Of a DNA stretch of 64,000 nucleotides, positions 1-64,000 are shown one piece after another. The notes under the pieces are model-generated. The model did not search any database and was not told the origin of the DNA. It was given only the letters and a program-made list of their open reading frames with translations. The stretch's first letter is position 1, and each line of letters begins with the position of its first letter. The translations under genes and the position numbers were made by a program. This DNA is from Quadrisphaera sp. (GTDB taxonomy: Bacteria > Actinomycetota > Actinomycetes > Actinomycetales > Quadrisphaeraceae), in NCBI GenBank assembly GCA_029257185.1, contig JARICT010000082.1, positions 9,100 through 73,099 on the forward strand. The letters are read 5' to 3'.

Positions 1-83
1 CGTGGGCTGAGAGCCGGGGGGTGCCCTCGAGCGGCGCCACCGCTCGCGCAGCGCCGCTGCGGACCGGCCTAGAGTTGACGCCC

Positions 84-347
84 GTGAAGACCTTCGACGA
101 GCTGTTCGCCGAGCTGAGCGAGAAGGCCGTGAGCCGGCCCCCCGGCTCGGGGACCGTCGCGGCGCTGGACGCCGGCGTCCACTCCATCGGCAAGAAGGTG
201 GTCGAGGAGGCCGCGGAGGCCTGGATGGCCGCCGAGCACGAGGGCCGCGAGCGCACCGCGGAGGAGATCTCGCAGCTGCTCTACCACGCGGCGGTGCTCA
301 TGATCGCCAGCGGCCTCGAGCTGCGCGACGTCTACGCGCACCTGTGA
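84..347 (+). CDS. hisE: phosphoribosyl-ATP pyrophosphatase
   Basis: [15 protein letters not shown]...[14 protein letters not shown]...[12 protein letters not shown] is a typical HisE (MazG-like) sequence. I chose the GTG at 84 over the upstream start at 21 because homologs begin at the KTFDELF region. The stop overlaps the hisG start (GTGA at 344-347). Confidence 0.85.
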
Positions 348-1210
348 GCGGGCCCCTGCTCAAGGTCGCGGTCCCCAACAAGGGCTCGCTGTCCGGACCG
401 GCCGAGCAGCTGCTGGGCGAGGCCGGGTACGCCATGCGCCGCGAGGGCCGCGAGCTGGTCCTGGCCGACCCGGACAACGGGGTGGAGCTGTACTTCCTGC
501 GCCCGCGCGACATCGCCCTGTACGTCGGCTCGGGCACGCTGGACGCCGGCATCACCGGTCGCGACCTCCTCGTGGACTCGTCCGTGGACGCGGTCGAGGT
601 GGCCGAGCTGGGGTTCGGCCCGTCGACGTTCTGGTTCGCCGGCCCCCCGGCGGCGTCCGGCGGGCCCGCCAGCGTCGGCGACCTCGCCGGGCTGCGCGTC
701 GCCACGTCCTACCCCGGTCTGGTGGCGCACCACCTCGCGGCCAGCGGCGTCGACGCCGAGGTGGTGCGCCTGGACGGCGCGGTGGAGACCGCCGTGCGCC
801 TCGGCGTGGCCGACGTGGTCGCGGACGTCGTCGAGACGGGCTCCACCCTGCGGGCCGCCGGGCTGGAGGTCTTCGGGGAGCCGATCCTGCGCTCCCAGGC
901 GGTCCTGGTGCGGCGCGGCAGCGCGCCGGCCCCGCCCGGGCTCGCCGTGCTGGTGCGGCGCGTGATGGGCGTGCTGACCGCGCGGCGCTACGTGATGGTC
1001 GACTACGACTGCCCGCGCACCCACCTGGACGAGGCGGTGAGGATCAGCCCCGGCCTGGAGTCGCCCACGATCGCGCCGCTGGCGGACCCGGACTGGGTGG
1101 CCGTGCGGGCGATGGTGGGCATCGCCGGGGTCAACCGGGTGATGGACGAGCTCTACGAGCTGGGCGCCCGGGCGATCCTCGTCACCTCCATCCACGCGTG
1201 CCGCATCTGA
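344..1210 (+). CDS. hisG: ATP phosphoribosyltransferase (long form)
   Basis: [11 protein letters not shown]...[28 protein letters not shown] plus a C-terminal regulatory domain. It is translationally coupled to hisE. Confidence 0.9.
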
Positions 1211-1653
1211 TGGACGGCGGCGGAGGAGACCCCTACGCCCGGTTCGCGCCCCGGCGCGCGCGCGTGGTCTCCCTCGTGCTCGCCGTGGGGGTGATGGTGA
1301 TGTGCGTCGCGCTGGCGTTCTTCGTCACCGGCGTGGTGCAGTGGTGGGACCGCGCCGGCTTCCTCGTCGTCGGCGCGCTCATCGCGTGGTTCCTGTACCG
1401 CCAGGCCACCGTCCGCGCCGATCCGACCCGAGAGGGGCTGACGGTGCGTAACCTGTTCGACGTCCGCACCGTCCCGTGGGGCGACGTCCTCGAGGTCCGC
1501 TACGGCGGCGGGCGCCCCTGGGCCTCGCTCGAGCTCGAGGACGGCGACACCCTCGGGGTCATGGCCGTCCAGCGCGCCGACGGGGCCACCGCCGAGGCGG
1601 AGGCCTCTCGGCTGGCGGCGCTGGCCGCGGCGCACGGACGCCGGGCGCCCTGA
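1210..1653 (+). CDS. membrane-anchored PH-domain protein (bacterial PH / low-molecular-weight antigen type)
   Basis: Two N-terminal hydrophobic helices are followed by GLTVRNLFDVRTVPWGDVLEVRY...ASLELEDGDTLGVMAVQ, a bacterial PH-domain pattern. The ATG at 1210 overlaps the hisG stop (TGATG). The track start at 1198 is also possible. Confidence 0.6.
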   Translation: MDGGGGDPYARFAPRRARVVSLVLAVGVMVMCVALAFFVTGVVQWWDRAGFLVVGALIAWFLYRQATVRADPTREGLTVRNLFDVRTVPWGDVLEVRYGGGRPWASLELEDGDTLGVMAVQRADGATAEAEASRLAALAAAHGRRAP

Positions 1654-1696
1654 CCTCTTCCCGACGACCCGGGCCACGAGCCCTTGGAGCACCGAC

Positions 1697-3337
1697 ATGC
1701 TGTCCTTCGCCGTCCACGGCGCCTCGATCCTCACGCTGAACCGGTTCCTCGGGACGAGCACCCGGGGGGCGGGCACCGTCCCCGGCCAGGGCGTGCCGAA
1801 CGTGGGGGTCGAGCTCACCGGGGCCCAGACGGCCCTGCTCGCCGCCCAGGTGGGCATCGCGGCGCTCGGCGCCTACCTCGTCGCGATCGTCGTGGGGGTG
1901 GTCCTCAAGCGGGCAGGGCGCCGCTCACCGATGGTCCAGACGATCTCCCACCGGACCCGCCGTCCCTTCCGTGCGCTGCTGGTGCTCGTCGCGATGCGGA
2001 TCGCCATCGCCGCCTCGAAGGGGAACAACACCTGGCTGGAGCCGGTGACGTGGGCGATCGGGACGCTCATCGTGGTCGCCATCGCCTGGCTGCTGGTCGG
2101 CGCCGTGATGGTGGCTGAGGACGAGGTGCTGCGCCGCTACCGCGTGGACGTCGTCGACAACCGCCACGCGCGTCGGGTCCGCACCCAGGCGTCGTTCCTG
2201 CGGCGCCTGGTCGTCGGGATCATCGCGCTCATCGCGGTGGCCGCCGTGCTCCTCACCATCCCCGGCGTCAAGAACGTCGGCACCACGATCCTCGCCTCGG
2301 CGGGGTTCCTCTCGATCGTCGCCGGTCTGGCCGCGCAGTCCGCGCTCGGCAACGTCTTCGCGGGCCTGCAGATCGCCTTCACCGACTCGCTGCGGGTCGA
2401 GGACGTCGTCATCGTCGAGACCCAGTTCGGGCGGGTCGAGGAGATCACCCTCACCTACGTCGTCGTGCGGACGTGGGACGAGCGGCGCCTCGTGCTGCCC
2501 TCGACGTACTTCACCACCACCCCCTTCGAGAACTGGACCCGCAAGGAGAGCGAGCTCACCGGGGCGGTGCTCATCGACGTCGACTGGCGCACCGACTTCG
2601 ACGCCATGCGCGAGGAGCTCCACCGCGTCCTCGAGGAGGACGACCTCTACGACGGGCGGATCGGCGTGCTCCAGGTCACCGACGCGGAGGGCTCCGTCGT
2701 CCAGGTGAGGGCGCTGTGCTCCGCCGCCGACGCCGGATCGGCGTTCGACCTGCGGTGCCACGTCCGCGAGTCGCTCGTCCGGTGGCTGGTGAGCCACCCC
2801 GCCGGCCTCCCGCGCGTGCGCCAGGTCAACACCGAGGAGACCGAGCTGCCCAGCGTCGCCCCCCTCACCTGGACCGAGCAGGTCGCGGGGCCCACCGGCT
2901 GGGAGCTCCCGGAGGCGTCCCCGCAGCGGGACCCCTCGGCGCCGACGCCGGTGGTCAGCGCCACCGGCAAGCGCCTGGCGGTCAAGGGCGACTCGCTGTT
3001 CACCGGCAGCCCCGAGGCCGAGGAGCGGGCGCGCCAGTTCTCCGGCCCGAGCGAGCGCGAGAGCGCGGGGCGAGACGTGCCCGCGGACGAGGTGGTCGAC
3101 GAGGTGGACGCCGTCGGCGTGGCTCAGACGGGCCGCATGAGCGGTGTGGGGACCGCACCGGGCGGCTCACGGCGCGCGTCGGCCCCGCCCACCGTCGCCC
3201 TGCCGACCCTGCGCCGGGACGAGGCGACCGGCAGGTTCGAGGCCCCCCGGACCGATGAGATCGACGGGCGGGACCGAACGGACCGTCTGCCTCGTGACGG
3301 CGGCACCACCGGGAAGCTGGACGCCACCGACAGGTGA
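1697..3337 (+). CDS. mechanosensitive ion channel (MscS family) with long disordered C-terminal tail
   Basis: Multiple TM helices, then the MscS core AGLAAQSALGNVFAGLQIAFTDSLRVEDVVIV...GRVEEITLTYVVVRTWDERRLVLPSTYF. The last ~170 aa are charged low-complexity sequence. The start is uncertain. Confidence 0.85.
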   Translation: MLSFAVHGASILTLNRFLGTSTRGAGTVPGQGVPNVGVELTGAQTALLAAQVGIAALGAYLVAIVVGVVLKRAGRRSPMVQTISHRTRRPFRALLVLVAMRIAIAASKGNNTWLEPVTWAIGTLIVVAIAWLLVGAVMVAEDEVLRRYRVDVVDNRHARRVRTQASFLRRLVVGIIALIAVAAVLLTIPGVKNVGTTILASAGFLSIVAGLAAQSALGNVFAGLQIAFTDSLRVEDVVIVETQFGRVEEITLTYVVVRTWDERRLVLPSTYFTTTPFENWTRKESELTGAVLIDVDWRTDFDAMREELHRVLEEDDLYDGRIGVLQVTDAEGSVVQVRALCSAADAGSAFDLRCHVRESLVRWLVSHPAGLPRVRQVNTEETELPSVAPLTWTEQVAGPTGWELPEASPQRDPSAPTPVVSATGKRLAVKGDSLFTGSPEAEERARQFSGPSERESAGRDVPADEVVDEVDAVGVAQTGRMSGVGTAPGGSRRASAPPTVALPTLRRDEATGRFEAPRTDEIDGRDRTDRLPRDGGTTGKLDATDR

Positions 3338-3458
3338 GCCGCCGGGCGGCGAGCGCACGCTCCCGCCGCTGGAGCCCCTCAGGCGGGCTCGAGGGGGTCG
3401 TGCCCCAGGTCCACGTCCTCCGGCGTCACGTCGGGGCGACGGGTGCGGGAGGGCAGCC

Positions 3459-4076
3459 TCAGGCCAGCTCGACGCGGACGTCGGCGCGCTCCTGCGTGCG
3501 CTCGCGGCCGAGGTGCGCCCGCTCCGCGGCGGCCCAGGTGTCCCAGTGCGGGGCGAAGGTGGCCCCGTCGCGGGCCAGGGCGCGGGCCTGGCGCACCGGT
3601 GCCGGCGCGCTCAGCCACACGAGGGTGGCGGGCACACCACCACGCACCGCAGCCCCGGAGCCCACACCGTCGAGGACCAGCAGGTCCGTGCGCGGCACGA
3701 GCACCCGCCGCCCCGGCCGGTCGGTGCTCCAGCTCCACGCCCGGTAGGAGCCCTGCCGCCCGGCGGCCAGCGGCTCCAGCACCTCGCGGGCGAAGAGCTC
3801 GACCCCCGCGTCCAACCCGTCCCAGCCGCGGTAGAGACCCTCCATGCTCAGCAGGGCGACGTCGGCCCCCTCGGCGACGAGGCGCTCGACCACGGCGGCG
3901 GCCAGGGTGGACTTCCCGGCGCCGCTGCGCCCGTCGACGGCGACCGCGTGCGTCGCCCCGGTCCTCGTCCGGCGGTCGACGTGCTGGAGCACCGCCGCGA
4001 CGGCGTCGGCGAGGTCGAGGCGCGCCGGCGAGCTCCCCGCGGCCGCGGCCTCGTCGCGACGCTGACGCCGGCTCAG
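3459..4076 (-). CDS. P-loop nucleoside/nucleotide kinase-like protein (uridine-kinase-like fold)
   Basis: Walker [19 protein letters not shown] followed by [14 protein letters not shown] and [10 protein letters not shown]. The start is unresolved: CTG at 4076 or GTG at 3992. The rest of the 329-aa track ORF overlaps the HIT gene and I take it as read-through. Confidence 0.5.
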
Positions 4077-4507
4077 CGCCCGACGACGCGGTCGCCGTGC
4101 CCGGCACGGTGCAGCGCGTCGCGCAGCCTCGCGGCGGCCGCCGCGATCTCCGCGGCCGGCACGCCCTCGCGGGCCGCGTCGAGACGGATCTGCCCCTCGT
4201 CGAAGAGGGGCAGCACGTGCAGGTGCAGGTGGGGCACCTCGAACCCGGCCACCACCACGCCCACCCGCGGCGCTCCCCACGCCGCGCGCTGGGCGCGGCC
4301 GACCGCGGCCGCCACGGACGACAGGTGGGCGAGGAGGTCGTCGTCCGCGTCGACGAACTGGTCCACGGGCTCCCGGGGGACCACGAGGGCGTGCCCGTCG
4401 GTCACCGGCTCGATGGTGAGGAACGTCACGGCGCGCTCGTCGGACCACACCGTCTCGCTCGGGACGTCACCGTCGATGATCTTCGAGAAGATCGTGCGCT
4501 CATCCAT
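4073..4507 (-). CDS. HIT-family (histidine triad) nucleotide hydrolase
   Basis: [21 protein letters not shown]...[11 protein letters not shown]...[10 protein letters not shown] contains the HxHxHxx triad motif. The start ATG at 4505-4507 was verified on the minus strand. Confidence 0.85.
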
Positions 4508-4552
4508 GACGGGGAGCCTAGCCAGCGGCAGCACCCTCCTACCCTGGGCGGT

Positions 4553-5326
4553 GTGAGCCTCGCCGTGCGCGTCATCCCCTGCCTGGACGTCGACGAGGGG
4601 CGGGTGGTCAAGGGCGTCAACTTCCGTGACCTGCGCGACGCGGGCGACCCGGTCGAGCTGGCGCGGCGCTACGACGCGCAGGGCGCCGACGAGCTGGTCT
4701 TCCTCGACGTCACCGCCTCGTCGGGGAACCGGGAGACCACCTACGACGTGGTGCGGGCCACCGCGGAGCAGGTCTTCATCCCCCTGACCGTGGGCGGTGG
4801 GGTGCGCACCGTGGCCGACGTCGACGCGCTGCTGCGCGCCGGCGCGGACAAGGTGGGCGTCAACACCGCCGCGATCGCCCGCCCGGGGCTGGTCGCCGAG
4901 ATCGCCGAGCGCTTCGGCAACCAGGTGCTCGTGGTCTCCCTCGACGCCCGGCGCGTCCCCGACGGCGGCGACCCGACGGAGTCCGGCTGGGAGGTCACCA
5001 CCCACGGGGGGCGCCGCGGCACCGGGATCGACGCCGTGGCGTGGGCCGCGGAGGTCGCGTCCCTGGGAGCCGGGGAGATCCTCCTGAACTCCATGGACGC
5101 CGACGGCACGGAGGACGGGTTCGACGTCGCGATGATCGCGGCGGTGCGCTCGGCGGTGACGGTCCCGGTGATCGCCTCGGGCGGCGCCGGGGCGCGCGAG
5201 CACTTCCCGCCGGCGGTCGGGGCCGGGGCGGACGCGGTGCTGGCCGCGTCCGTCTTCCACTTCGGTGCGCTGACGGTCGGTGACGTCAAGGGGGCGCTGG
5301 CCGGCGCCGGCCACCCCGTGCGCTGA
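4553..5326 (+). CDS. hisF: imidazole glycerol phosphate synthase cyclase subunit
   Basis: [52 protein letters not shown]...[15 protein letters not shown]...IASGGAG is a canonical HisF sequence. A GTG start at 4553 lies inside a longer spurious ORF. Confidence 0.95.
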
Positions 5327-5362
5327 GCCGGCGGCTCCGCGGCCGGCCGCGGTCCTGCCTCC

Positions 5363-6022
5363 TCAGCCCTGCTGGTCCGAGGGGTAGGCGTCCTCGAAGG
5401 CCGCGACGGCGTCGCGATCGCCCAGCACCTCCACCGCGGCCTGCGGCCGGCGACCGAAGGCGTGGAGCAGCAGCTCCTCGGGCTGACCGCGCAGCGTCAC
5501 GGACCGGGCGCCCTGGCGCACGACGGCCGAGGGGCCCGAGGGGACCTGGCGCACCACCCCGACGGTGGACTTGCCGTAGCGCATCGGGAAGACCTTGAGC
5601 GTGCGCCACAGCCGCTCGCGCTGGTCGCTGCTGACCTCCGGCAGGTCCCCGCGCGAGAAACCGGGCTGGGCGCGCAGGACGTCCTGGGTGTGCACGTAGA
5701 ACTCCGCGCCGTTGAACTGGCGCTCGACCGCGGGCACCCGCGTCGGTGACCACGGCGGGGGGCCGCCGCGCACCTCGTCGACGAGCTCGTCCCACGGCAT
5801 CTGCTCCAGGCGCTCACGGACGGCGGCGGCGGGCCTCCCGGCCGCCGGGACGGCCTTGCCGGCGAGCTCGCCGAGCAGGACGTCGGGCCGGCCGTCCCGC
5901 AGCACGAGGTGGATCGCCAGGTCGCGCGCGTCCCACCCCTCGCAGAGCGTCGGTGCGTCGGGGGAGACGGCGGCGAGCGCGTCGGCCATCTCGGCGCGGT
6001 CGGGTCCAGGGGTTCTCGACAT
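5363..6022 (-). CDS. TIGR03085-type actinobacterial protein (DinB / mycothiol maleylpyruvate isomerase N-terminal-like)
   Basis: PTLCEGWDARDLAIHLVLRD...FNGAEFYVHTQDV is the pattern I associate with this actinobacteria-restricted family. The ATG at 6020-6022 was verified. Confidence 0.6.
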   Translation of the reverse strand: MSRTPGPDRAEMADALAAVSPDAPTLCEGWDARDLAIHLVLRDGRPDVLLGELAGKAVPAAGRPAAAVRERLEQMPWDELVDEVRGGPPPWSPTRVPAVERQFNGAEFYVHTQDVLRAQPGFSRGDLPEVSSDQRERLWRTLKVFPMRYGKSTVGVVRQVPSGPSAVVRQGARSVTLRGQPEELLLHAFGRRPQAAVEVLGDRDAVAAFEDAYPSDQQG

Positions 6023-6078
6023 GGGCCCATCGTGCTCGCTCGCGGTGCGTGCTCGCACACCGGTGAGACCATGAGGCA

Positions 6079-7953
6079 GTGCCCGAGCAGAGACCTGGAT
6101 CGTTCTCGTCGGCCGCACGCACCATCGCCGGCGGTGTCCGGCACGCCCGGGCCCCCTTCGCGGTCGCCGTCGCGGCGTCGGCCGTGTACGGGCTCGGCAC
6201 GGCCGCCACCGGGTGGTGGGTCGGGCGCACCACCTCCGAGGTCGTGGTCCCCGCGCTGGCCGCCGCCTCGGCGGCCGGGGGCAGAGGGGCGGGCGGTGCG
6301 GGCGCGGCGGCCGCAGCCACCCTGGGCGCCGGCGACGTCTGGCGCGCCGGGGGAGCGCTGGCGCTCATCTTCGCCGTCACCGTCGTCGCGGTGCTCTTCC
6401 GGCGCATCGCCGCGGGCGTCACCATGTTCGGGGTGCAGGCGCACTACCGGCGCGCGGTGACGCGGCGCTACCTGGACCTGCCGCTGGCCTGGCACCGTCA
6501 GCGCTCCACCGGGCAGCTGCTGAACCACGCGAGCTCGGACGTCGACACCACCTGGCAGGTGCTCGCGCCGCTGCCGATGGCCATCGGCACCGTCGTCATG
6601 CTCCTCGCCTCGGCGTGGTTCATGCTCACCGCCGACCCCGTGCTCGGGGCCGTGGCCCTGTCCGTGGTGCCGCTGCTGGTCGCCGGGTCCGTGCTCTACC
6701 GGCGCCGGGTGTCCCCGATCATCGCCCGCTCCCAGGCGATGCGCGGCGAGGTCGCCTCGGTGGCGCACGAGTCCTTCGAGGGCGCGCTGGTGGTCAAGGT
6801 CCTCGGCCGCGCCGACGTCGAGCACGCCCGCTTCGCCGGCTCCGCCCAGCGCCTGCGCGAGGCCAACACCGCGGCCGGGGCCACGCGGGGCGCCTTCGAC
6901 GCCGTCATCGACGCCCTCCCGGCGCTCGGGACCCTGGCGGTCCTCGGGGTGGGCGCCGCACGGATCGCCGCCGGCACCTCCACCGCCGGCGACGTGGTGC
7001 AGGTCGCCTACCTCCTCACGCTGCTGGCCTTCCCGGTGCGCGCCATCGGCTGGGTGCTCTCCGACCTCCCGCGGGTGGTGGTCGGCCACGAGCGCCTGGC
7101 CGGCGTGCTGGACGCGCCGCTGCGACCACAGCCGCCCGCCACCGCGCTGCCCGGGGACGGCGGTCGGGCCGCCGCGGCCGCCTCGGTGCAGTCCGTGACG
7201 GTGCGCCACCCCGCCGCGGACCCAGGGACGCCACCGGCCCTCGACGCGGTGAGCCTCGACGTCGCGGCCGGCACCACCGTGGCCGTGGTCGGCGGCACCG
7301 GGTCGGGGAAGTCCACGCTCGCCGGGCTGCTCCTGCGCCTGGTCGACCCCGTCTCCGGGCGCGTGCTCCTCGACGGTGTGGACCTGGCCGCGCTGCGCGA
7401 CGGACCCCTCGCCGGTGCGGTCGCGCTGGTGCCGCAGCAGGTGTTCGTCTTCGACGACACGGTCCGCGAGAACGTCACGCTCGGCCTCGAGGGGGAGGAC
7501 CGCGTGGGTGACGAGGGGGTGTGGGCCGCGCTGCGCGCCGCGAGCGCCGACTCCTTCGTCGCCGCCCTCCCCCACGGCCTCGACACGCAGGTGGGGGAGC
7601 GGGGCACGTCGCTGTCGGGGGGGCAGCGCCAGCGCCTGGCCATCGCGAGAGCCCTGGTGCGCCGCCCGCGCCTGCTGGTCCTCGACGACGCGACGTCCGC
7701 GCTGGACCCCGCCGTGGAGCGCCAGGTGCTCGACGCGCTGCGCACCTCCTCCGGGGACGCCGCCGCACCCACCGTCGTCGTGGTCGCGTACCGCCCGGCG
7801 ACGATCGCGCTCGCCGACGAGGTGGTCCATCTCGAGGGCGGGGCCGTCGTCGACCGGGGCCGGCCCGGCGAGCTGGCCGAGCGGGACCCCGGCTACCGCG
7901 AGCTCGTCACCGCCTACGCCCGCGCCGCCGCGGAGCGGACGGCCGCACGGTGA
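6079..7953 (+). CDS. ABC exporter, fused permease-ATPase, degenerate-site half of a heterodimer
   Basis: Six-TM domain plus an NBD with Walker A GGTGSGKST and signature LSGGQRQR. Walker B reads LLVLDDATS (D in place of the catalytic E) and the H-loop reads VVAYRPAT (Y in place of H). Confidence 0.85.
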   Translation: MPEQRPGSFSSAARTIAGGVRHARAPFAVAVAASAVYGLGTAATGWWVGRTTSEVVVPALAAASAAGGRGAGGAGAAAAATLGAGDVWRAGGALALIFAVTVVAVLFRRIAAGVTMFGVQAHYRRAVTRRYLDLPLAWHRQRSTGQLLNHASSDVDTTWQVLAPLPMAIGTVVMLLASAWFMLTADPVLGAVALSVVPLLVAGSVLYRRRVSPIIARSQAMRGEVASVAHESFEGALVVKVLGRADVEHARFAGSAQRLREANTAAGATRGAFDAVIDALPALGTLAVLGVGAARIAAGTSTAGDVVQVAYLLTLLAFPVRAIGWVLSDLPRVVVGHERLAGVLDAPLRPQPPATALPGDGGRAAAAASVQSVTVRHPAADPGTPPALDAVSLDVAAGTTVAVVGGTGSGKSTLAGLLLRLVDPVSGRVLLDGVDLAALRDGPLAGAVALVPQQVFVFDDTVRENVTLGLEGEDRVGDEGVWAALRAASADSFVAALPHGLDTQVGERGTSLSGGQRQRLAIARALVRRPRLLVLDDATSALDPAVERQVLDALRTSSGDAAAPTVVVVAYRPATIALADEVVHLEGGAVVDRGRPGELAERDPGYRELVTAYARAAAERTAAR

Positions 7954-9857
7954 GCGCGACGACCACCGCGGCTCCCGGCCGCGGCCACGGTGCTGGTCGC
8001 GGCCGCGGCGCTGGCCACGGTGCGGCCGGGCCCCGTCGCCCCGGGCGGCGCTCCACCCTTCGCCGCGCCCTGGAGATCACCCCGGAGATCACCGACGGGC
8101 TGCGGCTGACGCTCACGCTGGCCGCCGTCACCACCCTGGGCAAGGTCGCCGTCCCGCTCGCCGTCCAGCAGACGATCGACCGCGGGGTCAACGCCGCCGG
8201 CGGGCCCGACGTGGCGCGCGTGGTCGTCACCGTCCTGGTGGCCGCGGCCGTCGTGGTCCTCACCGGGCTGCTCAGCTACCGCGTGAACGTCCGGGTCTTC
8301 CGCGCCACCGAGGCCGCGCTGGCGACGCTGCGCACCCGGGCCTTCGACCACGTGCACCGTCTCGCGGTGCTCACCCAGAGCGGTGAGCGGCGCGGGTCGC
8401 TGGTGGCGCGGGTGACGACCGACGTCGACACCATCTCGACGTTCCTGCAGACCGGCGGCCTGGTGCTGCTGCTCTCCCTGGGCCAGCTGGGCGTCGCGGT
8501 CACCGTCATGGTGGTCCTCTCGTGGCAGCTCGCCGCTCTCGTGCTCGCCTGCTACCTCCCGCTGCTCCTGGCGATCGCGCCGCTGCAGCGCCGGGTGGCG
8601 GCGCGCTACGCCGTGGTCCGCACCCGCTACGGCGACGTGCTGGCGCGCGTCTCGGAGGCGGTGGTCGGCGCCGAGACCATCCGCGCCCACGCCGCAGCCC
8701 CGCGGACCTGGCGCCGCCTCGACGCCAGCGTCGAGGCCCACCGGAGGTCCGCGACGCGCGCCCAGGTCGCGACCGCCACCACGTCGGGGGTGGGCCTGGC
8801 GACCAACGGCCTCGTCACCTGCGCCGTGCTCGTCGGTGGCACGCTGCTGGGCCTGGCCGGGGACATCACCCTGGGGCGGCTGCTGGCGTTCCTGTTCATC
8901 ACCAACCTCGTCACCCAACCGGTCCTGGCGCTCACCGAGACCCTCAACGAGCTGCAGAACGCCCTCGCCGGCTGGCGTCGCGTGATCGCCGTCCTCGACA
9001 CGCCCGTCGCGGTCGTCGACCCCGGCGCCGACGGGGTGGACCTGCCGGCGGGCCCGGTGTCGGTGCGGCTGGAGGGGGTGAGCTTCCGCTACCCCAGGGC
9101 AGAGGCCATCCGCGACGCGGGCCAGCGCGGCGGGGACCAGGGCGGTGCTGGCGACCCGGGGCGGGGAGCACCCGCAGTCCTGTCCGACGTGGACCTGTGG
9201 GTGGCGCCCGGGGCGTCGATCGCCGTGGTGGGGGAGACCGGTTCGGGGAAGACCACGCTCACCCGGCTGGTCTGCCGCCTCGTGGACCCCGACGCCGGCC
9301 GCGTCCTGCTCTCGGGGGTGGACGCCCGGGCGCTGCGCGAGGAGAGCCTGCACCGCCGCGTCCAGGTGGTCCCCCAGGAGGGATTCCTCTTCGAGACCAC
9401 GGTGGCGGCAAACCTCACCTTCGGCGCGCCCGGCGCGAGCGACGCGGACGTCGACCGCGCTCTGGCCGAGCTCGGTCTCTCGGGCTGGGCCGCGTCGCTG
9501 CCCGACGGGCTCGACACCGAGGTCGGTCAGCTGGGCGAGCGCCTCTCGGCGGGGGAGCGCCAGCTGGTCGCGCTGGCCCGCGCCCACCTCGCGGGCCCCG
9601 ACCTGCTCGTCCTCGACGAGGCGACGTCGTCGGTGGACCCGGTGACCGAGGTCCGGCTGCAGCGGGCGCTCGCGGGGCTGGTGGACGGGCGCACGTCGGT
9701 GGCCATCGCCCACCGGCTGTCCACGGCGGAGGCCGCCGACACCGTGGTGGTGGTGGAGGGCGGGCGCATCGTCGAGGTCGGGACCGCCGCCGACCTGGCG
9801 CACGCCGGCGGGCCCTACTCCCGGCTCCACGCCGCGTGGACCGCCCAGCACGCCTGA
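7950..9857 (+). CDS. ABC exporter, fused permease-ATPase, consensus-site half of a heterodimer
   Basis: The GTG at 7950 overlaps the upstream stop (GTGA). Walker A is GETGSGKTT, Walker B is LLVLDEATS and the H-loop is IAHRLST. The signature is degenerate (LSAGERQ). Confidence 0.85.
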   Translation: MSATTTAAPGRGHGAGRGRGAGHGAAGPRRPGRRSTLRRALEITPEITDGLRLTLTLAAVTTLGKVAVPLAVQQTIDRGVNAAGGPDVARVVVTVLVAAAVVVLTGLLSYRVNVRVFRATEAALATLRTRAFDHVHRLAVLTQSGERRGSLVARVTTDVDTISTFLQTGGLVLLLSLGQLGVAVTVMVVLSWQLAALVLACYLPLLLAIAPLQRRVAARYAVVRTRYGDVLARVSEAVVGAETIRAHAAAPRTWRRLDASVEAHRRSATRAQVATATTSGVGLATNGLVTCAVLVGGTLLGLAGDITLGRLLAFLFITNLVTQPVLALTETLNELQNALAGWRRVIAVLDTPVAVVDPGADGVDLPAGPVSVRLEGVSFRYPRAEAIRDAGQRGGDQGGAGDPGRGAPAVLSDVDLWVAPGASIAVVGETGSGKTTLTRLVCRLVDPDAGRVLLSGVDARALREESLHRRVQVVPQEGFLFETTVAANLTFGAPGASDADVDRALAELGLSGWAASLPDGLDTEVGQLGERLSAGERQLVALARAHLAGPDLLVLDEATSSVDPVTEVRLQRALAGLVDGRTSVAIAHRLSTAEAADTVVVVEGGRIVEVGTAADLAHAGGPYSRLHAAWTAQHA

Positions 9858-9864
9858 GGCGAGC

Positions 9865-10821
9865 TCACCCGTCGCAGCCGGTGCCGTCGCCGTCACGGTC
9901 GAACCGGCGCTCGAAGCCGGGGTCACCGGCTCGGATGGGCGCTGCGCCGGCGGCGCGCACCTGCGTGCAGCTGGCGTAGGACGGCGTCGGCGCGGTGGGT
10001 GAGGACTCCGCGTCGGTGCGTGCCGGCGGCGCGAGGCCCCCGGTCGGCAGGGGCTCGTCGGGGCAGGTGCCGAGCACGCGGGAGGTCGCGTCGCGCTCGG
10101 CCGAGGTGACCCACAGGCCGTACCGGGCCTTGACCGCGACCTGCCGCGCCACGTAGGAGCAGCGGGCGCCCCTGTTCGGAGGCAGCCAGGTGGCGGCGTC
10201 CCCGTCCCCCTTGGCGCCGTTGAGCGGGCCGTCGACGGCCAGGAGGTTCAACGGGTCGTTGGCGAGCGCGGTGCGCGACGCGCTGTCGAGGGACTGGGCG
10301 CCCTTCTGCCAGGCGTCGCCGAGCGCCACCACGTGGTCGATCTGCACCTGGCTGGACGTGTCGGTGCCGCGCGCGAAGCCCAGGGTGCGTCCGGAGTAGG
10401 GATCCTGAAGGGTGCCGGAGACGACCACGCACCCCCGGGTGCCGGGCTCGACCTGAGCGACGGTGAGGTCGCGGGCCAGCACGTCGTTGCGGGTGTCGCA
10501 GCCGTTGCGGTCCGCGTCGGTCCAGGCGGGGCCGAACTGCCCGCGCTCGTACCCGGTCCTGGGGGCGCGGCCCTTCACGGGCAGCGTCTCGAGCGCGGCG
10601 AGCGCCGTCCCGTCGGCACCGCCGTCCGGGAGGGACGGCGACGCAGGCGGCGGGGCTGCGGTCGTCGGAGCAGCGGTCACCGGTGGCGCCTTCGACGCCG
10701 TGGCGGTGGCGGAGCACCCGCCGACGAGGACCGTCGCCACGAGCACGGGGGTGAGCGCGCTCAAGGCGGCTCCCCCTCGAACCGATCGTCGACAGGAACG
10801 TGCACAACTCAGGGGCAACAC
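9865..10821 (-). CDS. secreted lipoprotein nuclease (DUF1524 / GmrSD C-terminal His-Me finger) with C-terminal Excalibur domain
   Basis: Lipobox LVGGC|S and an Ala/Pro linker. The nuclease core is GCDTRNDVL...QIDHVVALGDAW...LNLLAVDGPLNGAKGD...WLPP. The C-terminus CTQVRAAGAAPIRAGDPGF..FDRDGDGTGC is Excalibur-like. Confidence 0.7.
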   Translation of the reverse strand: MLPLSCARSCRRSVRGGAALSALTPVLVATVLVGGCSATATASKAPPVTAAPTTAAPPPASPSLPDGGADGTALAALETLPVKGRAPRTGYERGQFGPAWTDADRNGCDTRNDVLARDLTVAQVEPGTRGCVVVSGTLQDPYSGRTLGFARGTDTSSQVQIDHVVALGDAWQKGAQSLDSASRTALANDPLNLLAVDGPLNGAKGDGDAATWLPPNRGARCSYVARQVAVKARYGLWVTSAERDATSRVLGTCPDEPLPTGGLAPPARTDAESSPTAPTPSYASCTQVRAAGAAPIRAGDPGFERRFDRDGDGTGCDG

Positions 10822-10852
10822 GTAGCCTCCGGCAGTAGAGCATCCACCATAC

Positions 10853-10878
10853 CCACGGGCCCACTGCTGGGCCCGTGG
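10853..10878. promoter_or_regulatory. perfect 11-bp-stem / 4-nt-loop palindrome in the divergent nuclease/ocd intergenic region
   Basis: CCACGGGCCCA-CTGC-TGGGCCCGTGG. It lies upstream of both flanking genes (starts at 10821 minus and 10938 plus), so it is not a terminator. Confidence 0.4.
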
Positions 10879-10937
10879 TCACGGGCGCTCGCGGCAGATC
10901 TGACGAGCACGATCCGAGGGAGAGGACGAAGCAGGGA

Positions 10938-11966
10938 ATGACGGATTTCGTAGGGGTGGAGAGCGTGCGTCGCTGGCTGGCGCAGAGCGGACCCGCCGCG
11001 GTGATGGAGGGGATGGTCGGCTACCTGGAGGAGGACTTCCGCCGGTGGCCCTCCTTCGACAAGGTCAGCCGGGTCGCCAGCCACACGCCGCTGGGCGTCA
11101 TCGAGCTGATGCCGGTCTCCGGACCTGACCTGTACGGCTTCAAGTACGTCAACGGTCATCCGTCGAACCCGGCTCGCGGTTTCCAGACGGTCACCGCCTT
11201 CGGCATGCTCGCCGAGGTCCACAACGGCTACCCCGTCTTCCTCGCGGAGATGACGCTGGTCACCGCGCTGCGCACCGCGGCGACGTCGGCCATGGCCGCG
11301 CGGACCCTGGCCCGCCCGGACTCGAAGGTCCTGGCCCTCATCGGCGCCGGGAGCCAGGCCGAGTTCCAGGCGCTGGCGATGCGCGCGGTGCTCGGCATCG
11401 AGACGCTGCGGGTGTTCGACGTCGACCAGAGGGCCACCGAGAAGGTCGTGCGCAACCTGACGCCGCTCGGCTTCTCGATCGAGGTGTGCGCCTCGGCGAC
11501 CGAGGCTGCTCGCGGGGCCGACATCATCACCACCTGCACCGCCGACAAGACGCACGGGCAGGTCCTCGCCGACACCGACGTCGAGGCCGGCACGCACGTC
11601 AACGCCATCGGCGGCGACTGCCCCGGGAAGACCGAGCTCGACCCGGCGATCCTGGACCGGGCCGGCGTCTTCGTCGAGCACACCCCCCAGACCCGCGTCG
11701 AGGGGGAGATCCAGAACCGCCCCGCGGACTTCCCCGTCACCGAGCTCTGGGAGGTGCTGACCGGCGCGGAGCCGGGCCGCACCTCGGCGGAGCAGGTGAC
11801 GCTCTTCGACTCCGTGGGCTTCGCCCTGGAGGACTACGGTGCGCTGCGCTACCTGCGGGACGCGGTGACCGGGACGGAGCTGGTGCAGGACATCGATCTC
11901 GTCGCCGCCCCCGGGGACCCCAAGGACCTCTTCGGCTTCGCGCTCTCGCCGGTCCCCGCCGGCTGA
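10938..11966 (+). CDS. ocd: ornithine cyclodeaminase / mu-crystallin family
   Basis: VIELMPVSGPDLYGFKYVNGHPSNP...LTALRTAATSAMAA...LALIGAGSQAEFQ...NAIGGDCPGKTELD is typical of ornithine cyclodeaminase. The ATG at 10938 has an upstream GAGGGAGAGG. Confidence 0.8.
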   Translation: MTDFVGVESVRRWLAQSGPAAVMEGMVGYLEEDFRRWPSFDKVSRVASHTPLGVIELMPVSGPDLYGFKYVNGHPSNPARGFQTVTAFGMLAEVHNGYPVFLAEMTLVTALRTAATSAMAARTLARPDSKVLALIGAGSQAEFQALAMRAVLGIETLRVFDVDQRATEKVVRNLTPLGFSIEVCASATEAARGADIITTCTADKTHGQVLADTDVEAGTHVNAIGGDCPGKTELDPAILDRAGVFVEHTPQTRVEGEIQNRPADFPVTELWEVLTGAEPGRTSAEQVTLFDSVGFALEDYGALRYLRDAVTGTELVQDIDLVAAPGDPKDLFGFALSPVPAG

Positions 11967-11987
11967 GCCGCACCGACGCCGGCGTCC

Positions 11988-13910
11988 TCAGACGCCGGCG
12001 TCGGCCGGGCGCCCGTCGTTGGCGAACTGCGAGGCGTACAGCCGGGCGTACGCGCCACCTGCCTCCAGCAGCTCGTCGTGGGTGCCCTGCTCGACGATGT
12101 GCCCGGACTCCATCACGAGGATCACGTCGGCGTCGCGGATCGTGGAGAGCCGGTGCGCGATGACGAAGCTCGTGCGGCCCGCACGCAGCGTCGCCATCGC
12201 CCGCTGCACGGCCACCTCGGTGCGGGTGTCCACCGAGGAGGTGGCCTCGTCGAGGATCAGCAGCGACGGGCGCGAGAGGAAGGCGCGCGCGATGGTGATG
12301 AGCTGTTTCTCCCCGGAGCTGATCGAGGACCCGTCCTCGTCGACCACGGTGTCGTAGCCCTCGGGCAGGGTGCGGACGAACCGGTCGACGGAGGTGGCAC
12401 GAGCGGCCTCGACGATCTCGTCCTCGGTGGCGTCGAGACGGCCGTAGGCGATGTTCTCGCGGATCGTCCCGCCGAGCAGCCAGGTGTCCTGCAGCACCAT
12501 GCCGATCTGCGAGCGCAGCTCGGCGCGCGGCAGCCTCGCGATGTCGCGCCCGGACAGGGTGATGCGCCCGGAGTCGAGCTCGTAGAAGCGCAGCACGAGG
12601 TTGACCAGCGTCGTCTTGCCGGCGCCCGTCGGGCCGACGACGGCGACGCTCTGGCCTGGCTCGGCGACCAGGGACAGGTCCTCGATGAGCGGTGCGTCGG
12701 GCTCGTAGCGGAAGCTCACGTGCTCGAAGGTCACCCGTCCGGTCGGAGCCTCCTCCGCGGGCGCGGCCACCGCGGCGCCGACGGGGTCGGGGCTCTGCTC
12801 GTCGGCGTCGAGGATCTCGAAGACCCGCTCGGCGCTGGCCACCCCGGACTGCAGCCGGTTGGCCATCGACGCCAGCTGGGAGAGCGGCTGGGTGAACTGG
12901 CGCGAGTACTGGATGAAGGCCTGCACGTCGCCGAGGGAGATCGCGCCCGCGGCCACCCGCAGCCCGCCGACGACGGCGATGGTGACGTAGCTGAGGTTGC
13001 CGACGAAGAGCATGAGCGGCTGGATGAGCCCGCTGACGAACTGGGCCGTGAAGCTGGCCCGGTACAGGCCTTCGTTCTCGTGCGCGAACCGCGCCTGCGC
13101 CGCCTCCTGCTGGCCGAAGACCCGCACCAGCTCGTGCCCGGTGTAGGTCTCCTCGACCTCGGCGTTCAGCGCGCCGGTGCGGGACCACTGCGCCACGAAC
13201 TCCCGCTGCGAGCGCCGTGCGACGAGCGTCGTGATGCCGACGGCCACCGGGACGGTGACCACCGCCACGAGCGCCAGCAGCGGGGAGATCACGAGCATCA
13301 TCACGAGCACCCCGATGACGGTGAGCAGGGAGGTGAGCAGCTGGCTCATCGTCTGCTGCAGGGACTGGCCGACGTTGTCCATGTCGTTGGTGACCCGGCT
13401 CAGCAGCTCACCGCGGGGGCGCTGGTCGAAGAAGGTCAGCGGGAGGGAGTGGATCGTGTCCTCGACCCGTGAGCGCAGCCGCCGCACGGTGCGCTGGATG
13501 ACGTCGTTGAGCAGGTACCCCTGCAGCCAGGCGACCAGCGCGCCGCCCACGTAGGCGGCCAGCGCCAGGGCGATGACGAGGCCGAGCTGCCCGAGGTCCA
13601 CCCCCTGGCCGGGCGTCACCGGGGAGCCGGAGAGCAGGTCGGCCAGGCCCTCGTCCCCCGAGGCGCGCGCGGCGGCTTCCGCCTGGGCGGCGGTGGTCCC
13701 CTCGGGGATCCGCCGACCGAGGACGCCGGCGAAGATGATGTCGGTCGCCCTGCCGAGGATCCACGGCCCCAGCACGGTGAGCCCGACGCTGACGACGGCC
13801 AGGGCGACGATGACGGAGACCTTCCGGCCCTCCGGCGCGAGCTCGGCGACCAGGCGCTTCGCCGACGGCCAGAAGCGCAGCGGCTTCGCGGCGGGGCTGC
13901 TGTCGCTCAC
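11988..13910 (-). CDS. ABC exporter, fused permease-ATPase, consensus-site half
   Basis: The GTG at 13910 overlaps the upstream stop (GTGA). Walker A is GPTGAGKTT, Walker B is LLILDEATS and the H-loop is IAHRLST. The signature is degenerate (ISSGEKQ). Confidence 0.85.
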
Positions 13911-15646
13911 GACGCGGCCGCGGCGGTGGTCTGCGAGTCGACGATCTCGCGGTAGGCCTCGCACGTCTCCAGCAGCTCCTCGTGGGTGCCGGTGCCGACC
14001 ACCACGCCGCCGTCGAGGACGACGATCCGCTCCGCGCTGGCGATCGTCGAGACCCGCTGCGCGACGACGATCACGGCGGCGTCGGCGGTGACCGGCTCCA
14101 GGGCCGCTCGCAGGCGGGCGTCCGTGGTGAGGTCGAGGGCGGAGAAGGAGTCGTCGAAGAGGTAGACGGCCGGCCGGCGCACCACGGCCCGCGCGATGGC
14201 GAGGCGCTGGCGCTGCCCCCCGGAGAGGTTGGTGCCCCCCTGGGTGATCGGGGCGTTCAGGCCGAGGGCTGTCGCGGAGACGAAGCCGGCGGCCTGCGCG
14301 ACCTCCAGGGCCGCCCACAGCTCGTCGTCGGTGGCGTCGGGCTTGCCGAAGCGCAGGTTGCTCGCGACGGTGCCGGTGAACAGGTACGGCTGCTGCGGCA
14401 CGTAGCCGATGCGTGACCACAGCGCCTCGGGGGCCTGGTCGCGCACGTCCACCCCGCCGACCTCGACGGTGCCGGAGGTGGCGTCGAACAGTCGTGGGAC
14501 GAGCGAGAGCAGCGTCGTCTTGCCCGAGCCGGTGCCGCCGATGATCGCCGTCGTCTGGCCGGGCAGGGCGAGGAGGTCCACGTCGCACAGCACGGGGGAC
14601 TCCGCGCCCGGGTAGCAGAAGGTGACCTCGCGCAGCCGCACCGTCCCCGCATCTCGACCGGCCCGGGCGGGCGTGGGGTCCTCGGGGGTGGTGACGGACG
14701 GTTCGGTGTCCAGCACCTCGGTGATACGGCCCGCGGCGACGGCGGCGCGCGGGACCAGGATGACCATGAAGGTCGCCGAGAGCACGGCGGTGAGGATCTG
14801 CAGGAGGTAGTTGAGGAAGGCCGTCAGCGAGCCGATCTGCATCTCGCCGGCGTCCACGCGGATCCCGCCGAACCACAGCACGGCGACGGTGGAGACGTTG
14901 AGCACGAGCATGACGATCGGCGTGATGAGCACCTGGAGGCGGCCGACCCGGATCATCGTGTCCGTGAGGTCGTCGTTGGCGGCGGCGAAACGCCGGCTCT
15001 CGTAGGGCTCGCGCACGAAGGCGCGCGTGACGCGGATGCCCGTCAGCTGCTCGCGCAGCACACGGTTCACCGCGTCGATGCGCTCCTGCACCACCTGGTA
15101 GAGCGGCACCATCCGACGGACCACCAGGAGCACCGCGACGACGAGCACCGGGACGCTGACGAGCAGGAGCCAGGAGAGACCGACGTCCTCGCGCAGCGCC
15201 ATGACGATGCCCCCGACGCACATGATCGGCGCGGTGACCAGGAGCGTGGCGGACAGCAGCACCAGCAGCTGGACCTGCTGGACGTCGTTGGTGTTGCGGG
15301 TGATGAGCGTGGGGGCGCCGAACCGCCTCATCTCCCGGGAGGAGAACGTGCCGACGGTGGCGAAGAGGGAGGCGCGGACGTCACGCCCGAAGCCCATGGC
15401 GGCCTTCGCGCCGAACCACACCGCGGCGATCGAGGCCGCCACCTGCACCACGGTGATGGCGAGCATCAGGGCGCCGACGCGCAGGATGTACGACGTGTCG
15501 CTCTCCACGACGCCGTTGTCGATGATGTCCGCGTTCAGGCTCGGCAGGAACAGCGCGGCGATGGTGCCGACGAGCTGGAGGACCACCACGGCGGCCAGCT
15601 CGCGCGTGTAGGACCCGAGGAAAGACCTCAGGAGGTGGATCAGCAC
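13907..15646 (-). CDS. ABC exporter, fused permease-ATPase, degenerate-site half
   Basis: The GTG at 15646 is preceded by GGAGGAGGA. Walker A is GGTGSGKTT and the signature is LSGGQRQR. Walker B reads YLFDDSFS (D in place of E) and the H-loop reads VAQRVST (Q in place of H). Confidence 0.85.
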
Positions 15647-15978
15647 GTGCGCTCCTCCTCCGCCCGGCGGGGTGCGGGCGACCGGCAGACGATACGCGGG
15701 GCCGGGCTCGCTCACCCGTCGATCACCGTGGCAGGGTCGTGGCATGACGCGAGCTGTGCCGCGTACCACGCCCGGCCCAACGACGAACCGGACGCCTGGG
15801 GTGATCCGGCGTCGTGGCGTCCCGCAGCGGCGGAGTCGTGACGCGGGCACCGGCTCATGGTGAGGTGCGGCGGTGCTGGAGCGGCGAGATCGGCTGGCGT
15901 CCCGTCGTGGTCGTGTGGCGGGACGCCACCGTCCCCCACCTTCGACGGGCGCTCGTCGCTCCGTGCACGACGACCCAG

Positions 15979-15999
15979 CCGGGCGGAGAAGGCCGCCCG
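15979..15999 (-). terminator. short GC hairpin 26 nt downstream of the nuclease-lectin gene
   Basis: CGGGCGG-AGAAGG-CCGCCCG. A second 9-bp stem lies at 15896-15927 (GGCGTCCCG...CGGGACGCC). Neither has a clear U-tract. Confidence 0.35.
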
Positions 16000-16024
16000 A
16001 CGGTGCACCGGAGAACGTCCCTCC

Positions 16025-17593
16025 CTACTCGCAGGCGACCCCGTCACCATCGCGGTCGACCCCGCTGCGATACCCCGGCTGGCCGCGGTAGAGCGGCGCC
16101 TTACCGGCAGCGCGCACGGCGGCGCAGTTGGCGTAGTACACGTCGCTGGGCGGCTGCGTCGGCGTCGGGGGCGAGACGTAGAGCGGCAGCAGGGTGCCTC
16201 GGCTGGCCGAGGTCGCGGCCTTGCCGGTGTCGAAGGCGGAGTACCAGGCCGGCGACCTGTCGCCGCGGTGGAGGACGGCGTTGCCGTCGTCCTGGACGTC
16301 GAGACGCAGCCGGCCCTCGCGCCAGCTCCCGGAGTCCCACACCGCTCGTCCGCCGCGGGAGGCGACGAGGTTGCCGTCACTCTGGAGCGTGAGGCGGTCC
16401 GCGCCGTAGGAGCCGGAGTAGAACAGCGGTCGCCCCCCGCGGTAGGCGACCACGTTGCCGTCCCGCTGGAGGATGAGGTGGTAGCGCCCGGACGCGGAGG
16501 TGATCTGCTGGCCGCGGGTGAGGGACTGTCCGGGGAACAGGGAGGTGCGGTCCCAGCCGGTGAACCATGCGGCCGAGCCGTTCGCGCGATACAGCACGAC
16601 GTTGCCGTCGTCCTGCACCCGCAGCGTCGCACCGGGGTTGCCGTAGGTACCGGCGTCCCACAGCGCGCGGCCGTCGCGCGCGTAGACCACCGCGTTCCCG
16701 TCGCTCTGGAGGACGAACCGGGCGCCCGGATTGCCGTAGGTGCCCGATGACCAGAGCGGGCGGTAGCCGGGCGCGTAGGCGACGAGGTTGCCGTCGGGCT
16801 GGAACGCCAGCCCGTGGCTGCGGTCGGCGGAGAGCAACCACGCGCCGGGCGTGAGGACCTGGCCCGCGCTCATCGACGAGCCGGTGGCGAGCACCGGGCC
16901 AGGGTCCGGTGCCGGCTGCGCCGGCCCGACGTCGGCGCGCTCGGGGACCTCGACGCGGGGGTCGCCGCACTGGGCCACCAGGCTCGACAGGGCGCTGCGC
17001 TCCGCGGTGTCCACGCTGAGGCTCCAGCGGTACTTCACCGCTGCCCACTCCTGCGCGTACCGGCACGAGGCGCCCGGCGCTGACGGCAGCCAGGACGCCG
17101 GGTCGCTGTCGGACTTCGCCTGGTTGCTCGTCCGGGTGACGGCAGCGAGCGTGGGCGCGAAGTCGAGCTCGTTGCCGTACGCCTCCTGCTGCTCGCCGGA
17201 CCAGCCCGAGGCCCCGGAGCGCCACGCCTCCGCGAGCGCGACGAGGTGGTCCACCTCGATCTCCGACGGGTCGGTCGTGGTCTTCCCGTCGTAGGAGGAG
17301 GTCCACGAGCCCGCCACCGAGCAGTTCGGGCCGATGGTCGCAGGGACCGTGGACTCGGCGATGAGCACCTCACGGCGGGTGTCGCAGCCGTCACCGTCGG
17401 CATCGATCCCGTAGCGGAAGGCGCCGCGGTCGTAGGCCGGGCTGGTGGCCTCCGCGCGCACCGGCAGGTCGGCGAGCAGCTGGGACAGCCGCACCTCCGC
17501 TGCGGACGCGGTCGGCGCCAGCGCGACGAGGGAGGTGGCGGCGAACGCCGCGGACAGGGCGCCGGCCAGCAGGCGCAGCGGATGTAAGGGCAT
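16025..17593 (-). CDS. secreted DUF1524 His-Me nuclease fused to two bulb-type (mannose-binding) lectin domains and an Excalibur domain
   Basis: Signal peptide ...APTASA|AEV. The nuclease core is GCDTRREVL...EVDHLVALAEAW...TRTSNQAKSD..WLP. Six QxDxNxVxY-type lectin subdomain motifs follow: FQPDGNLVAY, LQSDGNAVVY, VQDDGNVVLY, LQRDGNVVAY, LQSDGNLVAS, VQDDGNAVLH. The C-terminus is CAAVRAAGKAPLYRGQPGY..GVDRDGDGVACE. Confidence 0.75.
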   Translation of the reverse strand: MPLHPLRLLAGALSAAFAATSLVALAPTASAAEVRLSQLLADLPVRAEATSPAYDRGAFRYGIDADGDGCDTRREVLIAESTVPATIGPNCSVAGSWTSSYDGKTTTDPSEIEVDHLVALAEAWRSGASGWSGEQQEAYGNELDFAPTLAAVTRTSNQAKSDSDPASWLPSAPGASCRYAQEWAAVKYRWSLSVDTAERSALSSLVAQCGDPRVEVPERADVGPAQPAPDPGPVLATGSSMSAGQVLTPGAWLLSADRSHGLAFQPDGNLVAYAPGYRPLWSSGTYGNPGARFVLQSDGNAVVYARDGRALWDAGTYGNPGATLRVQDDGNVVLYRANGSAAWFTGWDRTSLFPGQSLTRGQQITSASGRYHLILQRDGNVVAYRGGRPLFYSGSYGADRLTLQSDGNLVASRGGRAVWDSGSWREGRLRLDVQDDGNAVLHRGDRSPAWYSAFDTGKAATSASRGTLLPLYVSPPTPTQPPSDVYYANCAAVRAAGKAPLYRGQPGYRSGVDRDGDGVACE

Positions 17594-17754
17594 GGAGGCT
17601 CCTGGGGCTGCGCGACGAGGGAGCCGAACCGTATCGGGCGTCGCACGCTCTGTCAGTCATTCACTCCATCAGGCGAGCCGACGCGGTGTGAAGGTGACGG
17701 GGCGACCGGGCACCGCCTCGCACACCACGACGCGCCGGCGGCGCGAGAGGTTGC

Positions 17755-18630
17755 TCAGGGGTGCAGGGCGGCGACCCTCTCCTCGACGGTCGCGGGCAAC
17801 CGGCGGCGCGCCACCAGGGCTGCGGGCAGCGCACGGACCGCTCGTCGCAGCCCTGCCCGTCCGGCGTCGGTGTCCCGCCACGCCGCGAGCGCCCGCCGTG
17901 CGACGACGGGCCACGGCCGGCGCATCACCGCGCTGAGGATCCCCGAGCGAGCGATGGCCGCGCGCCGCACCTGCGGGCTGGACCGCGACGGGGACGGGTG
18001 GTGGTGCACGACCAGCTCGGGGACGTACGCCAGTCCCCAGCCGGCGGCCAGCAGGTCCAGGGTGAGGCGCTCCTCCTCGCCGGGGAAGACCACGACGTCG
18101 TCGAAGCCCCCGGCGCGGGTGAACGCCTCGGCGCGCACGACCGCCCCGCAGGCGGCGAAGCCCACGATCGCCGGGCCGGGCATGTCCGCCTCGGTGCCCA
18201 GCGGCGCGCGTGCCAGCTCGGCGCACAGCGGCTCGAGGCGCTCCTCGTCCCCGAGGAGGATCCGGGCGTGCAGCACCGCGGCGCGCGGGTGGGCGTCCAT
18301 GAGCCCCACCGCGAGGGCCAGGGAGCCGGGCGCCCACCACGAGTCGTCGTCGGCGAAGGCCACGTAGCGCGTGCCCGCCCGGGCGACGCCGATCGTGCGG
18401 GCCGCGGCGCCGCGGTTGCGGGGCAGGGCGACCACATCGACGCCCGGGTGGGTCTCGCGGACGGCATCGGCGCTGCCGTCGGTGGAGGCGTTGTCGAGCA
18501 GGATCACCGGCGCCTCGTGGCGGCCGAGGGACTGCAGCAGCTCACCGCGGCGGTTCTGGCTGGCGACGACGACGGTGACCGCGTCGCCCAGGGCCTCGGC
18601 GGCGCGGGCGCCCTCGGGGGCAGCGGTCAT
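17755..18630 (-). CDS. glycosyltransferase family 2
   Basis: VTVVVASQNRRGELL...LLDNASTDGS...LPRNRGAAARTIG...VAFADDDSWW shows the GT-A fold with a DxD motif. The ATG at 18630 overlaps the upstream stop (ATGA). Confidence 0.8.
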   Translation of the reverse strand: MTAAPEGARAAEALGDAVTVVVASQNRRGELLQSLGRHEAPVILLDNASTDGSADAVRETHPGVDVVALPRNRGAAARTIGVARAGTRYVAFADDDSWWAPGSLALAVGLMDAHPRAAVLHARILLGDEERLEPLCAELARAPLGTEADMPGPAIVGFAACGAVVRAEAFTRAGGFDDVVVFPGEEERLTLDLLAAGWGLAYVPELVVHHHPSPSRSSPQVRRAAIARSGILSAVMRRPWPVVARRALAAWRDTDAGRAGLRRAVRALPAALVARRRLPATVEERVAALHP

Positions 18631-19607
18631 GCCACGTACCGGCGGGCCACCGAGGCGGCCTGCGGCGCTTCGAGGACGCGGAACCTCGCCTCGACGGAGG
18701 GCGCCAGGACGCGGCGCTCGCGCAGGACCCACGGCAGGCCCCGCAGCGCGTCGAGGACCCCCAGCGCCCAGGTGCGGTCTCGCCTCGCCGAGCGCGTCAG
18801 CACCGCCGCGCGCCGCGCCACCGCGGGCCACGGGCGGCGCAGCAGCAGGAACCACAGGGCGTTGCTCACGCCGTCGCGGCGCCGGCGCACCGACTCGCGG
18901 GCGACCGAGGCCCGGTGGTGGACGGTCAGCGCCTCCGTGAAGCACAGCTCCCAGCCCGCGCTCGCGAGGTCGGCCGCGAGCAGCTCCTCCTCCCCGCCCA
19001 GCCACAGCCGGTGGTCGAACCCGCCCACGGCGGTGAACGCGGCGGCGCGCACCACCGAAGCGCCGGCGAGGAAGCTGCCCAGCGCGGGCCCGGGCAGGCC
19101 GGGGCGGGCGCCGACGACGGGGGAGTCCCGCAGCTCCGCGACGATGGGGTCCTCGGTACCGGCGGGCTCGACGACGATGCGCGCGGTGAGCACGGCGACG
19201 TCCTCGTGCGCGTCGAGCAGCGCGGCGGCGCGCTCCAGCGACCCGGGCTCCCACCAGGTGTCGTCGTCGCAGAAGGCCACGTGGGGCGTGGTGGCGCGGG
19301 CCACGCCGACGTTGCGCCCCGTCGCCCCGGCGTTGTACGGCAGCGCCACCAGGTCGAGCCGCTGCCCTGCGGCCGTGAACCGCTGCCGCAGGGCGGGAAC
19401 CGTCCCGTCGGTCGACCCGTTGTCCACCACGACCACGCGCGGGCGCTCGGGCAGGTCCAGCAGGCGCGCGACCGCGCCCAGCGCCTCCTCGCGGCGCTGG
19501 TGGGTGATGAGCACGACGCTGACGCGGCCGTGGACGGCGCCGTCGCCGGGCGGCGCCGCGGTGGCCACGGAGCCCGGCTCGTCGGCGCGGTCTGTCGTCA
19601 GGGTCAT
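18627..19607 (-). CDS. glycosyltransferase family 2 (tandem paralog of 17755-18630)
   Basis: VSVVLITHQRREEAL...VVDNGSTDGT...LPYNAGATGRNVG...VAFCDDDTWW is collinear with the downstream gene. The ATG at 19605-19607 was verified. Confidence 0.8.
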   Translation of the reverse strand: MTLTTDRADEPGSVATAAPPGDGAVHGRVSVVLITHQRREEALGAVARLLDLPERPRVVVVDNGSTDGTVPALRQRFTAAGQRLDLVALPYNAGATGRNVGVARATTPHVAFCDDDTWWEPGSLERAAALLDAHEDVAVLTARIVVEPAGTEDPIVAELRDSPVVGARPGLPGPALGSFLAGASVVRAAAFTAVGGFDHRLWLGGEEELLAADLASAGWELCFTEALTVHHRASVARESVRRRRDGVSNALWFLLLRRPWPAVARRAAVLTRSARRDRTWALGVLDALRGLPWVLRERRVLAPSVEARFRVLEAPQAASVARRYVA

Positions 19608-19661
19608 CGTCAAGGATGATGCCGTCTCCGGTTGCCGTCCGCCCACCGGGAGGAACAATTC

Positions 19662-19688
19662 CCGCACCGGCCCATCGCGCCGGTGCGG
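19662..19688. promoter_or_regulatory. perfect 10-bp inverted repeat upstream of the DUF2795 gene
   Basis: CCGCACCGGC-CCATCGC-GCCGGTGCGG lies ~50 nt upstream of the GTG at 19737, in the divergent GT2/DUF2795 intergenic region. Confidence 0.3.
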
Positions 19689-19736
19689 CCACCGGCGCGT
19701 GCGTGCCCGGCCGCGATCCCGTCCGGAGGAGACGTC

Positions 19737-19931
19737 GTGGCCGACCAGCCCAGCCCCATCGATCTGCAGAAGCACCTGAAGGGAGTCGACTACCCGGCGG
19801 GCAAGGACGCCCTGGTCGAGGCGGCGAAGGACAACGGCGCACCGCAGGACGTCCTCGAGCAGCTCGGGACCATCGCCGACCGCGAGTACGAGGGCCCGTC
19901 GGGCGTGGTCGAGGAGTTCTCGAAGGGCTGA
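19737..19931 (+). CDS. DUF2795 small protein
   Basis: PIDLQKHLKGVDYPAGKDALVEAAKDNGAPQDVLEQL...YEGPSGV is the DUF2795 pattern. The GTG at 19737 is preceded by GGAGGA. Confidence 0.6.
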   Translation: MADQPSPIDLQKHLKGVDYPAGKDALVEAAKDNGAPQDVLEQLGTIADREYEGPSGVVEEFSKG

Positions 19932-19978
19932 GCCCTCCGACGCTTCAGGTCGGAGATCGTCGGTCCGATGCCACCGGC

Positions 19979-22348
19979 ATGACCGACGTCCAGGCCGCGC
20001 TGACGCCGGCGGACGAGCTCGACCGTGTGCTCGCCGCCGGCGTCCTGCGCAGCGTCTTCCAGCCCATCGTCGACCTCGAGTCCGGCGCTGTCGTCGCCTT
20101 CGAGGCCCTCGTGCGCGGACCCGAGGGACCGCTCGCGCGTCCCGACGAGCTCTTCGCCGCCGCCCGCGAGCACGGTCGCCTCGCCGAGCTGGACGCCGCG
20201 TGCCGCCTCTCCGCCTTCCGCTCCGCGGTCCGCCACGAGCTCTTCGACCCCGTGCTGCTCTTCGTCAACGTCGAGCCCCAGGTGCTGGACACCGCACCGC
20301 TGGACGACCTCCTGGAGGTGATGGCCGGCGCCGCCGGGGACCTGCGCGTGGTCCTGGAGATCACCGAGCGGGCCCTGGCCACCCGGCCCGCCGACCTGCT
20401 CGCCACCGTCGAGCGCGTCCGGTCCCTCGGCTGGGGCGTCGCGCTGGACGACGTCGGCGCGGAGCCGCTGTCGCTGGCGTTCATGCCGCTGCTGCGCCCC
20501 GACGTCGTCAAGCTGGACCTCGCGCTCACCCAGGAGCGGCCCGGCGCCGAGGCCGCGCAGATCATGAACGCCGTCGGCGCGTACGCCGAGCGCTCAGGAG
20601 CCGTGGTCCTCGCCGAGGGCATCGAGACCGAGCAGCACGTCGTCATGGCCAGGGCGCTGGGGGCCACCCTGGGGCAGGGATGGCACTTCGGGCGGCCCGC
20701 CGAGGTCCCGGACCTCAGCCGCCCGGTCATGGCGCTGGCCGCGCCGTCGCCGCCGTCGGAGATCGCCCCCTCGCCGTTCACCGCGCTGCCGCCGGGCACG
20801 GTGCTGCGGCGCTCGCCGAAGCCGCTGCTCATCGAGGTGTCCAAGCAGCTGGAGCGCGAGGCCCTGCGCATCGGGGAGACGGCCGTGGTCACCGCCACCT
20901 TCCAGCACGCCCGCTACTTCACCCCCTCGACCACGGCCCGCTACCGCGACCTCGCCGAGCGGGTGGGCTTCGTGTGCGCGCTCGGCGAGGACATGCCCGA
21001 GGAACCCGTCCCGGGGGTGCCGGGTGTCCGAGGGGTGCACGTGCCGCTCGAGGACCCGATCCTGGGGGAGTGGGACGTCGCCGTCGTCGGCCCGCACTTC
21101 GCCGGCGCCCTGCTGGCCCGCGACCTCGGCGACATCGGCATCGAGCGCGAGCGGATGTTCGAGTACGCCCTGACCTACGACCGCGACGTGGTGATCGCCG
21201 CGGCCCGCTCGCTGATGTCCCGCGTCGTGGACCCGCTGGCGCCCGTGCTCGCGTCGGAGGAGCTGCTCGCGGCCTCGCGCCCGGCGGAGCGGGTCCTGGC
21301 GAACGACGGCTCGAGCACGACCACGACGTCGCGGGGTCCGGCACCGCTCCCGGCCCGCCTCGCCGCACCGGTGGACCCGGCGCTCATGGCCGTCCTGGCC
21401 CCGCAGGTGGCCGCCCTGCAGGAGGGCGGCCCGCTGGCCCGAGCGCTCGAGGCGTCGACGTCGGGCATCACCGTCTGCGACGCGACGGCCCCGGACTCCC
21501 CCCTGGTGTACGTGAACGGGGCCTTCGAGGCGCTCGCCGGCTTCGACCGCGAGGACCTCGTCGGCCGCAGCTGCCGCTTCCTCCAGGGCCGCGACAGCGA
21601 CCCGGCCGCGGTGGCACGCCTGCGCGCGGCCGTCGCCACCGGCGGCCACGCCCGCGAGACGCTCCTCAACTACCGGGGACCGGCGCGCACCCCGTGGTGG
21701 AACGAGGTCGTCATCTCCCCGGTCCACGACGCCGAGGGCGCCCTCGTGCAGTACGTCGGGGTGCAGACCGACGTCAGCGCCCGCGTCGAGGCGCAGCGCG
21801 CCCTGCGCCTGGAGCGCGACCGCGCCGCCAGCCTGCGCGGACGCCTCGACACCCTGGCGCGCACCGACGCCCTGACGCAGCTGCTGAACCGGCGCGCGTT
21901 CACCGAGGCCTTCGAGATCGCCCTGTGGGACGCCCGGGCCTCCGGCGACTCCCTCGTCGTGGCCCTGTGCGACGTCGACGGCCTCTCGGACATCAACGCC
22001 GAGCACGGCACCGCCGTCGGTGATGCGGTCCTCGCCGAGGTCGCGGCGCGGTTGCGCCGCCGGGTGCGCCGCAGCGACCTGCTCGCCCGCACCGGTGACG
22101 ACCAGTTCGTCGCCGTCCTCACCGGCCTGCACCGCAGCAACGCCGCGCCGTTGGCGGAGACCTTCACCGGCGCCGTGCACGAGGCGATGACGCGCCCCGT
22201 GGAGACCGCGCTGGGGCCGGTCGAGGCTCGCCTGAGCATCGGCGTCAGCGGGCACCCGGGCGACGGCGACGGCGCCGCGCACCTGGTCCGCACCGCCGAG
22301 GCAGCGATGCGCCGCGGACGGGAGCGCCGGTCTCCGACGAGGGTCTGA
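19979..22348 (+). CDS. EAL phosphodiesterase - DICT - LOV (PAS) - degenerate GGDEF signalling protein
   Basis: EAL catalytic set: FEALVRG, FVNVEP, LEITER, ALDDVGAEP, VKLD, AEGIETE, GQGWHFGRP. The DICT-like block is TATFQHARYF..RYRDLAE...GEWDVAVVGPHFAGALLA. The LOV core is VYVNGAFEALAGF..EDLVGRSCRFLQGRDSDP...LLNYRG...WWNEVVISPV.D..G....YVGVQTDVS, with Cys codon TGC at 21572-21574. In the GGDEF domain the motif is replaced by GDDQF (22091-22108) and the RxxD I-site (RRSD) is retained. Confidence 0.85.
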   Translation: MTDVQAALTPADELDRVLAAGVLRSVFQPIVDLESGAVVAFEALVRGPEGPLARPDELFAAAREHGRLAELDAACRLSAFRSAVRHELFDPVLLFVNVEPQVLDTAPLDDLLEVMAGAAGDLRVVLEITERALATRPADLLATVERVRSLGWGVALDDVGAEPLSLAFMPLLRPDVVKLDLALTQERPGAEAAQIMNAVGAYAERSGAVVLAEGIETEQHVVMARALGATLGQGWHFGRPAEVPDLSRPVMALAAPSPPSEIAPSPFTALPPGTVLRRSPKPLLIEVSKQLEREALRIGETAVVTATFQHARYFTPSTTARYRDLAERVGFVCALGEDMPEEPVPGVPGVRGVHVPLEDPILGEWDVAVVGPHFAGALLARDLGDIGIERERMFEYALTYDRDVVIAAARSLMSRVVDPLAPVLASEELLAASRPAERVLANDGSSTTTTSRGPAPLPARLAAPVDPALMAVLAPQVAALQEGGPLARALEASTSGITVCDATAPDSPLVYVNGAFEALAGFDREDLVGRSCRFLQGRDSDPAAVARLRAAVATGGHARETLLNYRGPARTPWWNEVVISPVHDAEGALVQYVGVQTDVSARVEAQRALRLERDRAASLRGRLDTLARTDALTQLLNRRAFTEAFEIALWDARASGDSLVVALCDVDGLSDINAEHGTAVGDAVLAEVAARLRRRVRRSDLLARTGDDQFVAVLTGLHRSNAAPLAETFTGAVHEAMTRPVETALGPVEARLSIGVSGHPGDGDGAAHLVRTAEAAMRRGRERRSPTRV

Positions 22349-22392
22349 GGGACGACCCCAGCGGCGCCGGCCGTCGGTGCCGGTCCTGCGCG

Positions 22393-23415
22393 TCAGGTCG
22401 CCAGCGACGCGACCGCGGCCACCACGTCGTCGACGGTGGTGCGCTCCAGCACCGGGTCGACGGCGTCCGCGTGGGGATCACCGGCCGGGACCATCCCCGG
22501 GCGGTGATCGCCGGGGGCCGGCCACAGCACCACGTGACGGTCGTGGTCGATCGCCGGACCCCACCGCGAGGGCGGCGTCGGCCCGAACAGCAGCACCGAG
22601 GGCGTCCGCGCGGCCGTGGCGACGTGGGCCACACCGGTGTCCCCGCAGACCAGCAGCGCCGCGCCCGCCACCGTCTCGGTCAGAGCGCGCAGGTCCAGGC
22701 GCCCGCAGCGGTCCTCGCCGGCGCGCGCCGTGACGGCGGCGCACAGCGCCGCCTCCGACGCCGTGCCGGTGACGACCACGCGGTCCCCGCCGGCGACCAG
22801 GCGCTGCGCGAGCGCGGCCCACCGGTCCGCAGGCCACCGCCGCGAGCCCGACGCGGCCCCCGGGTGCAGGACGACGACCCGCTCTTGCGACGACGCCTCC
22901 TCCTGGCGGCGGGCGAGCGCGGGCAGCACGAGGTCCTCGCGCCCGCACGGGCCACCGGCGGAGCGCACCAGGGCGCACCAGCGGTCCACCTCGTGCGCGT
23001 CGGGGTCGAGCGGGAGGCCGCCGGGGACCACCGTGCTCGCGGGCGCGACAGTCACGGCGGGGCCGAGCGCCGCCAGCGCCGCGGCGCTCTGCGGCCCGTC
23101 ACCGTGGAGGTTCATGCCGACGTCGACCGCCCGCTCCAGGCGTTCCCGCAGCTCCGGCGACGCGCGCCGCACCGCTTGGAGCAGGGCGTCCGGTGCCAGC
23201 GGCGCCAGCCCGCTGACGTCCAGCACGTCGTCGACCACGGCGTGCTCGCGCAGCAGCTCGCCCACGCTCCGCGGGCACGCGAGGACCAGGTGCGCGCCGG
23301 GGAACGCCCGGCGCAGGCCCCTCAGGGCCGGGACACCGGTGAGCGCGTCCCCGAGACCGAGCGCCCGCAGCGCGAGGACGGTCCGGACGGCGCCCGCCCC
23401 CGGCACCGCTGGCAT
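22393..23415 (-). CDS. glycosyltransferase family 9 (heptosyltransferase-type)
   Basis: VLALRALGLGDALTGVPALRGLRRAFP...VVLHPGAASGSRRWP..RW..LA..L...G..VVVTG...LLVCGDTGVAHVA.A..TPSVLLFGPT is the GT9 pattern. The ATG at 23413-23415 was verified. Confidence 0.8.
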   Translation of the reverse strand: MPAVPGAGAVRTVLALRALGLGDALTGVPALRGLRRAFPGAHLVLACPRSVGELLREHAVVDDVLDVSGLAPLAPDALLQAVRRASPELRERLERAVDVGMNLHGDGPQSAAALAALGPAVTVAPASTVVPGGLPLDPDAHEVDRWCALVRSAGGPCGREDLVLPALARRQEEASSQERVVVLHPGAASGSRRWPADRWAALAQRLVAGGDRVVVTGTASEAALCAAVTARAGEDRCGRLDLRALTETVAGAALLVCGDTGVAHVATAARTPSVLLFGPTPPSRWGPAIDHDRHVVLWPAPGDHRPGMVPAGDPHADAVDPVLERTTVDDVVAAVASLAT

Positions 23416-23432
23416 CCTTGTCGCCGGCCGGC

Positions 23433-24173
23433 TCAGGGCCAGGACGGCTCGGTCGAGACCGTGACCACCAGCTCGCGGACCTCGGTCCCGATCGGCTGGC
23501 GCAGCGCGTGCACCACGGACAGCGCCACCTGGCGGGGGTCCATGAGGGCGGCGTCGGGCCCGGGCTTGTACTGCTCGGTGCGCCCGTCGAAGAACGCGGT
23601 GCGCATGCCCGCGGGCACGAGCATCGTCACGCCCACCTGACCGGCGAGCTCGAGCTGCAGCGCCCGCGTGAGGCCGACGACGCCGAACTTCGAGGCGCAG
23701 TAGGCGCTCGCGTCCGACGCCGCCCGCAGGCCGAGGGAGGAGCCGACGGTGACCACGGTGCCGCGGGCCTGCACCAGGTGGGGCAGGCAGGCGCGCACCG
23801 CGGCGGCCGTGCCGACGAGGTTGACACCGATGACCTTCTCCCACGAGGCGGTGCCCACGTCCTCCAGGCGCCCGACGGCGTCGGTGCCCGCAGCGGTGAG
23901 CAGCGCGGTGGGCGGGCCCACCTGCTCCACGAGGGAGGCGACCGCCGCCTCGACGGCGCTCGCGTCGGAGACGTCGGCGATGGCGTGCGGACCGCCTGAC
24001 GGCGGGGCGTCGCGGTCGATGACGGCCGCGACGCCGCCCAGCGCCGTGACCACCTCGACGACCGCCGCGCCCAGCCCGGACGAGCCGCCGGTGACGTAGA
24101 CGGTCCCCAGCTCTCGCTGGGGCGCCAGCCCGAGGTCGGCCAGGGCGTCGTGCTCGGGCGCAGGGGTGGTCAT
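23433..24173 (-). CDS. classical short-chain dehydrogenase/reductase
   Basis: TGGSSGLG cofactor motif, NLVG, a YCASK (YxxxK) catalytic motif, ~246 aa. The ATG overlaps the upstream stop (ATGA at 24170-24173). Confidence 0.85.
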   Translation of the reverse strand: MTTPAPEHDALADLGLAPQRELGTVYVTGGSSGLGAAVVEVVTALGGVAAVIDRDAPPSGGPHAIADVSDASAVEAAVASLVEQVGPPTALLTAAGTDAVGRLEDVGTASWEKVIGVNLVGTAAAVRACLPHLVQARGTVVTVGSSLGLRAASDASAYCASKFGVVGLTRALQLELAGQVGVTMLVPAGMRTAFFDGRTEQYKPGPDAALMDPRQVALSVVHALRQPIGTEVRELVVTVSTEPSWP

Positions 24174-26392
24174 GCGGGTGCCTCCGTGAGGTGGTGGTCG
24201 GGTGGGGGCGCCGGCGCCGCGCCGCGCGCCAGGGTGGACGTGGTGGAGCGGCCCTCGAGGTGGGGCAGGAGGACGACCTCGCCGCCCCAGCCGCGCACCA
24301 GGGGAGCCTCGGGCAGGTCGGCGACGGCGTAGTCGCCGCCCTTGACCCACACGTGAGGACGCAGCCGGTTCAGCGCGTCGCGGGGGTCGTCCTCGTCGAA
24401 GACGAGCACCGCGTCGACGCTGCCGAGCGCGAGGAGCACCGCGGCGCGGTCGGCAGCGGTGTTCACCGGTCGCCCGGGGCCCTTGAGGCGGCGCACCGAG
24501 TCGTCGGAGTTCAGCAGCACCACGAGGGCGTCACCCAGGCGCGCGGCGCCGGCGAGCATCGACACGTGCCCGGCGTGCAGCACGTCGAAGCACCCGCCGG
24601 TGGCGACCAGGCGGCCCCCGGTCGCGCGCACCCGTGCGGCGAGCGAGGCCGCGCCGGGGCCGCCGGCCAGGTCCGACGCCGCGTCGTCGCCGTCGTGGGA
24701 CGCCCGCCCCCGGGCGCTGCCGAGGCGGACCCGCTGGCGCCACCCGCTGGCACCGCCCGCGTCCACCCACGCAGAGGCAGCGCCGACGGCGACCGCGACG
24801 GCGCTGGCGGGGTCGGCGCCGCGTGCCAGGGCGATCGCGGCGCTGGCGGCAAACCGGTCGCCGGCCCCGGCGGGGTCGCCCGAGGCCACGGGCGGCGCGG
24901 GGACGTACAGGGCGGCGTGCTCGCCGTCCTGCCCGCCATCGGGGTGCTCGCGCGCCAGGAAGGCCCCGTGGGCGCCGGCGGTCACGGCCACGGCCGCGGC
25001 GGCCCACCGCCGCTGCAGCGCGGTGCAGGCCCGCTGCGGCTCGGCGTCCGCGTCGCCCAGGACCCGTGCCCCCTCGGAGACGTTCGGGGTGACGAGGGCG
25101 CAGCCCAGCACCGGCTCGCCGCCGCGCGGGTGCGGGTCCCACACCACCGGCGCGGTCCTCGCGGCGAGCTCCAGCGCTGCCCGCACGGCCGGCTCTCTGG
25201 TGGTGCCGGCGCCGTAGTCGCTCACCAGCACCACGTCGGCGCGCTCCAGCACCTCGGCCAGCGACGCGGCGTCCACTCCCAGCGGCGCGCCGCTCCCGCC
25301 GTCGTCGAGGCGGACGAGCGACTGCCCGGCCACCCGCACGCGGGTCTTGGTGCGCGTGCCGCCGTCGTGGCCCAGCCCGTGCACCCCCACGCCGCCGCTC
25401 TCCAGCGCCGCGCGCAGGCGAGCGCCGGCGTCGTCGTCGGCCAGCGGCGTCACGAGGGTCACGCTGACGCCGGCTTCCTCGCAGAGCAGGGCGGTGAGGC
25501 CGGCGCCGCCGGGGCTCTCGTGGGTGTCGCCGACGTCGACCACGGGCACGGGCGCGTCGGGCGCGACCCGCTCGGCGGTGCCGAGCACGTCGCGGTCGAG
25601 GACCACGTCGCCGACCACGACGAGCCGCACCGCGCGGGGCCCCGGCCCAGCGGCTCTCTCGACCTCCCGCGGCGCGGGCCGGGGCCGGCGGGGCACGACG
25701 GTCGGTGAGGGCTCGTCCGCCGTCGCGGCCGTCGCGGGTATCGCGGCGGCCGCTGGTGGTGGCGCCGGGGCGTGCTCGTGACCGTCGCCGTCCAGCGCGC
25801 GGACCCGGGCGTCCACCGCCGCGCACAGCGCGTGGATCGCGACGAGGTGGCCCTCCTGCACCGCCGACGTGGTCGGTGCCTCGAGGCACAGGGCGTCGTC
25901 GCTCAGCGCGCTCAGCGGGTTCGGCCCCGGACCCGTCAGCGACCACACCGTCAACCCGTCCTCGCGGGCGCGGCGGGCGGCGGCGAGGACGTTCTCGCTG
26001 CGCCCGCTGGCGGAGAGCAGGAGGAGCACGTCGCCGGGGCGGCCGTGGGCGGCGACGCCGCGGGCGAACACGTCGTGGGCGCCGTAGTCGTTGGCGATCG
26101 CCGTGGTCGAGGACGTGTCGGCGTGCAGCGCGATCGCCGACAGCGGCCGGCGCTCGCCGACGAACCGGCCGACCAGCTCCGCGGTGAGGTGCTGGGCCTC
26201 GGCGGCGCTGCCCCCGTTCCCCGCTGCCAGGAGCCGCCCGCCGCCGGCCAGGACCGCGCCGAGGTGCGTGCCCCAGGCGTCGAGGCGCTCGCCCGCGCCG
26301 ACCAGCTGGCCGACCACGGAGCGCAGCTCGTCGGCGTGGCCGCCGAGCCAGCCGGCGGCCGGGCCGGCGCTCGCGCCCCCTCGGGCGGTCAT
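24170..26392 (-). CDS. tri-domain fusion: phosphoheptose isomerase (GmhA, SIS) + heptose-7-P kinase + heptose-1-P adenylyltransferase (HldE)
   Basis: This is a single frame with no stop. The SIS domain has GNGGSAAEAQHLTAEL and SASGRSENV. A Pro/Ala linker of ~60 aa follows. The PfkB kinase domain has VVVGDVVLD and GAGDRF. The cytidylyltransferase-fold domain has GGCFDVLHAGH and VKGGDY. The ATG at 26390-26392 overlaps the upstream stop. Confidence 0.75.
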   Translation of the reverse strand: MTARGGASAGPAAGWLGGHADELRSVVGQLVGAGERLDAWGTHLGAVLAGGGRLLAAGNGGSAAEAQHLTAELVGRFVGERRPLSAIALHADTSSTTAIANDYGAHDVFARGVAAHGRPGDVLLLLSASGRSENVLAAARRAREDGLTVWSLTGPGPNPLSALSDDALCLEAPTTSAVQEGHLVAIHALCAAVDARVRALDGDGHEHAPAPPPAAAAIPATAATADEPSPTVVPRRPRPAPREVERAAGPGPRAVRLVVVGDVVLDRDVLGTAERVAPDAPVPVVDVGDTHESPGGAGLTALLCEEAGVSVTLVTPLADDDAGARLRAALESGGVGVHGLGHDGGTRTKTRVRVAGQSLVRLDDGGSGAPLGVDAASLAEVLERADVVLVSDYGAGTTREPAVRAALELAARTAPVVWDPHPRGGEPVLGCALVTPNVSEGARVLGDADAEPQRACTALQRRWAAAAVAVTAGAHGAFLAREHPDGGQDGEHAALYVPAPPVASGDPAGAGDRFAASAAIALARGADPASAVAVAVGAASAWVDAGGASGWRQRVRLGSARGRASHDGDDAASDLAGGPGAASLAARVRATGGRLVATGGCFDVLHAGHVSMLAGAARLGDALVVLLNSDDSVRRLKGPGRPVNTAADRAAVLLALGSVDAVLVFDEDDPRDALNRLRPHVWVKGGDYAVADLPEAPLVRGWGGEVVLLPHLEGRSTTSTLARGAAPAPPPDHHLTEAPA

Positions 26393-27714
26393 CGCCGGGC
26401 CCTCCCCGACGAGGCGTGGCGCAGGGGCCCGGCGGCGACGTCCCGCCGGGCGAGCACCTCGGCGAAGGCCTCCTCCGTGGCGGCGGCCACCCGGTCCCAG
26501 CCGTAGCGCTCCACGACGCGGGCCCGTGCCGCCCGTCCGTACCGTGCGGCGAGGGTCGGGTCGGCCAGCAGCGGGGCGAGCGCCGCCGCCAGCGCCGCGG
26601 GATCGCGCGGGGGCACGAGCTCCCCGGTCACGCCGGGCGTCACGGTGTCGAGGAGCCCGCCCACGGCGCTGCCGACCACGGGGACGCCGCACGCCATGGC
26701 CTCCAGCGGCACCAGGCCGAACGGCTCGTACCAGGGGGTGGCCACGACGGCGTCGGCGCTGCGCAGCACCGCCGGCAGGTCGGCGTGGTCCACGCGTCCC
26801 ACCAGGTGCACGCGCTCGCCCACACCGAGGTCGCCGGCGAGCGCCCGGAGCCGCACCGCCTCGGGGTCGCGGCCCAGGTCCTCGCGCTCCCCGCCGCCGA
26901 CCACCACCAGCTCGGTGCCCTCGAGCACGGGCAGGGCCCGCACGATGGTGTCCACGCCCTTGCGCTCCACGAGCCTCGAGACGCTCACCAGCCGGTGGCG
27001 CAGCCCGCGAGCGGCGTCCGGTACCGGCAGCGCGCGCGGCCCGTCGGGGCAGAAGTGCTCGACGTCCACGCCGCACGGCACCACCCGCAGGGGCGCGAGG
27101 AGGTCGTCCGTGAGGCTCTCGAAGGGGTCCGAGGAGGCCACGTCCGCACCCGCGGAGGCGTCGCAGAGGACGAGGTCGACGAGCTCGGCCACCTCGTCGG
27201 TGCAGGTGGCGACCACGAGGTCCGCCTCGCGCGCCAGCGCCGCCTCCAGGCGGACGCGCACGAGCGGCGAGGAGTCGTCGTCGCCCTGGTGGCGGCGCTT
27301 GACGCTGCCGAGCGCGTGGAAGGTCACCGCGACCGGCACCCCGGTGGCGCGCCCGGCCTCCAGCGCCGCCACCCCGGACATCCAGAAGTGGGCGTGCACC
27401 ACGTCGGGCGCGAGCAGCGGGTCGGACCAGCGGCGGACCAGCTCGGCGGCGAAGGCGGGCATCCAGACGAGGAGGTCGTCCTTGGGCAGCGCCCTGGGGG
27501 GCCCGGCGTCCACGTGGACGACGTCGACGCCCGGGAGCATCGTCACGCGCTGCGCCGCGGACGCGTCGTCGCGGCGGGTGAACACCTCGACGTCGTGCCC
27601 GCGCCGCGCGAGCGCCGTGGCGAGCGCGGCGACGTGCACGTTCTGCCCCCCGGCGTCCACGCCGCCGAGCGCGGCCAGGGGGCTGGCGTGCTCGGAGACC
27701 ATCGCGACCCTCAC
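26389..27714 (-). CDS. glycosyltransferase family 4 (GT-B, MshA-like)
   Basis: VSEHASPLAALGGVDAGGQNVHV..LA.AL..RGH.V.VFT at the N-terminus, then ...SRLVERKG...PWYEPFGLVPLEAMACGVPVV (EX7E). The GTG at 27714 overlaps the upstream stop. The ATG at 27702 is an alternative start. Confidence 0.85.
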   Translation of the reverse strand: MRVAMVSEHASPLAALGGVDAGGQNVHVAALATALARRGHDVEVFTRRDDASAAQRVTMLPGVDVVHVDAGPPRALPKDDLLVWMPAFAAELVRRWSDPLLAPDVVHAHFWMSGVAALEAGRATGVPVAVTFHALGSVKRRHQGDDDSSPLVRVRLEAALAREADLVVATCTDEVAELVDLVLCDASAGADVASSDPFESLTDDLLAPLRVVPCGVDVEHFCPDGPRALPVPDAARGLRHRLVSVSRLVERKGVDTIVRALPVLEGTELVVVGGGEREDLGRDPEAVRLRALAGDLGVGERVHLVGRVDHADLPAVLRSADAVVATPWYEPFGLVPLEAMACGVPVVGSAVGGLLDTVTPGVTGELVPPRDPAALAAALAPLLADPTLAARYGRAARARVVERYGWDRVAAATEEAFAEVLARRDVAAGPLRHASSGRARR

Positions 27715-28715
27715 GGCCGTCCCGCCACGGTGTCCTCCAGGAGGTGGTCGAGGTCGCAGAGGAAGCGGGAGATGCCGAAGCGGGCCAGGGCGTGCTCGCG
27801 CGCCCCGGCCCCGCGCTCCGCCGCCTCTGCGCGGTCGGCGACCCACCGGTGGGCGGTCTCGGCGAGGACCCGGGGGTCGTTGGACAGGACGCCGGCGCCG
27901 GCGGGCACGGACTCGGGGGCGGCGGTGGTCGCGAGGGCGAGCACCGGGGAGCCGAGGGTCATGGCCTCGACGAGCGCGAGGCCGAGCGACGTCCACCGGT
28001 AGGGGTGCAGGTAGCCGCGGTGGTGCGCGAGCGCCGGGTGCAGGTCGCCCTGGGGGAGGTCCTCGACGGTGCGCCCGGCCAGGTGCGGCGCGGCGCCGAC
28101 GAGGGCGTCCATCCCCATGCCGTAGACGCCGAGAGGCACGCCGTGGCCGCCCGGCGCCGGGGCGCTGAGGGCGACGACGAGGTCGGTGCCGGCCACGCGC
28201 CACCGGCGCACGGGCTCGTTGACCACCACCGCGAAGGACTCCTGCTCCCCGGTCCAGAGCGGCCCGGGGTCCAGGACGCCGTGCTCGAGGACGTGCGTGG
28301 GCGCGCCGTCGGCGTCCCACATGACGGCGTTGAACGCGGTGACGTGCACCAGCGGCAGCACCGGCGCCCCGGCGGCGCGCTGCGCGGCGGGCATCGGGTG
28401 GACGCTGCGCGCGGCGTGCTCGGTCGGTGCGTTGTGCTCGACGTAGAGCGCCGGCACGTCAGCGCCGGCGACCAGCCCGGTCCACTCGCGCAGTAGGGCG
28501 GCCTCGTGGGGGCGCTGCAGCACCACCACGTCGGGGGGCTCGTCCGCGAGGACGTGCGGTGACACCTCGACGGCGGAGGCAGGCCAGTCCCAGGTGCGCG
28601 CGCGACCTCGCCCGTCGGGCCCTCGGGCGTCGTCCACGGGGAGGAGGTAGGTGTGGTCGCCCTGGACCAGCGAGGTGGTCCACGAGCCGTGCACGTGCCA
28701 CGACAGGACCCTCAC
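27711..28715 (-). CDS. glycosyltransferase (GT-B / GT4-like, divergent)
   Basis: The C-terminal half, YLHPYRWTSLGLALVEAMTLGSPVLAL, resembles the GT4 nucleotide-sugar binding region. The N-terminal half is divergent. The GTG at 28715 overlaps the upstream stop. Confidence 0.6.
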   Translation of the reverse strand: MRVLSWHVHGSWTTSLVQGDHTYLLPVDDARGPDGRGRARTWDWPASAVEVSPHVLADEPPDVVVLQRPHEAALLREWTGLVAGADVPALYVEHNAPTEHAARSVHPMPAAQRAAGAPVLPLVHVTAFNAVMWDADGAPTHVLEHGVLDPGPLWTGEQESFAVVVNEPVRRWRVAGTDLVVALSAPAPGGHGVPLGVYGMGMDALVGAAPHLAGRTVEDLPQGDLHPALAHHRGYLHPYRWTSLGLALVEAMTLGSPVLALATTAAPESVPAGAGVLSNDPRVLAETAHRWVADRAEAAERGAGAREHALARFGISRFLCDLDHLLEDTVAGRP

Positions 28716-29860
28716 GACGCCGCCCCCGCCAGGCTGGCGCCGCCGAGGTCCGACGGAGCGATCCCGGCCGCGAGCCGGTCCACGGCGGCGACCACCTCTG
28801 CGGGGTCCACGGCGAGGCAGGGGTGGCCGGGGACGGGGCAGTGCCGGGCCCGCGTGAGGCGGCACGGTGCGTCCTGGTCCCCGAGGACCGCGCTGGGCAC
28901 GCCGAACGGGGCCCACCGCTCACGGGGCACCACGGCGGAGAACCAGCAGGCCACGGGGGTGCCCACGGCGGCCGCCAGGTGGGCCGGGCCGGTGTTGCCG
29001 ACCACCGCGGCGCGGGCGCCGGCGAGCAGGACGGCCAGGCCCTCGAGGTCGGTGCGCCCGGAGACGTCGAGGGAGCCTGGCGCGGCGGCGCAGACGTCGG
29101 CGGCGAGGGCCAGCTCCGCCGGGCCGCCGGTGACGACCACGGCCCACCCGTCCGCCGCCAGCGCCGCGGCGGTGTCGGCGGCCACGGCGGGAGAAGGGGC
29201 GCGCGCCGGCACGGACGCGCCGGGGTGGACCACGACGTAGCCCCGGCGCTCCGGCCTCGACCCCGAGGCACGCACCACCGTGTCGAGGTCAGCGCGCAGA
29301 TCCTCCGGCAGCGGGCGAAGGCCGGCGCGCAGGGCCAGGCGGACGTCGTCGGGGCGGGGCACCGCTCGGCCGCTGGCGGCGACGAGCGCGAGGTTGGCGA
29401 CCACCTCGTGCTCGCCGCCGCTGCCGTCCGGTGCGCCGGGGCGACGGTGGCGCACGTCGAGCAGCGAGCCGGGGTAGTCCTCGCTGGCGCCCACCACGCG
29501 GGGCACCCCGGCCATGCGGGCGATCAGCGCGATCGGCAGCGGCGACTGGTGGTAGGAGGTGAAGACGACCACCTCGTCGTACGGGCGGGCGCGCAGCTCC
29601 TCGACGAGGTGCAGGAGCGCTGCGGGGTCCGGCGCGGGCGGGGCGTACCCGGCCCACGGCACGTCCGCGACCACCACGTCGTCCACCCCGGGCAGCAGGC
29701 GCGCGGCGGCGGCGCCCGCGGGCGCGGCGAGCAGGTCCACGCGTGCCGCTCGCGCGCCGTCAGGCCCGTGGCGCAGGGCGCGGACGGCAGGTCCGGTCAT
29801 GAGCACGTCGCCGTCGCTGTCGGTGCGCACCGCCAGGACGCGCAGGCCGCCGGCCGTCAT
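28712..29860 (-). CDS. glycosyltransferase family 9 (heptosyltransferase-type)
   Basis: LRVLAVRTDSDGDVLMTGPAVRAL...VVVHPGASVPARAP......L...G..VVVTGGP.E...LLAGARAAVVGNTGPAHLAAAVGTPV. The ATG at 29858-29860 overlaps the upstream stop. Confidence 0.8.
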   Translation of the reverse strand: MTAGGLRVLAVRTDSDGDVLMTGPAVRALRHGPDGARAARVDLLAAPAGAAAARLLPGVDDVVVADVPWAGYAPPAPDPAALLHLVEELRARPYDEVVVFTSYHQSPLPIALIARMAGVPRVVGASEDYPGSLLDVRHRRPGAPDGSGGEHEVVANLALVAASGRAVPRPDDVRLALRAGLRPLPEDLRADLDTVVRASGSRPERRGYVVVHPGASVPARAPSPAVAADTAAALAADGWAVVVTGGPAELALAADVCAAAPGSLDVSGRTDLEGLAVLLAGARAAVVGNTGPAHLAAAVGTPVACWFSAVVPRERWAPFGVPSAVLGDQDAPCRLTRARHCPVPGHPCLAVDPAEVVAAVDRLAAGIAPSDLGGASLAGAAS

Positions 29861-31380
29861 CGCCGGGCCGCCAGCACCAGAGAGACCGCTCCCGCCAGGT
29901 CGCGGGCGACGTGCTCCGCGGCGTCGACCTCCTCGCGGCGGGTGAGCGCGGTGGGGACGAGCACGCCCAGCGCCCCCGCGGCCTGCGCGGCGCCGACGTC
30001 CGCGCCGATGTCGCCGACGACGGCCACCCGGTCCGGGGTCAGGCCCAGCGCCGCCGCGCCCGCCAGCACCATGCCGGGGGCCGGCTTGCGGCAGGAGCAC
30101 CCGTCGTCGGCGGCGTGCGGGCAGACCTGCCAGGTGTCGAACGGCCCGACCGCGGCGTCGACGGCGGCGTTGACCGCGCCCGCCTGCTCGGCGGTGATGA
30201 GGCCCCGGCCGATGCCGGACTGGTTGGTGACCACCCCGACGGCCACGCCGGCGTCGCGCAACGCCGCGACGGCCTCGCGAGCGCCCTCGACCGGGTCCAC
30301 GAGCGCGGGGTCGCCGTTGTAGGGCACGTCGTGGACGAGCGTGCCGTCGCGGTCGAAGAGCACGCCGGCGATCTGCTGGTCCTCGCGGCTCCGGAGCGGC
30401 TGCGCGCCGCGGTGGGCCAGCTCTCCGCGCAGCCGGTGGGCCACCGCGGCGAAGGGGATGGCCGCCGACGTGGCGGTCATGACGCCGATCTCGCCCGCGG
30501 TGCGCGGGCCGGGGGCGATGCGGCGGCGTGCGAAGTCGGCGGTCAGCGCCGCCCAGGTGCCCGCCCCGGCGAGCGCGAGAGCGCGGCGCCGCGTCACGGC
30601 GGCGCCCACGGCGAGGGCCGCGGCGCCGACGGTGGCGGCGTGCCACGGCAGGCGGCCCGGCGGGGCGTGGGCGTCGGTGCGCCACGACCGGCCGTGCAGG
30701 GCGCGCATGAGGACGTCGTCGGCGTTGCCCTTCTGGACGCGCAGGCTGTGCCAGCGGTGCATCGGGCGGGTCGGGTGCAGGGTCGTCCGGGCTCCGCGCA
30801 CCAGCGCCCAGCCGGAGCGCTCGACGCGCAGCGCCAGGTCGGCGTCCTCGCGGTAGGCCCGGGGGAAGCGCTCGTCGAAGCCGCCGACGGCGACCAGGGC
30901 CTCGCGGCGGGACGCCATGTCGGCGGTCGCCCACGCCGCGCCCTCGAGGCCCTTGGTGCCGCGCTCGGCGTCGGTGGGGCGCCGGCCGGCCGGCAGCGGC
31001 ACGCTCAGACGGCCCTGCACCCCGCCGGTGCTCGGCGTCGCCCCCGCCAGGTCGGCCTCCAGGGCGAGCGCCCAGCCGTCGGGCAGCTCCACGTCGTCGT
31101 CGAGGAAGACCGTCCACGGCGCGCGGGTGGCGCGCCACCCGGCGTTGCGGGCCGCCGCGGGGCCGCGCCCCCCGCGGGGGCCGCCGGAGGAGACCACGAC
31201 GAGCGGCCACGGCGCGTCCACGCCCGTGAGGTCCAGCGGCGGGGCGGCGGCCGGGCGGTCGTCGGCGAGGACCACCCGTCCGGGAGCGCCGCCACCGTCC
31301 TGCGCGGCGAGGGTCTGGAGCAGGCGCAGCAGGCTCGGGCGTCCGATGGTCGGGATGACGACGTCGTGGACGCCACTCAC
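29857..31380 (-). CDS. fusion: glycosyltransferase family 2 + hydrophobic linker + D,D-heptose 1,7-bisphosphate phosphatase (GmhB, HAD-IIIA)
   Basis: This is one frame with no stop. The GT-A part is VVIPTIGRPSLL..LQTLAAQ...FLDDDVELPDGW. Two hydrophobic segments follow (AATVGAAALAVGAAV and GVMTATSAAIPFAAV). The GmhB motifs are VLFDRDGTLV, VVTNQSGIGRG, CPH..DDGCSCRKPAPGM and VVGDIGADV. The GTG at 31380 overlaps the upstream stop. Confidence 0.75.
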   Translation of the reverse strand: MSGVHDVVIPTIGRPSLLRLLQTLAAQDGGGAPGRVVLADDRPAAAPPLDLTGVDAPWPLVVVSSGGPRGGRGPAAARNAGWRATRAPWTVFLDDDVELPDGWALALEADLAGATPSTGGVQGRLSVPLPAGRRPTDAERGTKGLEGAAWATADMASRREALVAVGGFDERFPRAYREDADLALRVERSGWALVRGARTTLHPTRPMHRWHSLRVQKGNADDVLMRALHGRSWRTDAHAPPGRLPWHAATVGAAALAVGAAVTRRRALALAGAGTWAALTADFARRRIAPGPRTAGEIGVMTATSAAIPFAAVAHRLRGELAHRGAQPLRSREDQQIAGVLFDRDGTLVHDVPYNGDPALVDPVEGAREAVAALRDAGVAVGVVTNQSGIGRGLITAEQAGAVNAAVDAAVGPFDTWQVCPHAADDGCSCRKPAPGMVLAGAAALGLTPDRVAVVGDIGADVGAAQAAGALGVLVPTALTRREEVDAAEHVARDLAGAVSLVLAARR

Positions 31381-33029
31381 CGTCCGCCGCCGAACAGGGC
31401 GGCGCGCCGGACGAGGTGGGGCCCGAGGACGAGGGCGTCGACGGGGGCGGAGCCGAAGAGCTCGAGGGCGTCGCGCGGGTCGTCGACCATGGGCCGCCCC
31501 GCGGTGTTGAGCGAGGTGTTCACCAGCACGGGCAGCCCGGTGCGCTCCTCGAAGGCCCGCAGCAGGTCCGCGACGGCGGGGTTGGTGGTGTCGTCCACGG
31601 TCTGGATCCGAGCGGTGCCGTCGACGTGGACGACCGCCGGGATGCGCTCGCGCCACGCCGGGTCCACGTCGTGGACGAACAGCATGTAGGGGCTCGGGAT
31701 CGGGCCGCCCGAGAAGATGTCGGCGGCGCGCTCGGTGAGCACCATCGGGGCGATCGGGCGGAACTGCTCGCGACCCTTGACATCGTTCATCCGCTCGACG
31801 TTGGCGGCGTGGCCGGGGTGGGCGAGCAGCGAGCGGTACCCCAGGGCTCGCGGGCCGAACTCCGAACGCCCCGAGAACCAGGCGATCACCCCGTCGGCGG
31901 CGAGCACGTCGGCGACCTCCCCGGACAGGTCCTCCGGCGTGGTGAAGGGAACCTCGGCGCGGTCCAGCCACGCGGCCAGCGCGTCATCGGAGAAGCCCCG
32001 GCCCAGCGCCGGGCTGGCCACGGGGGTGATCTCGTCACCATGGTCGACCGCGACGCTCAGCGCGGCCCCGAGCGCCGTGCCCGAGTCCCCGGCGGCGGGC
32101 TGCACCCACACGGACTCGAACGGGGTCTCGCGCCAGATGACGGTGTTGGCGACGCAGTTCAGCGCCGTGCCGCCGGCCATCGTCAGCAGCGTGTCGCCCG
32201 TCCTGCCGTGGAGCCAGGTGGCGAGGTCGACGAGGACCTCCTGCGTCAGCGCCTGCACCGACGCCGCGAGGTCGGCGTGCTCGGGAAGCCAGTCCTCGGC
32301 GTCGGGGCTGCGCCGCGGTGCCCAGCGTGTCCAGTCCGGCTCGGGCGCGACGAAGGAGCCGTCCCCGGTGGCGTGGACGCCCTCCCGCAGCTCGGCGAGG
32401 TGGCGCGGCGTGCCGTAGGAGGCCATCGCCATGACCTTGAACTCGTCCGACGAGCGCAGAAAACCCAGGTGCTCCGTGAGGGACTCGTACAGCAGGCCCA
32501 TCGAGTGCGGCAGGTCGGTCGTCGCGAGGACGTCCAGCTTCCCGTCGGTGTAACGCCCGGACAGGTGCGAGGCGCGCTCGCCACGACCGTCCAGGACGAG
32601 GACGCTGCCGGTCGTCGACGGCCCCGCCAGCCCGCTGGAGGCCGCGTGGGCGACGTGGTGGGGGACGTGGACCACGACGCTCGGGTCCAGCCCGGGCAGC
32701 GCCGCGGCGAGGAAGCCCGGTGCCCGCTGGGCGTAGGTGGTGCGCAGGTGGTCCCAGGGGTCGTCCAGGCCCATCTCGGCGGCGTCGCGGCACAGCGCGG
32801 GGTCGTAGGCGTAGGCGACGGCGTCGAGGTCCCCGACGGTGGCGCCGGCCTCCTCCAGGCACCAGGCCATGGCGAGCTCCGGCAGCTCCCACGCGGCGAA
32901 GGGCACGGGGCGCTTGCCGTGCTTGCGGCGGCTGAAGCGCTCCTCCTCGGCGGCCGCCACCACCACGCCGTCGACCACCAGGGCGGCCGAGGAGTCGTGG
33001 AAGACCGCGTTGACGCCCAGCACCTTCAT
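31377..33029 (-). CDS. carbamoyltransferase (NodU/CmcH/TobZ family)
   Basis: MKVLGVNAVFHDSSAALVVDG.VV.AAEEERFSRRKH...HH.AHAAS...NTSLN..G.P.V is the N-terminal Kae1-like plus C-terminal YrdC-like carbamoyltransferase pattern. The ATG at 33027-33029 was verified. Confidence 0.85.
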   Translation of the reverse strand: MKVLGVNAVFHDSSAALVVDGVVVAAAEEERFSRRKHGKRPVPFAAWELPELAMAWCLEEAGATVGDLDAVAYAYDPALCRDAAEMGLDDPWDHLRTTYAQRAPGFLAAALPGLDPSVVVHVPHHVAHAASSGLAGPSTTGSVLVLDGRGERASHLSGRYTDGKLDVLATTDLPHSMGLLYESLTEHLGFLRSSDEFKVMAMASYGTPRHLAELREGVHATGDGSFVAPEPDWTRWAPRRSPDAEDWLPEHADLAASVQALTQEVLVDLATWLHGRTGDTLLTMAGGTALNCVANTVIWRETPFESVWVQPAAGDSGTALGAALSVAVDHGDEITPVASPALGRGFSDDALAAWLDRAEVPFTTPEDLSGEVADVLAADGVIAWFSGRSEFGPRALGYRSLLAHPGHAANVERMNDVKGREQFRPIAPMVLTERAADIFSGGPIPSPYMLFVHDVDPAWRERIPAVVHVDGTARIQTVDDTTNPAVADLLRAFEERTGLPVLVNTSLNTAGRPMVDDPRDALELFGSAPVDALVLGPHLVRRAALFGGGR

Positions 33030-33101
33030 GGGTGCTGTTCTATCGGAGGTGCGGCCACTCGGCACGACGAGGTGCCCGAGCGCCCCACAGGGGCCCGGGC
33101 T

Positions 33102-33127
33102 GCGACCGTGCGACGACGCACGGTCGC
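33102..33127. promoter_or_regulatory. perfect 11-bp-stem / 4-nt-loop palindrome between the heptose operon and the aldehyde dehydrogenase gene
   Basis: GCGACCGTGCG-ACGA-CGCACGGTCGC lies 73-98 nt upstream of the carbamoyltransferase ATG and ~100 nt upstream of the ALDH start. Confidence 0.4.
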
Positions 33128-33227
33128 CGGAGGTGATCATGACACGAGGCGCGCGTGTTGATCAAGGAGGACATGAGAGTCGATCTTCTCGCGCCGCCCT
33201 CCGATCGCCGACCGCGCAGCCCTGGGG

Positions 33228-34649
33228 TTGGGTGTCCCGGTGCCCACCGACCCCGCCGCCCGCACCGTGACCACCACCGACCCGACGACCGGGGAGCCCG
33301 GCGCCGACGTCGTCTGCTCCAGCGACGCGGAGGTCGGGGCCGCGCTCGCCCGCGCCGACGCGGCACGGGCGGCGTGGGCCGCCACCCCGGCCGCCGAGCG
33401 GGCCGGGGCGCTGCGCGCCGCCGCGAGCGCGGTCCGCTCGGCCGCCCCGGACCTCGGCGCTCTGCTGACCGCCACCACCGGACGCCTGGTCGGGCAGTCG
33501 GTGGAGTCCGCCACCGTCGCCGCGGACCTCCTCGACGAGGCGGCCGTGACCGGCGTCCTCGACGCGGGACGGGCCTTGGCCGGGAACCCCCTCGCCCTCG
33601 ACGTCGTGCGCCGCGAGCCCCACGGCGTGGTCGCCGTGATCACCCCGTGGAACGACCCGTTCCCCGCGGCAGCCGGGCTGCTCGCGGCCGCGCTGGTCAC
33701 CGGGAACGCCGTCGTGCACAAGCCGTCCGAGCGCAGCTCCGCGCCCGGCGCCGCCCTGGCGTCGCTGATCGCGGCGGCCCTCCCGGCCGGCGCCCTGGAG
33801 GTGGTGACCGGTGACGGCGCGGTCGGAGAGCGGATCGTCGCGGACGAGCGGGTGCAGCTCGTGGCCCAGGTCGGCTCGACCGCCGCGGGGCGGAGCATCG
33901 CCGCGGCCACCGGGGCCCGCGGGGCGCGGTGCCTCGTGGAGAACGGCGGCAACGACCCGATCGTCGTCGACGACGGCGTCGACCCGGCGTGGGCGGCCGG
34001 GCAGATCGCTCTCGGGGCCTTCACCAACACCGGTCAGATCTGCACGGCGGTGGAGCGGGTGTACCTGCACGCCGGCGTCGCCGACGCGGTGCTCGCCGAG
34101 CTGGCGGCCCTGGCGGAGGCCACCGTGGTCGGCGACCCCGCCGAGGAGTCGACCACCCTGGGCCCGCTCGTCGACGAGCGGCAGCTCGCCCTCGTCGCCG
34201 CCCACGTCGAGCAGGCCGTCGGCGCCGGTGCCACCGTGCTGGCCGGAGGAGCCCGGCTCGAGCGACCCGGCAGCTTCTACCCCGCCACGGTGCTGAGCGG
34301 GTGCACCGAGGAGATGACGATCATGCGGGAGGAGACCTTCGGCCCGGTCGCCCCGGTGACCGTCGTGGCCACGTTCGACGAGGGCGTCGACCTCGCCGGC
34401 CGCGGGGACTTCGGGCTCGCCGCCACCGTGCTCACCCCGTCCACGGAGCGGGCTCTGGCGGCCGCGGCGCGGCTCGAGGTCGGCACCGTCAAGGTCAACG
34501 CCGTGTTCGGCGGCGCACCGGGCGGGTCCGCCGACCCGCGGCGCTCCTCCGGCTCCGGGCGCGGGTTCGGACCGGACCTGCTGGGCGAGATGACGGTGCT
34601 CAAGGCGGTGCACGTGGAGGCCGCCACGCTGGCGGGGCCGCGCCGCTAG
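33228..34649 (+). CDS. NAD(P)-dependent aldehyde dehydrogenase
   Basis: VVAVITPWNDPF, VHKPSE, the ENGGNDP (E-N-G-G) catalytic Glu region, TNTGQICTAVERVY (catalytic Cys) and EETFGPV. The start is TTG at 33228 or GTG at 33240. Confidence 0.85.
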   Translation: MGVPVPTDPAARTVTTTDPTTGEPGADVVCSSDAEVGAALARADAARAAWAATPAAERAGALRAAASAVRSAAPDLGALLTATTGRLVGQSVESATVAADLLDEAAVTGVLDAGRALAGNPLALDVVRREPHGVVAVITPWNDPFPAAAGLLAAALVTGNAVVHKPSERSSAPGAALASLIAAALPAGALEVVTGDGAVGERIVADERVQLVAQVGSTAAGRSIAAATGARGARCLVENGGNDPIVVDDGVDPAWAAGQIALGAFTNTGQICTAVERVYLHAGVADAVLAELAALAEATVVGDPAEESTTLGPLVDERQLALVAAHVEQAVGAGATVLAGGARLERPGSFYPATVLSGCTEEMTIMREETFGPVAPVTVVATFDEGVDLAGRGDFGLAATVLTPSTERALAAAARLEVGTVKVNAVFGGAPGGSADPRRSSGSGRGFGPDLLGEMTVLKAVHVEAATLAGPRR

Positions 34650-34700
34650 CCTGCACCGCACCGTCGCGCTGCCGGCGCGGTCACCGTTCCTGGAGGTCAC

Positions 34701-35621
34701 GTGTTCACCGTCGTCGGAGAAGCCCTGGTGGACCTCGTCGGCGAGGACGGTGGGTCGACCTTCACCGCGCACCCGGGCGGCAGCCCGGCCAACGTGGCCA
34801 TCGGGCTGGCCCGCCTGGGGGGGTCACCGGTGCGCCTGGTCACCCGGCTGGGGGAGGACCCCTTCGGCGCGCTCGTCCGCGGCCACCTGGAGTCCGAGGA
34901 CGTCGGGGTCGACGCGGGGGAGGCGGACGGCACCCAGACGTCGCTGGCGATCGCCTCCCTCGAGGGGGGCGCGGCCACGTACGACTTCCGCATCCGCTGG
35001 GACGTCCAGGACCTCGCCGAGGTCGAGGCGGGCACGGTGGCGCTGCACACCGGGTCGCTGGCGACGGCGCTGCCCCCGGGCGCCGGCGCCGTCCTGGACC
35101 TGCTGGCGCGCACCAGCGAGCGGGGTCGCGTGACGATCTCCTACGACCCGAACGTGCGGCCCACGCTGCTGGGCTCCCCCCAGGACGCCCGGGCGGGCAT
35201 CGAGGAGATCGTCGCCCTCGCCGACGTCGTCAAGGTCAGCGACGAGGACCTGGCGTGGCTCTACGACGGGGAGGCCGACGCGGACGTGGCCCGCCGCTGG
35301 CAGGCCAGCGGGCCGGCGCTCGTCGTGGTCACCCGCGGCGGCGACGGGGTGATCGGCCTCACGGCCGGCGTGGAGGTCGAACGGCCGTCCCGCGTCGTCG
35401 ACGTGGCCGACACCGTCGGCGCCGGTGACTCCTTCACCGCGGGGCTGCTCGACGGCCTGCGTCGCGCCGACCTGCTGGGCGGGGGGAGGCGCGAGGCGCT
35501 GGTCGGCGTCGACGAGCAGACCCTCGCCGGCGTCCTCGACCGGGCCGCGGCCGCCGCGGGCATCACCGTCTCGCGCGCCGGGGCCGACCCGCCGACCGCA
35601 CGGGAGCTGGACGAGGGCTGA
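34701..35621 (+). CDS. PfkB-family sugar kinase (fructokinase-like)
   Basis: VVGEALVDLV....F.AHPGGSPANVA..LARLG at the N-terminus and DTVGAGDSFTAGLL (GAGD motif) later. The GTG start is preceded by GGAGG. Confidence 0.8.
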   Translation: MFTVVGEALVDLVGEDGGSTFTAHPGGSPANVAIGLARLGGSPVRLVTRLGEDPFGALVRGHLESEDVGVDAGEADGTQTSLAIASLEGGAATYDFRIRWDVQDLAEVEAGTVALHTGSLATALPPGAGAVLDLLARTSERGRVTISYDPNVRPTLLGSPQDARAGIEEIVALADVVKVSDEDLAWLYDGEADADVARRWQASGPALVVVTRGGDGVIGLTAGVEVERPSRVVDVADTVGAGDSFTAGLLDGLRRADLLGGGRREALVGVDEQTLAGVLDRAAAAAGITVSRAGADPPTARELDEG

Positions 35622-35653
35622 GCGGGCCGGGCACGGTCGCCCTTCCTTCCCCG

Positions 35654-35689
35654 CCCGCAGCCCTCCTCCCGCAGCCCTCCGCCCGCAGC
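35654..35689. repeat. 14-bp tandem direct repeat (about 2.6 copies)
   Basis: CCCGCAGCCCTCCT / CCCGCAGCCCTCCG / CCCGCAGC lies immediately downstream of the pfkB-type kinase stop. Confidence 0.8.
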
Positions 35690-35749
35690 ATCTCGCGCGC
35701 CAAACGCTGCTCAGGCGGGGCCCTGGACAGCGTGTCGCGCGCGAGATGC
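35688..35749. repeat. long imperfect inverted repeat (22-nt arms, 18-nt loop)
   Basis: GCATCTCGCGCGCCAAACGCTG ... CAGCGTGTCGCGCGCGAGATGC. 20 of 22 positions are complementary and the outer 13 bp are perfect. Confidence 0.8.
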
Positions 35750-35794
35750 GTCGGGGAGTCGTCGCGTCGGACGGTGGTGCGGCAGGCTGGGGCG

Positions 35795-36331
35795 GTGAGC
35801 GACTCCCGGCCCCTCATCGTCACCCTCGCGCTCCAGGAGGCTGACCAGGAGCGGCTCGACGCGCTGCGGTCCCGGTGGTTCCCGCGACGCCGCAACCACC
35901 TCGCGGCGCACGTGACGCTGTTCCACGCCCTGCCCGCTCACGCCGAGGCCGGCGTCCGGTCGATGCTGCGGGGCGCCGCGCGCCGTGCACCCTTCGCCGT
36001 GGACGTCGCCGCCGTCCGTCCGCTGGGGCGCGGCGTGGCCCTCGACCTGCGCTCGGACGACCTCGAGCGGCTCCACGCCGGGCTGCTGGACAGCGCCCTC
36101 GACGCGTTCGGCGACGAGGTCACGCGGCAGGACCGGCAGCGCCTGCGTGCCCTCGTGACGGTCGCGAACAAGCTCGACCCGGCCGGTGCCCGCGAGGCGC
36201 TCGAGGCGGTCAGCGCCGGGTTCACCCCCTGGACGGCGCACGCGACCGGTCTGGCCCTGTGGCGCTACGACGGCGGACCGTGGGAGGCCGCCGGCACCGA
36301 GGCCTTCACGTCGGGGCGGGCGACGGCGTGA
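35795..36331 (+). CDS. 2H phosphoesterase / 2'-5' RNA ligase-superfamily-like protein
   Basis: The first motif AHVTLFHAL fits HxT/SxF. The position of the second motif reads ALVTVANK, with no His. The family assignment is tentative. The start is GTG at 35795 (the track start at 35732 lies inside the hairpin). Confidence 0.45.
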   Translation: MSDSRPLIVTLALQEADQERLDALRSRWFPRRRNHLAAHVTLFHALPAHAEAGVRSMLRGAARRAPFAVDVAAVRPLGRGVALDLRSDDLERLHAGLLDSALDAFGDEVTRQDRQRLRALVTVANKLDPAGAREALEAVSAGFTPWTAHATGLALWRYDGGPWEAAGTEAFTSGRATA

Positions 36332-36875
36332 GGTCCTCGAGCCGGTCGTTCTGCTCCCGCGCGAGCAGCCAGCGCTTGAGGTCGGTGCTGCCCGCGTAGC
36401 CGGTGACCCGCCCGCGAGAGCCGACCACCCGGTGGCACGGGACCACCACGCACCGGGGGTTGGCCCCGACGGCGCTGCCCACGGACCGGTGGGCGCTCGG
36501 CCTCCCGACGGCCTCGGCGACCTGCGCGTAGGTGAGCGTCCGCCCGACGTCGATGCCCGCCACGACGTCCCAGACGTCGTGCTGGAAGGCGGTCCCGGGG
36601 ACGGCGCCGAGGGGGACGTCGAACGGTGCCCGCGGGTCGGTGGCCACGGCCAGCACGGCGTCGCGGGCAGCGACCAGGGCGTCGTCGTGCGCCATGGCCG
36701 ACTGCCCCACGAGGACGCCCAGCGTCGCGGCGCCCGGCGCGGGACGGTGCCCGGGCAGGTAGACCCCGACGAGCGCACCGGTGACGTCCACGACGACGCG
36801 CAGCGGACCCAGGGGCGACGGTACGAGCGCGTGGCGTCGGCGGGCATCGGCGCTCACGCTGTCAGCGGTGTCCAT
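36306..36875 (-). CDS. ogt: methylated-DNA--protein-cysteine methyltransferase
   Basis: FQHDVWDVVAGIDVGRTLTYAQVAEAVGRPSA.R.VG.A.GANP..VVVPCHRVV has the PCHR active site. The 3' end overlaps the convergent gene by 26 bp. Confidence 0.8.
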   Translation of the reverse strand: MDTADSVSADARRRHALVPSPLGPLRVVVDVTGALVGVYLPGHRPAPGAATLGVLVGQSAMAHDDALVAARDAVLAVATDPRAPFDVPLGAVPGTAFQHDVWDVVAGIDVGRTLTYAQVAEAVGRPSAHRSVGSAVGANPRCVVVPCHRVVGSRGRVTGYAGSTDLKRWLLAREQNDRLEDLTPSPAPT

Positions 36876-36925
36876 GGGTCCGAGGGTGGTCCTGCTCGCG
36901 GGCGGGGGCGGGCCGTGCCACGGTT

Positions 36926-36967
36926 CCTGTGGACGGTGGCCGGTCCCGGTGGAGGGCCTGTGGACGG
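36926..36967. repeat. 11-bp direct repeat CCTGTGGACGG x2, 31 bp apart, in the divergent ogt / eRF1-like promoter region
   Basis: Exact copies at 36926-36936 and 36957-36967. Confidence 0.7.
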
Positions 36968-36980
36968 AGCCCCGCTGGGC

Positions 36981-37054
36981 GCACGCGCCGGCGGTGCGCT
37001 GTGATGGTGGGGCGGCGCGCCCCCTGCGCGCCGGACGACCGCACGCGCCGGCGG
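36981..37054. repeat. 14-bp direct repeat GCACGCGCCGGCGG x2, 60 bp apart
   Basis: Exact copies at 36981-36994 and 37041-37054. Confidence 0.7.
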
Positions 37055-37108
37055 CCCCGAGGGGCCCGCCGTGACGCGACCCGAGCGAGACCGAAGCGAG
37101 GAACCGAC

Positions 37109-38263
37109 GTGGACGTGACGTCCTTGACCGAGGTGCTGGGCGACCTGGCCCCCACCACCACCACCCTGCTCGACGTGAGCGTCACCAGCGCGACCGGCGT
37201 GCAGGAGCGAGACCTGCGCTGGCGTGACCTGCGCCGCAGCCTCGAGGACGACGGCGCCCCGGCGGCGGACCTCGAGGCCGTCGACGCGGCGGTCGTCGAG
37301 CCCCTCGAGGACGGTGTCGGCGGCGACCTGCAGCGCTTCCTCGCCGTCCGCGGCGGCACGGTGGTCCTCGACCAGCTGCTGCACCAGGCCTCGGTCGACG
37401 GCACGAACGCCGGCAGCACGGGTCTCCTGCCCGACGTCGTGCCGCTGCTGCGCTACGACACCCGGCACGCCAACGTCGTCGTGGTCCGCGCGGACCGTGA
37501 GGGCGCGGACGTCGAGGTGCTCTCCGCCGCGTCCGCGCCCCCGGAGGACACCGAGACCGTCCGCGGCTCGACGCTGTACCTGCAGATGACCCGCAAGGCA
37601 CCGATGGGCGGCTCCGGGTACGAGGAGTCCACCCGGAACACCTGGAGGGGCAACGCGGAGGAGGCCGCGGACGTGGTCGGCTCGATGGTCCGCGAGCACT
37701 CCGCCGCCGCGGTGATCGTCGCGGGCCTGCCGCGCGCCCGCACCCTGCTCGTCGACGCGCTCTCCCTGCCCGAGGGCGTCGAGGTGACCGAGGTCGAGGG
37801 GGAGGCCCGCGCCGAGGGTTCCTCCCAGGTCGCGATCGAGACCACCGTGCTGTCGGGGATGGACGAGCTGGCGGCGCGCACCGAGGACGAGGCCGTGAAC
37901 CGCTGGCGGTCCGTCCACGAGGACCCGGAGACCACCACGCGGTCCACCGGCGACGTCGGCTCCACCGTCAGCGCCCTGCAGCAGGGCCAGGTCGAGGAGC
38001 TGCTGCTCGACGCGGCGTCGCTGCGCTCGCGCACCCTGCTCGTCGGGCCCGCCGGCACCGACATCGCGGCGCCGGGCGGAGTGCAGACCTGGGAGGGCGA
38101 GGCCAGCGAGGTCCCGGCCGACCTGGCCCTCCTGCGGGCGGCCGCCCACACCGGCGCCGACGTCGTCCTCGTCGAGGTCGAGAGCGCCGTGCTCCCCGAG
38201 GGGGTGGGCGCGCGCCTGCGCTGGGCCACCGACGCCGCACCCGGCGGGGGGCCCGCCTCCTGA
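37109..38263 (+). CDS. Rv2629-like bacterial eRF1/Pelota-fold (baeRF-type) protein
   Basis: My recollection of M. tuberculosis Rv2629 shows the same blocks: RWRDLRRSLEDDGAP..LEAV, LPDVVPLLR, VVVVRADREGADVEV, and a C-terminal ..VLVE......EGVGA.LRW. The GTG at 37109 is preceded by GAGGAA. Confidence 0.55.
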   Translation: MDVTSLTEVLGDLAPTTTTLLDVSVTSATGVQERDLRWRDLRRSLEDDGAPAADLEAVDAAVVEPLEDGVGGDLQRFLAVRGGTVVLDQLLHQASVDGTNAGSTGLLPDVVPLLRYDTRHANVVVVRADREGADVEVLSAASAPPEDTETVRGSTLYLQMTRKAPMGGSGYEESTRNTWRGNAEEAADVVGSMVREHSAAAVIVAGLPRARTLLVDALSLPEGVEVTEVEGEARAEGSSQVAIETTVLSGMDELAARTEDEAVNRWRSVHEDPETTTRSTGDVGSTVSALQQGQVEELLLDAASLRSRTLLVGPAGTDIAAPGGVQTWEGEASEVPADLALLRAAAHTGADVVLVEVESAVLPEGVGARLRWATDAAPGGGPAS

Positions 38264-38268
38264 CGCAC

Positions 38269-38307
38269 GACGGCCGCGGCGTCCCCGGTGGGGAGGCCGC
38301 GGCCGTC
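38269..38307 (+). terminator. strong GC hairpin after the eRF1-like gene
   Basis: GACGGCCGCGGC-(15 nt)-GCCGCGGCCGTC is a perfect 12-bp stem starting 6 nt after the stop at 38263. There is no U-tract. Confidence 0.5.
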
Positions 38308-38368
38308 GCACCGCGGCGACCGGGGGATCGGCCGGGCGGACGTCGCACCTCCTTGGCACAGTGACGGC

Positions 38369-39712
38369 ATGACGTCCATCCCTCCCGCCGGCTCCACGAC
38401 CGACCGTCCGGGCCCGTCCGAGCGCCGCTACGACGTGGTGGTGCTCGGCGCCACCGGTGTGGCTGGACGCCAGGTGGCGGCGCACCTCGCGGCGCGGGCC
38501 GAGCAGTCCGGGCTCCGCTGGGCCGCCGCCGGCCGTGACCGACGCCGCGTCGAGGAGGCGTTGGCGGAGGTGGGGGTGAGCGGCGACGTCCTCGTCGCCG
38601 ACGTCACCGACACGGCGTCGCTCGACGCGCTCGCGGCATCGACCCTCTCGGTGGCCAACCTCGTGGGCCCCTACACCCAGCGGGCCGAGCCCGTCATCGC
38701 CGCCTGCGTGGCCGCCGGTACCCACTACGCGGACCTCACGGGCGAGACCCCGCACGCCCGGGACATGGTGGACCGCTGGCACGTGCCAGCGCTGACCGCC
38801 CGCGTGAAGGTGGTGCAGATCGCCGGTTTCGAGGCTCTGCCGTTCGACGTCGGGGTGCTCCTCGCGCACGAGGCGGCGGCCGCTGCTGGCGAGACCCTCG
38901 TCGAGGCCGACGCGCTGCTCTCGACGAAGGTGACGCCGAGGATCACCCGCCTGTCCGACGGCGTCTCCGGCGGGACCTTGCAGTCCATCGCCCTCGTCCT
39001 CGCCGAGGAGGAGCCCCTCGACGTCGCCGACCCCGCGATCCTGCTCCCCGGGCTCCGCGACGACGCCGCCGCTGCGCTCCGGCGACGCAGCCCCCTGCGG
39101 CTGCGTCCGCGCTCGCGCGGGGGGTCGGTGGTCTCCCCGATGATCCCCGCGGCCTTCATCAACCCCCCGGTCGTCGCGCGCACCGCCGTGCTGCTCTCCG
39201 CCGAGGGCGCCCGCACCGAGGAGCCGCTGACCTACCGCGAGGGCAGCGCCGTCGGCGCGAGCTCCTCGCGGCGGGCGTGGGCGGCCGCCTGGGGCGTCAC
39301 CGCTCTCCAGGCGGCGCTGGTCGCCGCGACGCGGCTGCCCCACCCCGTGAGGAAGGTGCTCGCCGCGCTGCTCGCCCGGGTGCTGCCCGGCTCGGGGACG
39401 GGCCCGACCACCCGGGAGGTCCTCGAGGGGTGGGAGTGGCACGTGGACGTGGCCGGGCGCACCGCGACCGGCGCCGCTGTGAGCGTCCGGGTCGACGGCG
39501 AGGGCCACCCCGGGTACGCGGCGACCTCCAGGATGCTCGCCGAGCTGTGCGCCGCCATGGCCCGCCCCGGCGCCACGCCGAAGCGCTCGGGGGCGCTCAC
39601 GCCGGCGCTCGCGCTGGGGACCGCTGATCTCGAGGGCTTCGCCCGGAGCGGGGTCCGGTTCACGGTGACGCAGGCGCCGGAGCCGGTCGGCACCCGGGCC
39701 GGCGCTGCGTGA
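38369..39712 (+). CDS. saccharopine dehydrogenase-like NAD(P)-binding protein (enoyl-reductase-like)
   Basis: YDVVVLGATGVAGRQVAAHL...VANLVGPY....EPVI.AC...GTHY.DLTGE. The ATG at 38369 was verified. Confidence 0.7.
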   Translation: MTSIPPAGSTTDRPGPSERRYDVVVLGATGVAGRQVAAHLAARAEQSGLRWAAAGRDRRRVEEALAEVGVSGDVLVADVTDTASLDALAASTLSVANLVGPYTQRAEPVIAACVAAGTHYADLTGETPHARDMVDRWHVPALTARVKVVQIAGFEALPFDVGVLLAHEAAAAAGETLVEADALLSTKVTPRITRLSDGVSGGTLQSIALVLAEEEPLDVADPAILLPGLRDDAAAALRRRSPLRLRPRSRGGSVVSPMIPAAFINPPVVARTAVLLSAEGARTEEPLTYREGSAVGASSSRRAWAAAWGVTALQAALVAATRLPHPVRKVLAALLARVLPGSGTGPTTREVLEGWEWHVDVAGRTATGAAVSVRVDGEGHPGYAATSRMLAELCAAMARPGATPKRSGALTPALALGTADLEGFARSGVRFTVTQAPEPVGTRAGAA

Positions 39713-40263
39713 GCGCGGCCCCGGCGCGGTGGCCCGCGCCCGTCAGGCGCCTGGTGGGCGCCAGCACCGACGCGGTGCTCGCCGCTGCGGCCCGGGACGC
39801 CGACGCCCTCGAGGACGCAGGATCCCGCCTGGGGGCGTGCGACCCGGAGCTGGTGCGCGTGCTCCTCGGCCACGTCGTGACCACGGCGCTCAGCGCGGCA
39901 CACCCCGGGGGCCTCGACGGTGACGACGTCGCGGAGGTGCTCACCGCCACCGTGCGGGACGCTGAGCCGTGGTGGCCCGCGGACCCCGAGGTGGTGCTCG
40001 CCGTGCTCCTCGGGGCCGTGGGGGCGCACGTCGACGAGCAGGCTGCGCTCGACCCGCGTGCCGTCGCGGAGCACGCGGCGCTGGTGGCGGCGCACGTCCT
40101 GGACCGCCGCGGCCGACCGCGAGCACCCGCCGACGGCTCGACGCGGCCAGCAGCGGCGCCCTCGGCGGCGGCCGGTCCGGCGGCGCTCCAGCGTGATCTG
40201 GACGCGCACCTGTCCGCCGCCGTCGCCGAGCTCGAGCGGGTGCAGACCGTCGAGATGCCCTGA
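39709..40263 (+). CDS. hypothetical protein
   Basis: The GTG overlaps the upstream stop (GTGA) and third-position GC bias is high. I recognised no family. Confidence 0.4.
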   Translation: MSAAPARWPAPVRRLVGASTDAVLAAAARDADALEDAGSRLGACDPELVRVLLGHVVTTALSAAHPGGLDGDDVAEVLTATVRDAEPWWPADPEVVLAVLLGAVGAHVDEQAALDPRAVAEHAALVAAHVLDRRGRPRAPADGSTRPAAAPSAAAGPAALQRDLDAHLSAAVAELERVQTVEMP

Positions 40264-40346
40264 TCGCCGCGACGCTGGAGCGCTGCGTCCCTGCCGCCTC
40301 CGCTCTCCGGCGAGCACTGAGCGCAGCCCGCCCGTAGCGTGCGCCG

Positions 40347-41306
40347 GTGGCCGCTTCACGGGAGCCGGTGGTGCTCGGGACCTCGTCCCAGACCCCGACC
40401 GCCGAGCGGAACCACAACGGCTACCTCGTGCGCTTCGACGGCGAGGGGATCCTCGTCGACCCGGGGGAGGGCACCCAGCGCCAGCTGCTGCGCGCCGGCG
40501 TCGCGCCGTCGACGATCACCGCCATCGCGATCACCCACGACCACGGCGACCACTGCCTCGGGCTCCCAGGGGTCCTGGCTCGGCTGGCGCTCGACGGCGT
40601 CACCCGGCCGCTGCCCCTGGTCTACCCCTCCGGAGCGGCGGCGCGCGTCGAGGCACTCGTCGACGTGGCCGGTCCGCACGCGGCCCGCGTCGTGGGTCAC
40701 CCGGTCGAGGACGCGGGCAGCTCCCCCGAGGCGATCCTGGCTCTGCCGGCCCGCGGCGGCCCGTCGGGGCGCGACGGCCTGGGCGGTCTGGTGCTCGAGG
40801 CGGCGGCGCTGGACCACCGGGTGCCCACCTGCGGCTACCGGCTGGTGGAGCCGGACGGCGTGACGATGGACCCCTCGGCCCTCGCGGCGCGGGGCATCAC
40901 CGGGCGCGACGTCGGTCTGCTGCAGCGCCGCGGCGCCCTGTCGACGCCCGCGGGCACGGTGGCGCTCGACCAGGTCAGCGCGGTGCGCCGCGGACAGCGG
41001 GTCGCCGTCGTGATGGACACCCGGCGGTGCGACGGGGCGTCGGCCCTCGCCGACCGCGCCGACCTGCTGGTGTGCGAGGCCACCTTCACCGACGCCCACG
41101 CCGACGTGGCCCCGAGGTACGGGCACCTCACCGCCCGTCGGGCGGGTCGCCTCGCCTCCGCGGCGGGGGCGAGGAGGCTGGTCCTCAGCCACTTCTCCCA
41201 GCGGTACCGCAGCCTGGACGACCACGTTCTCCAGGCCCGTGAGGAGCACGACGACGTGGTGGCGGCCGAGGACCTGGTGCGGATCGCCGTTCCTTCACGG
41301 GCATGA
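40347..41306 (+). CDS. rnz: ribonuclease Z / metallo-beta-lactamase fold
   Basis: VVLGTSSQ.PT..RN..GYLV......ILVDPGEGTQRQL......IT.I.ITHDHGDHCLGLPG (the HxHxDH motif) and a C-terminal GHLTA..AG.LA..AGA..LVLSHFSQRY. Confidence 0.75.
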   Translation: MAASREPVVLGTSSQTPTAERNHNGYLVRFDGEGILVDPGEGTQRQLLRAGVAPSTITAIAITHDHGDHCLGLPGVLARLALDGVTRPLPLVYPSGAAARVEALVDVAGPHAARVVGHPVEDAGSSPEAILALPARGGPSGRDGLGGLVLEAAALDHRVPTCGYRLVEPDGVTMDPSALAARGITGRDVGLLQRRGALSTPAGTVALDQVSAVRRGQRVAVVMDTRRCDGASALADRADLLVCEATFTDAHADVAPRYGHLTARRAGRLASAAGARRLVLSHFSQRYRSLDDHVLQAREEHDDVVAAEDLVRIAVPSRA

Positions 41307-41311
41307 GCGGA

Positions 41312-41355
41312 CGCCCACCCACCGCACTTCCTCGAACGAGTGCGGCGGGTGGGCG
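41312..41355. terminator. 17-bp-stem hairpin between convergent rnz and hsp20
   Basis: CGCCCACCCACCGCACT-(10 nt)-AGTGCGGCGGGTGGGCG has one mismatch. A shorter, sequence-related hairpin follows at 41364-41387. Confidence 0.55.
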
Positions 41356-41396
41356 CCTGGGTACCGCACTTCGTCGGACGAGTGCGGCGGGGCGTC
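41321..41396. repeat. ~41-bp tandem duplication carrying the hairpin core
   Basis: ACCGCACTTCCTCGAACGAGTGCGGCGGG versus ACCGCACTTCGTCGGACGAGTGCGGCGGG. There are 2 differences in 29 nt. Confidence 0.75.
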
Positions 41397-41436
41397 GCTG
41401 ACGTCCGTGGCTGCGCGCGGGCTGATCGGCTGAGGA

Positions 41437-41970
41437 TCAGGCCACGGAGGGAGCCTCGGACCGCTCCTCCTCGGAGCCGGACGCCGGGGACCGGTCCGCG
41501 GTGTCCTGGTCCTGGTCCTGGTCCTGGTGCTGGGCCGGTGACGGCGACTCGACGGTCGCGACGTCCGACGTGATCGCCACGGTGTGGGTCTCCGGGACGA
41601 CGGGGGTCGGGAACAGCCCGGTGATACGGACCTGCAGCACGCCGGCCGAGTAGTCGGCGCTCACGGCGTCCTGGGTCATGTCCTCGAGCAGGGTCACGCT
41701 GCGTGAGAAGCGCGCCTCGCGGCGGACACCGCCGGTGGTGCTCCGGCGCACGCCGGCCACCGTGAGCCGGTCGCCGGTCACCGTGACCGAGAGGTCGGCC
41801 GCGGGGTCGAGCCCGGGAACCTCGACGGTGAGGACGCCGTCCTCACCGTCCCGGACCATGTCGACGGTCGGTGCCGCGAGCGTCGCCACGGGCATGAAGC
41901 CCACGCTGCGGCGTGCGGCGCGCGCCACGGGACGCTGCGGGGTGGGGCGGGTGACGAGGTAGGTGTTCAT
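41437..41970 (-). CDS. Hsp20 / alpha-crystallin small heat-shock protein
   Basis: MVRDGEDGVLTVEVPGLDPAADLSVTVTGDRLTVAG.R.........RE..F.RSV.L......D.VSA.Y..GVL.V.I is an alpha-crystallin domain. The ATG at 41970 has GAGGAGAACC upstream. Confidence 0.85.
   Translation of the reverse strand: MNTYLVTRPTPQRPVARAARRSVGFMPVATLAAPTVDMVRDGEDGVLTVEVPGLDPAADLSVTVTGDRLTVAGVRRSTTGGVRREARFSRSVTLLEDMTQDAVSADYSAGVLQVRITGLFPTPVVPETHTVAITSDVATVESPSPAQHQDQDQDQDTADRSPASGSEEERSEAPSVA
41503..41532. repeat. in-frame hexanucleotide repeat (GTCCTG x4 + GTGCTG) inside hsp20
   Basis: It encodes the QDQDQDQD tract in the C-terminal tail. Confidence 0.9.
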
Positions 41971-42025
41971 GGTTCTCCTCGGAAGCGAGACGCAGCGCGG
42001 GGTGCGCCGCTGTCCCCTCGTACAA

Positions 42026-42046
42026 CCTGAGTGTCTCAGACTCAAT
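42026..42046. promoter_or_regulatory. HAIR-like (HspR-associated inverted repeat) operator upstream of hsp20
   Basis: CCTGAGT-N7-ACTCAAT versus the consensus CTTGAGT-N7-ACTCAAG (12/14 match). It lies 56-76 nt upstream of the hsp20 ATG. An extra half-site CTTGAGC is at 42050-42056. Confidence 0.5.
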
Positions 42047-42102
42047 TCCCTTGAGCCTGAGGCGCTGCACCGGGCGTCGGCCGACCGCTGGGACCGGACG
42101 TC

Positions 42103-42141
42103 GCAGGGGCGGTGCCGGATCCCGTCCGACACCGCCCCTGC
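42103..42141 (-). terminator. perfect 12-bp hairpin downstream of nrdB
   Basis: GCAGGGGCGGTG-(15 nt)-CACCGCCCCTGC lies 31 nt past the nrdB stop (42172). Confidence 0.55.
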
Positions 42142-42171
42142 AGCTCACCGTCGCTTCTCAGCGCGGGTCGT

Positions 42172-43296
42172 TCACTCCCAGGAGAGCCCGCCACCGCTCT
42201 GGTACTCGATGACGCGCGTCTCGAAGAAGTTCTTCTCCTTCTTGAGGTCCATCGACTCGCTCATCCACGGGAACGGGTTCTCCGTCTCGGGGAAGACCGG
42301 GGCCAGCCCCAGCTGGACGCAGCGCCGGTTGGTGATGAAGTGCATGTACTGCGTGGTGAGGTCGGAGTTCAGCCCGAGGATCCCGCGCGGCATCGTCTCC
42401 TTGCCGTACACGACCTCCAGCTCGCACGCCTCGGTCAGCATCTGGCGCACCTCCTCCTGGAACTCCGCGGTCCACAGGTGAGGGTTCTCCACCTTGATCT
42501 GGTTGATGACGTCGATGCCGAAGTTCAGGTGGATCGACTCGTCGCGCAGGATGTACTGGTACTGCTCGGCGATCCCCACCATCTTGTTGCGCCGCCCCAG
42601 CGAGAGGATCTGCGCGAAGCCGGTGTAGAACCACATGCCCTCGAACACCACGTAGAACGCGATGAGGTCCCGCAGGAACGCCTGGTCGTCCTCGAAGGTG
42701 CCGGTGGAGAAGCTGCCGTCCTCGAGGTGCTGGGTGTACTTCAGGGCCCACGAGTCCTTGGCCGAGATGGCGTCGACCTCGCGGTACATGTTGAACAGCT
42801 CGCCCTCGTCGAGGCCGAGGCTGGTGCAGATGTACTGGAAGGTGTGCGTGTGCACGGCCTCCTCGAAGGCCTGGCGCAGCAGGTACTGGCGGCACTCCGG
42901 GTTGGTGAGCTGGCGGTAGACCGCCAGGACGATGTTGTTGGCCACGAGGGACTCGGCGGTGGCGAAGAACCCGAGGTTGCGCTTGAGCATGAGGCGCTCG
43001 TCCTCGGTAAGACCGTTCGGGGACTTCCAGAGGGCGATGTCGGCCTGCATGGAGACCTCGGTGGGCATCCAGTGGTTGTTGCAGCCCGCCAGGTACTTCT
43101 CCCAGGCCCAGCCGTACTTCATCGGCAGGAGCTGGTTGACGTCGGCGCGGCCGTTGATCATGGCCTTCTCCGAGGCCTGGACCCGCCCGCCATCGGTGTC
43201 GATCGAGCCGAGCCCGGTCGCTGCGGGGACGCCGCCGGTCTCGTCGACCGTGAGGTCGGCGCTGGGGGGTGTGGGGTCGAAGTCGAGGGTGGTCAT
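42172..43296 (-). CDS. nrdB: ribonucleotide reductase small subunit, class Ic type (R2c)
   Basis: Near-collinear with my recollection of Chlamydia trachomatis R2c: [19 protein letters not shown]...[22 protein letters not shown]...[18 protein letters not shown]...[24 protein letters not shown]. Glu replaces the first-ligand Asp, and Phe sits at the radical-Tyr position. Confidence 0.9.
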
Positions 43297-43360
43297 CGAT
43301 GTCTCCTTGCGCGTGAGGGGTGGTGCTTGCTCGTCGTGGGTGCCCGTCAGGGCGCGTCGG

Positions 43361-46300
43361 TCACTGGCAGGCCTCGCACTCCGGGTCCTCGACCGAGCAC
43401 GCCTGCCCGGTGAGCACGATCTCGCCGTCGTCCTCCGTGGCCGCGGGTGACGTCGGTGGCGCGACAGGCGGTGCGGCCACCGTGGCGGGCGGCGAGGAGG
43501 ACACGACAGCGGGCGGCGAGGTGGCGACCGCGGCGTCGGGCACCGCTGACGCCGGGGCGGCGGCGGGCAGCGTGGCGCCGGACGCGACGGCGTTGAGCTT
43601 GCCGTCGGTGCCGCGCAGCGTGGACTTCTCGACGTGGGTCTTCGAGGTGGAGCGCAGGTAGTACGTCGTCTTCAGCCCGTGCTGCCAGGCGGCCCGGTAC
43701 AGGTCGTCGAGCATCTTGCCGTTGGGGGAGGAGACGTAGAGGTTTAGCGACTGGGCCTGGTCGATCCACTTCTGCCGGCGGGAGGCCGAGGCCACGAGCC
43801 AGCTCCAGTCGATCTCGAAGGCGGTGGCGTAGAGGTCGCGCAGGTCCGCGGGCACGCGGTCGATCTGCCCGAGCGAGCCGTCGAAGTACTTCAGGTCCGA
43901 GACCATCACCTCGTCCCACAGGCCCCGCTCGGTGAGGTCGCGCACCAGGGAGGAGTTCACCACGGTGAAGTCCCCGGACATGTTCGACTTCACGAACAGG
44001 TTCTGGTACATCGGCTCGATCGACTGCGCCACGCCGACGATGTTGGAGATGGTCGCCGTCGGGGCGATGGCCATGACGTTGGAGTTGCGCATGCCCTGCT
44101 CGCGGACCTTCTCGCGCAGCGGCGCCCAGTCCAGCGTCGTGGACGTGTCCAGCTCGACGTCGCCACCGCGCGCCTCCCGCAGCAGCTCGAGGGAGTCGAT
44201 CGGCAGGATCCCGCGGCTCCACAGGGACCCGTCGAAGCTCGCGTAGGACCCCCGCTCGGCGGCCAGGTCCGAGCTCGCCTCGATGGCGGCGTGGGAGATC
44301 GCCTCCATGGACGTGTCGGCGAACACCACGGCCTCGGGTGAGGCGTAGGGGGTGCGCAGGGTGAACAGCGCGTCCTGGAAGCCCATGAGGCCCAGCCCCA
44401 CGGGACGGTGGCGCTGGTTGGCACGCTCGGCCTGCGGGATCGTGTAGAGGTTCAGGTCGATGACGTTGTCGAGCATGCGCACCGCGGTCCGCGTGGTCGC
44501 GCGCAGCCGGTCGACGTCCAGCCCCTCGGGACCGACGTGGGCGGCGAGGTTGATCGAGCCCAGGTTGCACACCGCGACCTCCTCGGCGGAGGTGTTCAGC
44601 GTGATCTCGGTGCACAGGTTCGAGGAGTGCACCACGCCGGTGTGCTGCTGCGGCGAGCGCAGGTTGCACGGGTCCTTGAACGTGATCCACGGGTGCCCGG
44701 TCTCGAAGAGGGCGGTGAGCATCTTGCGCCACAGGTCGAGCGCCTTGACGGTGCGGTGGACCCGGATCTCCCCGCGGGCCGCCATGGCCTCGTACTCCGC
44801 GTAGCGGGTCGCGAACGCCGGGCCGTAGAGGTCGTGCAGGTCCGGGGTCTCGTCGGGGGAGAACAGCGTCCAGTCGGCGCCCGCGGAGACCCGCTGCATG
44901 AAAAGGTCCGGCACCCAGTTGGCGGTGTTCATGTCGTGGGTGCGCCGGCGGTCGTCACCGGTGTTCTTGCGCAGCTCGAGGAACTCCTCGACGTCGATGT
45001 GCCAGGTCTCGAGGTAGGCGCAGACCGCGCCCTTGCGCTTGCCGCCCTGGTTGACCGCCACCGCGGTGTCGTTGGCGATCTTGAGGAACGGCACGATGCC
45101 CTGGCTCTGCCCGTTGGTGCCCTTGATGTGGGCGCCGATCCCGCGCACCGGGGTCCAGTCGTTGCCGAGGCCGCCGGAGTACTTCGCCAGCAGCGCGTTG
45201 TCCTTGATGGCCTGGAAGATCCCGTCCAGGTCGTCCGAGACGGTGGTGAGGAAGCAGCTGGAGAGCTGCGGGCGGGTGGTGCCGGCGTTGAACAGCGTCG
45301 GCGTCGAGCACATGAAGTCGAAGCTGGAGATCAGTCGGTAGAACTCGATCGCCCGCTCCTCCTTCGCCTCGCCCTCGTTCAGCGCCAGACCCATCGCCAC
45401 GCGCAGGAAGAACGCCTGCGGCAGCTCGTAGCGCACGCCGCGCTCGTGGAGGAAGTACCGGTCGTAGAGGGTCTGGAGCCCCAGGAACGTGAACTGCAGG
45501 TCGCGGTCCGCGTCGAGGGCCGCGCCGAGACGCTCGAGGTCGAACTCGGCCAGGCGCGGGTCGAGCATCCCCAGCTCGATGCCGCGGCGAACGTACCCGG
45601 CGAGGTATGTGGGGTACAGACGGGTCATGTCGGCCTGGCTCGCCACCTGGCGGCCGCCCAGGACCGCGCCGAGGGCCTCGCTGCGCAGGGCGTCCATCAG
45701 CAGGCGCGCGCTGACGTAGGTGTAGTCGGGGTCGGCCTCGACCTTGGTGCGGGCGGCCAGGACGAGCGCCTGGGCGACCTCGCGCTCGGTCACGCCGTCG
45801 TAGAGGGTGCGCGCGGCCTCGGTGACCACGGCGTCGGCGTCGACGGTGGGCAGCCCGGAGCAGGCCTCGGCCACCACGAGCCGCACCCGGTCGCGGTCCA
45901 GCGGCGTCGTGGTGCCGTCGGCGAGGCGCATCGTCAGCTCGGGCACCTCGGCGGTGACCGTTCCGGCCACCTTGGCGGCGGCCTCGGCACGCTCGCGGCG
46001 GGCCCGGGCGTGCTCCTCGCGGTACAGCACGTAGGCGCGGGCGACCTTCTGGTGCTCGCCGCGCATGAGCGCCAGCTCGACCTGGTCCTGGACCTCCTCG
46101 ACCGTGACCGGCCGCGCGCCGGTGTGCACGCCCGTGGCGCGCCGCTCGAGGGTCTCGACCACCGAGGCCGTCAGCTGCTCGACGATCTCGCGCACGCGGG
46201 GCGACCCCCCGGCGCCCTCGCCCTCGACGGCGAGGAAGGCCTTGCTCAGGGCGACGGCGATCCGGGTCCGGTCGAAGGGCCGGATGGCCCCGGAACGGTT

Positions 46301-46393
46301 CACCACGCCGGACGGCAGCAGGGGCTGGCCGGGCGTCGACGAGTCGTCGATGACCCGCAGCGTGTCGGTGGTGTCGGGCAGGACCTGGGTCAC
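43361..46393 (-). CDS. nrdA: ribonucleotide reductase large subunit (class I) with N-terminal ATP-cone
   Basis: ATP-cone: [20 protein letters not shown]. Catalytic core: [26 protein letters not shown]-terminal Cys cluster: [12 protein letters not shown]. The GTG at 46393 is preferred (AGGAG 8 nt upstream). The track start at 46420 lacks an RBS. Confidence 0.9.
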
Positions 46394-46487
46394 GAGATCG
46401 CTCCTGGAGATGGGGTTCACGAGGGGCCGAGCGGTCCGGGTGGGGCAGCCGGACCCGACGGACAGTACAGCGTGGCGCCGGGGAACG

Positions 46488-46535
46488 CCACTAGATGCAG
46501 GGGTGTCGGTGCGATACCACCCCTAGATGTGGTGG
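46488..46535. promoter_or_regulatory. tandem NrdR boxes
   Basis: CCACTAGATGCAGGGG (46488-46503) and CCCCTAGATGTGGTGG (46520-46535). The two are 16-mers exactly 32 bp apart centre to centre. Both fit the NrdR-box consensus acaCwAtATaTwGtgt at the core positions. They lie 95-140 nt upstream of nrdA. Confidence 0.55.
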
Positions 46536-46712
46536 CTGCCCCGGGCGGGCGTGCGAGCCGGTCGTCGGAGCCACCGTCGCGTGGCCAGCGTAGGTGCGGG
46601 GTCGGACACCACCGCGTCGACGGCCCTCGTCATCGGCCCGGAGCCCCGCGCGCGCCGCTCGGGCGGGGTGCCGACGCGGCGGCGACCCCGGGCAGCGGGC
46701 ACAGTGTGCGCC

Positions 46713-48902
46713 GTGTCGAACAGCCTCTACGTGACCTCGACCGAGCCCGACGCCGGGAAGACCGTCGTCGCCCTCGGAGTCCTGGACCTGCTGGCCACCT
46801 CCGCGGCCGCGCCGGTGATCTTCCGGCCGATCGTCACCGACGCCGAGGCCGAGGACCCGCTCGTCGCGCTCGTGCGCGAGCGCTACGGCGCCGGGGAGGG
46901 TCACGGGCCGCCGACGGTCGAGTCGGTGGGTCTGACGTGGGAGCAGGCCAGGGCGCTGATCGACGGCGGCGACACCCGCCGGCTCGTGGCGACCCTCGTC
47001 GAGCGGATGGACCACCTGCGCTCGCTCTCGGACTTCGTGCTCGTGGTGGGGACGGGTTTCACGGGTCCCTCACCGGCCACCGAGCTCGACCTCAACGCCG
47101 AGCTCGCCGTCAACTTCGGGTCACCCGTGCTCACCGTCCTCTCGGGCCTGGGCCGTTCGACCGCCTCGCTCGCGGCTGCCGCGCGAGAGGCGGCGTCGGT
47201 GCTGGACGGGGCGGGCTGCACGCGCGTCGCCACGATCGTCAACCGGGCGGACCCCGCGACCGCCGGTGAGGTGCTGGCAGCGTTGCGCCCGGACCGCTCA
47301 GCCGACGGCGACGGGCGGGACGACGGCTCGGACGTCCCGGTCTACGTCCTTCCCGAGACCGCGGTCCTGTCCGCCCTGACCGTGGACGAGGTGGTCAGCG
47401 CGCTCGACGCCCGCGTCCTGTGCGGGGCGCCCTCGCGACTGGCCCGCGAGGTCGACGGGTACCTCGTCGGCTCCGCCCACCTCCAGACGGTCCTGCCGAT
47501 GCTGGCCGACGGCATGCTCGTGGTCTCGAGCGGGGACCGCATCGACCTCGTGGTCGGCACGGCGGCGACGTCGGCCAGCCCCTCGGCGCCGACCCCCGCC
47601 GGGCTGCTCCTCACGCTCGGGACCACCCCGGGCGCCCTCGCCACGTCCCTCGTGGAGCAGTCCGGGCTCCCCATGCTGACCACCCCCCACGACACGTACG
47701 GCGCCGTCCACCGGCTCGAGGGCCTGAGCGGGCAGCTGCGTCCTTCGAGCACCCGCAAGGTCGCCGCGGCGCGCGGGGCCTTCACGACCGGCGTGGACAC
47801 CGCCGAGCTCCACGAGCGCATCCGCCTCTCCGGCACGGACGCGGTGACACCGGCGATGTTCAACGCGCGCCTGCTCGCCCGGGCCCGGGCGGACCGGCGC
47901 ACCGTCGTCCTCCCCGAGAGCCAGGACGAGCGGGTGCTGCGGGCGGCCGAGGAGCTGGTCCTCCTCGACGTCGCCGACCTGGTGCTTCTCGGCGACCCGG
48001 CGGTGGTCGCCGAGCGCGCGGACCAGCTGGGCGTCGACGTCTCCGGAGCGCTCGTCGTGGACCCGGGCCGCGGCTCGCCCCTGCGCGAGGAGCTGGCGGC
48101 GGCCTACGCCGAGGCGAGGGCCCACCGCGGCGTCACCGGGGACCAGGCGTGGGAGGTCACCCGCGACCCCACGGCCTTCGGGACGCTGATGGTCGCCACC
48201 AACCGCGCCGACGGCATGGTGGCGGGCGCCACCCACACCACCGCCGCGACCATCCGCCCCGCCCTCGAGGTCATCCGCACGGCGCCGGGCGTCTCCAAGG
48301 TCTCCGGCGCCTTCTTCATGTGCCTGCGCGACCACGTGCTGGTGTTCGCGGACTGCGCCGTGAACCTCGACCCCACCGCCGCCGAGCTGGCCGAGATCGC
48401 CGCGACGACGGCGGAGACCGCGAGGTCCTTCGGGATCGACCCCAGGGTGGCGATGGTCTCGTACTCGACCGGCAGCTCGGGGGGCGGCGTGGACGTCGAC
48501 AAGGTCCGTGAGGCGACGTCGCTGCTCGCCGCCGCACGCCCCGACCTCCCGCTGGCAGGTCCCATCCAGTACGACGCCGCCGTGGACCCGGCCACCGGCG
48601 CCTCGAAGATGCCTGACAACCCGGTCGCGGGGCGCGCGAGCGTCCTGGTCTTCCCGGACCTCAACACCGGCAACACCACCTACAAGGCCGTCCAGCGCTC
48701 GGGCGGCGCCGTGGCCGTGGGGCCGGTGCTGCAGGGTCTGCGCCGTCCCGTGAACGATCTCTCGCGCGGCTGCACGGTGGCTGACATCGTGTCCACGGTG
48801 GCGATCACGGCCGTCCAGGCGCAGGACCACCCGCGGGGCGAGCTGGCCGGCGTGCCCGGTCTCGAGGCCGGCGGGCGCACGGCTGCCGGGACCACGCGGT
48901 GA
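46713..48902 (+). CDS. pta: phosphate acetyltransferase (long form with N-terminal P-loop-like / DRTGG domains)
   Basis: N-terminus: LYVTSTEPDAGKTVVALG. The C-terminal PTA_PTB domain has VVLPES.DERVLRAA, GMVAGA.HTTA and VLVFPDLNTGN..YK. The start is GTG at 46713 or 46704. Confidence 0.85.
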   Translation: MSNSLYVTSTEPDAGKTVVALGVLDLLATSAAAPVIFRPIVTDAEAEDPLVALVRERYGAGEGHGPPTVESVGLTWEQARALIDGGDTRRLVATLVERMDHLRSLSDFVLVVGTGFTGPSPATELDLNAELAVNFGSPVLTVLSGLGRSTASLAAAAREAASVLDGAGCTRVATIVNRADPATAGEVLAALRPDRSADGDGRDDGSDVPVYVLPETAVLSALTVDEVVSALDARVLCGAPSRLAREVDGYLVGSAHLQTVLPMLADGMLVVSSGDRIDLVVGTAATSASPSAPTPAGLLLTLGTTPGALATSLVEQSGLPMLTTPHDTYGAVHRLEGLSGQLRPSSTRKVAAARGAFTTGVDTAELHERIRLSGTDAVTPAMFNARLLARARADRRTVVLPESQDERVLRAAEELVLLDVADLVLLGDPAVVAERADQLGVDVSGALVVDPGRGSPLREELAAAYAEARAHRGVTGDQAWEVTRDPTAFGTLMVATNRADGMVAGATHTTAATIRPALEVIRTAPGVSKVSGAFFMCLRDHVLVFADCAVNLDPTAAELAEIAATTAETARSFGIDPRVAMVSYSTGSSGGGVDVDKVREATSLLAAARPDLPLAGPIQYDAAVDPATGASKMPDNPVAGRASVLVFPDLNTGNTTYKAVQRSGGAVAVGPVLQGLRRPVNDLSRGCTVADIVSTVAITAVQAQDHPRGELAGVPGLEAGGRTAAGTTR

Positions 48903-50014
48903 GCGACGACGCGGTGAGCGACGACGCCCTCGTCCTCGTCCTCAACGCCGGGTCCTCGTCGCTCAAGCACGAGCTGCGCGAGCCCGGCGGCGTCGTGCTC
49001 GACTCCGGGACCGTCCAGCGGATCGGCGTCGCCGGAGGACCGGGCGACCACGCGGCCGCGCTCTCGACGGTCCTGGACCTGCTCGAGAGCAACCACCCGG
49101 GAGCCCTCGCGCGACTGGTCGTCGTGGGGCACCGGGTCGTCCACGGCGGTGCGCGCTTCTCGGCGGCCACGCTCGTCGACGACGACGTCGAGCGCGACAT
49201 CGACGAGCTGTCCGCCCTCGCCCCGCTGCACAACCCCCCGCAGCTCGCCGGGATCCGCGCCATGAGGCAGCGCCTGCCGCAGGTGCCGCAGGTGGCCGTC
49301 TTCGACACCGCGTTCCACACCACCATCCCCGACGCCGCCGCGCTCTACGCGCTGCCGCGCGCGCTGGCGGAGCGCCTGCGGATCCGCCGCTACGGCTTCC
49401 ACGGGATCTCCGTGCAGTACGTCGTCCGGACGGCCGCAGAACGCCTGCGCGTCCCCGTCGACGAGGTGCGCCTCGTCGTGTGCCACATCGGCAACGGGGT
49501 GTCGGTGACGGCGGTGCGCGACGGCGTGAGCGTGGACACCTCGATGGGCATGACCCCTCTCGCTGGTGCGGTCATGGGGACCCGCAGCGGCGACGTCGAC
49601 CCGAGCGTGCTCGCGTACCTCCACCGCCAGGAGGGCACCGGCCTGGAGGACATCGACGCCCTGCTCAACCGGGAGAGCGGGCTGCGCGGCCTCTGCGGCG
49701 CGTCGGACCTGCGGGAGGTCCACGCCCTCATCGCCGGGGGGAGCGGGCGCGAGCGCGCCGCCCAGGCCCGCACCGCCCTCGACGTCTACACCCACCGGCT
49801 GCGCGCGTACGTCTCCTCCTCCCTCGGCGAGGTGCCCGGCGTCCACGCCGTGGTGCTCACCGGTGGGGTGGGGGAGAACGACGCGGTGGTCCAGGAGGAG
49901 ATGACCGCTCCGCTGGCCCACCTCGGCGTGGGCACGTCGGTGGAGGTCATGGTGGTGGCGACCGACGAGGAGGGCGAGATCGCCCGCCAGTGCCTGGAGC
50001 TCGTGGGCGCCTGA
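48899..50014 (+). CDS. ackA: acetate kinase
   Basis: VLVLNAGSSSLK, VGHRVVHGG, LAPLHNP, FDTAFH, RRYGFHG.S, HIGNG.S, DTSMG.TPL.G..MGTRSGD.DP, TGG.GEN. The start overlaps the pta stop (GTGA). Confidence 0.9.
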   Translation: MSDDAVSDDALVLVLNAGSSSLKHELREPGGVVLDSGTVQRIGVAGGPGDHAAALSTVLDLLESNHPGALARLVVVGHRVVHGGARFSAATLVDDDVERDIDELSALAPLHNPPQLAGIRAMRQRLPQVPQVAVFDTAFHTTIPDAAALYALPRALAERLRIRRYGFHGISVQYVVRTAAERLRVPVDEVRLVVCHIGNGVSVTAVRDGVSVDTSMGMTPLAGAVMGTRSGDVDPSVLAYLHRQEGTGLEDIDALLNRESGLRGLCGASDLREVHALIAGGSGRERAAQARTALDVYTHRLRAYVSSSLGEVPGVHAVVLTGGVGENDAVVQEEMTAPLAHLGVGTSVEVMVVATDEEGEIARQCLELVGA

Positions 50015-50049
50015 GTCCTCGCTCTGGAGCGTGCCGTTCGGCGGGGTCT

Positions 50050-50075
50050 GCTGCGCCCACGTCCGTGGGCGCAGC
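50050..50075. terminator. perfect 11-bp / 4-nt-loop hairpin between convergent ackA and pip
   Basis: GCTGCGCCCAC-GTCC-GTGGGCGCAGC. Confidence 0.55.
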
Positions 50076-50081
50076 GGCGGG

Positions 50082-51035
50082 TCAGGGTGCGCTGGCGAAG
50101 CGGTCGAGCGCGGCCGTCATGGCCTCCGACATCCCGACGCCGCCGTGGCCCGCCCCCTCGAGGACGACGAGCTCGCTGCCCGGCCACCGTGCGTGCAGCG
50201 CCCGGGCGGTGTCGAGCGGGCCGGAGACGTCGAGGCGTCCGTGGACCAGCACCGCCGGGATGCCCGCGAGACGGTCCGTGCGCTCGAGGAGCTGACCGTC
50301 GGGCAGGAAGTGGTCGTGGCTCCAGTAGTGGGTGACCAGTCGTGCGAAGCGCTCGGCGAAGACGAGGTCGTCGAAGCGGGGGTCCGGTGCCGCGCCGGGC
50401 GTGAGCGAGACGTGTACGTCCTCCCAGGCGCACCAGGCCGCCGACGCCCGGCGGCGCACCCCGGGGTCGGCGTCGGCCAGCAGCCGGGCATAGGCGGCGG
50501 CGAGGTCGCCACCGCGCTCGTGGACGGGAACCGCCGCGGTGAACGCCTCGTGCTCCTCGGGAAAGATCCGGCCCATCGACCGCGTCATCCAGTCGACCTC
50601 GCGCCGGCTGCCGGTGGTGACCGCGCCGAGGACCATGGCGCGCACCCGCTCCGGGTGGCGCTGGGCGTAGGCGAGCCCCAGCGTCACCCCCCACGAGACC
50701 CCGGCGACGACCCAGCGGTCGACCTCGAGGTGCTCGCGCAGCGTCTCGAGGTCGGCCACGAGGTGGTGGGTGGTGTTGTGGGCCAGGTCCGCGTCGGGGC
50801 CGTCGGCCGGCGGAGCGCTGCGCCCGCACCCTCGCTGGTCGAGCAGGACCGCGCGGTAGGCGCCGGGGTCGAAGAGGCGGCGGGCGCCCGGCGTCGAGCC
50901 GCTCCCCGGGCCGCCGTGGAGGTAGACGGCAGGCGTGCCGTCGTGGGCGCCGACGGCCTCCCACCACAGGCGGTGCCCGTCTCCGACGGGGAGCGTGCCG
51001 CCGTCGTACGGCTCGGCCGGCGGGTGGAGGCTCAC
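50082..51035 (-). CDS. pip: prolyl aminopeptidase (proline iminopeptidase, alpha/beta hydrolase)
   Basis: LHGGPGSG....R.FDP..YR.VL.DQRGCGRS.P and GVSWG (GxSxG). Confidence 0.8.
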   Translation of the reverse strand: MSLHPPAEPYDGGTLPVGDGHRLWWEAVGAHDGTPAVYLHGGPGSGSTPGARRLFDPGAYRAVLLDQRGCGRSAPPADGPDADLAHNTTHHLVADLETLREHLEVDRWVVAGVSWGVTLGLAYAQRHPERVRAMVLGAVTTGSRREVDWMTRSMGRIFPEEHEAFTAAVPVHERGGDLAAAYARLLADADPGVRRRASAAWCAWEDVHVSLTPGAAPDPRFDDLVFAERFARLVTHYWSHDHFLPDGQLLERTDRLAGIPAVLVHGRLDVSGPLDTARALHARWPGSELVVLEGAGHGGVGMSEAMTAALDRFASAP

Positions 51036-51226
51036 GGTCTCCAGCCTGTCGCACCCGGGACGCGGGTCGGCCGCCGACCGTCAGGGTGCGCGGCCACGGA
51101 CGTGCACGACACGTCGCCCGCGGGCGTGTCGCGGCGCGACGGTCGGTGCTGCACGTCCGTGGGCGCGCGGGGACCACGCCGCGGACGCCGTTGACGCTGC
51201 GCGCCACCGCTGCGAGGGTCGGCGTC

Positions 51227-51835
51227 GTGGTGACGATCCGGCCGTTCCGACCCGACGACCCGCGCGACGCGGCTGGCGTCGACGAGGTCTGCGTCCGCAC
51301 GGGCGACGCGGGTGCCGACGCGCGGGGTCTGTGGTCGAGCGACGAGCTGCTCCCGGACCTCTTCGCCCGCCCCTACGTGCGTCTCGAGCCGTCGATGGCC
51401 TTCGTCCTCGACGACGCGGGGGCCGTGGTCGGCTACGTCATCGGGACCGCCGACACCCCGCGGTTCGTGGCTCGGTACCGCGAGCTGTGGCTGCCCGGGC
51501 TGGAGCAGCGGTGGCCGCGCCCGCCGAGGCCGCCCGTGACCGCCGAGCAGCGGTTGCTCACGATGGGTCTCGATCCGGAGCGGATGCTCTCGCCGGCCCT
51601 GGCCGCGCACCCGGCGCACCTCCACGTCGACATCGCTCCCGAGCACCAGGGCGGCGGGCACGGCCGGGCGCTCCTCGAGACGTTCTGCCGTGCGGCTGCC
51701 GCCGCCGGGTCCCGCGCGGTGCACCTCGGGATGGACCCGACCAACACCCGCGCCAGGGCCTTCTACGACCGGCTGGGCTTCGACGAGATCAGCGGTGTCG
51801 ACGACGGCGGGGTCTTCCTCGGCCGGGCGACGTGA
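51227..51835 (+). CDS. GNAT-family N-acetyltransferase
   Basis: IRPFRPDD..... then HLHVDIAPEHQGGGHGRALLE.F...A...G...VHLGMDPTN..A..FY.RLGF. The GTG start is uncertain (51227 or 51230). Confidence 0.7.
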   Translation: MVTIRPFRPDDPRDAAGVDEVCVRTGDAGADARGLWSSDELLPDLFARPYVRLEPSMAFVLDDAGAVVGYVIGTADTPRFVARYRELWLPGLEQRWPRPPRPPVTAEQRLLTMGLDPERMLSPALAAHPAHLHVDIAPEHQGGGHGRALLETFCRAAAAAGSRAVHLGMDPTNTRARAFYDRLGFDEISGVDDGGVFLGRAT

Positions 51836-51872
51836 GCGCGGCGTCGCGAGCCGTGGTCCGGCGGCGAGCCGC

Positions 51873-53834
51873 TCAGCCGATCGGGTCCTGCCCGTAGACG
51901 CGCACGCCGGCGCGGACGAGGTCCTCCTCCACGTCGACCTCCACGGCCGCGTAGGCGGAGATGTCCACCGGCGTCACCTCGAGTCCGTCACCGATCGCGG
52001 TCTCGATGCCGCGCTCGAAGTAGTCCTGGTCGGCGCACGCGGCGAGGTGCTCCAGCAGCAGCGGGCGGTCCGCAGCGGCGATCAGGTTGATGCCGACCGC
52101 CTCGCCCAGACCGCCGAGCACCGTCTTGGACAGCTGCGCGACGAGGCCGCGGCCGTCCACCGTGTACTTCACCTCCTCGTCAGCGACCGCGGAGGTGTCC
52201 ACGCACACGGCGGTCCGCCCGCCGGTGAGCGCGGGGGCGAGCTCGGCGAGCAGAGCGGGGTCGAAGACGACGTCGCCGTTGCACCACAGCACCGGTCCTG
52301 GCCGCGAGGTCACCAGTGCGCGGCGCAGCGACACCGCGGTGTTGGTGCTCGCGTACCGAGGGTTGTACGCGAAGAGCAGGTCCGGCGCCGCCGCCATGAC
52401 CACCGACGCCTTGTGCCCGACGACGGCGGTGATCGCCAGGTCCGCGCCGAAGGTGGCGCGGAGGTGCTGCACCTGGGAGGCCAGGATGCTGCGGCCGTCC
52501 GGCAGCACGGTGAGCGGCTTGGGCAACGACCGGCCGAGCCGGCTGCCGAGGCCGGCGGCGAGGATCACGGCGCTGAGCGTCCCGCCGGGCACGGCCAGCC
52601 CCGTCGGCCCGTTGTCCGCGAGGCGGGTCGGGACCAGCCGGGGGCCGGCATCGCCGACGTGCGCCGCAGCCGTGTGCGGCAGGGAAGAGGTCGTGGTGTC
52701 GCGAGCATGCTGTGGCCCCGTGCGCGCGCGGTCGAGGATCGCGAGGACCCGCTGGCTCGCGTGGCCGTCGTCCAGGTGGCAGTAGCGGTCCCGGAACGCG
52801 TCGTAGCGCTCCCGCCAGGCCGTGCCCAGAGCAGGGAGGTCGGCCAGGGCGTCGATGACGTCCGCCCGGTCGGTCAGCACCGGGCCCGGGCCCTCGACGG
52901 AGAGGTCGACGTACAGGCCGCGCTCGGAGTAGGCGTAGCGCTCGAGGTCGGGCGTGTGCAGGACGATCGGGCGCCTCGTGACGGCGAAGTCGACGATGGT
53001 CGAGGAGTAGTCACCGACCAGCGCGTCCGCCGCGAGGTACAGGTCAGAGGCCTCCGCCTCCGCGGAGACGTCGAGCACCCGCGCCTGCGGCGAACGGCTC
53101 GCGGTCGCGCCGCCCGGGGGCCGGGACCCCACGGAGGGGTGCAGGCGCAGCAGCAGCACGTGGTCGTCGCCGAAGCGGGCCGCGAAGCCTCCGCAGAACC
53201 CGTCGACGTCGACGGAGCTGCCGCCCTCGCGCCACGTCGGGGTCCACAGCACCGCGGTGGTCCCCTCCTCGATGCCCAGGCGAGAGCGCACCCGGTCCCG
53301 CCGCTCGCCGGCGCCGGGCCCCACCAGCACGTCGTTGCGGGGGAGCCCCGTCTGCGCCACCTCACCGTCGTAGCGGAACGCGCTGCGCAGGCGCGACGTG
53401 GAGGCGGCGTTCGGGCTGAGCAGCACGTCCCACCGGGCGACGTCGTCCGCGCCGGGGACCAGCGACAAGCCGGTCGTGGGGTCGCGCACGGCGCCCAGCT
53501 CGTCACCGGCGATGCGCTTGAGGGGGGTGCCGTGCCAGGCCTGGACGTACAGCGCGCCGCGCCTCTTGCGCCAGGCGGGGTCGAGGTGGGTCGTGGAGAT
53601 GACGGCGTCGGCCCGCTGCAGCGCGTCGATCGCGAGCGGGCCGTCCGTCGGGGCGGTCAGCGATCCGGGCGGCACGTCGGCGGCGCGGGCGGGGTCGACC
53701 AGCCAGGTGTGGGTCGAGCGGGGCCCGCGGGCCTCCTCGCGCTCCAGCAGCGCCCGGTGCACCGCGAGCGGGCTGTCGGCGACGCGTCCGGCGACGCAGT
53801 GGTACACGATCTCCACGGGCGGTGCCCCTCTCAT
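51873..53834 (-). CDS. fusion: CDP-alditol phosphotransferase (TagF/TarL-like) + nucleotidyltransferase (MobA/LicC-like NTP-transferase fold)
   Basis: N-terminal ~400 aa: YVQAWHGTPLKRI, GLPRND.L, VLWTPTWRE, LY.AAD.LV.DYSS...DF....RPIV. C-terminal ~240 aa: AVILAAGLGSRLG..LPKPL. The whole is a single frame with no stop. Confidence 0.7.
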   Translation of the reverse strand: MRGAPPVEIVYHCVAGRVADSPLAVHRALLEREEARGPRSTHTWLVDPARAADVPPGSLTAPTDGPLAIDALQRADAVISTTHLDPAWRKRRGALYVQAWHGTPLKRIAGDELGAVRDPTTGLSLVPGADDVARWDVLLSPNAASTSRLRSAFRYDGEVAQTGLPRNDVLVGPGAGERRDRVRSRLGIEEGTTAVLWTPTWREGGSSVDVDGFCGGFAARFGDDHVLLLRLHPSVGSRPPGGATASRSPQARVLDVSAEAEASDLYLAADALVGDYSSTIVDFAVTRRPIVLHTPDLERYAYSERGLYVDLSVEGPGPVLTDRADVIDALADLPALGTAWRERYDAFRDRYCHLDDGHASQRVLAILDRARTGPQHARDTTTSSLPHTAAAHVGDAGPRLVPTRLADNGPTGLAVPGGTLSAVILAAGLGSRLGRSLPKPLTVLPDGRSILASQVQHLRATFGADLAITAVVGHKASVVMAAAPDLLFAYNPRYASTNTAVSLRRALVTSRPGPVLWCNGDVVFDPALLAELAPALTGGRTAVCVDTSAVADEEVKYTVDGRGLVAQLSKTVLGGLGEAVGINLIAAADRPLLLEHLAACADQDYFERGIETAIGDGLEVTPVDISAYAAVEVDVEEDLVRAGVRVYGQDPIG

Positions 53835-54085
53835 CTGTTCTGCTGCGCAGGGCAGACCGGCTGCACGGTCGGGCTGCTGTGCCCACTATGAGGCCTCTGC
53901 GAGCTCGTGGGGACCACGAGAAGGGCACCGGGCTCCCAGCCTTCTCTCCCCGTCACCTCGCGAGCACCGCGAGTGACTCACAGGTCACGAGCGCGAGCGG
54001 CGTGGTCCGTTTGACACCGGTCACGACCACGGAGAAGGTACGTCCACCAGCAACGACGTGACCGCCAACGGAGGCGAGACGCTCC

Positions 54086-55393
54086 ATGAGATCCACACCA
54101 GCCCGCAGGGTCGTCTCGATCCTCGGTGCCAGCGCCCTCGCCGCATCGATGCTCTCCGGCTGCGGGGGCGATCCTGCCGGGGCCGCACCGGAGCTCACCT
54201 GGTACATCAACCCCGACGCGGGCGGCCAGGCGGAGATCGCGAAGCGCTGCACCGAGGCCTCGGAAGGCCGCTACACCATCGCGACGCCGCTGCTCCCGCG
54301 CGAGTCGGCCGACCAGCGCCTCCAGCTGGTGCGCCGGTTGGCGGCCAACGACTCCTCGATCGACATCATGAGCCTCGACCCGCCCTACATCCCGGAGTTC
54401 TCGCAGGCAGGCTTCTTGGCGCCCGTCCCTGCCGAGGTCGCCGAGCGGGTGAGCGAGGGCGTCGTCGACAGCGCGCTCGAGGGCGCCTCGTGGGACGGGG
54501 AGCTGGTCACCGTCCCGTTCTGGGCCAACACCCAGCTGCTGTGGTACCGCAAGTCCGTCGCTGAGGCCGCTGGCCTGGACATGAGCCAGCCGGTCACGTG
54601 GCAGCAGCTCATCGACACCGCGAAGGAGAACGACACCCAGCTGGCCGTCCAGGGCATCCGCGCCGAGGCGCTGACGGTGTGGGTGAACGCGCTGGTCGAG
54701 TCCGCTGGCGGTGAGGTCATCACCCAGGCCTCTCCGGAGGATCCCGAGCAGGTCCAGCTCGGTCTCGACAGCGAGGCGGGGGCGAAGGCCGCGACGGTCC
54801 TGCGGGAGATCGGGCGCTCCGGCGTCGGCGGCCCGGCCCTCTCGACGTCGGGGGAGTCCGAGAACGCCACGGCTTTCCAGGGCGAGCGGGCGGGCTTCAT
54901 GGTCAACTGGCCCTTCGTGTGGCCCCAGGCGCTGGACGGTGTGGAGGGCGGGACCCTCGAGCCCTCGGTGCCTGAGGACTACGGCTGGGCGCAGTACCCC
55001 CGGGTCGACGCGGACGCGCCGAGCGCCCCGCCCTACGGCGGGATCAACCTCGGCGTCGGCGCGTTCAGCGAGAACGCCGACCTCGCCTACGAGGCGACCG
55101 AGTGCATCACCTCCGCCGAGAACCAGACCTACTACTTCGTCACGAACGGGAACCCGGCCTCCAAGGAGGCGGTGTTCGACGACCCCGCGGTGACGGAGGC
55201 GTTCCCCATGGCCTCGGTGATCAGGGACTCCCTGCAGGATGCCGCCCCCCGGCCGCAGACGGCGTACTACAGCGAGGTCTCCGAGAGCATCCAGCGCGAC
55301 TACCACCCGCCGGGCTCCGTGCAGCCGGGGCGCACCGGCGCTGAGGCGACAGAGCTGATCAAGGCCGTCCTCGCGAAGGAGGAGCTGCTGTGA
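54086..55393 (+). CDS. sugar ABC transporter substrate-binding lipoprotein (LpqY-like, possibly trehalose)
   Basis: Lipobox MLSGCGG, a family-1 SBP, and the gene order SBP-permease-permease-ATPase, as in mycobacterial lpqY-sugABC. The substrate is not determinable from the sequence. Confidence 0.85.
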   Translation: MRSTPARRVVSILGASALAASMLSGCGGDPAGAAPELTWYINPDAGGQAEIAKRCTEASEGRYTIATPLLPRESADQRLQLVRRLAANDSSIDIMSLDPPYIPEFSQAGFLAPVPAEVAERVSEGVVDSALEGASWDGELVTVPFWANTQLLWYRKSVAEAAGLDMSQPVTWQQLIDTAKENDTQLAVQGIRAEALTVWVNALVESAGGEVITQASPEDPEQVQLGLDSEAGAKAATVLREIGRSGVGGPALSTSGESENATAFQGERAGFMVNWPFVWPQALDGVEGGTLEPSVPEDYGWAQYPRVDADAPSAPPYGGINLGVGAFSENADLAYEATECITSAENQTYYFVTNGNPASKEAVFDDPAVTEAFPMASVIRDSLQDAAPRPQTAYYSEVSESIQRDYHPPGSVQPGRTGAEATELIKAVLAKEELL

Positions 55394-56352
55394 GCACCAC
55401 GACGCTGCCACCGGCGGGGAAGAGGACCGAGCCCGAGTCCACTCCGCCCGAGGGGCTCTCCGACCGGTCGCGCGCCGAGCGCCGCCTGGGCTGGTACCTC
55501 GCGGGGCCCGCCTTCGTCATCATGCTGCTGGTCACCGCCTACCCGATCGCCCAGGCCTTCTACGACTCGCTCTTCGACTTCCGGTTGACCGACCCTGACA
55601 GCCGTTCGTTCGTGGGGCTGTCGAACTACTGGGTGGTCATCACCGATCCCATCTGGTGGACCTCGATCGCCGTGACGCTGGCGCTGACCATCGTGACGGT
55701 GGCCGTCGAGCTGGTGCTCGGTTTCGCGCTCGCGCTGGTCATGGTCAAAGCGCTCTCCACCATCCGGCCCGTCCTGCGCGCGGCGATCCTCATCCCGTAC
55801 GCGGTCATCACCGTCGTCTCCGCGTTCGCCTGGCAGTACGCGTTCTCCCTCGACTCCGGCTTCGTCAACAGCTGGTTCAGCTGGGTGCCCGGGATCACCG
55901 AGAACACCTCGTGGTTCGACGGCACGGTCAACTCCCTGTTCGTCGTGAGCCTCGCGGAGATCTGGAAGACCACGCCGTTCATCTCCCTGCTGCTCCTGGC
56001 CGGGCTCGCCCAGGTCCCTGAGGTGCTGCAGGAGGCGGCGCGGGTCGACGGGGCCACCTGGTGGCAGCGGATGTGGCGGGTCACCATCCCCAACATGAAG
56101 GCGGCGATCATGGTCGCGCTGCTGTTCCGCAGCCTCGACGCGTTCCGCATCTTCGACTCGATCTTCATCATGACCGGCGGGGCCAACAGCACGGAGACCG
56201 TGTCGTTCCTGGCCTACCGCCAGACGATCGCGCGGCTCGAGATCGGGCTCGGGTCGGCGGTCTCGGTGCTGCTGTTCCTCTGCGTGGTGCTGATCGCGTT
56301 CGTGTTCATCAAGGGTTTCAAGGTTGACCTGGCGTCGGCGAGGGGTGAGTGA
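55390..56352 (+). CDS. sugar ABC transporter permease (SugA/MalF-like)
   Basis: Six TM helices and an EAA-type loop (EAARVDGATWWQRMWRVTIP). There is a GTGA overlap with the SBP gene. Confidence 0.9.
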   Translation: MSTTTLPPAGKRTEPESTPPEGLSDRSRAERRLGWYLAGPAFVIMLLVTAYPIAQAFYDSLFDFRLTDPDSRSFVGLSNYWVVITDPIWWTSIAVTLALTIVTVAVELVLGFALALVMVKALSTIRPVLRAAILIPYAVITVVSAFAWQYAFSLDSGFVNSWFSWVPGITENTSWFDGTVNSLFVVSLAEIWKTTPFISLLLLAGLAQVPEVLQEAARVDGATWWQRMWRVTIPNMKAAIMVALLFRSLDAFRIFDSIFIMTGGANSTETVSFLAYRQTIARLEIGLGSAVSVLLFLCVVLIAFVFIKGFKVDLASARGE

Positions 56353-57185
56353 TGCGCACCAAGGAAAAGGTGTGGTGGGCGGTCATCGGGGTGGCCATCG
56401 TGGTCTACGCGCTCTTCCCCGTGGCCTGGATCGTGTCGCTGTCGCTGAAGTCGCCCGCGGACATCTCGAACGGGCAGTTCCTCCCGACCAAGACCACCTG
56501 GGAGAACTACCAGACGATCCTCACGGGGAGCGCCTCGGACCTATTCCTGCCGGCGCTGCGGAACTCGTTCGGGATCTGCCTCATCGCCACCGCGATCTCG
56601 TGCCTGCTCGCGATGTTCGCCGCGTACGCCATCGCGCGGCTCGACTTCCCGGGGAAGAAGCTGATCCTCTCCACGGCGCTGGGGGTGGCGATCTTCCCGG
56701 TGATCTCCATCGTGACGCCGCTGTTCAACCTGTGGCGCCAGATCGGGCTCTACGACACCTGGCCCGGCCTCATCATCCCCTACCTCTCCCTCACGCTGCC
56801 GCTGTCCATCTGGACGCTGTCGGCGTTCTTCCGCGAGATCCCCTGGGAGATGGAGCAGGCCGCGCAGGTCGACGGCGCCACCAGCTGGCAGGCGTTCCGC
56901 AAGGTCATCGTGCCGCTGGCCGCACCGGGGGTCTTCACCACGGCGATCATCGCGTTCTTCATCGCCTGGAACGACTTCGTGTACGGCATCTCGCTGACCT
57001 CCACGGGCGCGTCCCGCCCGGTGCCGGCAGCGCTCGGGCTGTTCTCCGGGGCGTCGCAGTTCGAGTCACCGGTCGGTGCCATCTCGGCGGCGGCGGTCAT
57101 CGTCACGATCCCGGTGGTCGTCCTCGTCCTCATCTTCCAGCGCCGGATCGTCGCCGGCCTGACCAACGGCGCCGTCAAGGGCTGA
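56349..57185 (+). CDS. sugar ABC transporter permease (SugB/MalG-like)
   Basis: EAA loop EQAAQVDGATSWQAFRKVIVP. The start is GTG at 56349 or ATG at 56352, overlapping the upstream stop. Confidence 0.9.
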   Translation: MMRTKEKVWWAVIGVAIVVYALFPVAWIVSLSLKSPADISNGQFLPTKTTWENYQTILTGSASDLFLPALRNSFGICLIATAISCLLAMFAAYAIARLDFPGKKLILSTALGVAIFPVISIVTPLFNLWRQIGLYDTWPGLIIPYLSLTLPLSIWTLSAFFREIPWEMEQAAQVDGATSWQAFRKVIVPLAAPGVFTTAIIAFFIAWNDFVYGISLTSTGASRPVPAALGLFSGASQFESPVGAISAAAVIVTIPVVVLVLIFQRRIVAGLTNGAVKG

Positions 57186-57224
57186 GCCCGCGCCCCACCA
57201 CGTCCCCACCCAAGGAGCCCTGCG

Positions 57225-58487
57225 ATGGCCGCCATCGAGATGAAGAACATCGTCAAGAAGTACGGTGACGGTTTCCCCGCCGTCAACGACATCAGCCTGG
57301 ACGTCGCCGACGGCGAGTTCATGATCCTCGTGGGACCGTCCGGCTGCGGGAAGTCGACCCTGCTGCGGATGATCGTGGGGCTCGAGGACATCACCTCGGG
57401 CGACATGATCATCGGCGGGACGAAGGTGAACGACAAGGCGCCCCGTGACCGCAACCTGTCGATGGTGTTCCAGAACTACGCGCTCTACCCCCACCTGTCG
57501 GTGTACGAGAACATCGCCTTCCCGCTGCGGCTGAAGAAGATGGACGACCAGGAGGTGAAGCGACGCGTGGACGAGGCGGCCGACGTCCTCGACCTCCACG
57601 AGCACCTCCAGCGCAAGCCCGGGAACCTCTCCGGTGGCCAGCGCCAGCGCGTCGCCATGGGACGGGCCATCGTCCGCCAGGCCGAGGCGTTCCTCTTCGA
57701 CGAGCCGCTGTCCAACCTCGACGCCAAGCTCCGCGGCCAGATGCGTACCGAGATCGCCCGTCTCCAGCGCCGGCTCGGGATCACCACCGTCTACGTCACC
57801 CACGACCAGACCGAAGCCATGACGCTCGGCGACCGGGTGTGCGTGCTGCGCAAGGGGATCATCCAGCAGGTCGCGTCCCCCCGCGAGCTCTACGAGCAGC
57901 CCGTCAACCTCTTCGTCGCCGGCTTCATCGGGTCACCACCGATGAACTTCCTCCCGGCCGTCCTCGAGGACGGGGGGCTGGCGACCCCCTTCGGCCACAT
58001 GGCTCTGGAGGGGGACCGTGCGGAGGCCGTCGCCGGCAAGGACCTCCTCCTCGTGGGCATCCGTCCGGAGGCGTTCGAGGACGCCTCCCTCGTCGAGGAC
58101 TCCAAGCGCCACCTCGGCCACACGTTCACGTCCCGCGTCGACGTGACGGAGTGGCTCGGGGACTCGCAGTTCGCCTACATCCCCTACGAGGCGCCCGAGG
58201 AGATCACCGCGCAGCTGCGCGACCTGTCGAAGGAGCTCGACGCAGAGACGCTCCGCACCCAGGCGATCGTGTCGATCGACGCGGCCAGCCGGATCCGTGA
58301 GGGGCGCGATGCCGAGTTCTGGCTGGACTCTCGCAAGGTCCACGTGTTCGACCCGCAGACCGGGGAGAACCTGACGCGGGACGACGCGGCCGGCGAGGAG
58401 CTGACCCGGATGGCCGAGGAGGACCGCATCGACCAGGTGCAGGACGCCCGGCGCCAGTCCGATCCGGCGGGGGAGCGCACCGCCTGA
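57225..58487 (+). CDS. sugar ABC transporter ATP-binding protein (SugC/MalK/MsiK-like)
   Basis: [36 protein letters not shown], plus a C-terminal regulatory (TOBE-like) domain. Confidence 0.9.
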
Positions 58488-58505
58488 CGCGCGCTGGCAC
58501 CGCCC

Positions 58506-59219
58506 TCAGGGCCGGGAGCCGCGCCGACGCTCGCTGAGTGCCGCCGAGGCCGTCTCCACGGACGTGGGCGCTGGTTCCTTCCGCAGGAAGTAGGCGCCCA
58601 CCGCGCCGGCGAGGGTCCCGAACACCGCCACCGAGTAGGCGGCCAGGACGATCTCGATGATGTCGGCCACTCCTCCGGTGGCGGAGAGCGGTTCGCCGGT
58701 CATGGTGGCGAGGGCGGCGTCGTGAAGGGCCAGCGCGTAGTCGGGGTAGGCGCCGAGCACGAGCAGCAGCTGGCTCGACGCGAGCATGACGACGACGGTG
58801 ACCACACCGAGCCACGTGATGCGCCCGGAGAGCAGCCGGCCCGCTGAGCGAGAGCCCCTCACCGCGGAGGACAGCACCCCTCCGGCCCGGGCGAGCCGCA
58901 GCGTCCGCAGCGCCCGGGCAAAGCGGAGGAAGGGTAGGGCGAGGAAGAGCACCTGCCACCAGTTCCGCGCCCAGAACCGCTTCTGCTCCTTCGCCACGTA
59001 CGCCCGCAGCGCGAACTCGGCGACGAAGACCGCCCACAGCACCCAGCCCAGCACCGCCAGCGAGGTGACCAGCCACGGCGCCGTGGCCAACGACTGCGCC
59101 AGGACGAGGAACGCGAAGAGCACGCCGAGCACGCCCATCGGCTTGTCCAGCTCCCGGGCGAGCTCCTCGGCGCGGGTCAGCTCCGGGGTCAGCGGCGCTG
59201 CGCCGGCCCTCATGAGCAC
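58506..59219 (-). CDS. voltage-sensor-containing ion-transport family protein with non-canonical pore
   Basis: S1-S3 helices are followed by an S4-like LRFARALRTLRLARAG with R at every third position. S5, a P-region ALATMTGEPLSATGG and S6 follow. There is no TVGYG or TLESW filter. Confidence 0.65.
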   Translation of the reverse strand: MLMRAGAAPLTPELTRAEELARELDKPMGVLGVLFAFLVLAQSLATAPWLVTSLAVLGWVLWAVFVAEFALRAYVAKEQKRFWARNWWQVLFLALPFLRFARALRTLRLARAGGVLSSAVRGSRSAGRLLSGRITWLGVVTVVVMLASSQLLLVLGAYPDYALALHDAALATMTGEPLSATGGVADIIEIVLAAYSVAVFGTLAGAVGAYFLRKEPAPTSVETASAALSERRRGSRP

Positions 59220-59234
59220 ATCACGCCGGCCGGG

Positions 59235-60659
59235 TCACAGGTCGTAGTAGAGCTCGAACTCGTGCGGGTGCGGGCGCAGGCGGATGGGGTCGATCTCCTG
59301 CGTGCGCTTGTAGTGGATCCACGTCTCGATGAGGTCCTCGGTGAACACGCCGCCCTCGGTGAGGTAGTCGTGGTCGGCCTCGAGGGCGTCGAGGGCCTCG
59401 CCCAGGGAGGCGGGGCACTGAGCGATGTTCGCGTGCTCCTCCGGCGGGAGCTCGTAGAGGTCCTTGTCGATCGGGTCCGCCGGCTCGATGCGGTTCTGGA
59501 TGCCGTTCAGCCCCGCCATGAGCATCGCCGCGAACGCGAGGTACGGGTTCGAGCTCGGATCCGGTACCCGGAACTCGATCCGCTTGGCCTTCGGGTTCGT
59601 GCCGGTGATGGGGATCCGCACGCACGCGGACCGGTTCCGCGCCGAGTACACGAGGTTGATCGGCGCCTCGTAGCCCGGCACGAGGCGGTGGTAGCTGTTC
59701 ACCGTGGGGTTCGTGAGGGCCAGGAGCGACGGTGCGTGGTGCAGCAGGCCGCCGATGTACCAGCGGGCGGTGTTCGAGAGGCCGCCGTAGCCCGACTCGT
59801 CGTAGAAGAGCGGCGTGCCGTCCTTCCACAGGCTCTGGTGGACGTGCATGCCGGAGCCGTTGTCACCGAACAGCGGCTTCGGCATGAAGGTCGCCGTCTT
59901 GCCGGCGTTCCACACGACGTTCTTGACGATGTACTTGAACAGCATCAGCTTGTCGGCCGACCTCGCGAGCGAGTCGAACCGGTAGTTGATCTCCGCCTGC
60001 CCGGCTGTGCCCACCTCGTGGTGCGCCCGCTCCACCTGGAGCCCCTGGGCGTCGAGGGCGAGGGAGATCTGGTCACGCAGGTCCGCGAAGTGGTCCGTCG
60101 GGGGCACCGGGAAGTAGCCACCCTTGAAGGGGGTCTTGTACCCCCGGTTTCCACCCTCCTCGATGCGGCCGGTGTTCCAGGCCGCCTCGATGGAGTCGAT
60201 GTGGTAGAAGCTCTCCTGGGGGCTGGTCTTGAAGCGGACGTCGTCGAAGACGTAGAACTCCGCCTCCGGCGCGAAGATGGCGGTGTCGGCGATGCCCGTC
60301 GACCGGAGGTAGGCCTCTGCCTTGGCCGCCACCTGCCGCGGGTCGCGGCCGTAGGGCTCGTCGGTGATGGGGTCGACGATGGACATGTTGATGTTCAGGG
60401 TCTTCTCGGCGCGGAACGGGTCGAGATAGGCGGTCTCGAGGTCAGGCATGAGCTTCATGTCGGACTCGTGGATGGTCGTGAAACCGCGGATCGAGGAGCC
60501 GTCGAACATCTGCCCGTCGGTGAAGAAGCTTTCGTCGACCGATGCCGCCGGAACGTTGAAGTGTTGCATCACCCCGGGCAGGTCGCAGAAGCGCACGTCC
60601 ACGAACTTGACATCGTGCTCGGCGATGTACTGCGTGACGTCCGATGCGTCGTTGAACAT
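59235..60659 (-). CDS. glnA: glutamine synthetase type I
   Basis: [48 protein letters not shown], and the adenylylation-loop region [10 protein letters not shown]. Confidence 0.95.
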
Positions 60660-60831
60660 CCATCCTCCTGATGGGACCGCGTGCTGCTGACCGGGTGCCG
60701 GCAGGCGGGGCGGTCGGGGTGTGTCGGTGGGACAACCTAGGCGGCGGTCGCGTCGCCGACATCATCGGCACGGCCTCCGCGCTGCGACGGGTCTGCGGGG
60801 GCGGCGAGGCTCCCCGTCTACCGTGGGCGGC

Positions 60832-61254
60832 GTGAGCGCCGTCCCATCCCCCGCGACCGGCGGGACGCCCGCGAGCGGATGGCCCGGACGGCGGCTGGGG
60901 CTGCCCCCCGAGGGGACGGGGTCCATCGCGCGCCTCGGACGGCGGCTCGCGGCGCTCCTGGTGGACTGGGCGGCGGCCAACCTCATCTCCTACGCCTTCC
61001 TCGGCGGCGACCCGTGGGTCACCCTCGCCCTCTTCACCGCGATCCAGCTGGTCTTCGTCGCCCTCACCGGCTCCTCGCCCGGCCACCGCGTCCTGGGGAT
61101 GCGGGTGGCTCGCCTGGACGGGGCGCGGACGGGGCTGCTGGACGCGACCGTCCGCGGGGCGCTCATCGCCCTGGTCATCCCGCCCGTGGTGGTCGACGTC
61201 GACCAGCGGGGCCTGCACGACCGGGCACGAGGGACGGTCCTCGTGCGCCGCTGA
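60832..61254 (+). CDS. RDD-family membrane protein
   Basis: RLGRRLAALLVDW.....I......SPGHRVLGMRV. It is divergent from glnA, as in other actinobacteria. The GTG at 60832 is preferred over the track start at 60721. Confidence 0.7.
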   Translation: MSAVPSPATGGTPASGWPGRRLGLPPEGTGSIARLGRRLAALLVDWAAANLISYAFLGGDPWVTLALFTAIQLVFVALTGSSPGHRVLGMRVARLDGARTGLLDATVRGALIALVIPPVVVDVDQRGLHDRARGTVLVRR

Positions 61255-61293
61255 GGGGCGACGAGCAGGGGTGCGGGCCACCGTGACGGGCCC

Positions 61294-62067
61294 TCAACGG
61301 CCTCGGGATGCCTTGCGGTCCGGGCGCGCACGCATCGGGTCGATCCCCTTGGGCACCGGCATCTTGATGCCCCCGAGAGCTCTCAGCCGCTTGTTCACGG
61401 CCGAGACCTCCGCGCGGGTCAGCGTCGGCTTGAGGCGCATGACCCGGCGGGGGAGCTTCCCGACCGGGACGAGGTCGTCGCCGCGCCCGGTGCGCAGGAG
61501 GTGCACGGGCACGTCGGGCAGCACGCGGGTCACGCGGCGTCTCTCGCCCTCGAGCAGACGGTTCACCCGCGGGACCGGGCCGTCGGAGACCAGCACCACC
61601 CCGGGGCGCCCCACGGCCCGGAAGACGAGGTCGCGGGTGCGCGGGTCCATGGCCACCGGCTCGTCCGTGACGGTCCAGCCGCGGCGCAGCGTCTTGAGCG
61701 CCTGTCCCGCGGCGCCGGGGGTGCCCTCGATCTGCTGGTAGGCAGCGCGCTCCGCGCGGCGGGTCAGGGTGATGAGAGCGCCGAGAACGCCCAGCATGAG
61801 GCCGATGAACCCGAGGTAGATCGGGTGGCCGACGGCGAAGCCGATCAGCAGCAGGAGCACCAGCGGGCCGACGCCGGCGAGCAGGAGCCACCACCGCACG
61901 GCCGGGTCCACCCGCGCCGTCATCGTGTAGACGTTCTTCACCTGCGCGATGCGCCCCGGTCCGGTGCGCGGTGGCTTCGACGAGCGGCGGCGCAGCAGCC
62001 CCCGCCGCGGCGGTCTCGCCGTCGCCGCTGCGGGGGCGGCTGGTCCTCGGGTACGCGTGCTGGCCAT
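61294..62067 (-). CDS. DUF4191 membrane protein (Rv2219-like)
   Basis: Basic N-terminus, two TM helices, then GAAGQAL..LRRGW.V......M.......V.R.VGRPGVVLV. It lies between lipA and glnA, as in mycobacteria. The ATG at 62067 was verified. Confidence 0.65.
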   Translation of the reverse strand: MASTRTRGPAAPAAATARPPRRGLLRRRSSKPPRTGPGRIAQVKNVYTMTARVDPAVRWWLLLAGVGPLVLLLLIGFAVGHPIYLGFIGLMLGVLGALITLTRRAERAAYQQIEGTPGAAGQALKTLRRGWTVTDEPVAMDPRTRDLVFRAVGRPGVVLVSDGPVPRVNRLLEGERRRVTRVLPDVPVHLLRTGRGDDLVPVGKLPRRVMRLKPTLTRAEVSAVNKRLRALGGIKMPVPKGIDPMRARPDRKASRGR

Positions 62068-62119
62068 GGGGTTCAGGGTACGGCTCCGCGGGGCGGCGAT
62101 CCGCTGCCGGGCGGGTCGG

Positions 62120-63121
62120 TCAGCCGACGAGCGACCTGGCCTCCTGGCGTGCCGGCGCTGCATCCTCGGACCAGTGCGACAGCTCCGGCGGGATCGATTC
62201 GCCGCGTCGGCGCATGGCCTGGGCCCACAGCCGTCCGGCGCGGTAGGAGCTGCGGACCAGCGGTCCGGAGAGCACGCCCAGGTAACCCATCTCCTCGGCC
62301 GCGGTGGCGAGGTCCACGAACTCCTCCGGTCGCACCCAGCGCTCGACGGGGTGGTGCCGAGGGCTGGGCCGCAGGTACTGCGTGATGGTGAGGAGGTCCG
62401 TCCCGGCCTCCTGGAGGGCGGCCATGGCCTCGAGGATCTCGTCGGTGGTCTCGCCCATCCCGAGGATGAGGTTGGACTTCGTCACGAAGCCGTCTTCGCG
62501 GGCGGACGTGAGCACCGACAGCGAGCGCTCGAACCGGAAGCCCGGGCGGATGCGCTTGAAGATCCGCGGGACCGTCTCGACGTTGTGCGCGAGGACCTCC
62601 GGGCGGGAGGAGAAGACCTCGGCGAGCTGGTCGGGGTCGGCGTCGAAGTCGGGGATGAGCAGCTCGACGCCCGTGCCGGGGTTCAGCGCGTGGATCTGGC
62701 GGACCGTCTCGGCGTACAGCCAGGCGCCGCCGTCCGGGAGGTCGTCGCGGGCCACCCCGGTGATCGTCGAGTAGCGCAGCCCCATCGCCTGGACGGACTC
62801 GGCGACCCGTCGCGGCTCGTCGGCGTCGAAGTCCGCGGGCTTGCCGGTGTCGATCTGGCAGAAGTCGCAGCGCCGCGTGCACTGGTCACCCCCGATGAGG
62901 AAGGTGGCCTCGCGGTCCTCCCAGCACTCGAAGATGTTGGGGCACCCGGCCTCCTGGCACACGGTGTTGAGCCCCTCGCGTTTCACCAGACCCTGGAGGG
63001 CGGTGTACTCGGGGCCCATCTTCGCCGTGGTGCGGATCCACTCCGGCTTCTTCTCGATGGGCGTGGCGCTGTTGCGCGCCTCGACGCGCAGCATCTTGCG
63101 ACCTTCAGGGGCAGGGCTCAC
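62120..63121 (-). CDS. lipA: lipoyl synthase
   Basis: [17 protein letters not shown] plus CTRRCDFC (radical-SAM CxxxCxxC). Confidence 0.95.
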
Positions 63122-63130
63122 GCATGGAGG

Positions 63131-63835
63131 CTACGCCCGTGCCACCGCTGCCGCCGCGACCGGTGCTGCTGCGGGGAGCAGCGCGCGCAGGTGCTCCTCG
63201 ACGCCGGGCTCGAGGTCGGCGACCTCGACGGGGCGGCCGGCCTCGAGCGCGAGGGTCGTGACGCCGGCGTCGGAGATCCCGCAGGGGGTGAACGTCTCGT
63301 AGGCAGCCAGGTCGCAGGACACGTTGAGCGCGAACCCGTGCATCGTCGTCGCCCGGGCCACCCGGATGCCGATCGCTGCGACCTTGCGCGCCGCGCCCGT
63401 CCCGGCCGGCCCGCCGTCAGCCCCCACCGCGCCCTCGCCGATCCACACGCCCGAGCGGCCGTCGACGCGCCCCCCCGTCACCCCGAGGTCAGCGCACACG
63501 GCCATGAGCACGTCCTCGAGCCGGCGCACGTAGGCGACCACGTCCACGGTGCCGGACGGGTCGGCGGGCAGGCGCAGGATCGGGTAGCCGACGAGCTGCC
63601 CCGGTCCGTGCCAGGTGATCTTGCCGCCGCGGTCGACGTCGACGACGGGGGTGCTCCCCGCAGGACGCTCGTGAGGGAGGGTGCGCTTGCCCGCCGTGTA
63701 CGTCGGGGGGTGCTCGAGCAGCAGCACGGTGTCGTCGCGATCACCGGCCACCACCTCTGCGTGGACCCGCCGCTGGAGCTCCCACGCCTCCTCGTAGCCC
63801 ACGAGCCCGCCAGGGGCCACCCTCTCGATCCGCAC
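63131..63835 (-). CDS. lipB: lipoyl(octanoyl) transferase
   Basis: [39 protein letters not shown]......MHGFALN. Confidence 0.9.
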
Positions 63836-63854
63836 GACGCCACGCTACGCCTCG

Positions 63855-64000
63855 TCAGCGCACGCCCGGCAGGAGCCGCGGAGCCAACCGCTCGGTGACG
63901 ACCGCGTCGTCCTCACCGCGTTCCACCACCCAGGCCGACGCCCCCGTCCGCTCGGTGACCGCCTCGACGAGCTCGGTGCCCTCAGGTCCCCCGTAGACCA
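63855..64000 (-). CDS. 3' end of an unidentified gene running off the window
   Basis: Manual translation gives ...VYGGPEGTELVEAVTERTGASAWVVERGEDDAVVTERLAPRLLPGVR*. Third-position GC bias is strong. It is too short to assign. Confidence 0.3.
   Translation of the reverse strand, partial: VYGGPEGTELVEAVTERTGASAWVVERGEDDAVVTERLAPRLLPGVR

What the first reader, a model, noticed from the sequence alone, without database searches (positions are those of the whole stretch)
19979..22348. EAL-DICT-LOV-degenerate GGDEF: a predicted blue-light-gated c-di-GMP phosphodiesterase with inverted domain order
The PAS domain at ~21461-21780 carries the full LOV signature, including GRSCRFLQG with the adduct-forming Cys (TGC at 21572-21574), and the flavin-contacting LLNYRG...WWNEVVISPV...YVGVQTDVS.

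The N-terminal EAL domain retains every catalytic motif I checked: EAL, N, EITE, DDVG, KLD, EGIE, QG. The C-terminal GGDEF domain has GDDQF instead of GG(D/E)EF. It still keeps an RxxD I-site (RRSD) five residues upstream, so it probably functions as a c-di-GMP- or GTP-sensing or dimerisation module rather than as a cyclase. A DICT-like sensory domain lies between EAL and LOV.

The LOV-GGDEF-EAL proteins I know of have the opposite order. EAL first and GGDEF last, with DICT and LOV in the middle, is unusual. The gene lies between a GT2 pair and the heptose-glycan operon. That suggests (by inference only) light control of surface glycan production in a non-phototroph.
Basis: partly seen in the sequence, partly recalled or inferred. 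Interest (0 to 1): 0.65.

Follow-up and report, generated by a model that had tools for sequence, protein, structure and literature searches.

The report
Light-sensor phosphodiesterase with dead cyclase domain
This gene encodes a four-domain signalling protein that probably degrades the bacterial messenger c-di-GMP and carries an intact blue-light sensor. It belongs to a large, uncharacterised actinobacterial family rather than being a one-off, and whether light actually controls the degrading activity is not shown.

Summary
Window 19979-22348 (+) encodes a 789-aa protein with EAL (12-240), DICT (about 265-443), LOV (about 486-600, Cys532 at 21572-21574), a 35-residue helix and GGDEF (630-783, GDDQF, RRSD).

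The interpretation needs three corrections.

1. The architecture is not rare. More than 120 protein clusters and at least 57 species genomes carry it (Kineococcus, Blastococcus, Geodermatophilus, Modestobacter, Nocardioides). It is a fusion of a stand-alone EAL-DICT unit with a long-linker LOV-GGDEF photoswitch of the LadC type (PDB 8c05). The opposite order, LOV-GGDEF-EAL-DICT, also exists.

2. The degenerate GGDEF is a recent loss. 108 of 120 homologs keep GGDEF, and only the window's small subclade carries E709Q plus further decay. LOV stays under purifying selection there, and in a second cyclase-dead Blastococcus lineage. LOV therefore has some output other than cyclase catalysis.

3. LOV is wired by its helix to GGDEF. 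A disordered linker of about 30 residues separates it from EAL-DICT. Light gating of the phosphodiesterase is plausible but only inferred. The EAL has every catalytic residue but a degenerate, YkuI-like loop 6.

Linkage to glycan genes is synteny within one clade only. My verdict is a new variant of a known kind, of moderate interest.

The parts
19979..22348 (+). Complete gene, 789 aa: EAL-DICT-LOV-GGDEF* protein
   Evidence: ORF and translation; Pfam domains; 100% identical to database protein P0001.
20012..20698 (+). EAL domain (residues 12-240). Catalytic residues E42, R46, N97, E127, E130, D157, D158, K178, E213, E216 and Q233 are present. Loop 6 is DVGAEPLS, which is degenerate and YkuI-like. 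R63 stands where TBD1265 has a Glu.
   Evidence: Pfam 2.5e-41. These residues are invariant in 119-120 of 120 homologs. Alignments to the active phosphodiesterases TBD1265, PdeA and RocR. Loop-6 segment alignment to YkuI. Foldseek TM 0.76-0.78 to 3u2e and 2r6o.
20771..21307 (+). DICT domain (Pfam core 279-382; the conserved fold spans about 265-443)
   Evidence: Pfam PF10069, 7.8e-11. AF2 model pLDDT 81.7, pTM 0.81. Stand-alone EAL-DICT proteins end right after this segment. Weak Foldseek similarity to PLD-superfamily folds.
21308..21385 (+). Disordered Ala/Pro/Ser-rich inter-module linker (residues 444-469)
   Evidence: pLDDT below 50 for residues 437-469. 5-49% identity between homologs, with omega 0.50.
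21386..21778 (+). LOV domain with N-terminal A'alpha helices (residues 470-600). Flavin-contact set: C532, R533, Q536, R549, N564, N575, Q596.
   Evidence: PDB LOV hits. NCBIfam YtvA and LOV-HK hits. These residues are invariant in 119-120 of 120 homologs. TM 0.94 to 9vf7. omega 0.19.
21572..21574 (+). TGC codon of the adduct-forming Cys532 (GRSCRFLQG)
   Evidence: Cys is present in 120 of 120 homologs; the preceding Asn is Ser only here.
21779..21865 (+). Signalling helix / coiled-coil linker (residues 601-629). D598 to L632 is 35 residues, the LadC long-linker class.
   Evidence: Continuous helix 600-628 in the AF2 model. Ungapped alignment to 8c05. Linker definition taken from PMC10396304.
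21866..22327 (+). Degenerate GGDEF domain (residues 630-783). Motif is GDDQF (22094-22108). Also G634Q, F669L, K670S, D674A, H678T. The RxxD I-site RRSD (22067-22078) is retained.
   Evidence: Pfam 1.7e-30. Motif census. omega 0.49 against a family median of 0.29.
19734..19931 (+). DUF2795 small gene, 47 nt upstream and co-oriented. It may be co-transcribed. This is context only and is not shown to be functionally linked.
   Evidence: Pfam 2.9e-21. The same linkage occurs in L083, L081 and L084.

Best explanation
The protein is a cytoplasmic c-di-GMP signalling enzyme, probably dimeric, built from two evolutionary modules.

Module 1, EAL-DICT (residues 1-443). This is a c-di-GMP phosphodiesterase unit that also exists as a stand-alone protein of about 420 aa. 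Its EAL has the full two-metal catalytic set but a non-canonical loop 6. It is therefore probably an inducible (class-2-like) phosphodiesterase tuned by the adjacent DICT domain, whose ligand is unknown.

Module 2, LOV, a 35-residue coiled coil, and GGDEF (residues 470-789). This is a LadC-type blue-light switch. In the dark, the GGDEF domains are held against the LOV dimer, with the RxxD loop in the interface. Blue light forms the flavin-Cys532 adduct, shifts the coiled-coil register and releases the GGDEF domains.

In most family members the release would switch on c-di-GMP synthesis, giving a bifunctional enzyme. In the window's subclade the cyclase is dead (E709Q, G707D, K670S, D674A, H678T), so the protein can only lower c-di-GMP.

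LOV and the RxxD loop are still under selection. The light-driven rearrangement of LOV-GGDEF* is therefore most likely kept as a regulatory input. I think it acts on the phosphodiesterase of the same dimer, through changes in quaternary structure that affect EAL dimerisation. The sign of the light effect is unknown.

Status of each step:
- Shown: domain content, motif states, family distribution, selection pattern.
- Inferred from homology: flavin photocycle, dead cyclase, phosphodiesterase competence.
- Speculative: coupling from LOV to EAL.
For: - Domains and motifs.
- EAL catalytic residues are invariant across 120 homologs and align with the active phosphodiesterases TBD1265, PdeA and RocR.
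- Stand-alone EAL-DICT proteins end right after DICT. They are the commonest architecture among 1079 DICT relatives.
- The LOV-GGDEF half aligns without gaps to LadC 8c05 at E 4.9e-37, and 8c05 is the top Foldseek hit at 5e-22.
- The linker is 35 residues, the long-linker class that shows more than 10,000-fold light activation. In that class the I-site loop packs on LOV (PMC10396304; PMC12805367).
- GGDEF is intact in 108 of 120 homologs. It is degenerate in P0001-P0004, which share E709Q. The window deviates at 6 of 40 family-conserved GGDEF positions, against 1 of 44 in LOV.
- dN/dS, window versus its 82% ortholog: EAL 0.13, DICT 0.17, LOV 0.19, GGDEF 0.49.
- Baseline dN/dS medians from 139 pairs with intact GGDEF: 0.13, 0.22, 0.23 and 0.29. 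The window's GGDEF/LOV ratio is exceeded by only 2% of these pairs.
- A second cyclase-dead lineage of 9 Blastococcus genomes (TRDSF, ARDSF, SHDSF, GRDAF), and the GGSEL group, also keep GRNCRFLQG, Q596, RxxD and the EAL motifs.
Against: - No helix or conserved interface connects LOV to EAL. The two halves are joined by a disordered, fast-evolving linker, and pTM for the whole chain is only 0.53.
- Loop 6 departs from the DFG(T/A)GYSS found in active EALs (PMC2994820). It resembles that of YkuI. From memory, YkuI showed no activity in vitro.
- R63 replaces a Glu that is present in TBD1265.
- N531S next to the adduct Cys occurs in only 1 of 120 homologs, and its effect on flavin binding is unknown.
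- GGDEF omega of 0.49 equals that of the disordered linker, so the domain may simply be decaying.
- RxxD invariance can be explained by the LOV-GGDEF interface alone. It need not indicate c-di-GMP sensing.
- No experiment exists for any family member in the literature I could search.
Confidence: 0.5

Rival explanations
1. The two modules are independent. EAL-DICT works as a phosphodiesterase that is constitutive or DICT-regulated, and LOV has no influence on it. The LOV-GGDEF* half is either a light-dependent scaffold or c-di-GMP receptor acting on other partners through the I-site or the released GGDEF surface, or it is a relic on its way to loss.
For: - The disordered, unconserved linker at 437-469 separates the halves.
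- EAL-DICT functions as a stand-alone protein in many genomes.
- The GGDEF shows relaxed constraint, with omega 0.49 equal to that of the linker.
- I-sites are implicated in protein-protein contacts (PMC12805367).
Against: - The fusion is stably inherited across at least 57 species and several orders, which suggests a functional benefit of linkage.
- LOV remains at omega 0.19 long after cyclase loss, and also in a second dead-cyclase lineage. This excludes the 'relic' version for LOV.
Confidence: 0.25
2. The EAL domain is not an enzyme in vivo. With its degenerate loop 6 it would bind c-di-GMP without turning it over, as reported for YkuI, or as in LapD/FimX-type receptors. The whole protein would then be a light- and c-di-GMP-sensing effector that acts through protein-protein interaction.
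For: - Loop 6 is DVGA(D/E)xxS in all 120 homologs, against the canonical DFG(T/A)GYSS.
- YkuI is the third-best PDB match for this segment and shares the G-to-E change.
- EALs with a degenerate loop 6 are rated only 'potentially active' (PMC7005169).
Against: - Every metal-binding and catalytic residue is invariant across the family. Receptor-type EALs usually lose several of these.
- omega of 0.13 is the lowest of all the domains.
- The closest full-domain PDB matches are active phosphodiesterases.
Confidence: 0.15
3. One reading: the protein puts surface heptose-glycan production under light control, as implied by its position between the GT2 pair and the heptose operon.
For: - The arrangement GT2-GT2 | (DUF2795) | gene | GT9-SDR-GmhA/HldE recurs in the window, L001, L083 and, more loosely, L081.
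- From general knowledge, c-di-GMP commonly controls exopolysaccharide synthesis.
Against: - The linkage is confined to one clade at 61-82% identity, so it can be explained by shared ancestry.
- In L081, five unrelated genes (two without Pfam hits, EamA, MarR, MFS) intervene. In L084 the GT2 pair is absent.
- 78 other loci, K. radiotolerans and Nocardioides have unrelated neighbours.
- The gene is divergent from, or convergent with, the glycan genes, so it is not in their operons.
- None of the neighbouring proteins I scanned has a PilZ or other c-di-GMP receptor domain.
Confidence: 0.1

Closest known systems
LadC, LOV-activated diguanylate cyclases (MsLadC, PDB 8c05; Vide et al. 2023, PMC10396304; 2025, PMC12805367)
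   Same: - LOV is followed directly by GGDEF through a coiled coil of exactly 35 residues (D of DVS to L of DxLT).
- The alignment is ungapped over residues 491-722, at E 4.9e-37.
- The RxxD loop is present.
- 8c05 is the top structural match.
   Different: - The window protein carries an extra N-terminal EAL-DICT module.
- Its GGDEF is catalytically degenerate (GDDQF, K670S, D674A, H678T), so it cannot be a light-activated cyclase.
- The Asn before the Cys is Ser.
LOV-GGDEF-EAL phosphodiesterases such as Synechococcus SL2 (as reviewed in PMC8846402)
   Same: A LOV domain with the adduct Cys is combined with GGDEF and EAL in one chain. Blue light raises the EAL activity of SL2.
   Different: - The module order is permuted: EAL is N-terminal and is not contiguous with GGDEF.
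- A DICT domain and a disordered linker lie between EAL and LOV.
- No member of this family has been tested.
Canonical-order relatives, LOV/PAS-GGDEF-EAL-DICT (e.g. P0206, P0181; GAF-PAS-GGDEF-EAL-DICT in P0171)
   Same: - The same four domain families are present.
- The EAL-DICT unit has the same DDVGA(D/E)xxSLA loop 6.
- P0206 has GRNCRILQG with the Cys.
   Different: - The module order is opposite.
- The LOV-GGDEF linker is short, at 21 residues.
- GGDEF is intact.
Stand-alone EAL-DICT proteins of Actinomycetota (about 405-450 aa; e.g. P0141, loci L058, L061, L064-L066, L072-L074)
   Same: 47-61% identical over residues 13-417 (best tblastn segment), with the same catalytic residues and loop 6. 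They end where DICT ends.
   Different: They have no LOV-GGDEF module.
YkuI of Bacillus subtilis (PDB 2bas): EAL plus a C-terminal sensor-like domain
   Same: - Catalytic residues are kept, but loop 6 is degenerate, with Glu in place of the second Gly: DNIGKESS versus DDVGAEPL.
- The EAL is followed by a putative regulatory domain.
   Different: - The C-terminal domain of YkuI is PAS-like, not DICT (from memory).
- Sequence similarity is only distant, at E 1e-9.
- YkuI has no LOV or GGDEF.
PdeA CC3396 / FimX-type hybrids with a degenerate GGDEF that regulates the EAL
   Same: A degenerate GGDEF sits next to an EAL with an intact active site. The PdeA EAL is among the closest solved EALs.
   Different: - In those proteins GGDEF directly precedes EAL.
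- Here the order is reversed and the two domains are far apart in sequence.
- Several GTP-contact residues (K670, D674) are lost, while the I-site is kept. That combination is uncommon in hybrids (PMC2952852).

Membership tests
LOV photosensory domain | PAS fold with flanking A'alpha and Jalpha helices | tested here: met
   AF2 model, pLDDT 87-97 over residues 490-600. Foldseek TM 0.94, rmsd 0.8 A to LOV 9vf7.
LOV photosensory domain | GXNCRFLQ motif with the adduct-forming Cys | tested here: met
   GRSCRFLQG at 529-537. Cys532 is present in 120 of 120 homologs. There is one deviation, N531S, unique among the 120.
LOV photosensory domain | Flavin-contact residues: two Arg, two Asn, two Gln | tested here: met
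   R533, Q536, R549, N564, N575 and Q596 are present and invariant in 119-120 of 120 homologs. Their spacing matches the ungapped alignment with solved LOV domains; the per-residue equivalences (for example to YtvA numbering) come from memory, not from a tool result.
LOV photosensory domain | Binds FMN or FAD and forms a reversible C4a-cysteinyl adduct in blue light | not testable with these tools
   Needs purified protein and UV-visible spectroscopy.
LadC (LOV-activated diguanylate cyclase) | LOV joined to GGDEF by a coiled coil of 21 or 35 residues | tested here: met
   D598 to L632 is 35 residues, with an ungapped alignment to 8c05.
LadC (LOV-activated diguanylate cyclase) | Catalytically competent GGDEF, i.e. 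GG(D/E)EF plus substrate and metal residues | tested here: not met
   The window has GDDQF, K670S, D674A, H678T and G634Q. 108 of 120 family members do meet this feature.
LadC (LOV-activated diguanylate cyclase) | RxxD loop available for the dark-state inhibitory interface | tested here: met
   RRSD at 697-700. R and D are present in 120 of 120 homologs. Role of the loop as described in PMC12805367.
EAL c-di-GMP phosphodiesterase, class 1 (active) | Catalytic and metal-binding residues: EAL Glu, Arg, Asn, ExxE, DD, K, ExxE, Q | tested here: met
   E42, R46, N97, E127/E130, D157/D158, K178, E213/E216 and Q233 are all present, and invariant in the family.
EAL c-di-GMP phosphodiesterase, class 1 (active) | Conserved loop 6, DFG(T/A)GYSS | tested here: not met
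   The window has DVGAEPLS and the family has DVGA(D/E)xxS. The motif definition is from PMC2994820. This places the domain in the 'potentially active' class 2 (PMC7005169).
EAL c-di-GMP phosphodiesterase, class 1 (active) | Hydrolyses c-di-GMP to pGpG | not testable with these tools
   Needs an enzyme assay.
DICT domain (PF10069) | Match to the family HMM above the gathering score | tested here: met
   42.4 bits against 23.8, E 7.8e-11, profile positions 22-128 of 129. There are 1079 relatives in the representative library.
GGDEF diguanylate cyclase | GG(D/E)EF active-site motif with the metal-binding second acidic residue | tested here: not met
   GDDQF carries E709Q and G707D. The domain fold itself is present: Pfam 1.7e-30, TM 0.89 to 4urs.
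LOV-GGDEF-EAL (SL2-type light-activated phosphodiesterase) | Domain order LOV, then GGDEF, then EAL, with contiguous GGDEF-EAL | tested here: not met
   The order here is EAL-DICT-LOV-GGDEF. Canonical-order relatives exist separately.

The most novel reading that the evidence does not exclude
The LOV-coiled coil-GGDEF* half has been repurposed. It was once a light-activated cyclase and now acts as a purely allosteric photoswitch driving an N-terminal EAL-DICT phosphodiesterase, through light-induced uncaging and dimer rearrangement. This would be a wiring route not described for LOV proteins: a sensor in the middle of the chain, the effector upstream across a flexible tether, and a dead enzyme domain as the transducer. 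With DICT as a second small-molecule input, possibly of PLD-like fold, the protein would be a natural two-input (light AND/OR ligand) c-di-GMP phosphodiesterase. Its intact-GGDEF relatives would be light-switchable bifunctional enzymes.
Probability: 0.3. Interest if true: 0.6.

Novelty: new variant of a known kind. Interest (0 to 1): 0.4.

Why it matters
LOV-coupled c-di-GMP enzymes are both a model for signal transmission through coiled coils and a source of optogenetic tools.

This family offers a natural experiment. The same LadC-type switch is found with a live cyclase in most members and with a dead one in at least two independent lineages, and it is always fused to an EAL-DICT unit. That makes three questions directly testable with a handful of recombinant proteins:
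- What a LOV domain does once its enzyme partner is dead.
- Whether an EAL with a non-canonical loop 6 is activated by its neighbours.
- What the DICT domain senses. A 2022 census described DICT as having 'no discernible physiological purpose'.

The carriers are sun-exposed rock, desert and soil actinobacteria (Geodermatophilaceae, Kineococcus), so light input into biofilm or motility decisions is ecologically plausible.

The finding does not reveal a new kind of system.

Tried and rejected
- Exact look-up of the window protein's contig: nothing on record. Cluster look-up gave no organism or name. The closest genome is an 'Actinomycetales bacterium' MAG at 82% identity.
- Rfam scan of 19000-23000 for a riboswitch or leader: nothing.
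- Promoter and terminator consensus scan of 19300-22700: nothing, as expected at 76% GC.
- Literature searches for the architecture (EAL-LOV-GGDEF, EAL-PAS-GGDEF, EAL-DICT), for Kineococcus with LOV, and for 'DICT domain': no description of this family. The Glantz 2016 LOV census is not held.
- Foldseek of the DICT model against the PDB: no hit at E of 1e-3 or better. The best hits (E 3e-3 to 5e-2, TM 0.42-0.55) are repeatedly PLD-superfamily folds, namely PPK1, Zucchini, Tdp1, PssA, NgoAVII and TrmB. There is no HKD motif. I treat this as a lead, not an assignment.
- The idea that the GGDEF is neutrally decaying: rejected in its strong form, because omega is 0.49 rather than about 1 and the RxxD and fold residues persist.
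- The idea that the glycan neighbourhood is a conserved functional linkage: rejected.
- An alternative upstream start in the 910-aa ORF from 19616: rejected. That stretch overlaps the DUF2795 gene in another frame, and homologs start at the equivalent of 19979.
Full report
**1. What is there**

Window 19979-22348 (+) is a single ORF of 789 codons. No alternative in-frame start lies between the stop of the upstream DUF2795 gene (19931) and the ATG at 19979.

Pfam places four domains in this order:
- EAL, residues 12-240, E 2.5e-41.
- DICT, residues 279-382, E 7.8e-11, 42 bits against a gathering score of 23.8.
- PAS_9, residues 498-600, E 4.4e-16.
- GGDEF, residues 628-783, E 1.7e-30.

This includes Cys532 (TGC 21572-21574) in GRSCRFLQG, GDDQF at 706-710, and RRSD five residues upstream of it.

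The PAS domain is a LOV domain by every sequence test available:
- NCBIfam YtvA-family 1.3e-30 and LOV histidine kinase 1.9e-29.
- Dozens of solved LOV structures at E 1e-21 to 1e-31.
- The flavin-contact set R533, Q536, R549, N564, N575, Q596.
- A predicted fold that superposes on the Meiothermus LOV 9vf7 at TM 0.94 and 0.8 A.

**2. It is a family, not a singleton**

A search of 5.8 billion proteins returned more than 120 clusters at 90% identity, all full-length and 55-82% identical, with the same Pfam set. They come from Kineococcus (including K. radiotolerans), Blastococcus, Geodermatophilus, Trujillonella, Nocardioides, Quadrisphaera, Pseudokineococcus and Aquipuribacter.

A scan of one genome per species found 79 loci, of which at least 57 encode the full architecture. 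The window's own organism is not among them. The nearest is an 'Actinomycetales bacterium' MAG at 82% identity (L001).

So EAL-first, GGDEF-last is unusual only relative to characterised proteins. I found no paper that names it.

**3. Two modules**

Many Actinomycetota encode a protein of about 405-450 aa that is just EAL-DICT and stops where DICT ends.

Among 1079 DICT relatives in a library of 1.84 billion representatives, this stand-alone form is the commonest. It is followed by the window's architecture, and then by proteins with DICT at the C-terminus. Those last proteins are PAS_9-GGDEF-EAL-DICT or GAF-PAS_9-GGDEF-EAL-DICT. One of them, P0206, has a bona fide LOV motif (GRNCRILQG) and a 21-residue LOV-GGDEF linker.

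EAL-DICT is thus the constant unit, and a LOV-GGDEF unit has been attached on either side of it.

The C-terminal half of the window protein aligns without gaps to the LOV-activated cyclase MsLadC (8c05, E 4.9e-37), which is also the top structural hit (5e-22). Its linker from D598 (DVS) to L632 (DALT) is 35 residues. This is exactly the 'long-linker' LadC class. That class shows more than 10,000-fold light activation, and in its dark state the GGDEF domains, including the RxxD loop, pack on the LOV dimer (PMC10396304; PMC12805367).

The AF2 model of the full chain (pLDDT 83.8, pTM 0.53) shows one continuous helix, 600-628, from LOV into GGDEF. It also shows a disordered segment at 437-469 between DICT and LOV. 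This segment is the least conserved part of the protein, at 5-49% identity.

**4. The degenerate GGDEF is a recent, recurrent loss**

In the alignment of 120 sequences, 108 have GGDEF together with G634, F669, K670, D674 and H678.

Only the window's subclade (P0001-P0004, 73-82% identical) shares E709Q. The motif is GGDQF in two members, AGDQF in the 82% ortholog and GDDQF in the window. The window additionally has G634Q, F669L, K670S, D674A and H678T.

The window deviates at 6 of 40 family-conserved GGDEF positions. By contrast it deviates at only 1 of 44 in LOV, 3 of 125 in EAL and 4 of 81 in DICT.

From general knowledge, Glu-to-Gln at this position removes a metal ligand and is used to make inactive cyclases. 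I rate the cyclase as dead, with confidence about 0.9.

Nei-Gojobori dN/dS between the window and L001, compared with the median from 139 family pairs with intact GGDEF at similar divergence:

| Region | Window vs L001 | Baseline median |
|---|---|---|
| EAL | 0.13 | 0.13 |
| DICT | 0.17 | 0.22 |
| LOV | 0.19 | 0.23 |
| Coiled coil | 0.37 | not calculated for this set |
| GGDEF | 0.49 | 0.29 |
| Disordered linker | 0.50 | not calculated |

The window's GGDEF/LOV ratio is exceeded by only 2% of the baseline pairs, and its GGDEF/EAL ratio by only 0.7%. The GGDEF is therefore relaxed but not free. LOV, EAL and DICT are as constrained as elsewhere in the family.

Other groups with a degenerate GGDEF motif all keep the LOV motif, RxxD and the EAL residues. 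They are nine Blastococcus genomes with TRDSF, ARDSF, SHDSF or GRDAF, and a GGSEL group.

Persistence of an intact LOV after repeated cyclase loss is the best available evidence that LOV has an output other than cyclase catalysis.

**5. Is the EAL active?**

All residues of the two-metal site are present and invariant. The closest solved EALs are active enzymes: TBD1265, PdeA, RocR and PA3825.

Loop 6, however, is DVGA(D/E)xxS rather than DFG(T/A)GYSS. The canonical motif is associated with activity and dimerisation (PMC2994820). This puts the domain in the 'potentially active' class 2 (PMC7005169).

For the loop-6 segment, YkuI is the third-best PDB match and shares the Gly-to-Glu change. In addition, R63 stands where TBD1265 has a Glu.

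The variant loop is itself invariant, so it is a functional feature of EAL-DICT units. I read it as an EAL that needs an activating input, with DICT as the obvious candidate.

The function of DICT is unknown (PMC8846402). My model of it (pLDDT 81.7) gives only weak PDB matches (best E 3e-3). These are consistently PLD-superfamily folds, including the effector-binding domain of TrmB. This is a lead only.

**6. Mechanism**

Best-supported model: an EAL-DICT phosphodiesterase fused to a LadC-derived photoswitch whose cyclase is dead, so that the protein can only lower c-di-GMP.

Blue light should form the flavin-Cys532 adduct and release the GGDEF* domains from the LOV dimer. I infer that this rearrangement is retained because it modulates the phosphodiesterase, through quaternary structure, or modulates a partner. 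The sign of the effect is unknown.

My confidence in each element:

| Claim | Confidence |
|---|---|
| LOV photochemistry works | about 0.85 |
| Cyclase is dead | about 0.9 |
| EAL is catalytically competent | about 0.65 |
| LOV gates the phosphodiesterase | about 0.4 |

The main rival is that the two halves act independently. The disordered tether is the strongest argument for that view.

**7. Genomic context**

On the minus strand upstream are GT2, GT2. On the plus strand are DUF2795 and then the gene. On the minus strand downstream are GT9, SDR, a fused GmhA-HldE, further GTs and a carbamoyltransferase.

This block recurs only in the window's clade: L001, L083, and L081 with five unrelated genes inserted. 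In L084 the GT2 pair is missing. It is absent from 78 other loci, from K. radiotolerans and from Nocardioides.

The gene is divergent from, or convergent with, the glycan genes. The inference of light-controlled glycan synthesis therefore has no comparative support beyond shared ancestry.

**8. Verdict**

This is a real, well-formed gene. It is a member of a large but uncharacterised actinobacterial family that permutes known modules (LadC plus EAL-DICT).

The specific copy is a cyclase-dead derivative. It is a new variant of a known kind, of moderate interest. Its main value is as a natural test case for what a LOV switch does without its enzyme, and as a handle on DICT.

Noticed in passing
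window 19734-19931 (+): A small DUF2795 gene lies 47 nt upstream of the EAL gene and is co-oriented with it (Pfam 2.9e-21). The same DUF2795-to-gene linkage, sometimes with an epimerase between them, occurs in L083, L081 and L084. It is absent from L001 and from the other family loci.
   Followed up: partly
window 20771-21307 (DICT segment); model mc10a9d8a9def: The AF2 model of DICT (pLDDT 81.7) gives only weak PDB matches (best E 3e-3, TM 0.42-0.55). These are repeatedly PLD-superfamily folds: PPK1 C-domains, Zucchini, Tdp1, PssA, NgoAVII and the TrmB effector domain. No HKD motif is present. This may hint that DICT is a non-catalytic PLD-like ligand sensor.
   Followed up: partly
loci L058, L061, L064-L066, L069, L070, L072-L074; proteins P0141, P0206, P0181, P0171: EAL-DICT behaves as a fixed two-domain unit. 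It is found as a stand-alone protein of about 420 aa, and with LOV/PAS-GGDEF attached either before or after it. All forms share the unusual loop 6, DDVGA(D/E)xxSLA.
   Followed up: yes
loci L006, L007, L009, L016, L017, L025, L036, L039, L050: A second, independent cyclase-dead lineage in Blastococcus has TRDSF, ARDSF, SHDSF or GRDAF in place of GGDEF. It still keeps an intact LOV Cys motif, RxxD and the EAL residues.
   Followed up: partly
loci L005-L076 (contig ranges listed): In at least 14 Geodermatophilaceae assemblies the family gene sits about 15.5-16.6 kb from a contig end. This suggests conserved synteny next to a repeat that breaks assemblies, possibly an rRNA operon.
   Followed up: no
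L068 7905-9284: A contig binned as an Acetobacteraceae MAG encodes an actinobacterial-type stand-alone EAL-DICT protein, 49% identical to the window protein. This is either horizontal transfer or bin contamination.
   Followed up: no
window 24170-26392 (-): A single ORF fuses SIS (GmhA-like), PfkB kinase and cytidylyltransferase (HldE-like) domains, giving a three-activity heptose-nucleotide synthesis protein. It is followed by a GT1-like gene (27711-28916), a second GT9 (within 28712-31210) and a carbamoyltransferase (31377-33140).
   Followed up: partly
window 16025-17593 (-): A secreted protein combines a GmrSD_C-like nuclease domain, bulb-lectin repeats and a C-terminal Excalibur calcium-binding domain.
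   Followed up: no
window 36785-38263 (+): A protein with a baeRF_family2 domain (bacterial archaeo-eukaryotic release-factor-like), E 2.1e-23.
   Followed up: no
window 42000-46000 and 54000-58000: GC content drops from about 0.76 to 0.67-0.70. The first dip covers a class I ribonucleotide reductase large subunit with an ATP-cone (43361-46522, minus strand).
   Followed up: no
protein P0194 (1195 aa): EAL-DICT-PAS-GGDEF, with the GGDEF truncated, runs into a Beta_elim_lyase domain. This is probably a gene-call or assembly fusion.
   Followed up: no

What the first reader, a model, noticed from the sequence alone, without database searches (positions are those of the whole stretch)
22393..33029. 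Translationally coupled ADP-heptose + heptosyltransferase + carbamoyltransferase operon in a genome that should have no LPS
The minus-strand gene order from 33029 down to 22393 is: carbamoyltransferase, GT2-GmhB fusion, GT9, divergent GT-B, GT4, GmhA-HldE fusion, SDR, GT9. Six consecutive junctions are 4-nt start/stop overlaps: GTGA at 31377-31380, ATGA at 29857-29860, GTGA at 28712-28715, GTGA at 27711-27714, ATGA at 26389-26392 and ATGA at 24170-24173. The last gap is 17 bp, so this is one tightly coupled unit.

All four activities needed to make ADP-D-glycero-beta-D-manno-heptose are recognisable by motif. These are the SIS isomerase (GNGGS / SASGRS), the PfkB kinase (GAGD), the HAD phosphatase (DRDGT, TNQSG, CPH..C.CRKP) and the adenylyltransferase (FDVLHAGH). 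Two family-9 GTs sit beside them, the fold used by LPS heptosyltransferases.

That chemistry is textbook Gram-negative inner-core LPS, yet everything else in the window is actinobacterial. The actinobacterial heptose uses I know of are antibiotic pathways (septacidin, hygromycin B). No NRPS/PKS, aminocyclitol or nucleoside-antibiotic genes are present here. Five GT domains plus an O-carbamoyltransferase suggest a dedicated heptose-containing, possibly carbamoylated, envelope glycoconjugate or glycolipid. I cannot map it to any characterised system. No flippase, polymerase or ligase gene is in the operon, so the acceptor and the final location are open.
Basis: partly seen in the sequence, partly recalled or inferred. 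Interest (0 to 1): 0.8.

Follow-up and report, generated by a model that had tools for sequence, protein, structure and literature searches.

The report
Actinobacterial cwg-type heptose glycan operon
The operon is real, but it is this organism's copy of a heptose-sugar gene cluster found in hundreds of actinobacterial species and named cwg ("cell wall glycan") in Streptomyces in 2002; its product is still unknown.

Summary
Eight minus-strand genes lie at 22393-33029. Six junctions are 4-nt start/stop overlaps and one is a 17-nt gap.

The "odd for an actinobacterium" reading does not hold. The GT2-GmhB fusion protein has more than 7,000 homologues, and at least 528 species-level genomes encode it. 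Of 63 related loci of at least 19 kb, 25 show the identical 8-gene order.

Streptomyces rimosus carries a collinear cluster: UXS, carbamoyltransferase, GT2, HAD, GT9, GT, GT, SIS, RfaE, GT, GT. Identities to the window proteins are 45-69%. That order matches, position by position, the published annotation of the S. coelicolor sigma-E-controlled cwg operon (SCO6179-6190). I found no paper that characterises its product.

Two GT2 genes at 17755-19607 also belong to the system.

Burkholderia and Ralstonia megaplasmids carry the same module without GmhA/HldE.

None of the ten proteins has a clear transmembrane segment, and related loci share no flippase, polymerase or exporter. The acceptor and final location therefore remain open.

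Verdict: a new member of a known but uncharacterised kind, of moderate interest.

The parts
31377..33029 (-). O-carbamoyltransferase (NodU/CmcH/TobZ family), 550 aa; first gene of the unit
   Evidence: Pfam Carbam_trans_C 2.9e-64 and Carbam_trans_N 5.2e-45. PDB sequence hits: 7xb6 1e-88, TobZ 9e-84, NovN and GdmN. 66% identical to the S. rimosus orthologue from residue 1.
29857..31380 (-). Fusion of a GT2 (GT-A) glycosyltransferase, three long helices (residues 244-322) and a HAD-IIIA GmhB-like heptose-1,7-bisphosphate phosphatase, 507 aa
   Evidence: Pfam GT2 plus HAD; NCBIfam PRK08942 GmhB 1.1e-31, 110 bits against a cut-off of 178. AF2 model pLDDT 89.8. Foldseek: GmhB 3l8e/3l8h; GT2 part matches K4CP, PcManGT 6yv7 and BcsA. 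These are two separate genes in S. rimosus and Burkholderiaceae.
28712..29860 (-). GT9a, a divergent family-9 glycosyltransferase, 382 aa
   Evidence: Pfam PF01075 1.4e-16, 61 bits against a cut-off of 22. Only weak PDB sequence hits to WaaC/WaaF, 7e-4. Orthologues keep the N-terminal GDVL (59/59) but carry GNTG..H where GT9b has GDTG..H and HepI/HepII have the corresponding Asp (45/59).
27711..28715 (-). GTBx, a compact GT4-like retaining GT-B glycosyltransferase, 334 aa; the most cluster-specific protein
   Evidence: Only weak Pfam GT1 hits. AF2 model pLDDT 95.7. Foldseek top hits are GT4 enzymes: Tll1591, GlgM, BshA, SPS, PimB', MshA. 912 representatives at E<=1e-3 in 1.84 billion proteins.
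26389..27714 (-). GT4 glycosyltransferase, MshA / sucrose-phosphate-synthase-like, 441 aa
   Evidence: Pfam GT4 N- and C-terminal domains. NCBIfam MshA model full length, 231 bits against a cut-off of 462. PDB: Tll1590 SPS 4e-60, C. glutamicum MshA 3e-45 (3c4q), PimB'.
24170..26392 (-). Trifunctional GmhA (SIS isomerase) - HldE (PfkB heptose-7-P kinase + heptose-1-P nucleotidyltransferase), 740 aa
   Evidence: NCBIfam HldE 5e-82, rfaE_dom_II 2.9e-50, gmhA 6e-41, all below their equivalog cut-offs. PDB: GmhA 5i01 1e-35, NTase 5x9q, kinase 4e84. GmhA is a separate gene in 37 related loci and fused in about 8. The motif G-R-STT is present.
23433..24173 (-). Classical short-chain dehydrogenase/reductase, 246 aa; substrate unknown, not HldD-like
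   Evidence: Pfam adh_short 1.7e-30. Present in 48 of 63 long loci. 33-34% identical orthologues sit next to the HAD gene in Burkholderia and Ralstonia. Absent from the S. rimosus cluster.
22393..23415 (-). GT9b, a HepI/HepII-like family-9 glycosyltransferase, 340 aa; last gene of the coupled unit
   Evidence: Pfam PF01075 3.6e-26. PDB: WaaF 1psw 8.6e-11, WaaC 1.9e-10. The alignment shows equivalents of HepI D13, D261, T262 and H266, with K192 replaced by Arg. GDTG..H in 41/45 orthologues.
18627..19607 (-). GT2c, a family-2 glycosyltransferase belonging to the same system. The start is uncertain: the longest ORF reaches 19775 but would overlap the DUF2795 gene
   Evidence: Pfam GT2 1.2e-20. 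52% identical to the last gene of the S. rimosus cluster. 46% identical to the GT2 beside the Burkholderia module. Start candidates listed.
17755..18630 (-). GT2d, a family-2 glycosyltransferase, overlapping GT2c by 4 nt
   Evidence: Pfam GT2 2.6e-17. 45% identical to the gene that follows HldE in S. rimosus. Lies within 10 kb of the cluster in 23 of 63 long loci.

Best explanation
This is the local version of the actinobacterial cwg-type glycan operon. The organism's closest named relatives are Quadrisphaera and Pseudokineococcus.

[quoted passage not shown] No HldD epimerase is present, so the D,D-heptose is the likely form.

Inferred: about seven non-processive glycosyltransferases assemble a hetero-oligosaccharide at the cytoplasmic face. 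They are GT4, GTBx, GT9a, GT9b, the GT2 domain, and GT2c and GT2d nearby; all appear soluble or at most peripherally membrane-bound. GT9b, and perhaps GT9a, add heptose. The TobZ-type enzyme O-carbamoylates a sugar hydroxyl using carbamoyl phosphate and ATP. The SDR modifies one sugar.

Unknown: the acceptor. An envelope glycolipid or wall-linked glycan is favoured, because the Streptomyces operon is a direct target of the envelope-stress sigma factor sigma-E.

Shown here: gene content, domain identities, conservation, and collinearity with the Streptomyces cluster. Not shown: any chemistry, any transcription, or the location of the product.
For: Domains and motifs.

Conservation:
- 7,206 homologues of the GT2-GmhB fusion at E<=1e-10.
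- At least 528 species genomes, spanning Actinomycetes, Acidimicrobiia, Thermoleophilia, Nitriliruptoria and Euzebyales.
- 25 of 63 long loci have the identical 8-gene order, and 54-63 of 63 hold each core gene.

Collinearity with S. rimosus:
- The annotated order is UXS, carbamoyltransferase, GT, HAD-IIIA, GT9, GT, GT, SIS, rfaE2, GT, GT.
- Identities to the window proteins are 45-69%.
- The GTBx orthologue is at least 84% identical in all 120 top hits, nearly all from Streptomyces.

Match to cwg: the published annotation of SCO6179-6188 reads dehydratase, transferase, transferase, 'dehydratase', transferase, (6184 not listed), transferase, phosphoheptose isomerase, bifunctional synthase/transferase, transferase. 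cwgE is called a putative heptosyltransferase. This is the same order.

Regulation in Streptomyces: cwg is a ChIP-seq and S1-validated sigma-E target induced by vancomycin. It also responds to salt and cold.

Link between heptose supply and the GT module: the Burkholderia and Ralstonia modules lack GmhA/HldE. These are Gram-negative bacteria, which make ADP-heptose for LPS (general knowledge, not checked in these genomes).

GT9b keeps the HepI catalytic and donor residues.
Against: - No S. coelicolor sequence could be compared. cwg identity rests on S. rimosus collinearity plus annotation words.
- All heptose-pathway matches fall below NCBIfam equivalog cut-offs.
- GT9a orthologues have Asn where HepI has Asp261, so one 'heptosyltransferase' may use another donor.
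- The HldE motif G-R-STT is the feature reported to allow CDP- and UDP-heptose synthesis, so the nucleotide may not be ADP.
- None of the ten proteins has a convincing transmembrane segment.
- No initiating phosphoglycosyltransferase, flippase, polymerase, ligase or exporter is shared by the 80 related loci. This fits poorly with a classical wall polymer.
- Burkholderiaceae keep the HAD gene. As Gram-negatives they would be expected to have a housekeeping GmhB (not checked), which hints that the phosphatase has another substrate.
- I found no report of heptose in actinobacterial envelopes.
Confidence: 0.7

Rival explanations
1. The product is not a wall polymer but a soluble (or only lipid-tethered) cytoplasmic glycoside or oligosaccharide. 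The MshA/sucrose-phosphate-synthase-like GT4 would start it on a phosphorylated small acceptor. The HAD phosphatase would dephosphorylate it. The other GTs would extend it and the carbamoyltransferase would cap it. It would be a stress protectant or cofactor-like molecule, in the style of mycothiol, sucroglucans or mycobacterial polymethylated polysaccharides.
For: - GT4's best solved relatives act on phosphorylated soluble acceptors: SPS Tll1590 4e-60 and MshA 3e-45.
- GTBx's best structural match is Tll1591, the sucrose-extending enzyme encoded next to Tll1590. Other top matches are BshA, GlgM and an MMP mannosyltransferase.
- No transmembrane proteins or exporters are conserved.
- Burkholderiaceae keep the HAD gene next to the GTs.
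- Stress-linked neighbours recur: DUF2795, BON domain proteins and sigma-54 regulators.
- The Streptomyces operon responds to salt and cold, and a Frankia heptosyltransferase responds to salt.
Against: - Foldseek scores for GT4-fold enzymes are nearly flat across many families, so acceptor type cannot be read from them.
- The GT2 domain carries three long helices resembling membrane-associated GT2s such as PcManGT and BcsA.
- GT9 enzymes of known function act on lipid-linked or protein acceptors.
- Sigma-E control in Streptomyces points to the envelope.
- The HAD domain's best matches are genuine GmhB enzymes.
Confidence: 0.2
2. The GT9 enzymes O-heptosylate proteins, as the TibC/Aah autotransporter heptosyltransferases do. 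The cluster would then be a protein-glycosylation system.
For: GT9b gives a faint hit to the TibC/Aah model TIGR04414, E=0.0011. NDP-heptoses are known donors for protein glycosylation.
Against: - The score is 18 bits against a cut-off of 200.
- GT9b aligns far better with WaaC and WaaF.
- No target protein gene is conserved beside the cluster.
- Seven GTs plus a carbamoyltransferase imply a complex glycan, not single heptoses.
Confidence: 0.05
3. It is a specialised-metabolite gene cluster for a heptose-containing antibiotic of the septacidin or hygromycin B type, or a recently acquired Gram-negative LPS-core fragment.
For: Trifunctional or bifunctional heptose enzymes occur in such pathways. 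TobZ, NovN and GdmN, the closest solved carbamoyltransferases, are antibiotic-tailoring enzymes.
Against: - Conservation in at least 528 species across several classes, with fixed gene order, is unlike a natural-product cluster.
- No PKS, NRPS, aminocyclitol or nucleoside genes occur anywhere in the window. The flanks are housekeeping genes: hisG, glnA, lipA/lipB, nrdAB, pta-ackA.
- Cluster GC is 0.78-0.80 and GC3 is 0.94-0.98, matching the host.
- There are no Kdo or lipid A genes.
Confidence: 0.03

Closest known systems
Streptomyces coelicolor cwg operon (SCO6179-6190, cwgA-L; 'putative cell wall glycan'; Hong, Paget & Buttner 2002)
   Same: The S. rimosus orthologous cluster holds the same proteins in the same order: carbamoyltransferase, GT2, GmhB, GT9, GTBx, GT4, GmhA, HldE, then two GT2s. 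The published cwg annotation order matches position by position.
   Different: In the window:
- GT2+GmhB and GmhA+HldE are fused.
- A classical SDR and a second GT9 close the operon.
- The UXS-like first gene (cwgA) is absent from the whole window.
- The two terminal GT2 genes are separated from the rest by a DUF2795 gene and an EAL-GGDEF gene.

Sigma-E control is unknown here. The cwg product itself has never been characterised in any paper I could find.
Gram-negative LPS inner-core heptose pathway (GmhA, HldE, GmhB, HldD; WaaC/WaaF/WaaQ)
   Same: The same four enzyme activities and the GT9 fold are present. GT9b keeps the HepI catalytic Asp and the D-T-G..H donor motif.
   Different: - There is no HldD epimerase and no Kdo or lipid A genes.
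- Every match is below its equivalog cut-off.
- GT9a is very divergent and has Asn in place of HepI Asp261.
- The host is a monoderm.
Uncharacterised homologous module on Burkholderia multivorans and Ralstonia wenshanensis megaplasmids
   Same: The module holds SDR, HAD-IIIA, GT9, carbamoyltransferase, GT2, GT9, GTBx, GT4, a further GT2 and a UXS-like gene. Identities to the window proteins are 29-47%.
   Different: It has no GmhA or HldE in the locus. It adds a PIG-L deacetylase and an adjacent large ABC transporter, and in B. multivorans also sigma-54 activators and BON-domain proteins. I found no literature on it.
Actinomycete heptose natural-product pathways (septacidin, hygromycin B) and the isomerase/kinase/nucleotidyltransferase subgroup of heptose nucleotidyltransferases (Tang et al., Science 2024)
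   Same: The fused GmhA-HldE architecture is a described subgroup. The Arg in G-R-STT is the reported promiscuity determinant.
   Different: No nucleoside or aminocyclitol genes are present. The cluster is a conserved core-genome operon, not a sporadic biosynthetic cluster.
TobZ / NovN / GdmN O-carbamoyltransferases
   Same: Full-length homology at 1e-70 to 1e-89, with both Pfam domains.
   Different: Those enzymes tailor antibiotics. Here the substrate is presumably a sugar of the glycan, and it is untested.

Membership tests
[quoted passage not shown] | All four activities are present: SIS isomerase, PfkB heptose-7-P kinase, HAD-IIIA 1,7-bisphosphate phosphatase, and heptose-1-P nucleotidyltransferase | tested here: met
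   Domain hits: gmhA 6e-41, rfaE_dom_I 1.5e-40, rfaE_dom_II 2.9e-50, GmhB PRK08942 1.1e-31. Solved relatives. Motifs read directly from the translations.
[quoted passage not shown] | Scores reach NCBIfam equivalog cut-offs, which would give curated assurance of the same function | tested here: not met
   Scores against cut-offs: HldE 276/521, rfaE_dom_II 170/181.5, gmhA 140/209, rfaE_dom_I 139/345, GmhB 110/178. Function is therefore inferred, not assured.
[quoted passage not shown] | The nucleotide carrier is ADP | not testable with these tools
   The G-R-STT motif is reported to permit CDP- and UDP-heptose synthesis. An enzyme assay is needed.
Glycosyltransferase family 9 (heptosyltransferases) | Pfam PF01075 match above the gathering score | tested here: met
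   GT9a 61 bits and GT9b 92.4 bits, against a cut-off of 22.
Glycosyltransferase family 9 (heptosyltransferases) | HepI-type catalytic and donor residues are present. The residue roles (D13, K192, D261, H266 of E. coli WaaC) are recalled from the literature, not looked up here | tested here: inconclusive
   GT9b has equivalents of D13, D261, T262 and H266, with K192 replaced by Arg. GT9a orthologues have the N-terminal GDVL but GNTG..H, i.e. Asp replaced by Asn. The donor sugar is untested.
Streptomyces cwg operon | Same gene set and order as the Streptomyces cluster | tested here: met
   S. rimosus locus L081 is collinear with 45-69% identity.
Streptomyces cwg operon | Sequence orthology to SCO6179-6190 themselves | not testable with these tools
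The link rests on annotation order.
Streptomyces cwg operon | Sigma-E-type promoter (AAC ... CGTCT) and induction by envelope stress | tested here: inconclusive
   No obvious match was seen by eye in the 198-nt upstream region. The sigma-70 scan found nothing. The regulon of this organism is unknown.
NodU/CmcH/TobZ O-carbamoyltransferases | Both Pfam domains are above threshold, with full-length similarity to solved members | tested here: met
   The NodU equivalog itself is not met: 194 bits against a cut-off of 1000.
Classical wall-polysaccharide pathways (Wzx/Wzy or ABC-dependent) | An initiating phosphoglycosyltransferase, flippase or ABC exporter, polymerase or ligase lies in or beside the cluster | tested here: not met
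   None is found among families shared by the 80 loci. The window's ABC exporter pair has no counterpart in them. There are no strong transmembrane segments.
Natural-product biosynthetic gene cluster | Core scaffold genes and patchy distribution | tested here: not met
   No such genes are in the window. The cluster is conserved in at least 528 species.

The most novel reading that the evidence does not exclude
The module shared by Actinomycetota and Burkholderiaceae may make an undescribed class of heptose-containing, O-carbamoylated oligosaccharide. It would be assembled wholly in the cytoplasm, without a polyprenol carrier. Two forms fit the evidence. One is an LOS-like glycolipid built directly on a membrane glycerolipid of a monoderm. 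The other is a soluble stress-protective glycoside, started on a sugar phosphate by the MshA/SPS-like GT4 and released by the HAD phosphatase. Either way, the 2002 label 'cell wall glycan' would be wrong or incomplete.
Probability: 0.25. Interest if true: 0.75.

Novelty: new member of a known kind. Interest (0 to 1): 0.35.

Why it matters
The cluster is one of the most widely conserved glycan operons in Actinomycetota with no known product. It is core in Streptomyces, where envelope damage switches it on.

Identifying the product would have three consequences:
- It would add a component to the textbook picture of the monoderm actinobacterial envelope, or to stress physiology.
- It would explain why Gram-positives make nucleotide-heptoses, which are innate-immune agonists.
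- It would give a function to homologous modules on Burkholderia and Ralstonia megaplasmids.

This particular window adds no new principle. Its value is as one more well-defined example, with informative gene fusions.

Tried and rejected
1. Source organism. The 100%-identical GTBx protein P0121 has no gene record in the look-up of encoding contigs.

2. Finding S. coelicolor itself.
- The representative search plus cluster look-ups returned only Herbiconiux, Microlunatus or unnamed members.
- A search with the S. rimosus orthologue listed 120 hits, nearly all Streptomyces, but not S. coelicolor.
- Hong et al. 2002 is not held in the library.

3. Regulatory signals.
- No sigma-70-like promoter or intrinsic terminator lies in 22000-33400.
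- No Rfam family, for example a c-di-GMP riboswitch, lies in 17000-35000.
- No sigma-E-like motif was seen by eye upstream of the first gene.

4. Candidate exporter. The ABC pair at 11988-15850 is not conserved next to the cluster in any of the 80 loci, so I do not count it as a part.

5. Horizontal transfer from a Gram-negative. Rejected on composition and deep vertical conservation.

6. Natural-product cluster. Rejected (see rivals).

7. ORF-caller artefacts. Two apparent 'families', F17 and F18, were antisense artefacts of my own ORF caller.

8. Clavibacter plasmid hit. It holds only a truncated remnant.


Full report
**1. Observation**

The window is 67-80% G+C. On the minus strand between 22393 and 33029 there are eight ORFs with third-position GC of 0.94-0.98.

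The last junction is a 17-nt gap.

Pfam and NCBIfam give the following products, in order:

| Gene | Coordinates | Product |
|---|---|---|
| CarbT | 31377-33029 | carbamoyltransferase (both domains) |
| GT2-GmhB | 29857-31380 | GT2 + HAD-IIIA/GmhB |
| GT9a | 28712-29860 | family-9 GT |
| GTBx | 27711-28715 | weakly GT1/GT4-like protein |
| GT4 | 26389-27714 | family-4 GT |
| GmhA-HldE | 24170-26392 | SIS + PfkB + cytidylyltransferase-like |
| SDR | 23433-24173 | classical SDR |
| GT9b | 22393-23415 | family-9 GT |

One qualification applies. Four-nucleotide overlaps occur at 13 of 27 same-strand junctions in this window, 7 of them outside the cluster. The coupling is normal for this genome.

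**2. Boundaries**

Upstream lies a divergent aldehyde dehydrogenase gene at 33228-34649. Downstream, GT9b converges on an EAL-DICT-PAS-GGDEF gene.

The real start of that gene is the ATG at 19979. A small DUF2795 gene occupies about 19734-19931 in another frame.

Beyond it, two GT2 genes lie on the minus strand: GT2c at 18627-19607 and GT2d at 17755-18630. They overlap by 4 nt. Section 4 shows that they belong to the system.

The rest of the window is housekeeping:
- hisG, glnA, lipA/lipB, nrdAB and pta-ackA
- sugar ABC importers and two ABC exporter pairs
- a TagF-like gene

There are no PKS, NRPS or aminocyclitol genes.

**3. Conservation**

The GT2-GmhB fusion has 7,206 homologues at E<=1e-10 among the 8,000 candidates scored. 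Named top hits are Quadrisphaera, Pseudokineococcus, Cellulomonas, Cellulosimicrobium, Kribbella, Georgenia and others, at 60-70% identity.

They span Actinomycetes, Acidimicrobiia, Thermoleophilia, Nitriliruptoria, Euzebyales and a Dormibacteraeota MAG.

I ran tblastn of the window proteins against the 80 loci fetched. Results for the 63 loci of at least 19 kb:
- Another 10 have the order without carbamoyltransferase and SDR (Geodermatophilaceae).
- 6 have GTBx inverted upstream (Nocardioidaceae and Intrasporangiaceae).
- 6 are split into two sub-clusters (Amycolatopsis).
- Each core gene is present in 54-63 loci.

Clustering my own ORF calls from these loci gave further detail:
- GmhA is usually a separate gene (37 loci). 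It is fused to HldE, as here, in about 8.
- A UDP-glucuronate-decarboxylase-like gene sits beside the cluster in 41 loci.
- A UDP-glucose-dehydrogenase-like gene sits beside it in 17 loci.

Neither of the last two is present in this window. No transporter, flippase, polymerase or ligase family is shared.

**4. Link to a named system**

Literature searches led to the S. coelicolor cwg operon, SCO6179-6190. [quoted passage not shown] It is a direct sigma-E target induced by vancomycin (PMC6767563). It also responds to salt (PMC13011467) and cold.

Its published annotation reads (PMC5839063):

| Gene | Published annotation |
|---|---|
| cwgA | nucleotide-sugar dehydratase |
| cwgB, cwgC | transferases |
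| cwgD | 'dehydratase' |
| cwgE | transferase |
| cwgF (SCO6184) | not listed in the source table |
| cwgG | transferase |
| cwgH | phosphoheptose isomerase |
| cwgI | bifunctional synthase/transferase |
| cwgJ | transferase |

cwgE is called a putative heptosyltransferase in PMC5882110.

I could not fetch S. coelicolor DNA. However, tblastn of GTBx against PLSDB hit a Streptomyces rimosus replicon. Its annotated region reads UDP-glucuronic acid decarboxylase family, carbamoyltransferase, glycosyltransferase, HAD-IIIA, GT9, glycosyltransferase, glycosyltransferase, SIS, rfaE2, glycosyltransferase, glycosyltransferase.

All window proteins map onto it in order:

| Window protein | Identity to S. 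rimosus |
|---|---|
| CarbT | 66% |
| GT2 domain | 53% |
| GmhB domain | 69% |
| GT9a | 52% |
| GTBx | 54% |
| GT4 | 52% |
| GmhA domain | 67% |
| HldE domain | 51% |
| GT2d-like | 45% |
| GT2c-like | 52% |
| GT9b-like (upstream) | 39% |

This order equals the cwg annotation position by position. The 'dehydratase' cwgD is explained if it is the HisB-like HAD phosphatase.

The GTBx orthologue is at least 84% identical in all 120 top hits, nearly all from Streptomyces. The cluster is therefore core to that genus.

I conclude that the window holds the cwg orthologue. This is a strong inference, but it is not a direct test against SCO sequences.

No paper in the searchable library characterises the cwg product.

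**5. Beyond Actinomycetota**

Of the 20 PLSDB records hit, 14 are Burkholderiaceae megaplasmids.

The B. multivorans locus holds, in order, SDR, HAD-IIIA, GT9, carbamoyltransferase, GT, GT9 and GTBx. Nearby are a GT2, a PIG-L deacetylase, a UXS-like gene and a GT4 orthologue. Also nearby are sigma-54 activators, BON-domain proteins, a DUF2795 gene and a large ABC transporter.

The Ralstonia wenshanensis locus has them as one string: ABC, hypothetical, GT4, SDR, HAD, 'waaF', carbamoyltransferase, GT2, GT9, GTBx and an extended SDR. A GT2 and a PIG-L gene lie on the opposite strand.

Neither locus has GmhA or HldE. As Gram-negatives, these hosts presumably already make ADP-heptose for LPS; I did not check their genomes for this. 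That supports the view that GmhA-HldE in the actinobacterial operon exists to feed the GT module.

The retained HAD gene is a small puzzle. It may mean that the phosphatase has a second or different substrate.

**6. The individual enzymes**

- **GT9b** aligns with WaaF and WaaC. It keeps the equivalents of HepI D13, D261, T262 and H266, with K192 replaced by Arg.
- **GT9a** is much more distant. Its orthologues consistently have GNTG..H instead of GDTG..H. Its donor is less certain.
- **HldE** carries G-R-STT, as do 32 of 48 orthologues. According to a commentary on Tang et al. 2024 (PMC11461863), that Arg confers CDP- and UDP-heptose synthesis. The same source lists isomerase/kinase/nucleotidyltransferase fusions as a known subgroup.
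- **GT2-GmhB** model (pLDDT 89.8) shows a GT-A domain, three long helices (244-322) and a GmhB-like HAD domain. Foldseek matches GmhB structures. For the GT2 part it matches K4CP, the membrane mannosyltransferase PcManGT and BcsA. Only the first helix is uncharged (mean hydropathy 1.44). No protein in the system has a clear transmembrane segment.
- **GTBx** model (pLDDT 95.7) is a compact GT4-type GT-B fold. Best matches are Tll1591, GlgM, BshA, SPS, PimB' and MshA.
- **GT4** is closest in sequence to sucrose-phosphate synthase Tll1590 and to MshA. Both act on phosphorylated soluble acceptors.
- **The carbamoyltransferase** is a full-length relative of TobZ, NovN and GdmN.
- **The SDR** is a classical 246-aa enzyme, not the extended-SDR epimerase HldD. 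D-glycero-D-manno-heptose is therefore the likelier form (inference).

**7. Interpretation**

The best-supported reading (0.7) has four steps:
1. The operon makes nucleotide-activated heptose in situ.
2. About seven non-processive cytoplasmic glycosyltransferases build a hetero-oligosaccharide containing heptose.
3. The oligosaccharide is O-carbamoylated and modified by the SDR.
4. The acceptor is unknown.

An envelope destination is favoured only by the Streptomyces regulation data.

The main rival (0.2) is a soluble or directly lipid-tethered product started on a phosphorylated acceptor. It rests on the SPS/MshA-like GT4, the Tll1591-like GTBx, the absence of any export machinery, and stress-related neighbours.

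Protein heptosylation (0.05) and a natural-product or horizontally acquired LPS fragment (0.03) are poorly supported.

**8. Novelty and verdict**

The surprise premise is not valid. The cluster is ancestral in the phylum, annotated (generically) in hundreds of genomes, and named in the model streptomycete.

What remains open is the chemistry of the product, which is a real and long-standing gap. This window does not make that question more tractable than the Streptomyces operon already does.

I rate it a new member of a known but uncharacterised kind, with interest 0.35. The most novel reading not excluded is an undescribed cytoplasmically assembled heptose glycoconjugate shared with Burkholderiaceae. 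I give it about 0.25.

Noticed in passing
window 19734-19931 (+): A small DUF2795 gene (Pfam 9e-21) lies between GT2c and the EAL-GGDEF gene. It overlaps the longest-ORF versions of both, which fixes their real starts. DUF2795 genes also lie beside the homologous clusters in S. rimosus (L081 643-837), B. multivorans (L082 23918-24217) and several Amycolatopsis loci (L063, L069, L073). This is a recurrent but not universal neighbour.
   Followed up: partly
window 19979-22348 (+): An EAL-DICT-PAS-GGDEF (c-di-GMP turnover) gene is wedged between the two parts of the cwg-type system, convergent with GT9b. tblastn with it found no counterpart in any of the 80 related loci at the thresholds used. 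Its position may hint at local c-di-GMP control.
   Followed up: partly
L082 (B. multivorans NZ_CP020399.1) and L083 (Ralstonia wenshanensis CP076412.1): Burkholderiaceae megaplasmids carry the whole GT / carbamoyltransferase / HAD / SDR module without GmhA/HldE. It sits with a PIG-L deacetylase and a large ABC transporter; the B. multivorans locus also has sigma-54 activators and BON-domain proteins. Fourteen of the 20 PLSDB hits are Burkholderiaceae. No literature was found.
   Followed up: partly
window 11988-15850 (-) and 6079-9857 (+): Two pairs of type-I ABC exporter genes (ABC_membrane + ABC_tran). The pair at 11988-15850 lies 2 kb beyond GT2d and is 35% identical to the ABC transporter beside the Burkholderia module. 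No such genes flank the cluster in the 80 actinobacterial loci.
   Followed up: partly
window 9865-10764 (-) and 16025-17593 (-): Two paralogous proteins carry a GmrSD_C nuclease-like domain and a C-terminal Excalibur calcium-binding domain. The larger one also has a B_lectin (mannose-binding lectin) domain.
   Followed up: no
window 51873-53834 (-): A TagF-like CDP-glycerol glycerophosphotransferase is fused to a MobA-like nucleotidyltransferase domain. This suggests the organism also makes a teichoic-acid-type polymer.
   Followed up: no
window 36929-38263 (+): A protein with a bacterial archaeo-eukaryotic release-factor family 2 (baeRF2) domain lies next to an O6-methylguanine methyltransferase-like gene and a 2'-5' RNA ligase family gene.
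   Followed up: no
window 42001-46000 and 54001-58000: Two stretches of lower G+C (0.67-0.70 against about 0.75) coincide with the nrdAB ribonucleotide reductase genes and a sugar ABC importer operon.
   Followed up: no
related loci L001-L080: UDP-glucuronate decarboxylase-like genes (41 loci) and UDP-glucose dehydrogenase-like genes (17 loci) are frequent neighbours of the cluster. This suggests xylose or glucuronate in the glycan. Both are absent from this window.
   Followed up: partly
protein P0138: A record named 'Streptomyces sp. NP160' has a GTBx protein 69% identical to the window's. That is far closer than genuine Streptomyces orthologues (54%), so the strain is probably misnamed and related to Kineosporiales.
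   Followed up: no
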